DNA from: Caecitellus pseudoparvulus
Lineage: Eukaryota > Protista > Bigyra: Bicosoecida
Reading direction: 5' to 3'
Length of the DNA: 51,491 nucleotides
NCBI GenBank assembly: GCA_965644315.1
Contig: CBFFRQ010000033.1
Span: forward strand, 1-51,491
The notes beneath the pieces are model-generated. The model saw only the letters and a list, made by a program, of their open reading frames with translations, was not told the origin of the DNA and searched no databases. Below, piece after piece: positions 1 through 51,491 of this stretch (within the stretch, counting starts at the first letter, position 1; every line of letters starts with the position of its first letter). Both the position numbers and the translations under genes were made by a program.

Positions 1-135
1 TCCAGCAGCACGGGCTGCCCCAGCACGAGCTGCTGCGAGCCCGCACCATTGGCCACCTGGGCGACAGGGAAGAGGCGGTCGGCATGGCTCCATGGCACAG
101 GCGGCACGGCGAGAGTGAGTGTGTTGAGGCTGGGG
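1..135. repeat. Direct repeat copy A of 5823-5957
   Basis: Manual alignment shows 5 mismatches in 135 nt, all synonymous in the minus coding frame. Confidence 0.95.
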
Positions 136-1295
136 GCCAAGGCAAGCGTTGCGGGGGCGCTCAGAGGGTGGGATGTGGCGCTGGGTGTGCAGGAGCACAG
201 GCCACCCTGCATGGCGAGCACGGCACCTGAGTCAACTGCTGCGCTTGACGCTTGGGATACGGCAGACAGAGTGCAGGACTCATCCACGGGACCAGCTTCA
301 ATGCGCAGCAGGTCCGAGCTCAGCTGTACTGGGGAGGAACCATTCCACTGGCCAGGCACAACCAGCACGGACAGGGCGGCGCTGGCCAGTCCTGATTGGG
401 CATCTCCCAGGCCCTCCATCCTCAGCACCAGCCCGGCCTGCACAGACTCCACAGTCGTGAAGGATGCAGGCCTCAGATCTGGCATGGTCTGCACGGCGCA
501 GGCGGTTGCGGCGGCCTCCGCCTGTGAGAAGCCGGGAGCTGGCAGCAGTGCGTGGCCGCCTTGTGGCATGAAGATGCGCGGTGTCAAGGCAGGTGGTGTG
601 ATATCCAGCACGCCCAGAGGGGCGATGACTGCTGTGGACAGACCTGCGAAGTTCATGGCGACAGCTGTGAGCCACAGCGTGTCGCCGCCCTCCAGTGCGC
701 TGGAGTTCAGGGTCACTTGAGCCAGGCGGCCGCTCTCTACCTGGTCAAGGTCTGCCCACAAGGCGCTAGATCGCACGGCGTCCCAGCTGCCCACTTCCCG
801 CATGTGCGGCATGGCTTGAGACCCCAGAGCCGTGGCACCCACTGTGAGTGTGAGGGAGCTGAGGCCGGCACCAGCATCCGCCCAGTTCGCCAGGGACAGC
901 TCCACATGGCTCATTGGCACGATGAACGGCGGGTCGCTGCCAGCCTGCGCCACCGCCTCTGCAAGCTGGCCAGCTGTGGTGTGGGCTGCACTTCCAGCAG
1001 GCAGAGCCGAGGCCTGCAGCTTGCGGGGCGCACAGGCGCTCGCGGCGGGAGCAGGCATGCGGAGGGTGCGGGTCCACGGCAGGGCTTGCTGCAGCGTGGC
1101 AGCTGGCACGGAGGCAGCGGTGGTGGTGCTGCATGCTTCCGCATCTGGGAGCAGGGCCAGTGTGCCAGGCAGTGGGTGTGAGCGCACGAGGCGGACAGTA
1201 GGGGAGGACAGCTGCAGGAGCCCGCCACCCGTCTTGCTCACCGCGACTTGCACCCGGAAGCCCTGTGCACTTGCCATGTTGGCATGAACTGTATG
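1..1295 (-). CDS. 5'-truncated paralog of the C-terminal region of the giant lectin/FN3-repeat protein; runs off the left edge
   Basis: Absent from the ORF track because it has no stop in the window. My translation of the minus frame is open from 1295 to <1 (ATG at 1277): ...SAQGFRVQVAVSKTGGGLLQLSSPTVRLVR...VGATALGSQAMP...SALEGGDTLWLTAVAMNFAGLST...EGLGDAQSGLAS...VANGAGSQQLVLGQPVLL. This is collinear with the giant ORF over ~7110-5823. Confidence 0.8.
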
Positions 1296-1418
1296 TCACA
1301 CAGAGCAAGACAAGGCTGGCAATCTGTGAAGCCCATACACGCTACGCAACCCCCAATGTTGAACGGCAAGACATATGGCACGGCACTGCATTCCTTGAGT
1401 CGTCTCGTCTCACGCCTC

Positions 1419-4181
1419 TTATCCCATGAACTCTTCAAACATCGCGTCAAGTTCGTCTTGCTCCGTGAGCGGCTGATCTGAGCCCGCTGCCTCTTCTGGT
1501 TTGGCACCAGCATTCTCCAAGTACACCCCCTCCTCATCGCATGCTTTCTGCAGGATATCCCAGTGCCCCCGCAGGTTGGTGCCGTCCACGATGCGGATGC
1601 CCAGCTGCCCCTCCACATGTTTTCGCATGCCGTCTGGGACTGTGTGCGTCAAGGCAATCATGGCGCCGCCATCCTCAACGTGAAACTTCTCCCCCCCGAC
1701 GTAGGCCTGGAAGAGCCTGTCCCATGCTGGCATCTGATGAGGACTTAGTTTGCGCTTGTTGTACATCGCTTTCGCGGCAGCAATCAAGTCACCCACAGCA
1801 CGCACGACGGGCACGTGCCTTCGCTCGATGTCCTCCCGCTTCGCTCTGCCATACGGCTCCACACCCATCAAGCCTTCCACTGCCGTCCGCACCGCGGCAG
1901 CTCCCGCTTTGCTCTCGTCCCCTTTCTCCAGCGTCTTCTGGTTGGCTCGCTTCACCTGCACGCGCATGATCCGCACTGTTGTCACGCGGCCCTTCACTTC
2001 GTAGGACACCCGAATCACGTCGCCACCGTAGGCATCTGGGAGCTCCTTCATCCAGAATGAACCCTTGCGGAGAGCCAAGTATTCCTTGAAACTGTCGCCA
2101 GCCTGCTCAAGAGCCTCGTACGCAGCTCGTGCACGTGCACGCCAATCTGCCTCAGCCCCGGCTGCCTGGCCTCCACCGCCTGCTCCGCCAGCTCCCGCTG
2201 CGGCGTGTGGTGGTCCAACACTCTCCGCTGGTGCAGCCGCTTGTGCAGGTGGGTCTGCTGTGCGGCCTGTCACGACCGTCATGCGCACCCCCGCCAGCTT
2301 CCCGCCTTCGGTGTCGCTGTTGCTGGCCTTGACGGCTTGCTTGGGGGGATCTGCTTCGCCTTCGCTGCTCTCTTCTTCTCCACCTTCGTCCTCCACGAGG
2401 ACATCACCATCTTGGTCTGGCATCCTTGCCAGGGCACGAGTAATGGGCAACTCGGCCCTCTCTCCGCACCCGTCATGTCGCATCCACACCATGATGTCGT
2501 CGTGCACATCCCCACGCCCAAACCTGCGGTACACTTCAAGGCTGGCGAGTCCCAGGCCTTTCCCGTGCTCCACAAGCCAACCTTTGTCGATGGCGTCGTC
2601 AATCAGTCTCGTAGCGGCCTTGGTGGCGGCATCTGTTCTCGCTGTTCCTTCCCCTGCTGCTGCAGCGGCTGGCTGCTCAGGAATCCCTGCGAGTTTTCTT
2701 GTGAACTTGTCTCTTGGTACGACGTAGTTTGAGGAGCGGAATCCGAGCGCCGTGGCTCTCGGCAGCTTTGCCCGCTTGGCAGCCGGCAAGCTCGCTAAGA
2801 ATGGGTCGATCACCTGCTGGAATAAGGTGCTGGGTGGGCTGCTGTCAGGGTGTCGCCGAGGTACTGGGAGGTCTGGCCAGGGCGCACCTGGAATCCAATC
2901 AGGCAGACACTTTCTTGCAGCACGCATCAGTTCCCGGGGTGTGTGCCCGTACAGCTCCAGGACCTGCTCCAGGGAGGACTTGAGCTTCTCCCCATCGCTC
3001 GTCTCCTCTTCCCCCAAGCGCTCCAGAAACATCGCGTCAAGCTTCTTCGCCATTTCCAGCGCTGCTTCTGACGCCTGCCTCTCCTCCTTCGCCACTGTAC
3101 CAGACGACTCCTGTGCTGCGTCCACCACTGCACCAGGAGTCTGCGCCTCTGCTTCCTCTCTGTACAGGGTGAATGAAGGGTCCACCGTCTTGCACGCGTG
3201 TGTGAGCAGGAAGGCCTTGAGGGACGTCTCCGTCCACACGGCACCTTCAATGCGCATGTGTTGGAATTTGGTCCCGTTCCAGTTCGCCCGCAGTGACGCA
3301 TGTGTGTACTCAGGTGGGAAATCATGGGGTGATCCGTCAGACAGGAACAGCTGTCGGGAGCGCTGAAAGCTTGCACAGATCACCATGCCAATGGTAGGAT
3401 CGTCCACGCCAAGGATGCCCTGCAATTGCCCATGCCATCGTTTGGCGAGGTTGGAGTCGAACTTGAGTCCCTGGAAGAGGTGTTCCGCTTCATCAACAAT
3501 TACGATGACCGCGATGCCAGCTTGCCTCAGTAAAGCGCTTGCGATGTCCAGCCGGTCATGATTCCCGGCATTCTTCACTGCTTCGCGCACTTCAGGTGAC
3601 AGAGCCTTGGTGCCGTCACGCAAGGTAAAGATGGCTGGAAGCTGCTCCTCGTGCACTTGTTCGTCTTCCGAACCTGTCGCATGGGTGGCGAGATTGCGGA
3701 GAACCTCTGCCACCTCTGGGTGTCGATGCAAGCGGCCAAGCTTGTTGGCGATGTTCTTGAAGAGCCACTCGTGGAAGTTCTTTGGGTCCGTGGAACTGCG
3801 TCGTTGGAGATCGATGCGGAAGCAGATTGTGAGCCTTCCGTCTGCCTCTTTCCTGTTGTCCTCCTCCATAACAGTGACAATCGCTTTGAAAAGGCGGGAC
3901 TTCCCGACGCCCTTTGGACCGCAGATCAAGCACGTCTGTGCCTCTTCATGTTCGTGCATGCTGTTTATCATGGCTACCATAGCAACAAACGCTGGCTTAA
4001 GGTGTTCCATGGGCAGAAACTTGGCAGCCTTGCTGAGCACCATCTTCTTCCACAGCTCTACAGCTTTCTTACGCAGGCGGTTTGGGTAGTCAAGAGGCAA
4101 TCCAGACCTGCACAGCCTCTCAAACGGCCCTATCTTGTGCCCACTGGCTCCAGCCTCCGTGGGTACTTCTGCTGCCGCCAT
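1419..4181 (-). CDS. P-loop (AAA+/STAND-like) NTPase fused to a C-terminal Mrr-like PD-(D/E)xK restriction-endonuclease-fold domain
   Basis: Intronless ORF of 950 codons from a GTG at 4271; first ATG at 4181. Walker A ICGPKGVGKS and Walker B VIVIVDEAE. The C-terminus GGDVI...RVQVKR...AGAAAVR...GGAMIALT...GIRIVDGTNL follows the Mrr catalytic-domain pattern. Confidence 0.75.
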   Translation of the reverse strand: MAAAEVPTEAGASGHKIGPFERLCRSGLPLDYPNRLRKKAVELWKKMVLSKAAKFLPMEHLKPAFVAMVAMINSMHEHEEAQTCLICGPKGVGKSRLFKAIVTVMEEDNRKEADGRLTICFRIDLQRRSSTDPKNFHEWLFKNIANKLGRLHRHPEVAEVLRNLATHATGSEDEQVHEEQLPAIFTLRDGTKALSPEVREAVKNAGNHDRLDIASALLRQAGIAVIVIVDEAEHLFQGLKFDSNLAKRWHGQLQGILGVDDPTIGMVICASFQRSRQLFLSDGSPHDFPPEYTHASLRANWNGTKFQHMRIEGAVWTETSLKAFLLTHACKTVDPSFTLYREEAEAQTPGAVVDAAQESSGTVAKEERQASEAALEMAKKLDAMFLERLGEEETSDGEKLKSSLEQVLELYGHTPRELMRAARKCLPDWIPGAPWPDLPVPRRHPDSSPPSTLFQQVIDPFLASLPAAKRAKLPRATALGFRSSNYVVPRDKFTRKLAGIPEQPAAAAAGEGTARTDAATKAATRLIDDAIDKGWLVEHGKGLGLASLEVYRRFGRGDVHDDIMVWMRHDGCGERAELPITRALARMPDQDGDVLVEDEGGEEESSEGEADPPKQAVKASNSDTEGGKLAGVRMTVVTGRTADPPAQAAAPAESVGPPHAAAGAGGAGGGGQAAGAEADWRARARAAYEALEQAGDSFKEYLALRKGSFWMKELPDAYGGDVIRVSYEVKGRVTTVRIMRVQVKRANQKTLEKGDESKAGAAAVRTAVEGLMGVEPYGRAKREDIERRHVPVVRAVGDLIAAAKAMYNKRKLSPHQMPAWDRLFQAYVGGEKFHVEDGGAMIALTHTVPDGMRKHVEGQLGIRIVDGTNLRGHWDILQKACDEEGVYLENAGAKPEEAAGSDQPLTEQDELDAMFEEFMG

Positions 4182-5383
4182 GCCTGCGAGATCATGCAAG
4201 GCGGGTTCTACCGGCGCAAGGGCTGGCAACGCGGCCGCAGCAGTAGCCCGAGATCTCGCAATGGACGCCACTTCACGTCACAAAGCGTGCACTCACTGCT
4301 TGCTCTTTGTGCTTCTCAGCCACCTTTACTGCACAGCTGGGACGCGCAGCTTCGAACTCGACGCCTACGCCGCTTGCAAAATGGTTCAATGCGGAAATCG
4401 AGCCGCCACACACCACGCAACGCCAGCTCCGGCTGCGCCCAGCCAGGCGCGCGCCAGGTGCAAGCAACCACCGAAGACAATGATGTGCTGCACATGAACT
4501 GTGATGGGCCGAGTGCGAAGGTGGCGATGGACGTGATGGGGGGTTTGGGTGTTGCATGGTGAATGCCGTTGCCAGCGAGAATGCTTCTGCGCTGAGCGTG
4601 AGGGGTGTGAAGCCCCCCTCAGACGTGCACAACGACGCAGGGTGAGCCTCCAAGCTCCCTGTACTCCCTCATGTCCCAGACTCGCGTGATCTCGACAGTT
4701 CATGCTACTTGGTCTCGAGATTACCCACCTGCGCCACTCCACAGCCAAGTCCGGCTCCAACGGCAGCTCCCACATACACGCTCCCACATGCTTCCTGTCG
4801 AGCGCATGGCGAGGCGCCTGAGCAAGGGGAGCCCTCCCTTGGCCATGGCCACCTACTGTGGTTGGTTGCAGCCCAGTCGCTTGGTGCTAGTACATTCCCC
4901 ACCGCCCTGCATGACTCTGTGGTCCTCAGACGAAGCCCAAAGTCATGTCATTTTCTTGGGCAAGTTGGTCACGTTTGCAATCACGAGCTCGGTAGGACTC
5001 GCCTTCAACGCGAGGCGGTGTCCCCACGTGCAGTTCGAAATGCTTGCATGTCCACCACCGAGTAGCACTGCGCCACAGGCCCCTGAGAGCTTGCGATCAG
5101 CGACAAACCCTGCTCAAGTGCCGGAATGGTGTGCTCTGTCACAGACGCTGCATGTGCGCCCTTGCCCACGTCCAACCTCAACATGAAGGTGACAAGGCAC
5201 TTTGCTACAGCTCAGCTACACGTTGTGTCTTGTAGTGTGGGGACTCCCCACATCTCCGCGTGCTCGGTCAAGTCCGCGATCTGCTGCAATGGGGTCAGAC
5301 CGGGTCGCGCAGCGAGCGTGCAGCACGACGACCGCATGGGAGACAGAAAGCTGCATTTGGAAGGTACACCACCTGCACAGCAG

Positions 5384-5957
5384 CTACAAAGCCACACACA
5401 GCACGCCCCGGACATCCTCCACGACACAGGAGGCGTCCTGTGCTGCATCACACAGGGCTCGGGCGCCGTCCGACGTGATCCAGGCGCCCCATGTCCCGGC
5501 TCCGTTCTTGGCCCGCACACTCACGAAGAGCGTGCCGCCAGACGGCCAGGTGAAGCCATCGTCAGCTTGGTCTGCCCCAGTCAGCAGGGCACTGGCTTCG
5601 AGGGAGTCACCCACGAGCCTGCAAGGCATGATGTCATCTCGCCCGGCGTCGGAGCCGGTGCTGCCAATGCACCACTCGTACTGCACGATGCCAGACTCTG
5701 CATCGGTTGCTAGGGTCCATGAGGCTTGGAACGCTACACCAGGACTGCCCAGGATGCAGTCCGCGTCCACGTCGCCGCCGTCACGTACTTCCACTTCGTC
5801 GCTCTAGGCCGGCGCCGTGCCGTCCAGCAACACGGGCTGACCCAGGACGAGCTGCTGCGACCCCGCACCATTGGCCACCTGGGCAACAGGGAAGAGGCGG
5901 TCGGCATGGCTCCATGGCACAGGCGGCACGGCGAGAGTGAGTGTGTTGAGGCTGGGG
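5384..5957 (-). pseudogene. Disrupted 3' end of the giant gene (1-nt frameshift at G-run 5954-5957, in-frame TAG at 5804-5806)
   Basis: The paralog has 5 G at this site and reads APSLNTLTLAVPP; here there are 4 G and the frame shifts. Downstream, LLDGTAPA*SDEVEVRDG...DAESGIVQYEWCIG...VSVRAKNGAG...SDG is a normal repeat module in frame after the TAG. Confidence 0.7.
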
Positions 5958-8900
5958 TAATGAGGAGAGAGCCTTGCACGGCCCAGCCCGAGGCTTGGTC
6001 CTCCCCGCAAGCACACAGGCCACCTTGGAAGGCGACCTCTGCGCCTGTATCGACCCGCCCAGCCACCACGCCTGATGCAGAGGAGGGCGAGCAGGTGTCG
6101 TCTTCGGCCAACACAGGCGCCAGTTCAGAAGGACTGGCAAGCACGGCAGCACTGGCGGTCGCGTTCCACGCCCAAGGGACGACCAGGACCGACAGAGCCA
6201 CAGTGGCAAGGCCGGATTGGGCATCTCCCAGACCCTCCAAGTGCAGGTTGAGCCCCGCTTGCACCGCGTCCAAGGCAAGGAATGAAGCTCCCTCAGCAGC
6301 TGCACCCGGCTGTGCGGCATCACATGCCGCAGAAGCCAGCTCGGCAGGTGTAGCTCCAGGCGGTGGGTAGGTGCTGGTGGTGGCGGACCAGACCGCCAAA
6401 CTGGGAGCTGCAGCTGGAGCGGTGGCATCCAGGATGCCGACAGGTGCAGCCAACACGGTGCTGAGGCCAGCATAGTTTGTCACCACTGCCGTGAGCCACA
6501 TCGTGTCACCGCCCTCCAGTGCGCTGGCGTCCAGCGCCACAGTGACCGTCCGGTCTGCAGACGCGCCCAAGGAGTCTTCCCAGGTTGTGGCGTTGGACAC
6601 CACACTCCAGTGTCCCACCTCCCGCACCCCGGGCATGGCTTGGGAGCCCAGGGCTGTGGCACCCACTGCAAGGTGCAGGGAAGCCAGGCCTGCTCTGTCG
6701 TCCGACCAGCCAGCCAGGCGCACGGAGAGGCGGGGCAGGAGGGAGATGAAGGGCATTTCAGCGGCAGCTGCACTGGAGACGATGGTTGCCACATCAGCGG
6801 CTGTCAGCTGTTCGGCTGCTGCGGGCGGCAGTTGGGCACTGGGCAGCTGGCGTGGCGCGCAGGCGCTGGGCGCGAGCGCTGCCAGGGGGAACAGTCGCGT
6901 CCACGGCTTGGCTTCCTGCAGGGCAGCTGCCGGCACCGCAGGCAGCGCACTCTGCCCGCTGCAGACAACCGAGTCTGGCAAGTGCACCAAGTGGCCCGCT
7001 GCAGGTGGCGTGCGGATGAGGCGGACTGTGGGGGACGTCACCTCCAGGGTGCCGCCACCAACCTTGCCCACCAGCACTCGCACTCTGAAGCTGGGCGCGC
7101 TCTCCAGCGCACCTGCCAGCTGCACGGCAACGGGCAGTCCCACGGCTGCAAAGGGCTCCTGCCACAACTCAGCAGCGGCCACGGAGCCCGAGGCTACGCT
7201 GGTCGTGCCCGCCTGGTCCACGGCCAGCACCTCCCATGCGAGGCCGCTCAGCGGCACAGACATTTCGTCGACGATGGGCAGGTGGAAGAGCACATCCTTG
7301 TGGCCCGCTTGCACCCAGCGCTGGGTGGGAGGAGACCAGGCTGCGCTGGACACCGGCAGGGGCACCTGTGGTCCCGTCGGCGTCGCAGCTTGAGGCTGCA
7401 CCTGCGCCTGCACCGCGTCCAGTACCAGGATGGGCGACATGAACACAGAGCGCGTCCCAGCGCCGTTCGTGGCACGCAGCAAAACGGCAGTCACGCCGTC
7501 GCCCAGGTCAGCAGGGCTGAGGCTCACGAAGACGGCGTCTGGGTTGCGGGTGACGAAGGGCGCGTCCTGCGCTGGCTGCCACTCAAGGGAGGACAGGGAG
7601 GACGCGGCACAGCCGGCCTTCAAGGGGCCCTGCAGCAGCGCTATGTCTAGCGCACTGATGCCGCTGGTGGTGTCCACAGGGGCGGGGAGACGCAGGGACA
7701 CGCCGGCCTGGGCATCGCCCACAACCAGCTCGTGTCGCAGCTCCTCGCCGCAGGCGACGTCGCTGCCACGCAGTCCAGGTGTCAAGGCGGCGGTCGATAC
7801 AACACCTGCTTCGGCAGCCGGAGCGGCGGCGGCGGCCAGCGCAGCATGCACGGCACCTGAGTGCAGGCCGGAAGCCCCAAACCAAGCCCCCTGCAGCATG
7901 GCCACGCTGCCGGTCCAGGCGGGCGCGGACCACGGCAAGTCCACACGGATGGCGGGGGACGCACCGACGACCTCGCCGCCGTCCTCCACAACCACTTGGA
8001 CGGAAGCCACCACGGCAGAGTCCTGAGGCATGGTCAGGCCTGTGAACGTCGCGTTGCCTGTGGAGACATACACGCCTGCCCGCGGGTTCTGCACTTCCAG
8101 GCTTGCGACGCTGATTTCCAGGGAGCCAAACACGCTGTCGGCCGCGGCCCCGGCAATGTGCCCCAGCGTTGCTACGAGGCTGGCGACGGGCGACGCAGAG
8201 GTGATGGTCCAGCCAACGCGCACCTCGGAGGAGCTGGGGGTGAACAGGGCTTCCTCGCCGTCGGTGCCGAGCACGAAGACCTCCGCGACAGGAGCGCCAA
8301 GTGCAACCTGCACTGCCGTCGAACGGCCTTCAGACACAGTACCTGCTGCGTTGCCGGACTGCACGACCACTTCAAAGACTGTACCAGCGGCAAGCGCCAC
8401 GTCCAAGCACAGATCCCCTGGCGCACACGCGACAGTCCACGTGGCTGAGGTGGCCGTGCCAACGTCTCGCAACGGTGCGATCCACGACGAGGTTGTGGCA
8501 TCCCACAGGCCCACCCAGTGCTGCAGCTCCGTGCCAGCCAGGGCGGCATCAGCGTCTTCCACTTGCCAGCAAGCCTCCACGCCACCCTGCTCTGCGGTCC
8601 ACGTGGCGTCAGCGAGGGTCTGCACGAGGCCTTGCCGGTGACCACACTGGGCGCCGGTGCGAATGGCGACGTAGGTTGGCACCGCATTGGACACGACGAA
8701 GCCATTGGTGGACACGTCTGTGACGAGGCCGGCGCTGGTCACGATGCGCAACACGCCGTACACCCAGCCAGTGGCGGTGGGGGGCAGGGCAACGAAGCAC
8801 TCGCCTGCTGAGAAGTCGTCCGAGTGTGGCACGTCCAGGAACGGCATGATGTCGACAGTGTTGGGAGCACTGCCCCACCCGCACTGCACGCCGACGATGT

Positions 8901-11900
8901 CGCTCTCTGCGTCGGTGGCCCGCAGCCACCTCAGCTTCGCGATGCCGTCCGCGACGAGCTGTGCGTCGGCCGTGGGCGAGACAGGTTTGGCAAGGGGCAC
9001 CGGGGCCAGCCCAGCGACATCCCACACAGCCTGCACCTTGGGCGGTGTGGCGTCAGCGGGAACGCCCACGAGGGCGATGCTCGCCAGGCGCCCGGCCGCA
9101 TCCCCGGCTGCCACGCCGATGTACCCTCGCTGGCCGTGCTGCAAGCGAGCAGCTGAGGCTCCCAGCAAGTCCAGGGCGCTGGCCGTGACCCCAGGCGCCA
9201 GCGCCAGTCGTGTGCCGTCCGAACGCAGCACCTGCTGCCCGCCCAGCCCCGTGCCGACAGCATGCACCAGGGTGTCGAGAGACGTCTCCGCATCCGTTGC
9301 AGCCGAAGCGTTGAGCGCGAAGGTGATGCCCGCGCCGGCACCAGACACAGCGCAGGGCAGGCACAGGCCGACACTGTCCCCCGAGCCAGCCTTGAAGGTC
9401 CCTAGGGGGCAGGGCACGCACGACCCGTCGTGGCTGAAAGTCCCTGCCCCGCACGTGCCGGATGCCGTGGGCGGGGTGGGCAGTGTGTAGGCAGCAGGGC
9501 AGGAGCCAGCACATGGTACACAGGACCCGGTGCTCGCGTCCAGTCTGAAGCCTGCCTCGCAGTGGCACGTACCACCGCCGCTTGCGAAGTCGGGCACAAA
9601 TGCCGCATTGCTGTCCACACACGCACAGGTTGTGCGGTCTGTGCCGGCTGGCACAACCGCGAGCGTGGCTGCTTGCAGGCGCAGGGAGCTCGCGACGTCG
9701 GGGGCGCTGTCGTCGCAGGTGATGCCGTCTGAAGCCACGTGGGTAGTCAGGCCCGCCGTGTTGGTGGCCCACACTGAGGTAAACACAGCCTGACCGGGCT
9801 GCAAGTTCAAGCCACTGGCCGTTGCAAAGGTGCGGCGGCCCACGGAAGATCGCGGGATGATGTCGCAGTCCCCAGCAGCATGGCCTGCGCACCACTCGTA
9901 CCTGGTGATGCCTCCGGCGTCAAAGAAGCTGCCCCAAGTGGCTCGCACAGCAGAGCAGTCAGACGTCGCGTCATCATCGACGCCGACATGCATGGAATCC
10001 CACACCGTGCCGGCCAGGGGGCCAGTCGTCACTACTGCGGCTGCGTTGGAGGTGACTGTCGTGCTGAGCCCGGCCGCGTTCACAGCCGTCACCTCGCACG
10101 TGTACTGCTGCTGGTTAGCCAGCTCTGATCCAGGGGAGAAAGTGAAGGTGTGCGTGGCAGGGGAGGCGGCCAGGACCTGCACCGGACCGGAGCGGACTGC
10201 CCCACGGGGACCACCCTCGCGCAACACGACTTCGTAGTGTGCAATGGGCGCGACATCGTCAGAGAAGCCCTCCCAGGAGCAGGCAAAGGCGGAATCGTCG
10301 GTGGTGAAGGACAGGTCGCTCTGCACTCCGTCCCACGCCCTGCCAGGCAGAGGCGGCGTGACGTCAGGGATGACGGCGCGGGACACAGTCTTGCTGGCAT
10401 GCCCCGCCGCATTCAGGCCCACCAATGACACGTGGTACTCCTGCCCTTGCACGAGGTCCAGCTCCACAAACGTCACATTGGTCACATGGAACGTGTCTTC
10501 GAACACGCGCACTTGCTGGCCGTAGGGACTGCTGCCGAGGGCGGCAGTGTACGTCACTTCAGCGGAAGGGGACTCGGCATCATCAAAGGCGGCCCACGTT
10601 GCGCTGATGGTGGTGAGTGAGGCGATGTAGAGGGTGTCTGGGAGGCCCGATGCGGCGAGGTTGATCGCCCCTGTGAGCCCAACTGCAGAAGGCGTGGATG
10701 CCGTCGTGTCGGGTGTGAAGTCTGTGTAAAACGCTCGGGTGGTAATGCCGATGCGGGCGAGAACTGTGACAGTGTACAGCGTCCCGGGCGCGAGGGTCAG
10801 GCCGTACACGCTGGCATGTGTGGCTGTGCCCACATCGGTCAGCGCCTTCACGTCCCCAACCCCAGCAGCAGTGCCCAGGGCCCACTGGAAGGTGAAGTGC
10901 GGCACAGCTGTGCCGTTCTCAGTGTCCCCGGTGCTGGTCCAGGTCTCCCCAGGTGGCGCCAGGGTGTTTGACAGCACACTCCACTCAACTTCTAGATGCT
11001 TGTCCGAGCTGGTGTAGGTGGCCAGCACAGGGGATGGCTCTGGCTCCACAAGCACGCCACGCCCGTCCAACTGCACCGCGCCAGTCGTGTCGATGACGAC
11101 ACCAGGCGCAGTCACGCTTGTCGTGCGCCCTGCACGGTTGGTCATGTACACTGTCACATAGTACTTCTCGCCATCCACAAGGGCAGCGTCAAGGACGCAA
11201 GAGGTGGACGTGCCGACGTCAGTGCGGGGCACGATGTTACATGCGCCTCGGAGGGTGCCAGCGCAGCAAGCGAAGGACTGCAGCCCAGACTCCTCGTCAC
11301 TCCACGCCTCGAACACTGAGTTATTGCTGAAGACCCAGCTGGCACTGAGGTTGGCGGCATGCCCCTGGTATGGCGCGTCTACGTGGTGCGTGAGGGTGTT
11401 CCACACCGCCCCGGCGACGGGACTGCTGCCATCCACGAGCAAGCCATCAGACTCCAACAGCACGGACGCGTCACCGACGTTGTTCACTGCTCGCACTTGC
11501 ACACAGTAGCGCAAGCCGAATGTCAAGGGCAAGCCCTCTGCAGTGAAGGTGGTGGCGAGGGGCGGTGCGACGTCTGTCCAATCCCGCACATTGCGAGAGG
11601 TGACGTCTCCGTTGTCGCACCAGCGAACGGCATACTGGTACTTGGCGATGGCACCGTCGTCCTCCAGGAAAGCGTCCCATTGGAACTTGAGGAAGGTGGC
11701 GGCAGGGGTGAAGTCTGCATCGCCAGTGACACCCGGCGTGAGGTCCAGCACCGTGCCGCCCACAGCAGGCTCGGGGGGAGTTCCGTCAAACACCACGCCA
11801 TCAGACACCTTGTCCACAAACAAGCCATTAGTGGACACTGCCCTGACAATGACGAAATACGTCGTGCCCTGGGTCAGCACAATGGTGGCTGGGTTCGTGG

Positions 11901-14900
11901 TGGCGCGGGTGTCAGAGCCTACATACGTGAGGGGCAGGATGTCAAGGGGGTGTGCGGAGAAGTCGTCCCCAGGCGCGGGCGCAGAGCTGGACACTCCCCA
12001 CAAATACGAGACGATGCTGGCCTCACCAGCGGTGAAGCTGCCCCAAGACGCGACGAGGCTGGGCTGGGAGTGCCCGTCCTGGTCGGCCTCCAGGTCGCGT
12101 GTGGGATCCACGTCGTGGACGTACGCGGCGGCAGCGGATGGCCGCCTGGATTCGATAGGCAGGGGCTGGGCTGGTGCAGGGATGATGTTCTGCGCGCGGT
12201 CTCGGCAGCGCACCGTCAGAAACGCAATGACAGCATCAGGTAGTTGGGGAATGGTGCCGGAGACGACGAGGGAGATGGAGTTCGAGCCGTACTGCCCTGG
12301 CACAGGCGTTTCAGGGTGCAGACGAGAGAAGGGAATCATGCTCTCGGGCGCAGCATCTGTGCCCGCAGCAACTTCACAGAAGGCAAAGCCAGACTCGGCG
12401 TCGACAACGGTCACTCGTGCCCGGAAGAAGGTGCGGTTTTGCAGCGCGGCCACGGGCGTCTCATCTGCGTCAAAGTCACCAGGGTTGCCGACGATGCCAG
12501 GGACGCCGTACTGCAGCCACGGGTTGTGTCGGTCGCCGAGGATCTCTGCCGAGACGGAAGGCGCGACTGTGTCCACGTACACACCGTCGCTGATGGAGGT
12601 CGTGGACAAGCCTGCCTCGTTCTCGGCCGTGACAATGAGGTACACCATCGTGCCGGAGCGCACCGGGTCCACAGTTGTGAACGTGTGGTTCAGCACCGGA
12701 CCAAGGTCTTCAAATGCCACAATGTCGTCTACGGGTCGGCCCAAGACGCTGCCCAGCCCCACGCGGTAATTGATAAGCGGTGAGATGTCCTCCGGAAACT
12801 CTGGCCAGTGCACATGGAAGACCTTTGAGTCGTCCGTGAAGTCAATGTCACAGGTGGTCCCATCGCCTCCCAGCGCTGGCTCCAGGAAGGCACCACAGGT
12901 GGAACGCCCATCAAGGGGCTCGGCCAGGCCGGGCGGGGTGTTATCGTACGTCAGCCCATCAGATGTGCGAATGGTCGTCAAGCCTGCGGCGTTGATGGCT
13001 CGCATGTGCACAAAGTACTGTGTGCCGGCCACCAGACCCAGTGTGGGCACTGAGTGCACCCCAGTGGGTGCGACGTCCTTCCACTGCCCAAGGGGCACCC
13101 CCGTGTCGGTTGGGTCACACAGGTCTGGGTCAGAGGAAGTGGACGTGATGCAGTACTGGTACTCGAGGATGCCGCCACGAGAGCTCTCCCTGTCTTGGAA
13201 GCCGTTCCACTGCCAAGCAGGGTTGTTGGACGCCTGGAAATCCACATCTGCCGTATCATCTTGTACTGTGATGCTGTAGGAGGGCAGGTCCACTTCGCGG
13301 ACGCCCGCACGGGGCGACACGCCCACCGCATCCGGCACAGCCCGAGGCGGTGACAGGTCCACGACAAAGCCCGCAGAGCAGGACGTGAAGCGTTCGCCCT
13401 CTACGTTGCGAGCCTCCACCACCCACTTGTATCGCGCGCCCTGAGTGAGGGCTGCAACAGGTGGCAGCGTGTACTCCACTGCACCTGCCTGGCCCATGCT
13501 CAAAAAGCCGGCAGCAGCAACGTGCTTTGCATATGGCGTCCGTGCCCGCTTCATGACGAGGGGCGCGTAGTCCTGCAGCCACAGGCTGCGTGGGTTGGCG
13601 TGCGTTGGCAACATGCCTTCGGCGGGAGACGTGCTGCCTGGGGTCAGGACCGACTCACAGGCATAGGAGGGGACACCTGACGCCCCAGCGGGCCACGTGA
13701 CGGCGACGAAGTGCCCCGCAGGGCACCGCATGGGGGGCTTCGTGCAAATAACTGGCTTGTGCAGGGCGCAGGCGCGGGGGTGCAGGCGGGGAGTAGCAGT
13801 TCCCCCCTCCACTGCCGCACAGTCCCCGCCCGCGGCCAGATCAACGTCCGCCGCCCACGGCCACAGCCCCGTTGCAGTGACATCCTTGCCAAGCGTGCGG
13901 GGGGTGTAGGTGGACCGCCAGGTGCCGTTATGGCGTAGGTCAGACAGGCCCGTCCAGCAGGACCCCGAGCACAGCGGCGCGACAGCTTTGAGCACAGAGT
14001 ACGTCGGGCTGCTGAGCGCCACGCCCTCGTCGCTTGCACACACGCCATCGGCGGCCGACCCAGCAGAAGCCCCTGCTGAAGCAAAGGCACAGGCAAACTC
14101 GCCAGCTGACAGCTGCACCAGCACGTGCCCTGTGGCGCACGTGAACACGGGCGCCTCGCACACGGCTCGGGCGGAAGCTGTGCTGCCGGAGCCTGGGGCA
14201 GACACCTCTGCCGTGGAAGCCTGCACTTGGATGCGAGCAGCGTCCGCCCGACCTGCTGCCGAGACGCCAAATGGCGCCAAGCTGAAAGGCAGGGCCCAGT
14301 CACCAGCCGCAGCTCCATCCACGCCCATGGCCCCCTGTGCGAACTGCTGTGCATACTGGTGAGCGCCCATGCCCCACCAGAACTTGATGCCGGCGGGGTC
14401 ACCTGCGCTGTGCTGTGCGCCGATCCAGCACTGGCCTGTGCTGCACGTGCTGGCGACTGCGGCCATGTCATCACTGCCAAAGGCTGCAGCGGGCACGCCG
14501 CCGAGGGCCATGCACGTCGCGTCCACAGAGGCAAGGTCGGTCATGCCGCTGCGCCGCAGGCAGCGCGCAGGGGCACCTGGGGTGACGTACACGGAATACC
14601 CCGGCGGGCACGATGCCACTGCCTGCTCACACAGGTACGGCAGCTCCGTCAAGTCGGGCTCCAGGCGGACCTGGGCCGTCATGGTGGCGGTGTCCTGGTC
14701 CACTGCAACAGTGGACAGAAACAACTTGGTGCCAGGAGCAGCGCCGGACAAGTCAGTGGGGTTGTTCAGGGGCAAGCCCGAAACAACACTTGACGAAGTG
14801 TGGGGGTGGGGCAAGGGGAAGGAGGTGGACCACAAGCTGGGCGCCTGGACGGACATGCCCAGCCAGCAGCGCATGCCCTTGTCAAAGCATGCGTACTGCA

Positions 14901-17900
14901 GGGCACGGAGCTTGACAGCGTCGTAGATGCCGAGGGACGCCAGGCTGGCACCCTCCGCGGCACAGGAGGCTTCCGCCGCCTCCCACGTCGCTGCTGTCTC
15001 CACGAACTTCACACAGGACGATAGTGCGCCGTCTGTGCCACGCGCCAGGGTGTACCCTGCAGGGCACTTGAGCAGCGTGCCGGCTGTGTCGCCTTGCAGG
15101 GCAGAGCCCAAGCACGTGTCCTCGTCTGTGGAGGAGCGCAGCACCTGCAGGCCCACCCGCACATCCAGGCTGTCACACGTGACGTCAAAGTCAGACATGG
15201 ACACCTTCAAGCCGGTGTGGGAGTTGGCTGCCTCAGACAGCAGGTCCCCCGCAGTGAAGGCCCCGAACGGCGTGATGTCCGTCTCCGTCTGCAGCGGAGT
15301 CACCTGCCCAGGGGTCATGGCCGGCAGCAACAATGGCTGCGCGTCAGAATACCCAGGGCATGTCGCTCGTGTGCCGTCGCACGTCGGCGCCAAGCGGCAC
15401 TCCGACTCCCGCCCAGCATTACAGGGCTGGTTGTCGGCTGGCATGTATCTGGTGTCGAAGCACCCGCCGTCGCCGTTGCAGCTGTTGTCAATGTGGCAGT
15501 CCCCAGTCTCACACGAGTAAGGTGTGCCGGTGCAAATGCCTGCAATGCACGTGTCGTCAAAGGTGCACATTTCGCCGTCGTCGCAGCCCAGGCCGTTGGG
15601 GCGTGTAGACCACGCTGTGGCATCCTTCAGCACGTCACAGTACTGGCAGCCAGGCTGGTCGGGGCTCACCTCGTTGTGAGCGTACACAACGCCGTCAATG
15701 AGACAGCCGCACGACTTGCTGCCGCCACCCAGGTCCTTCACGCCACCCAAGAAGCCTGGCGCCAAGTCACAGCCGCCTTCTCCGTCGCACACCTCGCAGT
15801 TTTGCGCGTCATCGCCAGTCCACTCGTACGCCAGGCATGTCGTGTACAGGGTGCCTTGGCACAGCCCCGCGCCGGTGCAGGTATCGTTGAAGGTGCAGGA
15901 CAGCTCATCATCACAGATCTTGTCCTCCTCCAGGCTCCACGTCTCAAACCCGCCGTCATCCCGCGGGTCACAGCGGTAGCACTGAGAGTGCACGTCCACG
16001 TCACTCTCGCGCGGCTTTCCGGCCAAGAAGGGGATGCACTCGTCCACCCCCAGCGCGTTGCGAATGTAGCAGCTGTCCACGAGGGGGCAGTGCGTGCAAC
16101 GGAAGCGCAAGTAGGCGTGTCCTGGCTCGCCAGGGGCGCCGGCCATGGTCTCAGGGTGGGCTGTCACGCCACCTGCCCCCACACTGCCCAAGGTCAGTGT
16201 TGGGTGCCCTGTGCCGCTGATAAGGAGTGATGGCAGGTAGTCGTTGCTGCCGCCACCTGCGCCGGAGACGGCTGTTCCAGGCGCAGTGGCGCCACTCCCC
16301 CCGCCCAGCAGACCCTGCCCTCCGGACGGCGCGTACTCTGCGCAAGTGCCACCATTGCAGATGTCGCCGTCAGCACCACCTCCCAGCACACGGTCGCCCA
16401 GCGCACCCTGCGTGACATGGTTAGGGTCGGCAGGGTCGCCGACGCCACCTTCGCCCGCCTCGATGAAAGTGCCGCCACCACCCCCTGTCGTGGACCCCGC
16501 AGCTTCGCCGCCGGCCCCGCGAGCCTGCAGACCACCGCCACCGGCACCGCCACTGCCGCAAGTGCTGGCGCCATAACCACCGCCGCCACCCCCACCCACG
16601 ACGATCAACTCATCGTACAGGGAGGGGTAGAAGAGGGCAGTGCGCTGTCCACCGCCTCGGTTGGGCAGCTGCGTGCCGCCTGGTGCGAGGGGGTACCCCA
16701 GGCCAAAGCCGTTGGTGCCGTTGGCCAGAGCATCTGTGGCAGACATGCCAGGGCCCAGCGTGAGGGCGGGGGAGGACAGAGGGTCTGTGCTGGGGGCAAA
16801 CTTGCTCCCCACATCGCCTACAGACACCACCAGGTCCCGACCAGGCACCATCTGCACCCGGGCCGCAAAGTAGCCCCCGCTGCCTCCCAGGCAAGGCACG
16901 CTGCCAGTGGGGTCCAGGCCAAGTTGCCTGCGCCCAGGCGAGCCTCCAGCACCGTACAGCGCCACATCTGCGGCAATGGCTCCGGGCGGCACCTTGAGAA
17001 TGTGCACACCCGTGCCCATGATGGGCAGGGAGGGCAGCAACTCACACCGCGGCGGCGCAGGGGAGAGCTGCTGGATGGCGACGTGGCCTCGCAGGAAGCC
17101 AGGGCGACCTGCCGTGGCGCCGATCCACTTGTTCAGGGGGTCGCCTGGGGCCGTGACACTGCCGCCGACCAGGCGCCCGAATGACACACGGGCCGCCTGC
17201 AAGTAGCTGGAGCCGCCACCGCCGCCGCTGACGGCGCCAGCCAAGACCCCTGACGCAGCCCCCGCACCGCCACCGTAGTACCCGCCACCTCCGCCGCCGC
17301 CGTGGCCCACTGCCACGAACTCGGAGCAGGCAGACACGCCAGCGCGGTTGCGGGCTCCAGCCAGGCCCCACGTACAGGCGTCAGCGGAGGTGGCGCCGGA
17401 GCTCCGCACGACACCGCCAGCACCATGTCCTGCTTCCAGCAGGGTTGTCTGCAGGTGCGAGTTGAGGTTGGTGCCACCAAGCCCGCCGTAGGCAGTGGCA
17501 AAATCCGAGCCTGAGGAGGTGAAGGTGGACACGGTGCCCTCCCCCGCATCATGGGAGCCGCCGGGGCCGCCATGGCTCATACCGCCGCCGCCGCCACCAC
17601 CCGCTACGATGAGCTCCTGGAGGGAATCCACTGCCGCGTCTGCGGGGAGCACTGTGCTGCGCACTGACAAGACGGCAGATCGGTCTCCACCCTGCCCACC
17701 TCCCTGGTGGTCCTTGCCTGCGCCGGAGTCCAGCGCCACACGGGAGGCAGCTGAGGCCCACGCTGGGTCCACCGCCTCCCAGCCCATGCGCGCGCCACCC
17801 ACCGTGACGACCACCGAGTCCCCCGCAGAGATCGCCAGGAACCCTGAAGCGCTGGCACCGCCGCCACCTTTGCCGGGCAGTGGGCGGACAGAGCCTCCAC

Positions 17901-20846
17901 CGGCGCCCCACGTGCTGAGGCGCAGGCGCCCAACCCCTGCGGGAGCTGTGTACACGCACATCTGGCCAGGCTGGTGCAAGTGCACGGTGCTGCCCACCAC
18001 GCTGCCGGGTGTGTTGGCCCCCGTCGTGTCACATGGGGGAATGTACTCACAGACGTATCTGCGAGCAGTGCTGGGGGACGGGTCCACGTGCAGCTGGCCA
18101 TAGCTGCTGCTGAGGTACGCTCGCGACCCAGTGGAGAAGCCGGCAGCTGGGTGGCAGTCACCACACTCAACTTGAGACATGTCCCACAGGGTGCCCTTCG
18201 CATAACGTGCCGTGTCCAGCTTGCCAAGGGCAGTGTGCGCCCACAGGGACCCGGCCGGGTCGCTGTTGTCCAGCCACCGCCAGGTGGAGCCGCCCTCAGA
18301 AGCCTTGGCGCCCACCCAAGCTCCGGAGGTGGTGGAGTGGCTGCCGTCGTGCAGAGAATCCGCGCCCAGTGCTTCGTGCACGACGGCCAACTCCAAGGCA
18401 TCGTGCACGGTCCAGAGTTGCGCGTGGGCGTGCTTGGCCTTGCAGTTGGAGGCCGCGACAGCGAAGGTCGCGGGAGTCTGCTCCACGATCAAGCAGGTGC
18501 CGGTGGTGGGGGAACGGAGCCACCCGGCGGGGCAGGTGCTGCCCACCTCACACGCGACGTACTTCTTGGAGGTGCTGCACAGCTCGGCCGCCAGCTCGGT
18601 GTCGGATGGTGTGGAGGACGGGGAGAGACAGAATTCCCCTGGGGTGGCGCCGAACGTCACGCCTGCGATGGCGCCGTCGTCCAGGCTGCCGAAGTTGAGC
18701 GTGCCTGCGTCCAGGCCAGTGGCCGAAGCAGAGGACCCAGTGCCAGGCCGCCACATAATGCTGTGCACGGTTTGCGGCTCCACGTGGCCGCCTGTCCACA
18801 CGCCGTCTCCGCGGGCAAGGACCGCTGCTACGTGGGAGTTCCACCACTGGATACTGCGGGAAGTCCAGAGACGAGCAGGGGACGCCACGCGAGGGCTGTC
18901 GGCTGGGGCAGCGGCAGCGCAGATGTCTGACGCATCCGCTGCGCCAGATCCAGATGGCACCTCAACCAGCTTGATGCACTGCCCGGTGGTGGGGTCCACA
19001 GTGTCGCCGTCAGGGCACAGCGGCGGCGGCGCCACACACACGAAGCCGCCCTCAGAGAACAGCCCAGTTGTGTTGCACGGCGCCGGCTCCAGCCGCCCAA
19101 TGTAGAAGGAGCTGCACTTCCCAGTGCTGCCGTCAGGCACCCCTCCCCTCCACAGGTTCCCCGGCACCGGCTTGCCGTCCCCCCACACCCACTGGCCATT
19201 CTCCATGTGCGCGCCAACCGCAACACGCTGCCCATAGCGTGGGCGGCCAGTGTTGAACTCTTGCAAGAGCACGTGGCGCAGCCAGTCCCAAGGCTGGTCA
19301 CCATGGTCGACAGGTGCTGCAGGGGGGTAGGCCAGGTGTCCGCCCTCAGCGGCACACTGTGCCTCCAGAGTGTCCCACGACACCTCCGAGGCCGTGCCCG
19401 GCACGACGTCCAGGTGAATACCGCAAGATGTGGCGGTGGGGTTGGATATCCACTTTGCAGGGCACCCGATGGGCCGCACAGCACACACAGGGAGGGCGGT
19501 CGTCTCGTCGGCACAGTCAGTGGCATGCAAGCCTCCGCTCACGCCCAGCGACACACAGTTCAGGCCGATATCGGGCGGCGTGCTCCAGCTACCGGAGGGC
19601 GGCGCGGCGATGATGTCGTTGGCCGGGGCATTGTCCCCCGTGCCGTACCACATGTGCCCGCGGACGGAGGGGAAGCCGACGCCGGCGCCCATCCAAGCCC
19701 GCTGCATGTCAGGTGCGGCAAAGTGCGTCGTAAGCTGCCCCTGGAACCACGCCAGCTCGGCGGCGGAAGAGGGGACAAAGAGGGACGAGCCAGGGAATGC
19801 ATCGGCACAGTGAGCCAGAGCGTCCGGCTGGGACATGAACGCTGCGCCCCAGCCAAAGTGCACACAGGCGCCGGAGAAAGGCGACGAAGCCTGGAAACCT
19901 GGCGGGCAGTGTGCGACAGTCATCCGGTCCAGGCGAAGCTCCTCCCCTGGTGCAGGGGTGGCAGTGGGAGTGGCTTGGAGCCTTCGGGCCTGCTGCTGCT
20001 GCTGCAAGGGTTGCGTCAGGGACTCTGCAGGTGCTGGCGTGGCGGAGCCTGCTTTGGACGCGTCAGGCTGTGGCTGCAACGACGGCGATGCCTGCGCTGA
20101 CAGCTGAGCCGGCAGCGGCGCATGTGATGGCAGGGGCGAGGGGCTGGCTACAATAGGGGCATTGTAAGCCGGGGCGCTGGGGCCTGCAACCTGCAAGGCG
20201 TCTTCGCACCAGGTTTTCGGCTGCACACACACTGTGCGTGCCTGCGAAGAGCAGGGCTGACTTTTCACAGACCCCCTCGCGTGCAGGACAGCGCATGTGC
20301 CAGCCGGCACGGTGCTCAGACCCTTGAAGAATGCCATGGCCAGCTTGGGGTCCCTGACTGCCCCCTCGAAGCCGCCGGGCCAAGTCCAGGCGCCGGGCTT
20401 GTCGGGGGTGCCCTCGCGTTTCGCCAACCACAGCGGGAACTTGGAATGTGGCACCATGCTCTGCAGGCGCAGGCCGGAGCGCATGTCCACTGGCACTGTG
20501 CCATCAGGGCATGTTGCAGTACCGAATGCGCTTGCTGGCTCTGGCACGACGAGGCAGCTGGGCAGCTGGGCCGGCGATCTGTTGGGAGCGGAGCGTGCCT
20601 TCGTCGTGATGGTCGGCAAGTTGCGGGGGGAACGGCGGGAAGCTCGCACGCCGTCACTTACACAAACTTCTTGTCCACGTGGTTAGTATCCATCATTGCT
20701 GCGGGAGGGGGTGGGAGGACGCGGAGGGTGCCTGCACAGTGATGGCTTGCCGCTGCAGCAGTGCACGAACTGGAGCCGCCGCCGACATGTTGGCTGCTGG
20801 CTGCCGTGCCGACGGCAGCCAGGCCAAGCAGTGCCAGCCAAAGCAT
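5384..20846 (-). CDS. Giant (~5,100 aa if repaired) secreted/surface protein: signal peptide, multiple C-type lectin domains, two Gly-rich domains, Cys-rich repeats, many FN3/Ig-like repeats
   Basis: Exon 1 is 20846-20662 (MLWLALLGLAAVGTAA signal peptide). Intron 20661-20579 (GTAAGT...CAACAG) joins in frame to the 4971-aa ORF. CTLD patterns: CPxGW...TWEAAEASCAAEGASLAS...CWLG. WGAGGG...ELIVAGGGGGG domains. CDDxxxCTxxDTC repeats. Repeated W.xF.D.ESGI..Y.W..G...Y.V.V.A.N.AGL....SDG...DxTPP modules. One CVPCPLGTFK-type Cys repeat. The homologous frame continues to a TAG at 5384 across two lesions. Confidence 0.85.
5823..5957. repeat. Direct repeat copy B of 1-135
   Basis: 130/135 nt identical by manual alignment. 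Confidence 0.95.
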
Positions 20847-21086
20847 GCTTTGGTGGCTATGCAAGTCTACGTGACTCAGGAGCAGTGCTCTCCTGGGTCT
20901 CGGACGTGTAGGAGCAATCCTTGGTGTGGTGTGGAAATTGACACGATGCTATTACTGGCTCGGCGCCGTGCTCGAGGGAGGGGGCGAGTCTGGGCACAGA
21001 GCTGGCTCTGCGCCAGCGCCATGTGCACGTGATCTACGCCGTGAATTCCGTTGCTGTGGACCCTAGCCTCGCACGCCACCCCCGCT

Positions 21087-22217
21087 TCATTCGCTTGCAG
21101 CAGCTGCCGCTGGCGCCGCTGCGCCGTCAGGCGTGATGTCTGACACTTGCTCCCATCCCCCGGCCAACGTCTCCTTCCACAGCGTGGCGGAGTTGTCCCC
21201 GCAAGACACTGCCAGAAGGTTCCCGGTAGTGCTCCAAGACACCCGCCAGGCAGGCGCAGAGAAGGCAGGCAGCTCTTGCTTCACCCACTCGCCGCCCGAT
21301 GCGGCCTGGCGCCAGATGACCACGACGCCATTCTCCCACGCCGTGGCCATCACGTTCACCGGCATGCCAGAGCTGGGTGCCCAGGCAACATCCCGGGCAC
21401 TTGCGCTGTACCCCTTCAACAGGCCGTTGTCGTCCAGCTCCCAGGCGCCGTCGCTGCCAACGCGCTTGAACACGCGCACGTTACCATCGACACCAGCGGT
21501 GGCCAAGCGCGCCACGACTTGGTCCCCTGCTTGGCACCCCACATGGTGGTAAGGTGCCCAGGACACGGAGTTCACGCCTGCTGAGCAATCTTGGATGATG
21601 GCGGTTTCCCACGACGCGTCATCCTTGTGTGTCATGACGCTGACGCTGCCGTCTGCAGAAGCCGCCGCGAGGGAGGCCCCCAACTCATGTGGTGCCCATG
21701 CGATGCCATTCACACTGGACTTGTGCCCTTCGTACGTGTGCACGACGCTCCACGTGTTGCCGGCCGTCTCCTTGTGCACCAGCACCCGCCTGTCGTAGCT
21801 GCAGGATGCCAGCAGGCTGCCGAACTTGGGGTGGGCCCAGGTCACTTCCCACACAGGCCCCTCATGCCTGAGTAGGGGTGGTAGGGTGGAACGTCACGGT
21901 GTGCCACTGAAGCAGGCGCTGGCAGTGCGGGGCAGGTGAAACGCTGGTGGCACGCTGGCCGCCCTCTGGCTCCGCCTACGCACCCTTTCAGCTCCGCAAT
22001 GTAGCTGTACTCGTCACCTGATACATCATACACCTTAATGCTCCTGTCAGATGAGCATGTTGCCAGACGCTTGCCGTAGTAGTCGAACTGTGCGTCGTGC
22101 TGTGCAGGGAGCGGGAACGGCTGGTGCTGCGCTGGCCGAGCTTGGGCTGGCTCGCCGCCCGCGCCGTACCACTGTGTCTGCGTGCTGGGTGTCGATGATG
22201 TGTACAGGCTCAGCCAT
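21087..22217 (-). CDS. SEC13: COPII/nucleoporin WD40 protein Sec13
   Basis: Spliced model with introns 22169-22100 and 21983-21868: [40 protein letters not shown]...GHEGPVWEVTWAHPKFGSLLASCSYD...SVNGIAWAPHE...WRVSWSTTGNLLAVSCGDN. Confidence 0.97.
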
Positions 22218-22496
22218 GGCGGCCTGTTGGATCTCGCAGCGCTGGTTGCGAAGCCAGGAGTAGCAGGCGCAGTGCGCGTGGGTGTGGCGTGGGTTCGGTT
22301 TGTGTGTTTTGACTGGGGGCACAGCTGCAGGCGCGGCGTCTGCCCAGCGCCCCTCTCGCCCACACTTGGGCCCAAGACTTCACGTTTGGAGGCAGTGGTG
22401 TAGACTTCAGGCACAAGCCGTATCGGCTGCATTTGGACACTCACGCGCGGTGCAACACGCCACAGAAATCACACGGCCGGATGAGGGCGCCACACC

Positions 22497-24025
22497 CTAC
22501 AGAACGGCGCTGGCGCCGCCCGGAACGGGGGGCGGCACGATACTGGCCCCTTGCCCACTGCCCGCGCCCTGCTGCACGATGGAGGCGGCGATGGGGGGGT
22601 GGCTCGCTTCCTCCTCCCGCTCCACGTGCCCCCCTCCCCCCATGCCGCCCGGGTGGTGGTGCTGCTGCTGCGGGGGGAAGTGCCCAGGATGCTGCTGATG
22701 GGGGGGGAAGTGCCCAGGATGCTGCTGATGGGGGGGGAAGTGCCCAGGGTGCTGCTGAGGAGGAAACTGCCCAGGGTGCTGCTGGTGCTGCTGAGGTGGG
22801 AAATGCCCGGGGTGCTGCTGGGGGGGGAAGTGCCCAGGGTGCTGCTGCTGGTGATGCTGGTGGGGGGGAAAGTGCCCAGGCGGCCCTTGCGCCATGCCCC
22901 CTCCGTCAGCAGGAGGCACGATGTGGATGGGGGCATGGCGTGGCTGCTGCGACCGCCCCATCAAGCCTAGCTGATTGATGAAGCGGTACTGGTCAGGCAC
23001 CTCCATCAGCGCATCCAGAGCGAATTGTGCCTCAGCAGCTGGGGGGCAGTACTCCAGTGAGCCCCCCCGCTTTGCAAGGGAGTCACTGACCACGACGCTT
23101 TGCCAGTTGTCGAATCTGCGGTGGGGGATGGCGTCGTCGAAGTGGTCCATGAGGTCCCACGGGCCGTCACCCACGCCCACCAGGACGATGGAGAGGGGGA
23201 AGTGGGATGCCTCTACAATGGCGTTGGCGGTGTCCTGCTCCAGGGAGGACAGCTGGCCGTCGGCGGTGGACGAGGGCCGTGTCACCTGGCCGTCGGCGAT
23301 GATGACCAGGATGTGGTACTGGCCGCCTGACTGGCTCACGATTTCAATCGCTTTGCGGATGATGGGGGCGAAGGTGGTGGGGCCGGCCAACCGCACGTGC
23401 GGAGCCAGGGACATGTACCGTTGCATGACGTGCTCGAAGCCATGGCAAGGGGCCTCCCCGGGGTTGAAGGAGAAGAGCTTGTCAGCCCCCGTGTCGGCTG
23501 AGCCGAAGCCGTACACGGGGATGAGCGCGTCGTCGTCGAACCCTTCAAGCGTCCTTCTGCGACAGGCGAGGACAGGCAGCCGTGCTTGCGCTGGTGCCGA
23601 GAGGCGCACGCCCTGTTGTGCAGTGCGCACCCAATGATGCTGATGACCGATGAGTAGGGGTTGGTGCTGATTGACGTGTCGTGCAAGCTGCGCCCTCCAA
23701 AGGTCCGCTTGCCTGTCCACTCCTGTGCGCAGAAAGGCACGCAAGTTGGTGCAACGCCCGCTGTTGTCAGAGAGTGCCCGCGGCGCCTCACATTGGACTT
23801 CGTGAAGTCAATGCCGATGATGAGGTTGGAGCTCTCCAAGCCAGTGCTGCGCAGGGCAGTTTGCAGCTGGTCCAGGGACGAGAACCTGTGGATGCGAGGA
23901 GCATGTGAGGTGGACCTGGCAATTTCCGCCGCTGCGGCAGCGAGGCCGCACTGGTCAGGGATGTGCTTCAGCAGACTGGGGGGCTGCCGAGGAGGTACTG
24001 CTGGAGTACTTGAAGAACAACCCAT
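22497..24025 (-). CDS. Copine/RGLG-like vWA protein with N-terminal MGC acylation motif and Q/H/P-rich tail
   Basis: Introns 23951-23886, 23791-23723 and 23630-23557 give GLESSNLIIGIDFTKSNEWTG...NPY..VISIIGRTLEGFDDD.LIP.YGFG...LAGPTTFAPII...YHILVIIADGQVT...PLSIVLVGVGDGPW...FDN...ALMEVPDQY. Confidence 0.9.
22671..22880 (-). repeat. Coding tandem repeat (~27-36 nt units) encoding (H)QQHPGHFPP, about 7 units
   Basis: Repeated ggggggaagtgcccagg(a/g)tgctgctg units. Confidence 0.9.
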
Positions 24026-24371
24026 GGTGCTGGGAAGGGCGCCACTCGTGGAGAATTCGTGCTCTCAGAGGGCTGTGGCCTGGCAACGTCACTGGCAGCA
24101 CCTGGGTGTGCTTGTTGTGCGCAGAAAAGGGGCAGCGGATCGCGGCTAGGCGTTATTACGACAACAAACAAGAGCGCCGGACATGTACATTGGACAAGGC
24201 ATGATTTGCAGTCTGTAGTTTGCTGCGCTGCCTCCACTGCGTGCGCAAGGCCAAAAATAGCCGAGTGAGGCTGAGGCAACAGGCCCACGGCGCAGGTTTT
24301 CCAATGAGGCGGAGGCAGGTCGATATGACATGAAGACTGGCTGTGCGCCGGCTGGGGTGCTGGGAGGCAAG

Positions 24372-25321
24372 TCAAGTGGCAGGCGTGGGCAGGGCTTCCC
24401 GAGGGGGGATGTGTTGCCCCCCTTCTGGCCCCGACTCGTGCACGCTGAAGAGGCTCCAGGTGATCATGACGTACATGAGGAGCAGGAAGACACCCCCGAG
24501 AAAGCTGTAGAATGCCTGCAAGTTTCCAGCCCCAACTGTAACGAGCGCGTGGAAGCGGGCAGCCGTGCCACGACAGCCTATGTCACGTAGACACCCGGGC
24601 CTGGCTACACTCACCAGCGTTATTGACCCAAGGACAGAAGTGGTCATATTCTGCCACACATGCACCGATTTCTCTGCTCGCACAGGGGTGGGGAGTGGCT
24701 CACGAGGTGCAGGGCGCCAAGGTTGGGCTGGCCGTGCAAGCGATTTCCGCAGCTCACTCACGTTACGTGTGAAACCATGTGCTCTTGAGGCTGCGGAACA
24801 CCGCAAATCTCGCACACATGCACGACTTCCCCGTCTAACGTTGCCATCGTCCGGCGTGCCAGGGATGAACCTGGAACGTGTGCCCACCGGGTGCGCAGAC
24901 ACTCTTGTGGAGTCTCCAAGGCCTCGCCGCCATCGGAGCGCGCAGACACTGCCGCCTGGCGCAAGCGCGCTTCCAGCGCTGCGAACCGCCCCGGCTGGAC
25001 AATGCCAGGGTCCACCCAGGACGTCAGCGCGTAGGCTGTGAGGGTGCCCAGGAACAAGGCGGGTGCCAGGATGAACTGCTCAAACGAGCTCCGCTCCGGG
25101 GCCACCTTGACGAACCACAGCCACCCAGGCACCAGCACGAGGGCTAGCGTGACAAGGTTCATGCCCCACATGGGCGCCAGCAGCCACTGCCGTCCACAGG
25201 CAGAGCACAGCGGGATCATGCGGCCATACTTGCGTCGCAGAGGCTGGCCTAGCTCGGCAGGGTGCAAGTCGTCTGGCGGGAAGGAGGGCGCGACAGCGCT
25301 GGACTGCGTGGGGGACGCCAT
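24372..25321 (-). CDS. DHHC-family palmitoyltransferase, DHFC variant
   Basis: Two TM helices then DPGI. Introns 24761-24674 and 24614-24536 give CEICGVPQPQEHMVSHVTEIGACVAEYDHFCPWVNNAVGAGNLQAFYSFL, followed by one TM. Confidence 0.88.
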
Positions 25322-25719
25322 GGCAGTGGCACTGATAGTAGGGTGGGCGCCGGAGGCAAGCCGAAGCACACGTGCATGGCCTGCAGCTGGCTGCAAGTTG
25401 GTTGAATTGTGAGTTGAAGCCGGAAGTGGAATGGTGTGCAGTGTGGGAGAAGAGCGAGGCCGCTGCAGCCCTGCTGACTTGGGTGACTTGAGTCAAGTAC
25501 AGGCGAGGGATACAGGGCCCCCTTTCTTGCAGGGATGGAATTGGTGCCGGGCACGTGGTCCGCAAGCTGCAGCGTTGAGGCGCGGCTGATGCAACTCGCG
25601 GCGTGTTGGCACAATCCAATCCACGCCTGCCACAACAGCAAGACCGCCCCCCGCGTGCAACCCATGCATCGGATTTCATTAACCTTGCGTTGTCCGCGTG
25701 TTTACCCCCCTTCGGTACC

Positions 25720-27560
25720 ATGGCAGTGGCTGTTTCGGAGCAGGTGGAGCGCTTGTCCAAGTGGGTGAAGGCCAACCCAGGCTCGGCCCTGCTGGCGTCC
25801 AACGCTGCGACTGCCGGCGTCTTCCTGTATGTCCTGGCCCAGCGGTATGGAGGTGTGCTGCCTGCAGTAAAGGAGGCGGTGTTTGGCGCCGTGTCAGCGG
25901 TGCGTGGCGTGCCTGTCGAAGTGGCGTCGTGGCGTGTGGTGCTCACAGCATCTTGAATTTCCGCAGGTTGCCGGTGGCGCGATCGACGCGGAAGTGGAGA
26001 AGACGGCCAAGAAGATCGAAGATGCCGTCCTGGGGGACGACCGTGAGAAGCGCTGTGACCCCGTGCTGCCTGAGGCAGCCCTGCCCAAGGACGCCCTCGT
26101 CGCGTTGCTGCATAAGGCCGCTGCTCGGGTACGTCAGGAGCTTCAGTGTGGCTCAGCGACACACCCTCACTCCCTCCCACCGCCGCCCCTCGCAGGACCG
26201 CAGCAAGTGGGACGCAGGCAAGGTGTCTGGCGCCGTGTACCACGGCGGGGACGCCCTGACGGAGGTCATCGGCACAACTTTCTCCCTCTTCGCGCTGTCC
26301 AACCCCCTGCACCCAGACCTCTTCCCCAGCGTGCGCAACATGGAGTCAGAGGTAGTGGCGTGGTCCACCGCCCTCTTCCACGGCGGCCCCGACGCCTGCG
26401 GCACCATGACGTCTGGCGGCACGGAGAGCATCCTGCTGGCGTGCCGAGCGTACCGAGACCTGGCCAAGGCCAAGCGAGGTGTCACGCGGCCGAACATGGT
26501 GGTGCCCATCAGCGCACACGCTGCCTTCCACAAGGCAGGCGACTACTTCGGCATCGAAGTGCGCATGGTGCCTGTGGATGAAACCACCTTCCGGGCGGAC
26601 GTGCAGGGCATGGCTGCTCAGGTGGACTCCAACACGGTCATGTTGGTGGCGTCCGCCATTTCCTTCCCGCAGGGTGTCGTTGACCCTGTGCAGGAGCTGG
26701 CCGCCCTGGCAGCGAAGCACGGCGGCATTCCCCTGCACGTGGACTGCTGCTTGGGCTCCTACCTCATTCCCTTTGCCAACGCTGTGCGCGGGCCAGACGC
26801 CCAGCTGCCACCCTTTGACTTCGCCGTGCCGGGGGTCACGTCCATTTCCGCAGACACCCACAAGTTCGGGTACGCCCCCAAAGGCTCCTCAGTCATCATG
26901 TACTCCAAGGCAGAGTTCAGGTACCATCAATTCTACGTCTCGCCTCGGTGGACGGGTGGCGTGTACACGACGCCGTCCATCGCAGGGTCTCGAGCTGGTG
27001 CGCTGGTGGCAGCAACCTGGGCCACCATGCGTTTCCACGGGCAGGAGGGCTACCGCGCCGCTGCCAAGCGCATCTTGACCGCTGCTCAGGCTGTAGCACA
27101 GGGTGTGCGGGACATGCAGGCCGAGGGGCTGGGCATCAAGCTGTACGGGGAGCCTGACCTGTGCGTGGTGGCCTTCGGGCCTGACCCCAGCGCAGCGAAG
27201 CCCGTCTCCGTCCCGTTCCTCTTCGAAGCCATGACCGCCAAGGGCTGGAACCTGAACAACTTGCAGCGCCCAGCCAACATCCACCTGTGCGTCACGTACA
27301 AGAACGCAGAGGTGGCGGCAGCCTCCTTCGCGGACGACCTGCGCGCCAGCATTGCGGAAATCGAAGCAACGCCTGACAAGTTCAAAGGCGGCATGGGAGC
27401 AGTGTACGGCGTGGCGGAGAGCATCCCCGTGGACGGGCCCATCGACCACCTGTCTCGAACCTTCGTGGCAGCGCTGTACACCACCCCTCAGGGCGGCCCC
27501 GAGGCCCCCTTCTGGTACGAAGCAGGCCCAGAAGCTGAGGAAGGGGCAGCCACAGCCTGA
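25720..27560 (+). CDS. SGPL1: Sphingosine-1-phosphate lyase (PLP-dependent)
   Basis: Introns 25900-25966 and 26129-26195. Motifs GKVSGAVYHGG, SNPLHPDLFP, TSGGTESILLA, LHVDCCLG, GVTSISADTHKFGYAPKGSS (PLP lysine), GSRAG, KGWNLN.LQ.P. Confidence 0.96.
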
Positions 27561-27759
27561 GGTGCACACTCGGCCAAACTGGCCTGCCCGACACAACACA
27601 GCATGCGGGAAGTGTGTCGGTAAATGCAGGCCCACTGCTACCCACACACCTTGCTCTCGTGTCACTTGGCTGCGACGGGCTGCCAGCGGCAAGCCCTGCT
27701 GCTCTAGCAGTCCGCCACTCTGGACGCCACTGCCCTGGCTTGGGATCCGGCTGCCGCCC

Positions 27760-30700
27760 ATGACCACACATGAAGATCGCCTGGCGCGGAGGTACGCCAA
27801 CCTCCGCAAGCGCCAGCTCGCTGCAGAGGCGCCGCCTTCCACCGAGCCAGGTGAGTTTGGGGAGACACCAGTGCTCGCAGGCGCCGCCCGGCACGCCCTT
27901 CCACGGCGCCTTCGGCTGCGCAGACTTCCAAGATGAAGTGGAGCGTGAAATGGCGCGGCAGCGTGAGCTGATCAATGCTATGCTCAAGTGCGTGGGGCTT
28001 GCGTGGGGCAGTTGCTGGGCCTGCCGGCGTTTCACATTCAAACACGCCTGCCTCCTCCGCCCGCCCTGAGCACACTCCAGGGAGCACTTGCCCGCGCTGC
28101 ACAGGGAGTCCAGGAGTGAAGGAAGTAAAGCTCCCGAATCAGTGCGTCGTCTGCTCTCGACCTTGCCGTGTCTGCAGCCTGCCAGTGCTGGAAGCAGTCG
28201 CTGGCGACGACACGCGAAACGCTGCTGCACCGCTTGGCCCTCTTGCCCACTGCACAGGAGTCGTACAGGGAGGAGCCGGAACATGTCCCACCTCATGATG
28301 CCTATGCTGGACCTGCGGCGTACCGCGCTGGGCCTGGCCACGGCCCGCACTCCTACGCGCTGGCCGAGCCAGACCACTCCCAGTTCTCAGGCAGCGAGCC
28401 GCCGTCAGCCCGCCCACATTGGCCGCGAGAGGCAGCAGCAGCGCCGGACACAGTCCCAGCACCCGAGCGGGGTCCCACTGCGGAGAGCAGCGTGGCGTGG
28501 CCGCCCAAGCCCAGGGTCCGGGACGTACGCGCGGAGCAAGCGAGGTACGCGGCAGACCTGCAGCGCCAGATGGCAGAGCGGGCTGAGCGCGCTGCCCAAG
28601 AAGGCAGGGGCGCACGCCACGGCGGCCAGCACGCGCCACCAGCCGCTGCGCCAGCTCTGGCACGTGACGCCCACCCCCCTGCCGCTGCCTCTCCCCCCTC
28701 CACCCGGACCAATGCTGAGAGTGTGGGGTTTGCGCTGGGGGGAAGGGGCGGCGCCCGCCCTTCAAACCACGCAGCCCGGACACACGCCGCTGAGCTGAAG
28801 GCCCAGGCTGAGTCTGATGCGCGGCGCCGGCAGGCAGAGCGCGATGCAGATCGTGCGTTTGAGCTGCGCAAGCTCCAGGAGGGGGGCTTTGCCCCCCCTC
28901 CTCAGGCAGCACCGCCCCGAGCTGGCCGGGAGGCAGCCCCCCCCCCTCGACACCGCCCCCCGTCACCAGATCCAGATGCTTTTGCCGGGGACGGACTGTT
29001 CGCCGGGTTCGGCGTGCGGGGTGCGGACGTTGGGCGGCGCCTGGGGGCCGCGGCGCCCCCCCCCGCAGATGGACACCGCCCACGCGTGTCAACGCCGTCG
29101 GGCGGCTCTGTGGCCATGGAGGCTGTGGGGGCGATGTCCCCACCCCCCCCTCGGGATGTGCATGGGGGGGGGGCAGCGCGCGGCCACCGCAGCGCCAGCC
29201 CCATCCAACCACGCCCCACCACCACCACAACCATGCCAGCCAACCTCTCAGCGGCTGAGGTGTCCAGTGCCGTCGCATCCGGTGCGCGCTTCTCACGGGG
29301 AGGTGGCTCTCGCCTCATCGACCCCGTGCAGGCGCAGCGAAACGCAGCAGCTGCTGCCGCCCGCGCTGAGCAGGCCGCCGCCCTGGCGGAGCAAATCGAA
29401 GCCAAGAAACGACGGGCTGCGGCGGAGAAGGCGCGTGAGGCGGCTGCCGAGGCGGAGGAAGAGGCAAAGCTGGCCCGGCAACGAGCAGACCTCAACGCAC
29501 AGCTGCGCGCAGAGCTGCAGGAGGAGATTGCGGCAGAGGCGGGGGACGGCCCGCCGCCGCCTCACCTGCTGAAGCGCTTGAGGGAGTTGGAGGCAGAGGC
29601 GGGGGTGCAGCGGGCAGGGGAGGGCCGGTGGGGCATGGGGGGCAGTCCTGGCGCGCGGGGGGGGGCCTCTGGCGCGTTTCGCAGCCCCGGCATCGGCGGC
29701 CGACCTCGCCACAAGCCGTCCCACTCGCCGCCACGCCCCAGTCCGACCCAGGCACGGCCAGTGGATGTGCGAGGCCCACCCCCTTCAGACCTGCATGCGA
29801 CGGGGGGGTTCCCTGTGCACTCCGCTGGCGGGGGTGGTGACGGGCGCCGGGTGAGTGTGGAGGAGCCACCCCTGCCCTCGGCGCGCCACGTGCGGGGCGG
29901 CATGCCGTCGGCCCCCCCCTCTCCCCGCCCTGCCTCGGCGCCACGCCAGCTGCCCGGCGCAGGTGCTGATGCCGCCGACATGCGTGAGCTGGCAGCCAAT
30001 GTGGCCCTCATGCGCCAGCAGTACGCCCTGCTGCAGGAGCAGCTGGCCATGCAGCGGGAAGCCCTCAGCGAGATGCGGGAGGGGGCGCGGCGGGCGGCCC
30101 ACGAGGCGGAGCTAGAGCGGATGCGGGCGACACAGCAGGACATGGCGCGGAGACTGGCCGGCATGTCTGCCTGGGGGGCGTACGGGGGGGGTGCGCCCCA
30201 TCCCTGGCATGCACCTAGTGCGTACCCCACCCCTGCTTGGAGCCCCCCCTCGCAGGCGTATGGAGGGGGGGGTGGGTACGGCTGGGGCGGCGGGGGTGGC
30301 GAGTTGCAAGGCCGCAGCTCTGTCGTGCAGTTTGCCGAGGGGGGCTGGGAGCGAGGTGGGGGGTACAGCGTCGGACACCCCCCCTCGCATCCCTCCACTT
30401 CCCCCATCCAGGGCTCCTACCCTGCTCACGATGACATCCGTTTTGTGGGGGAGGCCCGACCCCGTACCGCGGCAGCTCCCCAGGCAGGCCGGAGGGGGGG
30501 GCAGGCCCCCTCTGTGGAGAGTTCCCTGGCTGGCGACAGCTTGTTCCAGTCTGTGGCGAGGGGGGATGGTGCGCCCTCTCCGCCCGTGCACAAGCCACAG
30601 GCCCCTGACGATGCGTTGGACGAGTTTATGGGGCGGGCAGGGGCGTCTCACGGCGCACCAGCACAGCCCGGGCCCGCCCTCCACGCCACAAAGTTCCGCC

Positions 30701-33700
30701 CCGATCTGCACGCACCTGATGTGTTGGATGCCGCGGTCATGGCAGGTGGTGGTGGGGAAACCCCCCCCTCCGGGGCAGGGGAGGGGTCCCTGGACAGCTC
30801 GTCCATGATGGTGTTCGTGAAGGGAGGAGGGGGTGCCCAGGCGCAGGGTGGACTGCCAGTCGCCCCGTCACCTGCCACCCCCCAAAAGCCCACCTCTACC
30901 CCCCTCCGCCCCTCCAGCACCCTGTCAGCAGCTGGCAACCAGTCCGTTGGTTCCTTTGCCTCGGTATCCACAACAGCCAGTGCCTCGCGACGGGGGGGCA
31001 GTGGGGCTGGCTTGCCTGCCGCCAAGGCCGCTCCCAACGTGCCCAAGCTGCGCCAGGCCTTGGCAGATGCTGAGGAAGCCAGTCGGCAGCTCATGCAGCG
31101 CCTGGACTCCCTGGCTGAGCAGAAGGGCGAGGTCAAGGCAGACCTGCGCCGCTTCGAGAGTGCGTACCTGGCTCAGCACGGCGGGGCCAAGGTCCCACGG
31201 GAGGCCAAACAGCAGCGCCGCTCAGAGTACAAGGCATACACCCGCCTGAAGAACGAGGCGGGTGAAGTGGCAGCGCTGCTGGCCAAGGCGCAGAGCCGCT
31301 GTGCCTCGCTCCGCGCGGCTGTGCTCAAGGCGGAAGGAGCAGCAGCTGCGGCTGCCGACGCTGCCGCTGCCAAGAGTGCTCTGCAGCAGGAAGCACGAGG
31401 TGCATCCCCACCCTCCTCCGCTGATGCTGAGGCTGCCGTCACCTTGGCTCGCTTGCGGCGCGATGAGAGATCGCTGTCCTTGCAGCTCAGCGTGTGGCAT
31501 GAGGAGGTGCAGCGGGACAAACAGCGCCCCCCCACAGATGCCGAGCGGGTGGCGGAGATGGGGGATGTCCTGGCTGAATTGGGGCGGGTGCAGCAGGCTC
31601 TGGTGGATCTGGGGCACACGCTACACTCTCGACGGGTACGACCCCCACTGGAGGTGGATGCCGCCCCCGCCACGCACCCCGCCAGCCAAGCAGGGGGGGA
31701 CACCGGCGCCTCGGGGCGCTCCATGGTGGACGACCTGCCTGGCGTGCCGGCTGGCTTGGCAGAGCACCTGTCTGGCCGCAGCTTGGACGGCGGGGAGAGT
31801 GCCTCCTCTGTCCCGGACCTGCCCCTGGCGCCAGCCCAGCTGGACCACGCTGTGGAGGCAGAGCAAGAACAAGTGGTCTTTACTGGCCGCACACAGGGCA
31901 CCGACGCGGAGGTACAGGCTGAAGTCCGGCGCATTATGTACAGCGAAGAGCCATACCGTGCGCCAGCCCCTGCCGTGGCACCGGTCGCTGAGGCAGTGTC
32001 AGCGCCTGCCGAGGAGTCCGCACCACTCTCCTTCCTGGACCGTGTCAATGCCGCTGTGGAGGAGCTGCGCAGCGCAGAGGAAGTGGACACAGACTCAGGG
32101 TCAGAGGGAGTGGAGGGCGGGGCTCCTGATGCCTCGAGCGGCCCAGAGGCCTCTGTGACGCTGCCTGGCATGCTGCTGCCTGCCGCCACACCAGCCCAGC
32201 CGGAGCAAGCTGCAGGCGCCGCCTCTGACCGCGGCAGCGCATCTGCCTCCACCGAAGGGCACTCATCTGCGCAGAGTTACACGAGTGCTGACAGCTCTGC
32301 CTCTGACAGTGGCTCAGAGGACGACGGAGTCAGCAGTGTAGAGTCTGAATCCCAGGCTGACTCAGCCCCTCCTGCGGTGCAGAGCAGCTCTTGGTCAACA
32401 CAGTCATCTGAAGCACGGGGCTCCCCATCGCCGGCCACTGCGGCGGTGGGCAGTCCTGCCGACGAGCACGGTGCTGCGACCCGGATCCAGGCCATGGCCC
32501 GGGGGCGTGCAGCACGGCAGCGTGTGGCGGGCATGCGTGGTGGCAGTGGTGACGGGTCTGGGTCAGAGGGTGTGGGCGGTCCTGCCGACGAGCATGGTGC
32601 TGCGACCCGGATCCAGGCCATGGCCCGGGGGCGTGCAGCACGGCAGCGTGTGGCGGGCATGCGTGGTGGCAGTGGTGACGGGTCTGGGTCAGAGGGTGTG
32701 GGCGGTCCTGCCGACGAGCATGGTGCTGCGACCCGGATCCAGGCCATGGCCCGGGGGCGTGCAGCACGGCAGCGTGTGGCGGGCATGCGTGGTGGCAGTG
32801 GTGACGGGTCTGGGTCAGAGGGTGTGGGCGGTCCTGCCGACGAGCATGGTGCTGCGACCCGGATCCAGGCCATGGCCCGGGGGCGTGCAGCACGGCAGCG
32901 TGTGGCGGGCATGCGTGGTGGCAGTGGTGACGGGTCTGGGTCGGAGGGTGTGGTGTCTGCCGACGAGCATGGTGCTGCGACCCGGATCCAGGCCATGGCC
33001 CGGGGGCGCGCAGCACGGCAGCGTGTGGCGGGCATGCGTGGTGGCAGTGGTGACGGGTCTGGGTCAGAGGGTGTGGGCGGTCCTGCCGACGAGCATGGTG
33101 CTGCGACCCGGATCCAGGCCATGGCCCGGGGGCGTGCAGCACGGCAGCGTGTGGCGGGCATGCGTGGTGGCAGTGGTGACGGGTCTGGGTCAGAGGGTGT
33201 GGGCGGTCCTGCCGACGAGCATGGTGCTGCGACCCGGATCCAGGCCATGGCCCGGGGGCGTGCAGCACGGCAGCGTGTGGCGGGCATGCGCTCCGTGCGT
33301 CAGGATCGGTCTGAACGCCTCGCTGCTGCCCGGGCCGCCAGGCAAGCAAAGGCCAGCCAGGGGGGCGGCGCCGCGGAAGTACCCGTGCAAGAGGTCCAGG
33401 CAGCTGTGGCGGCAGCGGCTGAAGCAGCCGTGGTGGCACGTGGCGAGGCTGGCACGTTGGCCAGCACTTCTCGCCGGCGAGCGCGCCTGGCACACTTGGC
33501 GGGTGAAGGGAAGGAAGGGAAGGAGGACGACGGCGCTTCTGGTGGCGGCGGTTCGGGGCAGGGGGAAGGCAAGTATGAAGAAGATGAGTGGGAGGAGGAG
33601 GACGCGAGTGAGGTCGAGACAGAGGGAAAGGCGGACCGACCCAGCACGCGCTGGGAAAGCAGCAGTCTGGGCACGAGCGTGATTTCAGAGCACATCGTCG

Positions 33701-33975
33701 CGGCACCGCCCTCCCGCATCAGCATGGTGACGGAGGAAGGTGGCGCTTCTGCCACGCGGCCTGGCACCCGCACGGGAGCTGGGACCGCCCTGTCCATCGA
33801 TGAAGTCCCATTTGAAGACGAGGATGGCATGGCAGCGCTGGAGAGCAAGACTCCTGAGGCAGACAGGCAGCAGGACGACGTCGTGCAGATGTTGCCGTCG
33901 CGCTACACGAAGGCTGCCGCGCCAGCATCTCCGCACAAGCCCCAAACTCCAAACAAACCTCGACACGGAAGCTGA
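27760..33975 (+). CDS. Large low-complexity coiled-coil protein with 7 IQ calmodulin-binding motifs and FAM13/Sld2-like helical motif; possibly centrosomal/ciliary
   Basis: Introns 27851-27923, 27988-28080 and 28142-28257 link ATG 27760 in frame to the 1935-aa ORF. AATRIQAMARGRAARQRV occurs 7 times. KADLRRFESAYLAQHGG...EYKAYTRLK motif. YAADLQRQM and LAEQIEAKKRR segments recall CSPP1/CCDC66. Confidence 0.75.
32455..33290 (+). repeat. Coding minisatellite with 126-bp unit (one 123-bp variant), ~6.6 copies, each encoding one IQ motif plus a Gly/Ser spacer
   Basis: Near-identical units cctgccgacgagcatggtgctgcgacccggatccaggccatgg...gggtcagagggtgtgggcggt. Confidence 0.97.
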
Positions 33976-34230
33976 ATGCAAGCACGCGTGTGGCAGGGTG
34001 CCTCTTGCTGCCGGATTTTGTCTGGATCCTTGAAAGCTGCTCAGTGAGCCAGGGCAGCGCGAGTGAGCGGAGCCTGGCGTTTCGCTGCTCAGCGTTTCGC
34101 CAGCTCCAGCGTAGCAAGGTTGGCTTGGAGTGGAGTGTGATGCTCAGCCTGGGCCGCCTCCCTAGCACGCTAAGGTAGCTCAGAGATCTTGCAGCTCTGG
34201 CCTGACACGGCGCAAAAGCAACGTGCGAGC

Positions 34231-37200
34231 ATGCAGGTAGTTGATGTTGTACAGTTTTCGGGCGTGTCGCCTGGAGCTGTCCTGGGTTGCATTCTGGGCT
34301 GCGTCCTGACCTTTGCCTTCATGAAGGGGTTGTGGGGTACCTTCGACCTCACCACCGAGTTCTTTCAGGGCATGTGGAAGACTATTCTTGGGTTGCCTGC
34401 CGTTGAAGCTGAGCCCGCAGGCCTTCCGCCGCCTCCCCCCTCGCCACGCACGTCGCCACCAGCTGAGACTGTTGACACCACTGCCACGAAGGCGACCACG
34501 GAAGCAGGGACAGGACATGATCGACGCGCCCCAGCGCCACAGGCTTCCGTTTTGGCTGCTGCCACCGGCATCGCAGGTTTGCATGTGGACACACAGCTGC
34601 ACGGAGATCACGCGAGCCAGGGGGGTGGGCCCACGTTGCACTCAGCGCCCGCCCGCCGCATGCGGTCCATCACCGGCTCCACTGGGAGCAGCTTCCCGCC
34701 GCGTGTGGGCTCCGAAGATAGCCACGCGCCAACTGGCGTTGCCGGGGAGGCTGCCGAAGGTGGCGAGGGAGGAGGGGGGCACCCCTTGCAGGTGCGCCGA
34801 TCCCCCTTGCACTTGTTGGAGGGCAGTCTGTTCCTCCTGCGTCACTTGGCTGCAGTGCGCAGCCTCATCACGAACGCCGCCGCGGCCGCTGCCCTGCGCG
34901 AAGAACCCGACGCAAGCACGCCGACCTCTGCCACACGGCGCGGTCCGAGGGATGCGCAGGGAAGGCCGCTGCCTGCGCCTGCTGCCGACGCGGCACGTGC
35001 CGTGCACTCCGCCTTCCACACCCTGCCAGGCAACGTCCTCGCAGAGCTGGCCCTGTCCCACGCGCTGCGGGTGAATGCGCCGCTGGTGGGGCAGGGAGGC
35101 GTGGGGGAGGGCATTGGTCCATTCCACCCGCCGCTGCCCATCACCACCCACCTGCTGCCGTCACTGCCTGGCCTCAAGCGAGTGCCTGAGCAAGACCACG
35201 GCCGCTCCCAGCTGGCACGTGGAGGAACACAGTTCCGCGTGGACGAAGGCGTGTTCCTCACACCGCCGTGCCACTTGAGCAAGCCGCGGCCTGCCTCCGC
35301 CAGGGCAAGGGGGGGCGGCGACGCGCGGCCTTTGTCCATCCCGGTGCCCACGTTTGTGCATGTCAGTCCGTCGGCACACAGCATCGCCGGCTGCCCACAG
35401 TCCTGGCTGACCCTGCTGTCTCGCACGTTCGGGCTGGAAATGCCGCAGCGGCAAGGCGGGCGACACGCAGTGGACATTACAGGCCGCGTCAGCCTCATGC
35501 GAGTTGGCTTTGCAGTGTACTGCAAGCAAGCATGGCTGGAACATCCGAGCGCCGCAGCGGGAGTGCGCCCCATGCAGTCTTCCTGTTCCGAGACCACTGC
35601 TCGTTTGGCGTTTTACCTGCTGACGTGCACCTTCCCGCCCCGCTGCATGTGGCTGGATGACCGTGCCGACTTGCCATCGCCGCGGGCGGCTTTCGGCCAC
35701 CTCCTGCGTGTGATCAAGACGCGTTTGAATACGTCTGTGTCATTCTGTCGAGTTGCCTTGCCCATGTCGTCAGAGGACATGGCGGGTGTCTTCTCCAAGG
35801 GGCAGGCAGCGCCGTCGACAGCCATCTTGCGCCGCCTCGGCTCACGCCCGCAGTTACAGTTCGGGCCAGCAGAGGGCTCACAAACAGAGCCTGTGGCACG
35901 CTTTGACGACGATGAGGCGATGCTCCCGTCAAACTTATGCTTCCTCCTCGTAAAGCCGGGTGTGAACGACCCTGAAGCAGCGGCAGCAGCTGGCGGTCGC
36001 GTCGCGCTCATCGTGTCGTGCGGCGGCGTAAGCAATGTCGTGGTGCGGTGGCTGCAGCCCACCGTGGCTGCTCTGCAAACTGCATTGAAGCACATCACCA
36101 GGGTCGACTTGGACCTGTCCCTGTATCATGCGACAGTGCATTCTCATGTATTTGGTGAGGCCGTGACCGATCTTCAAGTGGAAGCGCTGGCCACATCACA
36201 CGCTGTGGCTATACGGGCAGCAGCGCTGTCTGCACCCCCCAAGGCAGCCCCCACACCACGACGAGGCTTCTTTTCCTGGCTGCGTGGCTCCTCCAGTCAG
36301 CCTGCTGAGAAGCTCCCCGTGTCTGAGTTGGAGGGCGCCCGTGCCAACGATGCCTTGCACGACCCATCTCGGCAGTTCCGCCCGCCCTGGCGGAGCCCTG
36401 AGCCGACGCCTGCATACACCTTGGGCATGCCTTTGCAAGAGGCAGGCCAGCAAGCTGGTCAAGCATTTCACCCGCACAACGCTCGCATTGCGTCCGCCAA
36501 CGCGGTGGAGGAGCCACCTGGAAAAGCGCAGGGTGCCCTGCCCTTGCTGTCCCTGCTGCAGTATCACTGTGGACTCCCTCGCCATGCAGCGAGGCAGCAC
36601 ATCCTGGAGCCAGCGTCCCTTGTGCCGCCTCTGCAACAACGGCAACAAGGCGCCTCTGTCGAGGAGGTGGGCTCTGGGCAGGGGCTTGCCGGGTGCACAA
36701 ACGTCTCCTGTGTTGGTGGAACGCTGGCCTGGCTGTCAGACCCCCTGTACGCTTCAGAAGCCCTCACGGTGAGCACGTCCCTGGGCAAGTCGGGCATGGA
36801 GCACCTTTCCTTGACGGCGACGACCCATTTAGCGTACATCATGCTCGTGCAGTTTACACGAGGGGTGCTGAACCCCACCAGCGAAGTGATGCAAGCCTTC
36901 CCCTCACAGGTGGCAGTGCTGCACACTCGCTTGGCCATTGCCTTGGACTCGGGCCGCCTGGCACCCCCTGACATCTGCAACCTGCTTCGGGCACAGCCGG
37001 TGGCAGGTGTGGTGGGGCGCGCGCCTCCCAAAGGCAGCCCAGGACGAGAGGACAACCCGCGAGGCTTGTCAGCAGCCGCCCTGGCTGAGCCGTCCCTTCC
37101 TGAGTTGCTGGACCTCACCACGCGAGCACACTCTCGACTGCAGCAGGAACTGGAAGGAGGCACGCATGTTGGTGGCTCTGATTCAGACGCTGCGTCTGTG

Positions 37201-37287
37201 CAGCAGCTGGCAGGGGCAGAGCCAGGCACAGCCACATCGCCTGTGCTGGCTGCAGCTGACCCCGCGGACACACTCCTCGTGACTTGA
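34231..37287 (+). CDS. Hypothetical ~1,018-aa protein with N-terminal membrane anchor
   Basis: Long ORF with first ATG at 34231 and hydrophobic AVLGCILGCVLTFAFM near the N-terminus. No motif recognised. Confidence 0.65.
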   Translation: MQVVDVVQFSGVSPGAVLGCILGCVLTFAFMKGLWGTFDLTTEFFQGMWKTILGLPAVEAEPAGLPPPPPSPRTSPPAETVDTTATKATTEAGTGHDRRAPAPQASVLAAATGIAGLHVDTQLHGDHASQGGGPTLHSAPARRMRSITGSTGSSFPPRVGSEDSHAPTGVAGEAAEGGEGGGGHPLQVRRSPLHLLEGSLFLLRHLAAVRSLITNAAAAAALREEPDASTPTSATRRGPRDAQGRPLPAPAADAARAVHSAFHTLPGNVLAELALSHALRVNAPLVGQGGVGEGIGPFHPPLPITTHLLPSLPGLKRVPEQDHGRSQLARGGTQFRVDEGVFLTPPCHLSKPRPASARARGGGDARPLSIPVPTFVHVSPSAHSIAGCPQSWLTLLSRTFGLEMPQRQGGRHAVDITGRVSLMRVGFAVYCKQAWLEHPSAAAGVRPMQSSCSETTARLAFYLLTCTFPPRCMWLDDRADLPSPRAAFGHLLRVIKTRLNTSVSFCRVALPMSSEDMAGVFSKGQAAPSTAILRRLGSRPQLQFGPAEGSQTEPVARFDDDEAMLPSNLCFLLVKPGVNDPEAAAAAGGRVALIVSCGGVSNVVVRWLQPTVAALQTALKHITRVDLDLSLYHATVHSHVFGEAVTDLQVEALATSHAVAIRAAALSAPPKAAPTPRRGFFSWLRGSSSQPAEKLPVSELEGARANDALHDPSRQFRPPWRSPEPTPAYTLGMPLQEAGQQAGQAFHPHNARIASANAVEEPPGKAQGALPLLSLLQYHCGLPRHAARQHILEPASLVPPLQQRQQGASVEEVGSGQGLAGCTNVSCVGGTLAWLSDPLYASEALTVSTSLGKSGMEHLSLTATTHLAYIMLVQFTRGVLNPTSEVMQAFPSQVAVLHTRLAIALDSGRLAPPDICNLLRAQPVAGVVGRAPPKGSPGREDNPRGLSAAALAEPSLPELLDLTTRAHSRLQQELEGGTHVGGSDSDAASVQQLAGAEPGTATSPVLAAADPADTLLVT

Positions 37288-37385
37288 GCCGCCTTCAGTG
37301 ATGCTTGGAGACTGGCGGCGCAATGCATGTTTTGTATGTCCGCAGCAGTTGCATTGAAGCTTGGAACGCAGGCCAGGGGGGCTTG

Positions 37386-38286
37386 CTACCTGATTGCAGC
37401 CGATTCCCCAGACATCATCCAGACCAGGGAGCCGATGCCAGTGACGCCAAGCAATGTGCACATGGAGTACAAGAAGACGTAGAAGAAGAAGAGGTTGTTA
37501 CCCGCCACTGCCTTGCCCATCCAAGGGCAGTGGTGGTCATACTCCCGCACACACACTCCATTCGCACTGCAGTGGATGGCACCTCGGCTCCGCCAAGTGT
37601 TGCAGTGCCCACACAAGGCGTGGTCGAACTCCCCACGCTCCATCAGCTGCAGGCGCTGGTCCTCGGCCTCTTCCGGGGATTGTGCCGGCAAGATCCCAGG
37701 GTTTGACCAGGACACGAGGGCCAGGGAGCCAAAGGTGACCAGCATGAGCAGCGCCTGCACCACCACCAGTGCGATGTGCAAGACGGGCGCGACGAAGATG
37801 AGGAACAAGATGGACGGCACTGACACAAGGCCCCAGGTGACGGTGTTGCAGGGCCAATCAGGGCCGATGAGACCTGTGGAAGGCGAAGAGGGCGCACAAC
37901 GTCCAGCTTGGCGGCCCTCACGGCAAGAGCAGGTCGCCACACCACTCACAGATGAATGGGAAGTAACTTCGCAGGCCCGTTGCGTGCACTGAGCCGCAGA
38001 GCAGGCGGTTATTGCCGACCATCTTGCCACAGCAAAAACACGTGGCTGCCCCAGTGCTTGGCAACGTGCCCCTGGAGTACTGTGCCCAGTATGGACTGTC
38101 TTTGTACTTGGCCGGCACACCGTGCCTGCCTTCCGCGGAATTCGAGGCGGAGGAGGGCATGTCACTGCCTTGCCCAGCTTCAACGGGATGCTGCTCCAGG
38201 ACATGGGCGTCCATCCTTCGAATCTCGTGAGGAGATGAATCGGTCTCCTCGCTCGTTTGCAGCAGGGGATCGCTTGAGCTCAACAT
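37386..38286 (-). CDS. DHHC palmitoyltransferase
   Basis: Intron 37949-37874. GPDWPC + 2 TM + NPGIL + CGHCNTWRSRGAIHCSANGVCVREYDHHCPWMGKAVAGNNLFFFYVFL. Start is ATG 38286 or 38214. Confidence 0.92.
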
Positions 38287-38533
38287 GCGCTGCGTCGGCT
38301 GGTCTCTGGCAACGCCTTGCCAGTCTCTGCCTCCCGCAAAGTCAATCTGCAAGCTGAAACAAACATAGACCTACCCCGCCGAGCATAGTCTGTTCGAATG
38401 AAGGAACTTTCATGTCGCTGCAGGCTCTTCCGGTTGAGCACCGCCGTGATTTGTGCGCTGATTACTCTTGCTCCGGCCGCCGGGAAGGGACTGCGTTTAG
38501 GGAGGCCTCCCCTGAGGCACGCCACACGAAGCC

Positions 38534-39382
38534 ATGCAAGGGAGCGGTGGCCTGGTGGACTACGGCACTGATTCCAGTTCTGACTCCGACAGTGGTGATG
38601 GGGAGGTGGTGCTGGGGCGCACAACGCCGCTCGCGGCTCGTGCTGGCGCTGAGCCGAATTCCGCACAGGCAGCAGCTGCGCCACAGCCCACGTCACAAGC
38701 TGTTCCTGCAGACGCAGCAGCTGCCTCAAGTGATGCCAGCATGCAGACTCGCGAAAGTGAATCTGAGCAGCCTGCATTGCATGCTTTGGAGGGCCCAAGC
38801 ATGCCTGCTCCAGCTCCTGCGGGACCCTCGATCGCAGCGCAGCTTGGAGCGCGCTTCGAGCGCTTTGCACAGCTGACTGCGCAAGGGCACGACCTAGTGG
38901 ACAGCTTGAAGCAGCGCAAGATTGCTGTGCGCCCACCTCATGACGCTGCCACGGCGGGCGTCGAAGAGTACTGCAGCACACTGCCCTTCTCCGCACCGCA
39001 AGAGACCTGGGCCAGGCCCACACATGACCACCTGCACCAACAGGCACTGCGTGACCGTGCGGATCTGGAACGCCTTCGGGCAGCATTTCCCCACCTGCGA
39101 TCACAGGGCGCCTTTCACAGCAGCGGTTGGCGTCAAGCTTTGGTTTTCATGTCATCTCCCACTGCGACCAATGCGGTTGAGGGGTTTGGGCGACAAGCCT
39201 CTCTCCGGCCCCTGGCAGTTGCTGCACGGCACGCAGCGTGTGTGCAGCGCGGTCACGAGCAGTTGCACTCAGTTGTTGTGGGAACTGTGCATCAAACACG
39301 TGAGCGTTGTCGCCAATCGGTTGTGGGTCGCTGGGCAGCCGGGGCGGCCCTTGCACCGCCACGCTCGTGGAAGGCTGGTTGA
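38534..39382 (+). CDS. Possible HCNGP/SAP30BP-like protein (divergent); 3' end uncertain
   Basis: N-terminal GLVDYGTDSSSD. RFERFAQLTAQGHDLVDSLKQRK...P...GVEEYCSTLP resembles the HCNGP core pattern. Confidence 0.5.
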   Translation: MQGSGGLVDYGTDSSSDSDSGDGEVVLGRTTPLAARAGAEPNSAQAAAAPQPTSQAVPADAAAASSDASMQTRESESEQPALHALEGPSMPAPAPAGPSIAAQLGARFERFAQLTAQGHDLVDSLKQRKIAVRPPHDAATAGVEEYCSTLPFSAPQETWARPTHDHLHQQALRDRADLERLRAAFPHLRSQGAFHSSGWRQALVFMSSPTATNAVEGFGRQASLRPLAVAARHAACVQRGHEQLHSVVVGTVHQTRERCRQSVVGRWAAGAALAPPRSWKAG

Positions 39383-40210
39383 TGCGCAATGCGGCCTTGG
39401 CTGTGCGGTTGTGAGCCTGCTTCGCACGCCAAGTGTACTCCCACGCCGGGACGTCCACCATGTATGCCTGAGTGGAGTGCACCTGCCCGCCCACAGGCGA
39501 CGTCGCCCCCCAAGCGCCCTGCTGCGTCACGTCCACCTGGGGAGGGAATGCATACTGCCCCAGCCTGCGTGCCGAGCGGCTCTGACTCGTGTGGGAACCC
39601 ACCCTGCATGCCACACTCGTAGCAGCCGACGTTGGCTGCCCGTTTCCAGCCAGCACCTCCCCTGCCTCAGCCAGGGAGGCTGGCTGCGTTGCGGCATTGT
39701 ACCAAGTTCGCAGAGAGGACAGCGCCCAAAAGTTCGCGGTGGCTGAGCAGCGCGGCCGAATAGAGTCCGCACGATCAACCAGACGCTGGCCAGCATCCAG
39801 CATGCGCGTTTCCTCATGCGACCTCTTCCGCCTCTCAAGCAGTGCGCTGGAAACTGAGCGGCGTGCGGTCGCCTTGGCATCTTCTTGGGCAACGCGCACG
39901 TTTCGTGCTGCGCGTTCTACATCGTACCGAAGCCGCCGAATCTGAGCACAGAAGGAGGTGGGGAACATGTTCAGTGGATCTGTTTCAGAGTTTCTACGCA
40001 GTTCCTTACCTTTGCCTCTGAGCGGGCATGCTGCTGATGCAGCTTTCTCAACGCAGGCAAAGCCGCCGCACTGAGTGGCATGCGGCCTGTGCCAGCAGCC
40101 AAACCAAACCCAGCAGGAGGAACGGGCACTTCAGCCCCGCTCTGCTTCAGCTTGGGATTGAGTACTGCCTCTGGCACAAAGTGCCGCTGAAGGGTGGCGT
40201 GGCTGGACAT
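39147..40210 (-). CDS. Hypothetical protein with coiled-coil segment
   Basis: ATG at 40210. Phase-0 intron 40009-39942 (GTAAGG...CTCAG) joins ...HARSEAK to IRRLRYDVERAAR...; no family recognised. Confidence 0.55.
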
Positions 40211-40456
40211 GTTTGGCGCTGGTCTACCGAGGGCGTGTTGACTCCGGTTCAATTTCCGCAGGGCGCGGCTTTCAGTCCACACCAGAGCACCAGCAACGTA
40301 GAGGAGCGCACGGGAGTAAAGTTGGATACAGTCACCGTCCTATCTGTGGCAGGTCGCGGGGCTAAGTCAATTGGTGGGGATGTCGACAAACGACCCAGGT
40401 GCGCGGAAAGTGCGAAGAGAGCATGCATTGCTGCGACGCTCCGCACCGCCGTGGAT

Positions 40457-41593
40457 TCACTGGCTCGCAAGCCACCACATGATGAGCGGCTGCAGCCCAC
40501 CGGCAGCGAGAATGGCGTAGTTTCGGTTGGGGTTGCTTGCCGTGCCAGGTGGCACGGCTGCCTGTAGCGTCTGCACCAGGAAGAATGCCATGGCAGCTGA
40601 GGTGTACAGCAGAGCTACATAGAACCCAATGCTCCCCAGCAGCAAGAAGGCCAGCGTGGAGAGCACGATGCCGACGTACTTGTAGCCGCCCAGCGCCACG
40701 AGGTCGAGGAGAGGCGGAGGGGTGGCGGCGGCGAGGAAGAGGCCGAGGCGCAGGGCGCCCAGCTCAAGGAGCTGCGTGACCAGGGCGGCAGAGGTGGCAT
40801 TCACCAGCGTCTCTGGCGTGAACTGTGTCTGTGTGCCGTGTGCGACGCCTGTGAGCAGGACGAACGTGACCAGCGCCATGCACGGAATGTACAGGTCAGG
40901 CGCGTTGGGGTCGGCAACTGGCAGCACAGGTGCTTCCGGCTCTTGTTCAAAGCCGTCTTTTGCGTGCCTTGCCCACTTGCGCTTGCGGAAGGGGAAGAGC
41001 AGTGTCTGCAGGCACAGGGAGACAAAGCAGAGGGTTTCAACGCTGAAACGCTGGCAGACACGTGACGGCTGCCGCGGGCGTGCACCCGTGCGCAGCATGA
41101 CACACCTTGAGGCGCTCGATTACGAAGTTATTGTTCACCTGAAAGTACACTTGCAGTGACAGCCACAGCGCTTGTGCACCTGTGGAGTCGAGTCGCCCCG
41201 GCCGTTGAGCAGCCGGTGCACAGCAGTGCGAGCGTGAAACTCACCTGGCACGTACTGCGCAGCAAGGGACTGCGCCTGTGCGAGGCCAGCCCGCGCTGCC
41301 ATTTGCCCCGCCGCAGCTGCAACATCAGATGAACCTTCTCCTCCGAACAGCCCCGATGCCATGCTGCCTTGCGCTGGCCTGTGGTGCATGCCGACGCCCA
41401 CGCCTGACGGGCTCGCGGCCGCTGGCGCGGGCGGCGGGCCGAAGCCACTGCCCGGCTGCCGTGGGGCTGCAGCAGGGGCAGGAGCAGGCGCAGTCGGTGC
41501 CTGGCCAGGATTGAACATGCTCGGCTGTCCTGTAAAGCCACCTTGGTGTGCAGGGAACCCTTGCTGCTGGGCGCCCATGTGTGGCGCTGCCAT
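40457..41593 (-). CDS. YIF1: Yif1/Hrf1 family ER-Golgi membrane protein
   Basis: Introns 41244-41180 and 41105-41006 give LQVYFQVNNNFVIERLKTLLFPF...W...DPNAPDLYIPCMALVTFVLL...FTPE...LLDLVALGGYKYVG. Start codon uncertain. Confidence 0.92.
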
Positions 41594-41984
41594 GCCTCCT
41601 TGACACCTTTGCAGCCGCGTTCCCCAAGACCCAACAAAACGAACAAGCAGTACTCCCACTTTGGGGGGGAAGTATTGCCCGTAAACCGTCTTCTGCCGAG
41701 GAACGCGGTTGGATTGTGACCAGGGATTGTCAGGGTGTCCGGCTCCGTACCCCCCGGGGGGACGCCACTCTACGTGCTTGTAGGTTAGGTGGAGCTGAAG
41801 CAACGCGTTTTTAGTCTGAATTTTCAAAATTGACTCTCATACTGCACTGCAACGTATTCTCCAAGTGTTCTAGTTGCCTCTGAACGTGTTCTTGTTTTCG
41901 GGACTTCCAGGTGTCGTGAGATACGGGCTTATGTGCATTTCCCCCCTGGCGTTACACAGGCGTTTCGGGCACCCTACACCTAAA

Positions 41985-44394
41985 ATGTCATCAGCTGGCC
42001 AGAAAGGCATCACCCACACATACGTGAAGCATGTTGCAGGCATGAAATCATCTTCAGTGCCCTTTGGCGCTTTGACTTCTCGTCGCCTCGCCCAGATCAT
42101 GCTCAATTCCATGAAGAGGCCTGGTTTGAAATCACAGAGGCTCACATCCAGAGGCAGTTTGCCTGCCACAGTCGACTTGACACAAGTCTCGAGCGTGATC
42201 AGGGGCTGCAAAGTTCAATGGAACTCTCACACGCTCGGTGAGGGTGTCTCAAAGGCCCGGATTGCTGCTCTGGCGTCGTCCATCCTGTCACTGGCCGGAG
42301 AGGATGCGTTGCAGGTCACAGATGACCCTCCCGAGGACGCAAGCTACGACACAGTGCACCTCATGTCAAGCGGGGGAACATACCTACTTCCTGTAGATAC
42401 CTGGGACTCGATAATCTTCGCCTTGGCACAGGATGGCGGCTTCTACAAGGGAAAGCGTGGTGCTGGCTTCCTGCTCGACGAAGTAGGTCGCCATTTGCGG
42501 CTCCTTAGTGCTCAGGTCTGCACCTAGCTTGCTCTGCTTGCAGGCAAAGAAGCTTAATCTGACAGGAAAGCACCCATGGGCAATCAAAGCGGGGGAAATC
42601 CAGAGCTTCGTCGCTGCAGGCGCAAGCGCAGTCCATCGCAGAGCACAGGAGTCCTCACGTCGTCCCATTGGTTGGAAACAGGCTCAAGTCGCACAGGAAG
42701 TTGTCAAACTCCTTGGAGTCGAAGTGCTTACACTCTTGAGTGAGGGCCACAGCAGCCTCGGGGCTGTGGAGCCGAGACACTGTGCATCCTTGGCCGGAGG
42801 AGCAGCGGGCCAAGCACGTGCTTCTCGCAAGTCGTCCAGGCTGCAGGCAGCCACAGCTGAGGATTCAGACGACGCGGATATTGAACTTCCAGGGGCTAGA
42901 GAGGAAACTGTCATCGAGACACGGCGGTTTGGGAGCTCTGCAGCGCCCAGTCCAGCCACGGGGGCAGGCGGAGGCACAGAGGCAGAGGCCACTCCCCAAC
43001 AAGTGGTGGAGCCCGCGACCGGAGCACACGCAGCGGTGCTCCTCAAGGCTCTAGACTTCCAGAAGCTCTGCCTTTCTGATTCAAGCTCTGTGGCTGCACT
43101 CGGAGGCGCTGGTGGAGGGCAACCGGCAGCGATCGAGGCGGTGCTGGGGGGCCGAGCAAGCCCACAGCCTCACCACGCCCAGGTACTTCAAAGAACCCCT
43201 GCAGGGAAGCACTCGCTTGTTATTTCGCCCCTGGATGACGATCAAGCGGATCTTCTCGGCTTGCTGACAGGCACTTTGCAGGGAGTTGTCCTCCTGGCGA
43301 GCCCTTGTCCATCACGGCATTGGGCAAAGGTGTCGCGCCTGCTACAAAGTGGACTAGCAGCGTGCATCTTGCCCTCCGATGAAGTTGATTGCGACTGTGA
43401 GGTGGCGCGCAAGCTTGCAGTCGGAAAAGTGCCCTCATTCGGGGACTGCGTCGCCACCTGTGCGTCGGCTGGTGACATGGTCCCCAGCGATGCCGCACTC
43501 CATCCAAGCTTGACGCAAGGGGCCGTGATAGTTGCGTCCATCCCACAGGCGATGCAGTTCTTCTCGACAACTTCATCGACACGTGAACATAGAAAGCTTG
43601 CGGCACTAGTCATGAACCTGCCTGCGGGTCCTTTGCCACTCATGCAAGTCGACAGTGACCCACTGAGGCAGCTGAGCCAGGCTGCCCAAGCAGCAAGCAT
43701 CCCTGTTCTCGCCACGAGCACCGTAGCTGCACCAGGCACCGTGCCTCGCATCCTTTCGTACCTGCACCTTGTTCCAGAGCACACTACCATTGCCAGGCGC
43801 AGTGTCCGGACTGCAGTGCAGCTGCATGTGATCCAAGAGCCACTGGCCGGGGGCAGCAGCGGATCACGCCCAAGGTCTGCTGCAGCAGCAACGAAGCATC
43901 ACTCTTTTGATGAAGTTTTCAAGCTTTTAGCTCAGTTCCAGAGCTTCGAAAGGGTGCTTTTTGTGTGCCGAGACGAAGCCACGACAAACGCGCTGGACAG
44001 GCGTGTCCGCAAAGCTCTGGCGCGAAGTGACACGGAAGCCCTTGAGCCCCAAAGCTCTGGTGGGTCGCCCCAAACACAACAAGGCCTCTGCGTGAGCGTG
44101 AGCCCAACGTCTGTGGCGTTGGACATGCCGCTTCACGCGTACGATTGCGTCATTGTCCATCACTTCCCAGGAGACCTGGCCACCCTTGCCGAGCTTGCAG
44201 CCAAGTGTGCAGTGGACGTACCTGGACACATGTACGTGTTTTTTAACGAATCTGAAGCTTCAAGGGTCAGTGCTGGCATGGAGGAAGATGGTGCACAGGC
44301 AGGTGACCTTCTTGCCTTCAACTTGGCCAAGAGCTGGGCAGAGCTTCACGAGGGAAGGCCAGACAGGGATGCGTGGGCTGGGCTGGCTGCCTAA
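41985..44394 (+). CDS. Degenerate RecQ-like SF2 helicase (pseudo-helicase) with unrecognised N-terminal region
   Basis: ATG at 41985; phase-0 intron 42483-42543 (GTAGGT...TTGCAG) joins the two track ORFs. RecQ-like order: QPAAIEAVLGG, RTPAGKHSL, VVLLASP, IPVLATSTVA..TV..I..YL.L, RVLFVCR, VIVHHFPGDL..LAELAAKCAVD.PGHMYVFFNESE. DEAH and QxxGRAGR are missing. Confidence 0.6.
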
Positions 44395-44400
44395 CTGGAC

Positions 44401-47400
44401 TTGGGCCTGAGTCCGGTTGCCCTCTTTGACAGCGACGCCACAAGCACCAGCTCAGAGGGTGGCATGGCCAGTAGCCCTTGCTCCCACGTCGAGACTCCTT
44501 CACCTGTGCTGCTGGACTTTGCACGCGTAATTGAGGCCATCCGCTCGAGCCTGCAGCTCAACCCAGACCTTGAGCTGACTCTCGGCAATGTGTTTAGCTT
44601 GGCAAGCATCGGCAAGCTCCCCAACGAAGCAGATAAGCACTGCGTTTTGGAGAACAGGGAAGCCTTGACCCGCTTGCGAGATGTGCTGGCAGCAACCAGA
44701 CACGTTGGGGTGGCGCCTTTGGATGTCAAGCGCGCCGTGAGAGCTGCGTCTCATCAAGGGGCGCTCATCTTGAAGGAGCACCGGCACCATAGCCGAGTGA
44801 CTCTAGCGCATGCGACTGCTCAGGCCACCGTCATCCAGGTCCGACTATCCCGTGTGGACGGGACTCCCAGGACAGACACCATAGTCTCCAGCGTCCTGCC
44901 AACACCAAAGGGAGCAAGCAGTCCTCTGCATGCCTTACTTGTCTATCGACGGTCACTCGGGCAGCGCATTCGATTTGGCCCGCTCGAAGAATGTGGCCCA
45001 GCGCTCTCACAAGCGGCGAGGGAGTTTGGATGCCTCATCAAGCTGGAGAACAAGCCGTGGCGCGGGAAGCAGGGGCAAGTCATGTTGACATTTGCATGCG
45101 CCCACACAAGCCCTGACTCTGCAGGTTCGGGTTGCAGCCCAGAACCAAGCAGCCCTGTTCACGATCCGCAACAGCGTGATGCTGCTCTGGCTTCGCCACA
45201 GAGACTTTGCCAGCAGTGCCCCTTCAGGATACGGGTGGCCCTAAGTCAGAAGGGATACACTCTGGAGGTTTGCATGCACCACAACCACACCCCTGCAAAG
45301 TACTTCGCAATCGATGAACCCGTTGACCCGACCAAGCAGGTCGGTCGTGCGGAGTACATGTCCCTGCCCCTCAGCCCCGTGGTGACGGAAATCATCAAAA
45401 AAAGGGCAGCAAGCACGCCTGGCGCATCCATGCTTGACATCCTTACCTATCTCCTAGCCAAGACACAGTGCTCAACCCCTGAGGTATACATGGAGCACGA
45501 CCAGATGCTCAGGGAAAAGCACGCAGCCATGTGCCAGCTCATTCAGGACGCTGGTCTCAGACGCAAACATGGACTGTTCAACATCCACCCTTCCCCTGCC
45601 GCAATCCAGGGATATTTGGACAAAATGAAGCGAGAGCAGCGCGGGGGGATGTCCGTCTTTCAGGCGTGTGTGGACATGGCGGCGGCAGACACGACCAACA
45701 CCTACTTCCACCTCAACAAGCTCAACCAAGCGGAAGACTTCAGTGTCTTGCTCATAATCACACCGCAAATGAGGAAGTATGCAGCTACAAGCGAGTACAA
45801 GGAGTCCATGAACTCCCTGGTGTACGAGGATGACACGGGAGGCACCGACAAGTTCAAGTCAAAGCTCTTCACGTGGCTGTACAGGTCACCCCACACCTCA
45901 CATGGCATCCCAGTTGCGTTCATGTACTTCCATGCAGGGGAACACCCAGTGCCTGGGGCCCTAGCCCACGCCCTCGTGTGGTCGTACCAGAAGATGGAGG
46001 CCGAGCTGGGTGGTGCGTTTCACCTCACTGCCAAGATGATGGACAAGTGCCCACATGGCCACTCCGCCTTCGCATGGCACGTGGGAACCAAGATGAAGAG
46101 GCTGCTGGACAAAGTGGGGAGTGATCCCAACGTGCCCCGCTCGCTGCAGGTCTCTGCCCAGGCGGCCCAGCGGCAGCTGGGCGACTTCGGCGCGGTGGAG
46201 GATGCCAGCAAGGCGAAGTGGCTGCCTGTGCACGAAACCATCCAGACGCTTCGCGAGCATGCCCATGAACTCAGCGCCTTCAGACACATTCCAGAAGTGC
46301 AGATGCTGGAACGCATGCTGCATAGCAAGCTGTTCCTCTGTCACTTCCACGCTCTGAAGGCTGTGAACGGGAGCGTCACCATGATCCTTCCAGACCAAGA
46401 GAGCAAAACCACCTTCACGGATGCAGCCCGCACACTGTTCACGGCAACGTCGCCTCAAGAGCTCCACCGCCACTGGCAAGTCATGAAGCAGGACGTGTGC
46501 GCTGATCCTAAGTACCGCAAAGCGCTGGAGTACTTGGAGGCGAACTGGCTGTGTGACGCGTGGCTGCCAACTTGGGCACTTTGGTTTCGCAATGACCGCT
46601 CCATGGACAACACAACAAACTATGTTGAGTCAATGTGGAACATGCTCAAGTACCGGGTCTTGAAGCGGCGCTACAACCATTCAACCTATGAGATGCTCGT
46701 TGCGCTTGTAGGGGGGCCAGAGCCAGACAAGGGAGGCTGTTTAGTGTCGTACATCCAGTATCGTGAAGTGGCCCGGGCGTACAGGACAGGTGCCCGGAGT
46801 TCCGTACAACGAATGGCGAGAGAGTCAAAAAAGAAAGGGCTCGAGATGTTCCTGAGGTGGAAGAAGGAGGGTGTCTTGGAGGAACGCATCAACCTGCAAG
46901 ACTGCAAGACGCTAACCTTCAAGATCCACAGCGAGTCACAGACCAATCCCATCTACATCGTCTCGTTGGCTAACCCCCGAACATGTGGCCCAATCTGCGA
47001 TTGCTCTGCCCACGGATCCACAGCTTCGTGCAAGCACGGCTGGGCAGCACGCCACTACGCTCACGAGATCCTGCGGTGTGATGTCGCAGGCAAGATATCG
47101 GAAACATTTGGGGGGAAAGAGCTGAGCGCCACTGAAACGGACTCGAATCCAGTTGATGGGTCTCAGATGAGCCCTGGTTGCGCCCAGGATCCGGAGGGTG
47201 CTGCCTCGCCTGCCACAGAGTCTCCCTCAACGACTGAAGGCGCCAGGGAGCCGAGCACACCAGAGGCCAAGGCAATTGCAAAGGAGCTGGCAGCCCTGGC
47301 ACTGAAGATGGAACGACTCGGTTCAGCCATTCCAAGCTCAGCAATCAGGCTTGTTAAGCGGGCTGCAACGGAGTGTGACCCAGAGATCTGCTGGGCTCCA

Positions 47401-49113
47401 GGGCTGGATGCCGCCGCCAAGGGGGCACGGAGCAGGGAGAAGTACGTTGCAAACTCTGGGAACTTCTCAGGGCACATGGCCAGAAAACTTCGACGAAAGA
47501 AGTCATTGCGAACTTCGCCTGGTAAGGGTTCCCAAGTGGACCCAGCACACGCACGCAGACTGAAGCCCTCTGACACTTCGAGCGCACAGCCAGCTCTCTG
47601 CAAGCACCCCAACCGCCGGACGCAACAAACGAAACCATCGTCGGTGACAAGCAAGAACATGGTGAGGAAGTTTTCAACACGCGCACCAGTTGCATCCAGG
47701 CCGGCTGAAGGCAGCCTTGATGCGATCGGACTGGACACGCTGTACGTGGCTCGAGAGGGAGCGGATGCCGTGTCCACGAAGCAAGTCTTCCGCGTTTGGC
47801 TTGGGGACAACCCTGAACACACCATCATCGTAGACTCCAAGGGCTTCATAATGGACAGAGTGGTGAGAGTGCCCCCCAAGCCAGTGTTCCTGCTCGTGGA
47901 TGACTTCCTTCCTTTGGCAGTCCAGCGCCTTGCGAAGGCGGCAACGAAACACTTGGCACTCTTGCGCAGCCTGCGAGAGGCTGAGAGCGGGGACTGTCTG
48001 GCACAGATGATAAGCCTGGTATTATGGAGCGCCTTCCCAGAGGATGCGGAGCGGCGTGCAGGTGCCTTTTGGTGCCCGGATGTCCTTACAGGTCTCGGCC
48101 AGCCCTCAGCGGCGGCCTCCGTCACAACCATTCGAGGAGACATCGTCCGGGCATTTGATGCGCAGGGCTGGGACTGCGTGTACGTTGTACTGGGGAATGA
48201 GTCGCAGCCACTGCTTGCTCAGTGCTTCCCTGACGGCCGTTTTGACCCAGCCAGAGACCATGTGGACCACAGCCGCCTTGCACACGTGCCCAAGGCCGAA
48301 TGGACTGAGGCGGTGACGCACATGGTTGGGGACCTTGGCAGGCTTTGGAGAGAGAGGGCTCTGCAAGGCATTCCTAAGTCGTTGTGGTACATCCATGAGA
48401 CGAGGGAGAGGTCAGTTGTCCACCCGCCTGTCCCGTTCCAGCCCAAGTTCCAAGAGGGGGACTCCATCCTCGCACGGGCATTCATCCCACCCGGCCAAGG
48501 GGAGGACGGAGAGTCCATGGACTGGGGATGGACGAATGGGTCCGATGGCTGGTACCCTGGGCGTGTGTCACAGGTGCGAGCCGACGGCACATACTCCATC
48601 ACCTTTGACGATGGCGACAGCCACGGCAGAGTGCCTGCCAAGTCTGTGCAGGTGCCACAGAGGTCGGAGAAAAGGCTGGGCGGGACAAAGAGACAGCGGG
48701 AAAGATCGGCTGCAAGTCTGGCAAGGTCTGGGGCAGCTTGTGTTGCAGAGGATGACGAGGATGACGGCAGTGAAGTGCAGGATGGGGATGTGCTCAGCCT
48801 CATGGAGCAGCCGCAGTGGTACCTCATGGTCAACACCCGTGCGCACACGCGGGCGTACTTCTATGACCCACGTGATGGGAAAACTGTATGTGGGAGGTTC
48901 CAGGAAGGGTCCAAGGTCATTGAAGCGGAGTACATGAAGCTGGACGGCGGCGAGTTGCTGGACCTGGTCACGAAGTGCGAGCCAGTGAATCCCCAACATC
49001 TGACAGGCGACATCGAGGAAGACCGAGCAGACTTGCTCATATCAAAGTCAACCTTTTTGGCCCGCAAGAGCGAGTACCACATTATTTCCAGAGGAAAACG
49101 CCGGAAGACCTGA
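44401..49113 (+). mobile_element. Mutator-like (MULE) DDE transposase ORF with FAR1/WRKY-type Zn finger, SWIM finger and C-terminal Tudor-like domain
   Basis: FAC...CPFRIRV...HHNH; VYEDDTGGTDKF..KLF...GIPVAF (D1); KMMDK (D2); FLCHFH (CxxH); TTNYVESMWNMLK (E); CDC......CKH (SWIM); FQEGDSILAR...WYPGRVSQVRADGTYSITFDDGD (Tudor). No TIRs found by eye. Confidence 0.88.
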
Positions 49114-50336
49114 GAGTAGAAGGAGCTGGGTGCCCTGCGGGCGAGCTCCAGGGAGCATTGCAGGCCCACTTCGCAGTGGTGTGCAAGTCAGAGTGGTTCT
49201 TTCCGGCATTGACTTTCGTTTTGAGGAACCATAGCCCCCCTGGGTGGAGAAGGGAGGAAGCATCGCACAAGATTTGCGAAAGGGGACATATGGCGAGAAG
49301 CCAGGTCGAGCTGGACGTCCACGAGGTCAGCGGAGAAGCTGTGGAGACGCAACAGCCTATGCTAGACCTGCGATAGGTCTTCGGGTTTTCCCTTACCATG
49401 AAAATCACCAGGGCTTGCGCAAGGATGGGCGGCAATCCGGGTACGCGGGAGACAGGAGAAGCCAGCCCGCACCAAGAAGTCGCCGACACGGATTACGCAA
49501 TGCACAGGGCTTTTCACCCACGCAGACTACGCAGGTAGTGTTGCATGCATACTGATCGAGCCCCCGTACACTGTCCTGTTGGGGATTACTGGCAGAAGCC
49601 GATGATAGAGCTCCGAAGCTCAGTGGAGTTTCATGAAACTCTGCCCAGATGGAGTTGCACCTCTGCGGCAGGCCCTGTTGAGGTTCCAGGCATATTTTCG
49701 ACCGAACCAAATTCAACTTTCACTCATAACGTAACAGAGCAAAATTCAAGCTCTGGGAAGCCTGCGTAGTCACGCTAGGCTGGCCTTGTGTCACTGCACC
49801 TGCGCTGACACCACCCACCCTTGGGACGTTGCTTTCAAGGAGCCACTACGAACACTTGCGGACGCAAAGCCCCGTAAGGCAGCGCCCAGATATAAATTTG
49901 TGACATAAAGTGTGAATCCTGTTGTATTTGATAGGGCGGAAGGTTTGCGACCCCTCGTAAGAGCTCTGCTTCAGCACCAGGCACCTCTCAGGCAGTCCCA
50001 GTGTTTCCGGGGGGGGACAGAAGCAACGCACATACCTTGCCGAAGTGCAACAGACATGAGCAGCCTAGTGGAGTTGGACAATTTCCTGGGGCCACATTCC
50101 AGGGATCCTCGCAGTCGCTTGGAGAGTAGGCGGCCGCCAGCGGGCGAGCGCAGACTTCAAGCATGGCAATGCACATTGAATTCATTTGAAACTTGTTGCA
50201 TGGTCACCCTTGCATGGCTCATGCTGTGTGTCTACCTTGAGCTACTTGCTGAGCTGTCTTGCTCTGCCTCGCGGCCACCTTGCGCTGCGCTGGCCAGCAC
50301 AGATCTCAGGTCAGCGATGCAACCTGAGGGGGGACA

Positions 50337-50358
50337 ATACATACATTAATGTATGTAT
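50337..50358. repeat. Perfect 22-bp palindrome ATACATACATTAATGTATGTAT
   Basis: Equals its own reverse complement. Confidence 0.98.
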
Positions 50359-50820
50359 GAGCGATATGTCTCAACTGCTGCCGCAGTTTGCGACTAAAAA
50401 CAGATATATTTATATATAGTTTTCTTAGATAAAATCTATAAATACCATTCTTAGATATATTTATAATAGATATATAACACTTATTAAACACTACCCCTAC
50501 AAAAACAATCCCTTATAAACCCTTGATACCATTTTTATACTACTATTTACTACTATTTTATAAGTGTTATCTTAAGGGTTATCACTACAATAAATAGAAA
50601 TAATATAAAAAATATAATAAATATATATATATATTTTTTTTAAATCTCTTCTTAACACTTCATCAACAATCAATCAAAATAAAATTGAAGCAATCAAGCA
50701 TCCATCCAATCTACCTATTCCAGAAACAATCAAAGGAGACGAAAAGCCAAAATAAAAAGATTCATTCAATATCACTTATTCATATATAATATAACCCTAA
50801 ATTTAATATAACCCTTATCA

Positions 50821-50860
50821 CTTAATCCCTTAATCCCTTAATCCCTTAATCCCTTAACCC
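50821..50860. repeat. Tandem 8-mer (CTTAATCC)4 plus degenerate copies
   Basis: Four exact copies at 50821-50852, then CTTAACCC and TGAATCC. Confidence 0.95.
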
Positions 50861-50962
50861 TGAATCCTACAAAGTGCGTGGAGTGTGTGCGAATATATAA
50901 TAAAAAACATTCTCTCACATTTTAAAAGGGTTTTAAGATAATTATTTATATTAATATATATA

Positions 50963-51491
50963 ATGTATATAATGAATTTTAACTTATATCAAAATATATT
51001 ACATTGTAAAAATATAGAAGATGATATTTTATTAACTTGTTGTGAAAATATAGAATGCGTAAGAAATAAATTTATTCAAGCTACGAGATTTAGAGGGGCT
51101 GATAATTCAAAAATTACAATTGAAGATATTAAGAATATTAAAAAATCAGGATTAACCATTGATTTAATAAAAAAATTTGATGATGGTAATTTAAATTTTA
51201 CAGTATTACATAAATTTAAAAAGTTTAGTATTGATTGGATTTTTAAATATCCAGAAAAAGAATGGAGCATTGAAGGAATAGAAAATGACAAAGAGTTTTT
51301 TTATGATTTAATAGAAATATTTGAAAATTTTAAATGGTCTTCTAATACATTAAAAGAATATATCAAAATATTAAAATGTAAAGAAAAACACAAAAGAAAA
51401 TATAAAAATGTATTAGATGAATTAATAATGGTTGTTTATCATCCTGATAATGCTGAAAGATTAGGAATATTTAATAATATATCAAAAGAGG
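50963..51491 (+). CDS. Virus-like hypothetical protein, 3'-truncated by the window (>=176 aa)
   Basis: Absent from the ORF track. My translation has no stop: MYIMNFNLYQNILHCKN...FSIDWIFKYPEKEWSIEGI...FENFKWS...YKNVLDELIMVVYHPDNAERLGIFNNISKE. Confidence 0.85.
   Translation, partial: MYIMNFNLYQNILHCKNIEDDILLTCCENIECVRNKFIQATRFRGADNSKITIEDIKNIKKSGLTIDLIKKFDDGNLNFTVLHKFKKFSIDWIFKYPEKEWSIEGIENDKEFFYDLIEIFENFKWSSNTLKEYIKILKCKEKHKRKYKNVLDELIMVVYHPDNAERLGIFNNISKE

Follow-up and report, generated by a model that had tools for sequence, protein, structure and literature searches.

What does a P-loop NTPase fused to a putative nuclease do in Caecitellus pseudoparvulus, and how did its gene come to lie between genes for giant surface proteins? 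These questions are raised by an intact open reading frame at positions 1419-4271 on the minus strand of contig CBFFRQ010000033.1 (the window, the whole 51,491-nucleotide stretch analysed; all features described below are minus-strand). Although the frame itself is as reported in a first-pass annotation, its start was moved. Translation most likely begins at the ATG at 4181, the GTG at 4271 being intronic, such that a single coding exon (1419-4181; TAA at 1419-1421) encodes 920 residues, with an identical start being seen in paralogues and in P0001. The annotation had also called the gene intronless. A contig of RNA run X1 (one contig, from a library of uncertain kind), however, skips 113 nt with GT..AG ends at 4184-4296, finishing 2 nt before the ATG, and the same arrangement of CAG, 2 nt and ATG, preceded at 79-113 nt by a donor-like site, was found in 17 other fetched loci, a position kept across the family. 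Because an in-frame stop lies six codons before the donor, the intron falls in the 5' UTR, behind a non-coding first exon extending over at least 4297-4414 (X1 record 6), and the protein begins at ATG 4181. The gene is thus not intronless and is without a header. The absence of a Crinkler header had been correctly noted, as the upstream exon is non-coding and the 87 residues from ATG 4181 to the Walker A motif fold together with the ATPase in the model. Likewise, no signal peptide or N-terminal hydrophobic stretch was detected in the 920-residue protein. RNA-run contigs span the coding region and not the spacer, with none covering 4344-5327, and the gene is probably expressed.

The N-terminal part of the protein comprises an AAA+ ATPase core (3231-4028) in which the Walker A (GPKGVGKS, 3920-3897) and Walker B (IVDEAE, 3500-3483) motifs are intact, as first described, and which was recognized by the AAA_22 (E 2.8e-8) and ATPase_2 (E 5e-8) profiles. 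Next come a helical lid (2907-3230), delineated by model and alignment and bearing a G-x-x-P motif (YGHTP at 2951), and a winged-helix domain (2517-2828), placed by full-length alignment to PAB2304, SSO1545 and ORC2. Walker A and B motifs, a lid with a GxP-type motif and a winged helix, the features of STAND or ORC/Cdc6-like AAA+ proteins, are accordingly all present. In agreement with the AAA+/STAND fold expected earlier, the model of the N-terminal 560 residues is ORC/Cdc6- or archaeal STAND-like (Foldseek E 3e-6, Z 14). Structural matches to residues 18-561 included ORC2, PAB2304, SSO1545, TnsC and plant resistosomes, with TnsC and MuB near the top. For the ATPase, lid and winged helix together, the top matches (Z 13-14) were archaeal and bacterial STAND-like ATPases fused to Mrr_cat (PAB2304, SSO1545; ATPase_2), yet identity is 12-13%, and the family protein is longer and its gene carries a eukaryotic intron. 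A search of IMG/VR with the ATPase module returned no relative. At its other end, the protein finishes in an amphipathic helix (1422-1463), 37 nt of which match, at 78% identity, a helix inside the lid (3005-3041).

The putative C-terminal nuclease domain is split. Its first helix (2410-2486), with the conserved E577, is separated by ~130 residues from a core of predicted PD-(D/E)xK fold (1512-2150; E713, D721, Q742-x-K744, T845 and D866), the alignment revealing a variable acidic and Ala/Gly-rich insertion in between (2151-2409). The motifs G..AE..I..AL, DAYGGDVI, RVQVKR, GAMIALT and GIRIVDG occur in the order originally listed, whereas GAAAVR..V.G, named in the same series, is conserved only in the closest copies. 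Relatives sharing 20-35% identity retain E577, E713, D721 and Q742-x-K744, and in 21 sequences with a mean column identity of 29% conservation is seen in the E, E, D, (Q)xK, T and D columns. Judged by such sequence conservation, the nuclease motifs exceed chance.

The domain had been termed Mrr-like, and as a resemblance this holds. E577, D721 and Q742-x-K744 correspond to the Mrr_cat catalytic pattern E...D...(D/E/Q)xK in its QxK variant, and the list of matches to the C-terminal model, from which the first helix was left out, is dominated by PD-(D/E)xK nucleases, the best being AF1548, MspJI, AspBHI and Atlas Mrr_cat clusters (TM 0.58 by target). The best fold match is nonetheless weak (Z 5.8, below 8; rmsd 3.6 over 97 residues; Foldseek E above 0.03), and no match under E 0.001 came from Foldseek searches of PDB and viral models. 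No match to the Mrr_cat HMM (PF04471) was obtained for the domain, for 17 paralogues, for 21 members of the wider family or for the genome as a whole, and nothing meaningful emerged when the domain and two alignments were scanned against Pfam, PADLOC and PDB sequences. HHalign to Mrr reached E 0.004 over 34 columns only (score 25, against a shuffled maximum of 18.9). The domain shares with Mrr-family nucleases (PF04471; AF1548, MspJI, AspBHI; the Avs4 nuclease) the E..D..QxK order, the C-terminal T and I.xDG..L strands and the best fold matches, but differs in the extra helices after QxK, in the distance of helix 1 from the core and in the failure of the HMM. A PD-(D/E)xK fold is weakly indicated by modelling, and the domain probably cuts DNA.

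Relatives outside the host are few (only ~33 real ones among 1.84 billion representatives) and are eukaryotic wherever their neighbours can be read. No prokaryotic sequence relative was detected across the domain's length. The nuclease alignment has diverged too far to serve for pattern scans; used in a word search, it picked up one fragment only, and no stand-alone nuclease relative was seen. One distant member, P0014, resembles eukaryotic Crinkler clusters in Atlas features (score 0.92, 185 shared features) and aligns with an archaeal ATPase plus Mrr_cat cluster over 361 residues (TM 0.57).

Within the host genome, at least 39 family loci were found, 19 of them with the nuclease core. Identities among the copies are mosaic, and the family evolves by birth and death with swapping of modules; the mosaic table was used for pattern only, as its C74 row is partly out of frame, slightly inflating windows 431-630. 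Loss of the nuclease entails at least four changes on the family tree. The nuclease-less forms use different stops, all at the domain border and at or just before W566; stop read-through was rejected, since the sequence after the stop decays. No alternative C-terminal effector was found in the shorter paralogues, which simply stop or finish in a basic tail. The catalytic D is lost in five of the 19 core-bearing copies. Values of dN/dS fall mostly within 0.2-0.65 in the NTPase and within 0.34-0.76 in the nuclease, and purifying selection on both modules is well supported by these sequence comparisons.

Examination of the surrounding DNA addresses how the gene reached its present position. At 1277-1290, its 3' UTR passes, with short microhomology, into mid-gene sequence of a type-B giant lectin, and RNA-run contigs have loose ends here (1276). 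The lectin fragment begins ~130-140 nt past the stop, and not ~120 nt as had been estimated; it is the 3' part of a type-B giant lectin/FN3 gene (1-1285; 92% identity to the full gene at C44) and opens a further tandem unit that is truncated where the contig stops. On the other side lie a spacer/promoter region common to lectin-linked copies (4415-5383), a type-B 3' end (5384-5957) recombined onto a type-A giant lectin gene, and that type-A gene itself, encoding a C-type lectin/FN3/Gly-rich surface protein (5958-20649). In this contig, the lectin gene has a frameshift near 5960 and a TAG at 5774-5776; allele C86 is in frame. The tandem unit measures 5.82 kb and contains the gene together with a giant lectin gene's 3' end. 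Duplication of a block of DNA, and not the insertion proposed earlier, accounts for the gene's place between genes for surface proteins; no terminal repeats or target-site duplication were found at the locus. At C44 and C37, a complete giant lectin gene stands immediately upstream of the gene.

An AAA+ switch, a lid, a winged helix and a probable REase-fold domain with an intact predicted catalytic set are shown or well supported, in line with the Crinkler/RHS-like NTPase plus REase architecture first suggested on the basis of sequence. The NTPase+HTH+REase class of Crinkler/RHS-type effectors goes back to Zhang et al. (2016), whose work is summarised by PMC5289972. With these effectors the family shares the domain order as well as a eukaryotic multigene organisation with recombination and pseudogenes, but it has no header (Ubl/LxLFLAK or other) and no Crinkler Pfam match, its nuclease is split by a long insertion, nuclease-less forms recur and the host is free-living and marine. 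By analogy, the gene may work like a Crinkler/RHS-like NTPase+wHTH+REase module without a header. A role for the family in defence or genetic conflict is probable; our leading reading, held at roughly 45%, is of a header-less intracellular conflict protein of this architecture that arrived as a passenger of lectin recombination and duplication. Judging from STAND, ORC and TnsC biology, an ADP-bound monomer would hold the nuclease off until it was triggered, most likely by foreign or exposed DNA recognised via the winged helix, or by a viral protein; ATP-dependent oligomerisation would then bring the nuclease domains together. The assembled nucleases would then cut DNA, destroying the invader or killing the infected cell, while nuclease-less copies may co-assemble as sensors or dampers. 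Ectopic recombination near 5957 between paralogous giant lectin genes, together with tandem duplication, would have brought the gene to the locus as a passenger. The AT-rich virophage-like DNA that the host carries speaks for this reading; against it are the weak fold scores of the nuclease, the lack of sensor repeats of NLR/Avs kind, the five core-bearing copies without the catalytic D and the absence of any window with dN/dS above 1.

Other readings were weighed against this one. A possible though unlikely proposal, drawn by analogy, is cell-autonomous immunity of NLR/Avs kind, in which a header-less, split-site STAND-like nuclease would be switched on by giant-virus DNA or proteins, and nuclease-less paralogues, evolved repeatedly, would enter mixed oligomers to act as sensors or as dominant-negative dampers. 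A STAND-like switch with a nuclease effector is shared with Avs3/Avs4 and NLRs, but the nuclease is C-terminal here and the effector N-terminal there, and neither TPR, LRR or WD sensor repeats in the protein nor a PADLOC Avs match was found. It is similarly doubtful that the family acts as a selfish poison-antidote element, with full-length proteins cutting the DNA of cells or gametes lacking a protective copy and nuclease-less twins as antidote. Tribolium Medea1 has just such a CR-NTPase plus CR-REase architecture (PMC11342252), the first core strand bears a conserved Glu in the family as in Medea1 and Wolbachia CifB (CR-NTPase8 plus CR-REase7; PMC11342252), and full and truncated copies adjoin and exchange sequence on C113, C119, C83 and C53. 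However, in the subfamily of the window no truncated twin lies alongside, many of the truncated copies are solitary, the gene was deleted at C146, and the CR-REase7/CifB signature (ExK, with His three residues on) is absent, the family having QxK. A role in DNA binding or chromatin regulation, with the nuclease fold dispensable or of minor catalytic importance, is somewhat harder still to credit: half of the loci lack the core yet are under purifying selection (dN/dS 0.26-0.36 in the pure nuclease-less clade), five full-length copies lack the catalytic D and the fold is ORC/TnsC-like, but retention of catalytic residues at 20-35% identity is hard to explain without catalysis.

The dispersal of copies, the unrelated neighbours of relatives and the structural matches to TnsC and MuB could speak for a self-mobilising transposon with a TnsC-like ATPase and a TnsA-like nuclease, inserted between or into lectin genes, a strong version of the insertion proposed in the annotation. 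This reading is largely refuted and very improbable. Unlike Tn7/Mu-like DNA transposons, the family has no terminal inverted repeats, target-site duplications, common ends or transposase, a DDE or recombinase domain being absent; the longest edge word shared at C39 is 6 nt, below random, copy edges vary by locus and take in pieces of host genes, and the sole exact 'empty' site is a deletion derivative. As the intron is retained, the gene was not retroposed either. The chances are slimmer yet for a toxin secreted or delivered against prey or competitors and coupled to the giant lectin neighbour. Type-B lectin linkage on at least six contigs and the Crinkler-like architecture would fit, but a delivery header or signal is wanting, five type-B lectin genes lack a family member beside them and most family members do not adjoin a lectin gene. 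Finally, ORC and DAP3 are among the structural and feature matches, as would be predicted were the protein a housekeeping ATPase, orthologous to ORC/Cdc6 or DAP3, whose tail is fortuitous, but identity to ORC subunits is 9-14%, synteny is lacking and the loci are divergent, several of them broken. Copy number and distribution refute this reading, and the earlier view that the gene is no single-copy housekeeping orthologue stands.

The header-less conflict protein favoured here bears on a field in which, according to PMC10945749, the antiviral defence of single-celled eukaryotes is largely unknown, virophages apart. An intact, probably expressed ATPase and putative nuclease encoded by a single coding exon, from a host bearing virophage-like DNA, is easy to test, and the nuclease-less forms ending at the domain border offer natural controls. 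It has been proposed (PMC5289972) that Crinkler/RHS modules served first against intracellular invading DNA and gained headers later; a family without headers provides a test case for that proposal.

The frame that the first-pass annotation had placed at 1419-4271 on the minus strand is open and contains the motifs described, and its true start is most likely the ATG at 4181. One contig from run X1, a library of uncertain kind, presents a 113-nt gap at 4184-4296 with GT..AG ends on the minus strand. In 17 other fetched loci, CAG followed by 2 nt and ATG recurs, preceded at a distance of 79-113 nt by a donor-like site, and the upstream exon of the window gene carries an in-frame stop six codons before the donor. 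As such, the protein would comprise 920 amino acids, with residues being numbered from this Met (adding 30 gives the earlier numbering), and the gene, previously described as intronless, contains a 5'-UTR intron. The N-terminus reads MAAAEVP, with no hydrophobic leader, and the Crinkler header reported as absent is indeed lacking from the protein so delimited. The lower GC content of the gene (59%; GC3 65%), relative to the neighboring lectin gene (66%; 75%), is modest and does not demonstrate recent foreign origin.

Residues 18-561, modelled jointly with 19 paralogues (pLDDT 79; pTM 0.79), are predicted to form an AAA+ core, a lid containing YGHTP and a winged helix. Foldseek matched this model to archaeal ORC2 (E 2.8e-6), Drosophila ORC, PAB2304 and SSO1545, and VIA-align returned PAB2304 (Z 14.1 over 323 residues), Cdc6/Orc1 (14.0), TnsC (13.8) and SSO1545 (13.4), with resistosomes near Z 11-12. 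Pfam matches to AAA_22 (E 2.8e-8) and ATPase_2 (E 5e-8) are consistent with such a fold. Walker A (G88-S95) and Walker B (D230 and E231) are intact in the window copy. In one subfamily (loci L015, L016, L031, L032, L043 and L048), the Walker B Glu is replaced by Asp or Gly in full and truncated copies alike, and ATP hydrolysis may be lowered there.

The C-terminal domain was not recognized by any sequence library scanned. Conservation offers stronger evidence for a nuclease than do structure scores. Across 21 sequences, most of them 20-35% identical to the window protein, invariant or near-invariant columns include W566, E577, E713, G719, D721, R740, V743, T845, D866, L870 and W874, and Q742 and K744 are kept in most, an E...D...QxK order as in Mrr-type nucleases. 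E577 sits in the first helix, which lies ~130 residues from the nuclease core, across a gap with a variable low-complexity stretch. A model of the last 243 residues (pLDDT 76) begins after this helix, hence covering part of the active site, and shows a mixed sheet and helices. Its leading matches, each weak alone, were AF1548 (the best; Z 5.8, rmsd 3.6, 97 residues), CdiA-CT, Cdn1, VC1899, EcoT38I, Can2, AspBHI, LlaBIII and the Avs3/Avs4 nucleases and, in a comparison with the Atlas, Mrr_cat clusters (TM up to 0.58 by target). Profile comparison against 13 Mrr domains gave a score of 25 (E 0.004; shuffled maximum 18.9), aligned over the last two strands only. The region is very probably a PD-(D/E)xK domain, and the window copy is likely to be catalytically competent. 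The original designation as Mrr-like is apt as a likeness, in the conserved residues and the Atlas clusters, and fails for the Mrr_cat HMM. The C-terminal helix (1415-1451) resembles an internal lid helix (3005-3041; 78% over 37 nt), perhaps through local duplication or as an autoinhibitory mimic. An amphipathic helix likewise closes several of the distant members.

A search of the 30.6-Mb genome (215 contigs) revealed at least 39 loci of the family (41 matches, two split). The nuclease core is present at 19 loci, with catalytic D and K retained in 14 of these, and is missing from ~19 others. Those core-less copies that were fetched stop at the domain border by differing routes, namely, TGA at the W566 codon (contigs C31 twice, C119 and C90), TAG at the same codon (C53), two other stops (C31/C105 and C170) or, in one clade, a basic tail (C81, C144 and C190). 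The tree requires seven changes in nuclease presence, at least four forced by well-supported branches, the number being inflated by recombination. Most dN/dS values fall at 0.2-0.65 in the ATPase module (0.26-0.36 inside the pure nuclease-less clade) and at 0.34-0.76 in the nuclease. Mosaic copies were also seen, with that on C39 sharing 61-74% identity with the window gene over the ATPase core and 93-99% over most of the 3' third. Locus L029 (G000:C19:234136-236274) has neither winged helix nor nuclease helix 1, yet stays open for 713 aa; D and QxK are also gone, Walker A is altered, and a near-identical metagenome protein (P0010) exists.

Profile searching of 1.84 billion representatives yielded ~33 true relatives, and a word search returned one metagenome protein together with a protein (82%) from an assembly that carries the label Symbiodinium sp. 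KB8. This assembly (GCA_905221625.1; locus L038) contains the cassette as well, 87% identical in DNA and with the lectin junction included, probably from a flagellate co-cultured there. Where neighbors of distant members could be read, these were eukaryotic genes, including NOP9, WDR90-like, COQ7, a kinase and ENTH, and none was common to the members. Four divergent members occur within one sample, and the IMG/VR search returned no family member. For family member P0014, language-model features matched 'archaeal ATPase' clusters of red algae (0.96) and a Crinkler cluster of fungi (0.92), and the predicted structure led to archaeal ATPase+Mrr_cat proteins.

Positions 1-135 recur at 5823-5957 (96%), defining a 5,822-nt period. 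On C121, three copies of this unit make up an array, and the unit is also found on C86 (an allele, 97%), C74, C55 and the KB8 contig. At C44 and C37, complete type-B giant lectin genes (~4,900-aa frames) lie directly upstream of the ATPase-nuclease gene, and the C44 lectin gene matches window 1-1285 in its 3' part at 92% identity. Therefore, lectin B ancestrally preceded the ATPase-nuclease, and tandem duplication took in a stretch reaching from mid-lectin as far as the nuclease 3'-UTR, with a junction near 1277-1290. The giant gene of the window belongs to type A (47-51% identical to B in protein sequence), with its last 570 nt being of type B (90%); the cassette therefore came when lectin paralogues crossed over near 5957, with the reading frame kept in C86 and shifted in the window contig. 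The window lectin gene carries a TAG at 5774-5776 and a frameshift at ~5960 (minus strand), with allele C86 open for 5099 aa, and represents either a genuine null allele or a misassembly where the recombination took place. Four type-B genes without an ATPase-nuclease neighbor (C2, C45, C122 and C140) have no downstream flank in common with filled sites. An apparent empty site on C146 (G000:C146:16217; L066:918) is a deletion rather than a pre-insertion site, since the array junction is kept and 1352-4978 was lost at a short microhomology. Neither terminal repeats nor target duplications were found around ATPase-nuclease copies, and the proposed arrival by insertion gives way to tandem duplication and lectin crossover. 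Six copies are found at the ends of contigs, as would be expected of collapsed arrays.

Contigs of X3 (an RNA metatranscriptome) and X4 (a probable RNA run) cover the coding region and lectin ends, with none on 4344-5327, a pattern that fits, yet does not prove, transcription of the window gene or close paralogues. The genome, with a 1,697-nt 18S gene and gene-dense, GC-rich DNA, occurs in seawater runs. At 50327-51491, the window shifts suddenly, following a G run, to very AT-rich DNA reaching the contig end; this resembles an integrated mavirus-like virophage, of which the terminal repeat and first gene would lie here, in agreement with the description of EMALE virophages (PMC8547959). Together with the 18S gene, the DNA composition and the seawater occurrence, this element would point to a Cafeteria-like bicosoecid as host. 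Other features include a 1570-aa ORF (44401-49113, plus strand) with Mutator/MULE transposase and SWIM-like motifs and no Pfam match, preceded by a decayed helicase-like ORF (42508-44394), and a 1935-aa ORF with IQ calmodulin-binding repeats (28168-33975, plus strand).

The protein would work like prokaryotic STAND-Mrr fusions and like the NTPase+HTH+REase class of Crinkler/RHS-type (CR) proteins, which accounts for slightly over a quarter of CR C-termini (PMC5289972). Filing as a Crinkler (header test), Mrr_cat (HMM test) or Avs/NLR (no sensor repeats in the window protein) was rejected in each case. A literature search, beyond whose reach the 2016 CR survey lay, found no paper on this family. 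New here are the true start behind a 5'-UTR intron, a split nuclease whose residues persist in far relatives, domain-border truncations that arose independently and the account of how the locus was duplicated.

A housekeeping ATPase is hardly credible, the gene belonging to a large family rather than being a single-copy orthologue. A transposon, being without terminal repeats or target duplications, is improbable, as is, slightly more so, a delivered toxin. A regulator with an optional nuclease is unlikely, if less so. A Medea-like poison-antidote element is a little easier to entertain, and still doubtful. The anatomy, conserved catalytic set, missing export signal and birth-and-death behavior fit an intracellular conflict protein, for which we infer oligomerisation, a trigger, a substrate and a role for the short copies. 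The favored reading, at a probability of roughly 0.45, is that this protein would serve in defence against invading DNA or in suicide on infection.

Follow-up and report, generated by a model that had tools for sequence, protein, structure and literature searches.

A probable Mutator-like DNA transposon carrying a fused RecQ-type helicase domain in the genome of Caecitellus pseudoparvulus

RecQ-type helicases are already known in two transposon groups, Kolobok and Academ. In the KolobokH lineage, reported from fungi only, a single protein combines a cut-and-paste DDD/E transposase belonging to the C/DxxH group with a RecQ-type helicase, which follows downstream (PMC9587614). AcademH, also a DNA transposon, encodes an SF2 or RecQ helicase (DEAD/Helicase_C) and has target-site duplications of 9-10 bp (PMC10045372, PMC3627910, PMC10799480); Academ is absent from the list of superfamilies that share the C/DxxH signature, as that signature of transposase superfamilies is described in PMC10045372. 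Mutator-like elements (MULEs) generate duplications of 8-11 bp, and in some of their lineages the inverted repeats are short or missing (PMC6446971). A helicase goes unmentioned in a survey of 1,631 MULEs, and no description of a Mutator-like/RecQ fusion was found in the literature searched, where helicase fusions occur only in other transposon superfamilies.

The 51,491-nucleotide stretch of C. pseudoparvulus DNA analyzed here (the window) very probably includes a Mutator (MULE) superfamily cut-and-paste DNA transposon, 8.25 kb in length, whose transposase is fused to a RecQ module and which is present as a single copy, pseudogenised by a private stop codon (Table 1). As in KolobokH, one protein joins a C/DxxH-group DDD/E transposase and a RecQ-type helicase. 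In contrast to KolobokH, the helicase is upstream and, judged by its motifs, catalytically dead, the DDE core is MULE/IS256-like and the flanks are G:C runs of ~8-10 bp. The Kolobok target-site duplication is the 4-bp TTAA. Like AcademH, the element is a DNA transposon that carries an SF2 or RecQ helicase; unlike Academ, the C. pseudoparvulus family has the C/DxxH signature (LCHFH) and matches MULE-domain proteins directly, the separation from both KolobokH and AcademH being one of description and not of DDE-core grouping. The succession of a WRKY/FAR1-like finger, a DDE core and a SWIM finger is shared with canonical MULEs; one canonical accessory-domain MULE found in this analysis is the Ulp1-protease MULE P0022. 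Differences from canonical MULEs are the N-terminal RecQ module of ~450 aa, a gene ~3 times the usual size and the homopolymer flanks.

Table 1 Features of the element copy in the window and of its flanks.
Feature	Position	Strand	Remarks
Left G6 run	41756..41761	.	Adjoins left end; left half of homopolymer target-site-duplication-like flank
RecQ-like/MULE element, one copy	41762..50008	+	8,247 bp; ends from seven-copy comparison
Left terminus	41762..41787	+	Short imperfect terminal inverted repeat; motif ..GAC[A/G]C[T/C]G kept in relatives
Exon 1	41985..42482	+	166 codons, 498 nt; ATG kept in 7/7 copies; frame open in 5/7
Intron 1	42483..42543	+	61 nt, GTAGGT...TTGCAG; same length in all copies; GT..AG in 6/7
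Exon 2	42544..49113	+	2,189 codons + TGA, 6.57 kb; single nonsense codon in window copy
Degenerate RecQ-fold helicase domain	43099..44430	+	Walker A, DExH, SAT and motif VI arginines all lost
60-nt candidate intron	44373..44432	+	Rejected; coding sequence
TAA nonsense codon	44392..44394	+	Private to window copy; TAT in six other copies; Tyr/His in relatives
WRKY/FAR1-like zinc-finger DNA-binding domain	44959..45303	+	C..C...HxH; invariant Cys and His columns
DDE catalytic core	45823..46638	+	First D (YEDDTGG), MMDKC, CxxH motif (LCHFH), E (NYVESMW)
SWIM-type zinc finger	46996..47037	+	CxC..CxH
Tudor-like motif	48550..48618	+	C-terminal extension absent from relatives; best E 0.03-0.5
Right terminus	49983..50008	+	Reverse complement begins GGAAACACTG
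Right G8 run	50009..50016	.	Adjoins right end; right half of homopolymer flank
Second repeat R2, first 311 bp	50017..50327	+	Also follows element in copies C38 and C54; here cut by AT-rich DNA

Seven copies of the element, including that of the window, are present in the C. pseudoparvulus genome, with DNA identities of 92.5-97% in the copy alignment. The length is 8,247-8,248 bp in each of the six copies with an uninterrupted right end, the copy ends are sharp and the flanking DNA at the left end is unrelated between copies. Beyond the gene, the repeat unit takes in ~220 bp on the upstream side and 900 bp on the downstream side. The multi-copy alignment, from which a prior reading of the sequence alone (the sequence-only reading) proposed that inverted repeats and target-site duplications be defined, revealed terminal inverted repeats that are very short and imperfect (16 of 26 positions pair in copy C31b), together with G:C-run flanks that give the duplication length inexactly. 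The element encoding the related protein P0001 has a 53-bp inverted repeat (3301-3353 and 11789-11841, 87%), and a terminal motif is common to the C. pseudoparvulus element and the elements encoding P0001 and P0005, another relative.

At the left end, a run of at least three G is found in six of the seven copies and of at least five in five, copy C30 having GG only. The elements of the relatives are flanked by C9 and C8 (P0001) and by C10 and C8 (P0005); each of the three elements has, on both sides, a homopolymer run of the same base, G or C. These direct G:C runs are ~8-10 bp long, with some ends shorter or interrupted, and may be read as target-site duplications of about 8-10 bp whose length is blurred by homopolymer slippage. 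Insertion would presumably occur into G:C homopolymer tracts. The two flanks of copy C31a are each unique, and searching with them found no empty site. The view of the G runs as a strand-specific oddity or as part of asymmetric termini was dropped once the elements encoding P0001 and P0005 had been compared: GG are the first letters of the inverted repeat, which at one end blends into the run, and plain homopolymer duplications suffice to explain the runs. A poly-G sequencing artefact was rejected, because the runs track the orientation of the element rather than that of the contig and are seen again in metagenome contigs that are unrelated. At the right side of the window copy, the element, R2 and AT-rich DNA are arranged end to end, with each junction at a G run.

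Intron 1 joins the upstream exon, with its ATG at 41985, to exon 2 in frame, and contigs of the public runs X2 and X3 carry the joint over this intron and begin within exon 1. Exon 2 is unbroken in copies C38 (2,194-aa ORF) and C54 (2,191-aa ORF), and C38 is the one copy that is intact as a whole. The data support one two-exon gene, the product of which would comprise about 2,355 aa if intact, in the order N-terminal region, RecQ-fold helicase, WRKY/FAR1-like zinc finger, DDE core, SWIM finger and C-terminal tail. Comparison of exon 1 with the ORF upstream of P0001 showed no similarity. The Tudor domain that had been proposed for the tail is at most suggested by the motif listed in Table 1: phmmer against the PDB gave only E values above 0.1 for the tail, and an Atlas feature search with the C-terminal 664 aa returned no usable match.

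Two ORFs, 42508-44394 and 44401-49113, share one frame and are separated only by the TAA codon and two sense codons, as the sequence-only reading had reported; the coordinates were reproduced, and the 60-nt GT (44373)...CTAAC...AG (44432) stretch around the codon and the other intron of 61 nt are both present as claimed. That reading took the stretch for a regulated in-frame intron, the splicing of which would yield the full transposase and the retention of which would leave the helicase-like protein alone. The length, a multiple of three and near 61 nt, and the GT and AG, retained in all copies, are compatible with this proposal. However, TAT (Tyr) occupies the site in six of the six other near-full copies (alignment A1), two of which (C38 and C54) are open across it. 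The CTAAC taken for a branch site is found in the window copy only, the six other copies having CTTATC. The stretch encodes a tryptophan that is invariant in the family, and six residues beyond it the stop codon aligns to a conserved Tyr/His of the relatives (~21% identity). The stretch also diverges as coding DNA does, with a p-distance of 0.046 against 0.049 for the upstream coding flank and 0.21 for intron 1. In place of the predicted 44372/44433 junction, contigs of X3 (44000-44553) and X1 (to 44421) cross the stretch unspliced and read TAT; they come from paralogous or collapsed copies, their RNA status being the tool's guess backed by the intron 1 joint, and no contig is the window copy's own transcript. 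In-frame GT..AG segments of 45-90 nt cover 91% of the 2,189 codons of exon 2 (46% for segments of 57-63 nt), so such a segment around the stop is not above chance, and the donor GTGGGC is unlike the GTAGGT of intron 1. A regulated intron is accordingly extremely improbable. The sense codon that had been anticipated in other copies was CAA; that found is TAT, which keeps the fusion and, in spirit, refutes the switch.

A different possibility is that assembly or polishing introduced the A at 44394 by mistake, the window copy being intact with TAT. TAA is the sole disabling change in this copy, and the window's A is seen in no contig of four public runs, all of which read T at this position, as an error would predict. 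Against it, the contigs over 44394 also depart from the window sequence at many further positions, which points to paralogous or collapsed copies, and stops or frameshifts of their own in five other copies indicate that decay is common. An error is therefore unlikely. From the comparison of copies, the TAA is a one-base T-to-A mutation private to the window copy and not a splice switch. After the change from TAT to TAA, the longest possible product would be a 782-aa N-terminal/pseudo-helicase fragment, and the transposase would not be made; the window copy would be dead or at best non-autonomous, and not splice-regulated. The expected truncated N-terminal product resembles that of the P-element intron-retention switch, but the truncation here arises from a nonsense mutation and not from regulated splicing, and a repressor role is without support here.

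The residues D (YEDDTGG), D (MMDKC) and E (YVES) are kept across the long family members, and the C and H of the CxxH signature (LCHFH) within the DDE core are invariant in the family alignment. An hhalign comparison of alignment A5 with alignment A6 (proteins that include carriers of PF10551) gave a probability of 100 and an E value of 1.5e-39 over 459 columns, where A6 was gathered from matches to the same query and contains four members with a PF10551 match, which in three of the four reaches or exceeds the cut-off. The AF2 model of the transposase is closest to ISCth4, an IS256-family transposase (Z 13.1, 229 residues, rmsd 3.8), followed among other structural matches by the P element (Z 9.9) and Hermes (Z 8.8); the model displays a predicted RNase-H fold with an inserted helical domain and the DDE triad. 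The zinc-finger region is matched weakly by the DNA-binding domain of AtWRKY18 (Z 5.2) in structure comparison. Pfam searches with the three window ORFs gave nothing useful, and the gathering score of PF10551 or PF00872 was not reached; the relatives P0006 and P0007 match PF00872 at 20.6 and 17 bits (cut-off 21). Taken from alignments and models, these results support assignment of the transposase as MULE-type (Mutator superfamily), for which DDE cut-and-paste would be the mode of mobility.

The helicase motifs listed in Table 1 (Walker A being GKT) are replaced or deleted in the C. pseudoparvulus copies, and no copy with an intact helicase was found in this genome. The family profile matches RECQ5, RecQ, BLM and WRN with E values of 1e-29 to 1e-15. 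All 50 of the top 50 Foldseek matches to the domain model are RecQ-family chains (E about 1e-10, TM up to 0.62), the pseudo-helicase model being of moderate confidence (pLDDT 57) and built from an input alignment that included active helicases. In this model the RecQ-type core fold is predicted, with its two RecA-like lobes. A phmmer search of the PDB with window ORF1 found nothing. Among 1.84 billion protein representatives, seven long relatives (1,309-2,117 aa) were found, all of which have a DEAD/Helicase_C module, with these motifs intact, upstream of the same transposase. The position of an intact RecQ-type helicase in the relatives implies that the fusion is ancestral. The claim that both ORFs form one gene encoding a decayed RecQ fold, a MULE-type DDE transposase and a SWIM finger is thereby sustained. 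The family is very rare in public data: four loci were detected in 241 million metagenome records, and a scan of viral contigs with the DDE core found no relative.

The copies evolve under purifying selection, the motif-dead helicase included. The dN/dS among copies is 0.37 overall, 0.27 for the DDE part, 0.43 for the dead helicase and 0.49 for exon 1, and is below 1 in every domain, also for changes private to one copy. A non-enzymatic role of the retained helicase fold, in DNA binding or scaffolding, may be envisaged. Such selection, the constant length and the lack of long inverted repeats would also suit a family of domesticated multi-copy host genes derived from a MULE, like FAR1/FHY3 or MUSTANG. 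Domestication is nonetheless very unlikely, because six of the seven copies are broken, all the catalytic DDE residues are kept, and the unit takes in DNA on both sides of the gene and has sharp, conserved termini and homopolymer flanks.

A transposon remains the preferred reading, and for its RecQ module a doubtful function is that of a target-selection device for G-rich homopolymer or G4-prone DNA, which would steer integration into G:C runs and would be independent of ATP in the C. pseudoparvulus lineage. Such ATP-independent target selection would explain purifying selection on a helicase without catalytic motifs, and insertion that duplicates the run, recreating the target at both ends, would explain elements lying end to end. 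Within the new architecture originally proposed, splice-controlled production of transposase, the seemingly exceptional part, does not hold; the RecQ-MULE fusion stands, none having been found described. The Mutator-like family, in which the helicase precedes the transposase, would represent a third, independent recruitment of a RecQ-type helicase after Kolobok and Academ. As experimental handles, the family offers a natural pair of helicase states, active in the relatives and motif-dead yet under selection in C. pseudoparvulus, and a strikingly simple apparent target, a G:C homopolymer run.

The two same-frame ORFs of the sequence-only reading (42508-44394 and 44401-49113) are present in the window, contig C33 of a 30.6 Mb source assembly (215 contigs, ~62% G+C), with TAA at 44392-44394 as their sole separator. 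Also as described is the 60-nt GT(44373)...CTAAC...AG(44432) stretch, which that reading proposed as a regulated intron whose removal gates a RecQ-MULE fusion. The intron-like features of this stretch are not above chance, because in-frame GT..AG segments of 45-90 nt contain 91% of this exon's codons; segments of 57-63 nt contain 46%.

Six near-full copies other than that in the window (on contigs C38, C54, C94 and C30, with two on C31, C31a and C31b) show 88-95% protein and 92.5-97% DNA identity. Where TAA or CAA had been considered for such copies, all six carry TAT, and the branch-like CTAAC reads CTTATC in each. The junction is open in C38 (2,194-aa ORF) and C54 (2,191-aa ORF). In an alignment with distant relatives (~21% identity), the stop codon corresponds to a Tyr/His column six residues past an invariant Trp, which itself falls within the proposed intron. 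The p-distance among copies is 0.046 for the 60-nt stretch, 0.049 for the adjacent upstream coding sequence and 0.21 for the real intron. Judged from the copies, the stop is private to the window copy.

The read evidence consists solely of Logan contigs, whose RNA status was guessed by the tool. In public runs X2 and X3 (organism A), contigs extend over the gene starting with exon 1, leave the 5' flank uncovered and carry a joint, 42449/42559, spanning intron 1; they therefore behave like RNA. The ends of this joint are imprecise, probably due to copies that differ there. An X3 contig runs gap-free over 44000-44553 with T at 44394, and an X1 contig (seawater metatranscriptome), reaching 44421, is likewise gap-free with T at that base; none of the X1-X3 contigs is a transcript of the window copy itself. 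As no public run compared has A at 44394, this base may be an assembly error. With TAT in the six other copies, coding-like divergence and contigs running through, the splice gate is rejected, and the window TAA is taken as a plain inactivating mutation of a single copy.

Coordinates of features in the window (unprefixed), in other contigs of this genome (C) and in retrieved stretches (L)
Feature	Location	Description
Upstream exon	41985-42482	Begins with ATG; in-frame join to downstream ORF via intron 1
Intron 1	42483-42543	61 nt, GTAGGT...TTGCAG
Inverted repeat, P0001 element	L042:3301-3353 / 11789-11841	53 bp; flanks C9 and C8
Palindromic segment	L043:5726-5793	48 nt, AT-rich; G10 on one side, C10 on the other
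Tandem unit	L043:12506-12816; L048:8088-8448	177 bp, 96% identical; contig ends, opposite orientation
Insertion in C38 copy	C38:150731-155142 (L025:5731-10000, L040)	4.4 kb
Repeat R2	50017-50327; L027:5886-9900 (C54); L040 (C38:155168-158417)	
AT-rich segment	50328-51491	Starts with G6 run, then AC and a palindrome
R2 segment	C38:163880-184762; C54:347866-348615; C97:1546-2295	~750 bp

The window ORFs had no match in Pfam or PDB sequence searches. Exons and domains were searched and folded separately, with the intact C38 and C54 paralogues standing in for the window copy. The C38 paralogue retrieved P0001 and P0002, proteins of ~2,020 aa each with DEAD and Helicase_C domains, one annotated RecQ by its source. 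An exhaustive HMMER search of 1.84 billion representatives with the zinc-finger/DDE/SWIM query yielded only seven long relatives (1,309-2,117 aa). DEAD and Helicase_C lie upstream of the matched region in 7/7. The proposed fusion of a RecQ-like helicase with a MULE transposase is a real, uncommon architecture. Scans yielded four loci among JGI metagenome contigs and none among viral contigs.

Family members align colinearly from helicase to SWIM finger. Of the helicase motifs in this genome's copies, Walker A has been replaced (relatives have PTGSGKTG), an 11-residue deletion takes in the DExH box, and SAT and the QxxGRxxR arginines are absent; no copy in this genome has an intact helicase. 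The DDE residues, CxxH, zinc-finger Cys/His columns and SWIM CxC..CxH are all retained. Two fragments 96-97% identical to the element protein, P0003 and P0004 (MED5165549.1, MED5164728.1), were deposited under a 'Cyanobacteriota bacterium' MAG; their contigs are probably from this marine eukaryote, binned with cyanobacteria.

The family profile matches RECQ5, RecQ, BLM and WRN (E 1e-29 to 1e-15). An AF2 model of the dead helicase domain, of moderate confidence (pLDDT 57, pTM 0.53), has RecQ-family chains as all of its top 50 Foldseek matches. The zinc-finger/DDE/SWIM model (pLDDT 69) matches the IS256-family transposase ISCth4 (Z 13.1, 229 residues aligned), P element transposase (Z 9.9) and Hermes (Z 8.8), and its N-terminal 115 residues match a WRKY DNA-binding domain (Z 5.2). 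Weaker HMMER matches include carriers of Pfam MULE PF10551, one with a Ulp1 protease; profile-profile comparison with this set (probability 100, E 1.5e-39) aligns 459 columns spanning both Ds, CxxH, E and the SWIM finger. The transposase is filed under the MULE superfamily, though below Pfam's own threshold.

Read from outside inward, one end of the element opens with a C run and continues as GG[C/A]AA..CTG, and the opposite end opens with a G run and continues as ..GAC[A/G]C[T/C]G. Both termini, arranged alike, occur in the elements encoding P0001 and P0005 (flanks C10 and C8 in the latter), so both flanks are the same homopolymer on one strand. They are interpreted as a target-site duplication, ~8-10 bp long, that arose within a G:C run, its exact length in the window element blurred by slippage. 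The window has ~1.5 runs of G or C of at least 6 per kb, and matched homopolymer flanks are therefore far from chance. A search for an empty insertion site found none.

Beside the P0005 element's left terminus is a palindromic segment that may be either a footprint or a very small hairpin element occupying a homopolymer target of the same type. Despite a common tandem unit, which in L043 takes in the right terminus of the element along with its C run, the genes of the L043 and L048 relatives are just ~68% identical in DNA.

The element is a family behaving as transposons. Each of the six copies whose right end is uninterrupted measures 8,247-8,248 bp, and their left flanks are mutually unrelated. 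The gene is fully open only in C38; C54 has a stop in exon 1, C31a stops, C94 a stop and a frameshift, C30 a stop and frameshifts, C31b a frameshift, and the window copy its TAA. Values of dN/dS among copies are 0.37 for the whole of exon 2, 0.27 for the zinc finger/DDE/SWIM, 0.43 for the dead helicase and 0.46 for single-copy private changes, and fit descent from active lineages with every domain under selection. In C38 an insertion lies ~20 bp before the right terminus, which resumes with its G run at C38:155166.

In C33, C38 and C54, the G run at the right of the element is followed by R2, whose left end was encountered only adjoining this element. It starts with G8 and ACAGAAGCAACGC, similar to the family's terminal motif, and extends for at least 3.2 kb at 96% identity in C38 and C54. 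Its minus strand bears a 1,070-aa orphan ORF without Pfam match; its one relative in the databases, at 86% identity, bears the label Symbiodinium sp. KB8. AT-rich DNA breaks R2 exactly at 50327/50328 in the window, where C38, C54 and C104 run on into common GC-rich sequence. C104 is apparently either a duplicate of C38 created in assembly or an alternative path of it, because L039 (C104:1-1847) is 100% identical to C38:155140-156986 over 1,847 bp. Downstream of the C38 copy an R2 segment recurs every ~3.6 kb (76-93% identity), suggestive of a tandem array with a long period.

Both Academ (PMC3627910; AcademH in PMC10799480 and PMC10045372) and KolobokH are known to carry RecQ-type helicases; in KolobokH, a lineage reported from fungi only, it is encoded downstream of the transposase (PMC9587614). 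No helicase is mentioned in a survey covering 1,631 MULEs, and literature searches turned up no MULE-RecQ fusion.
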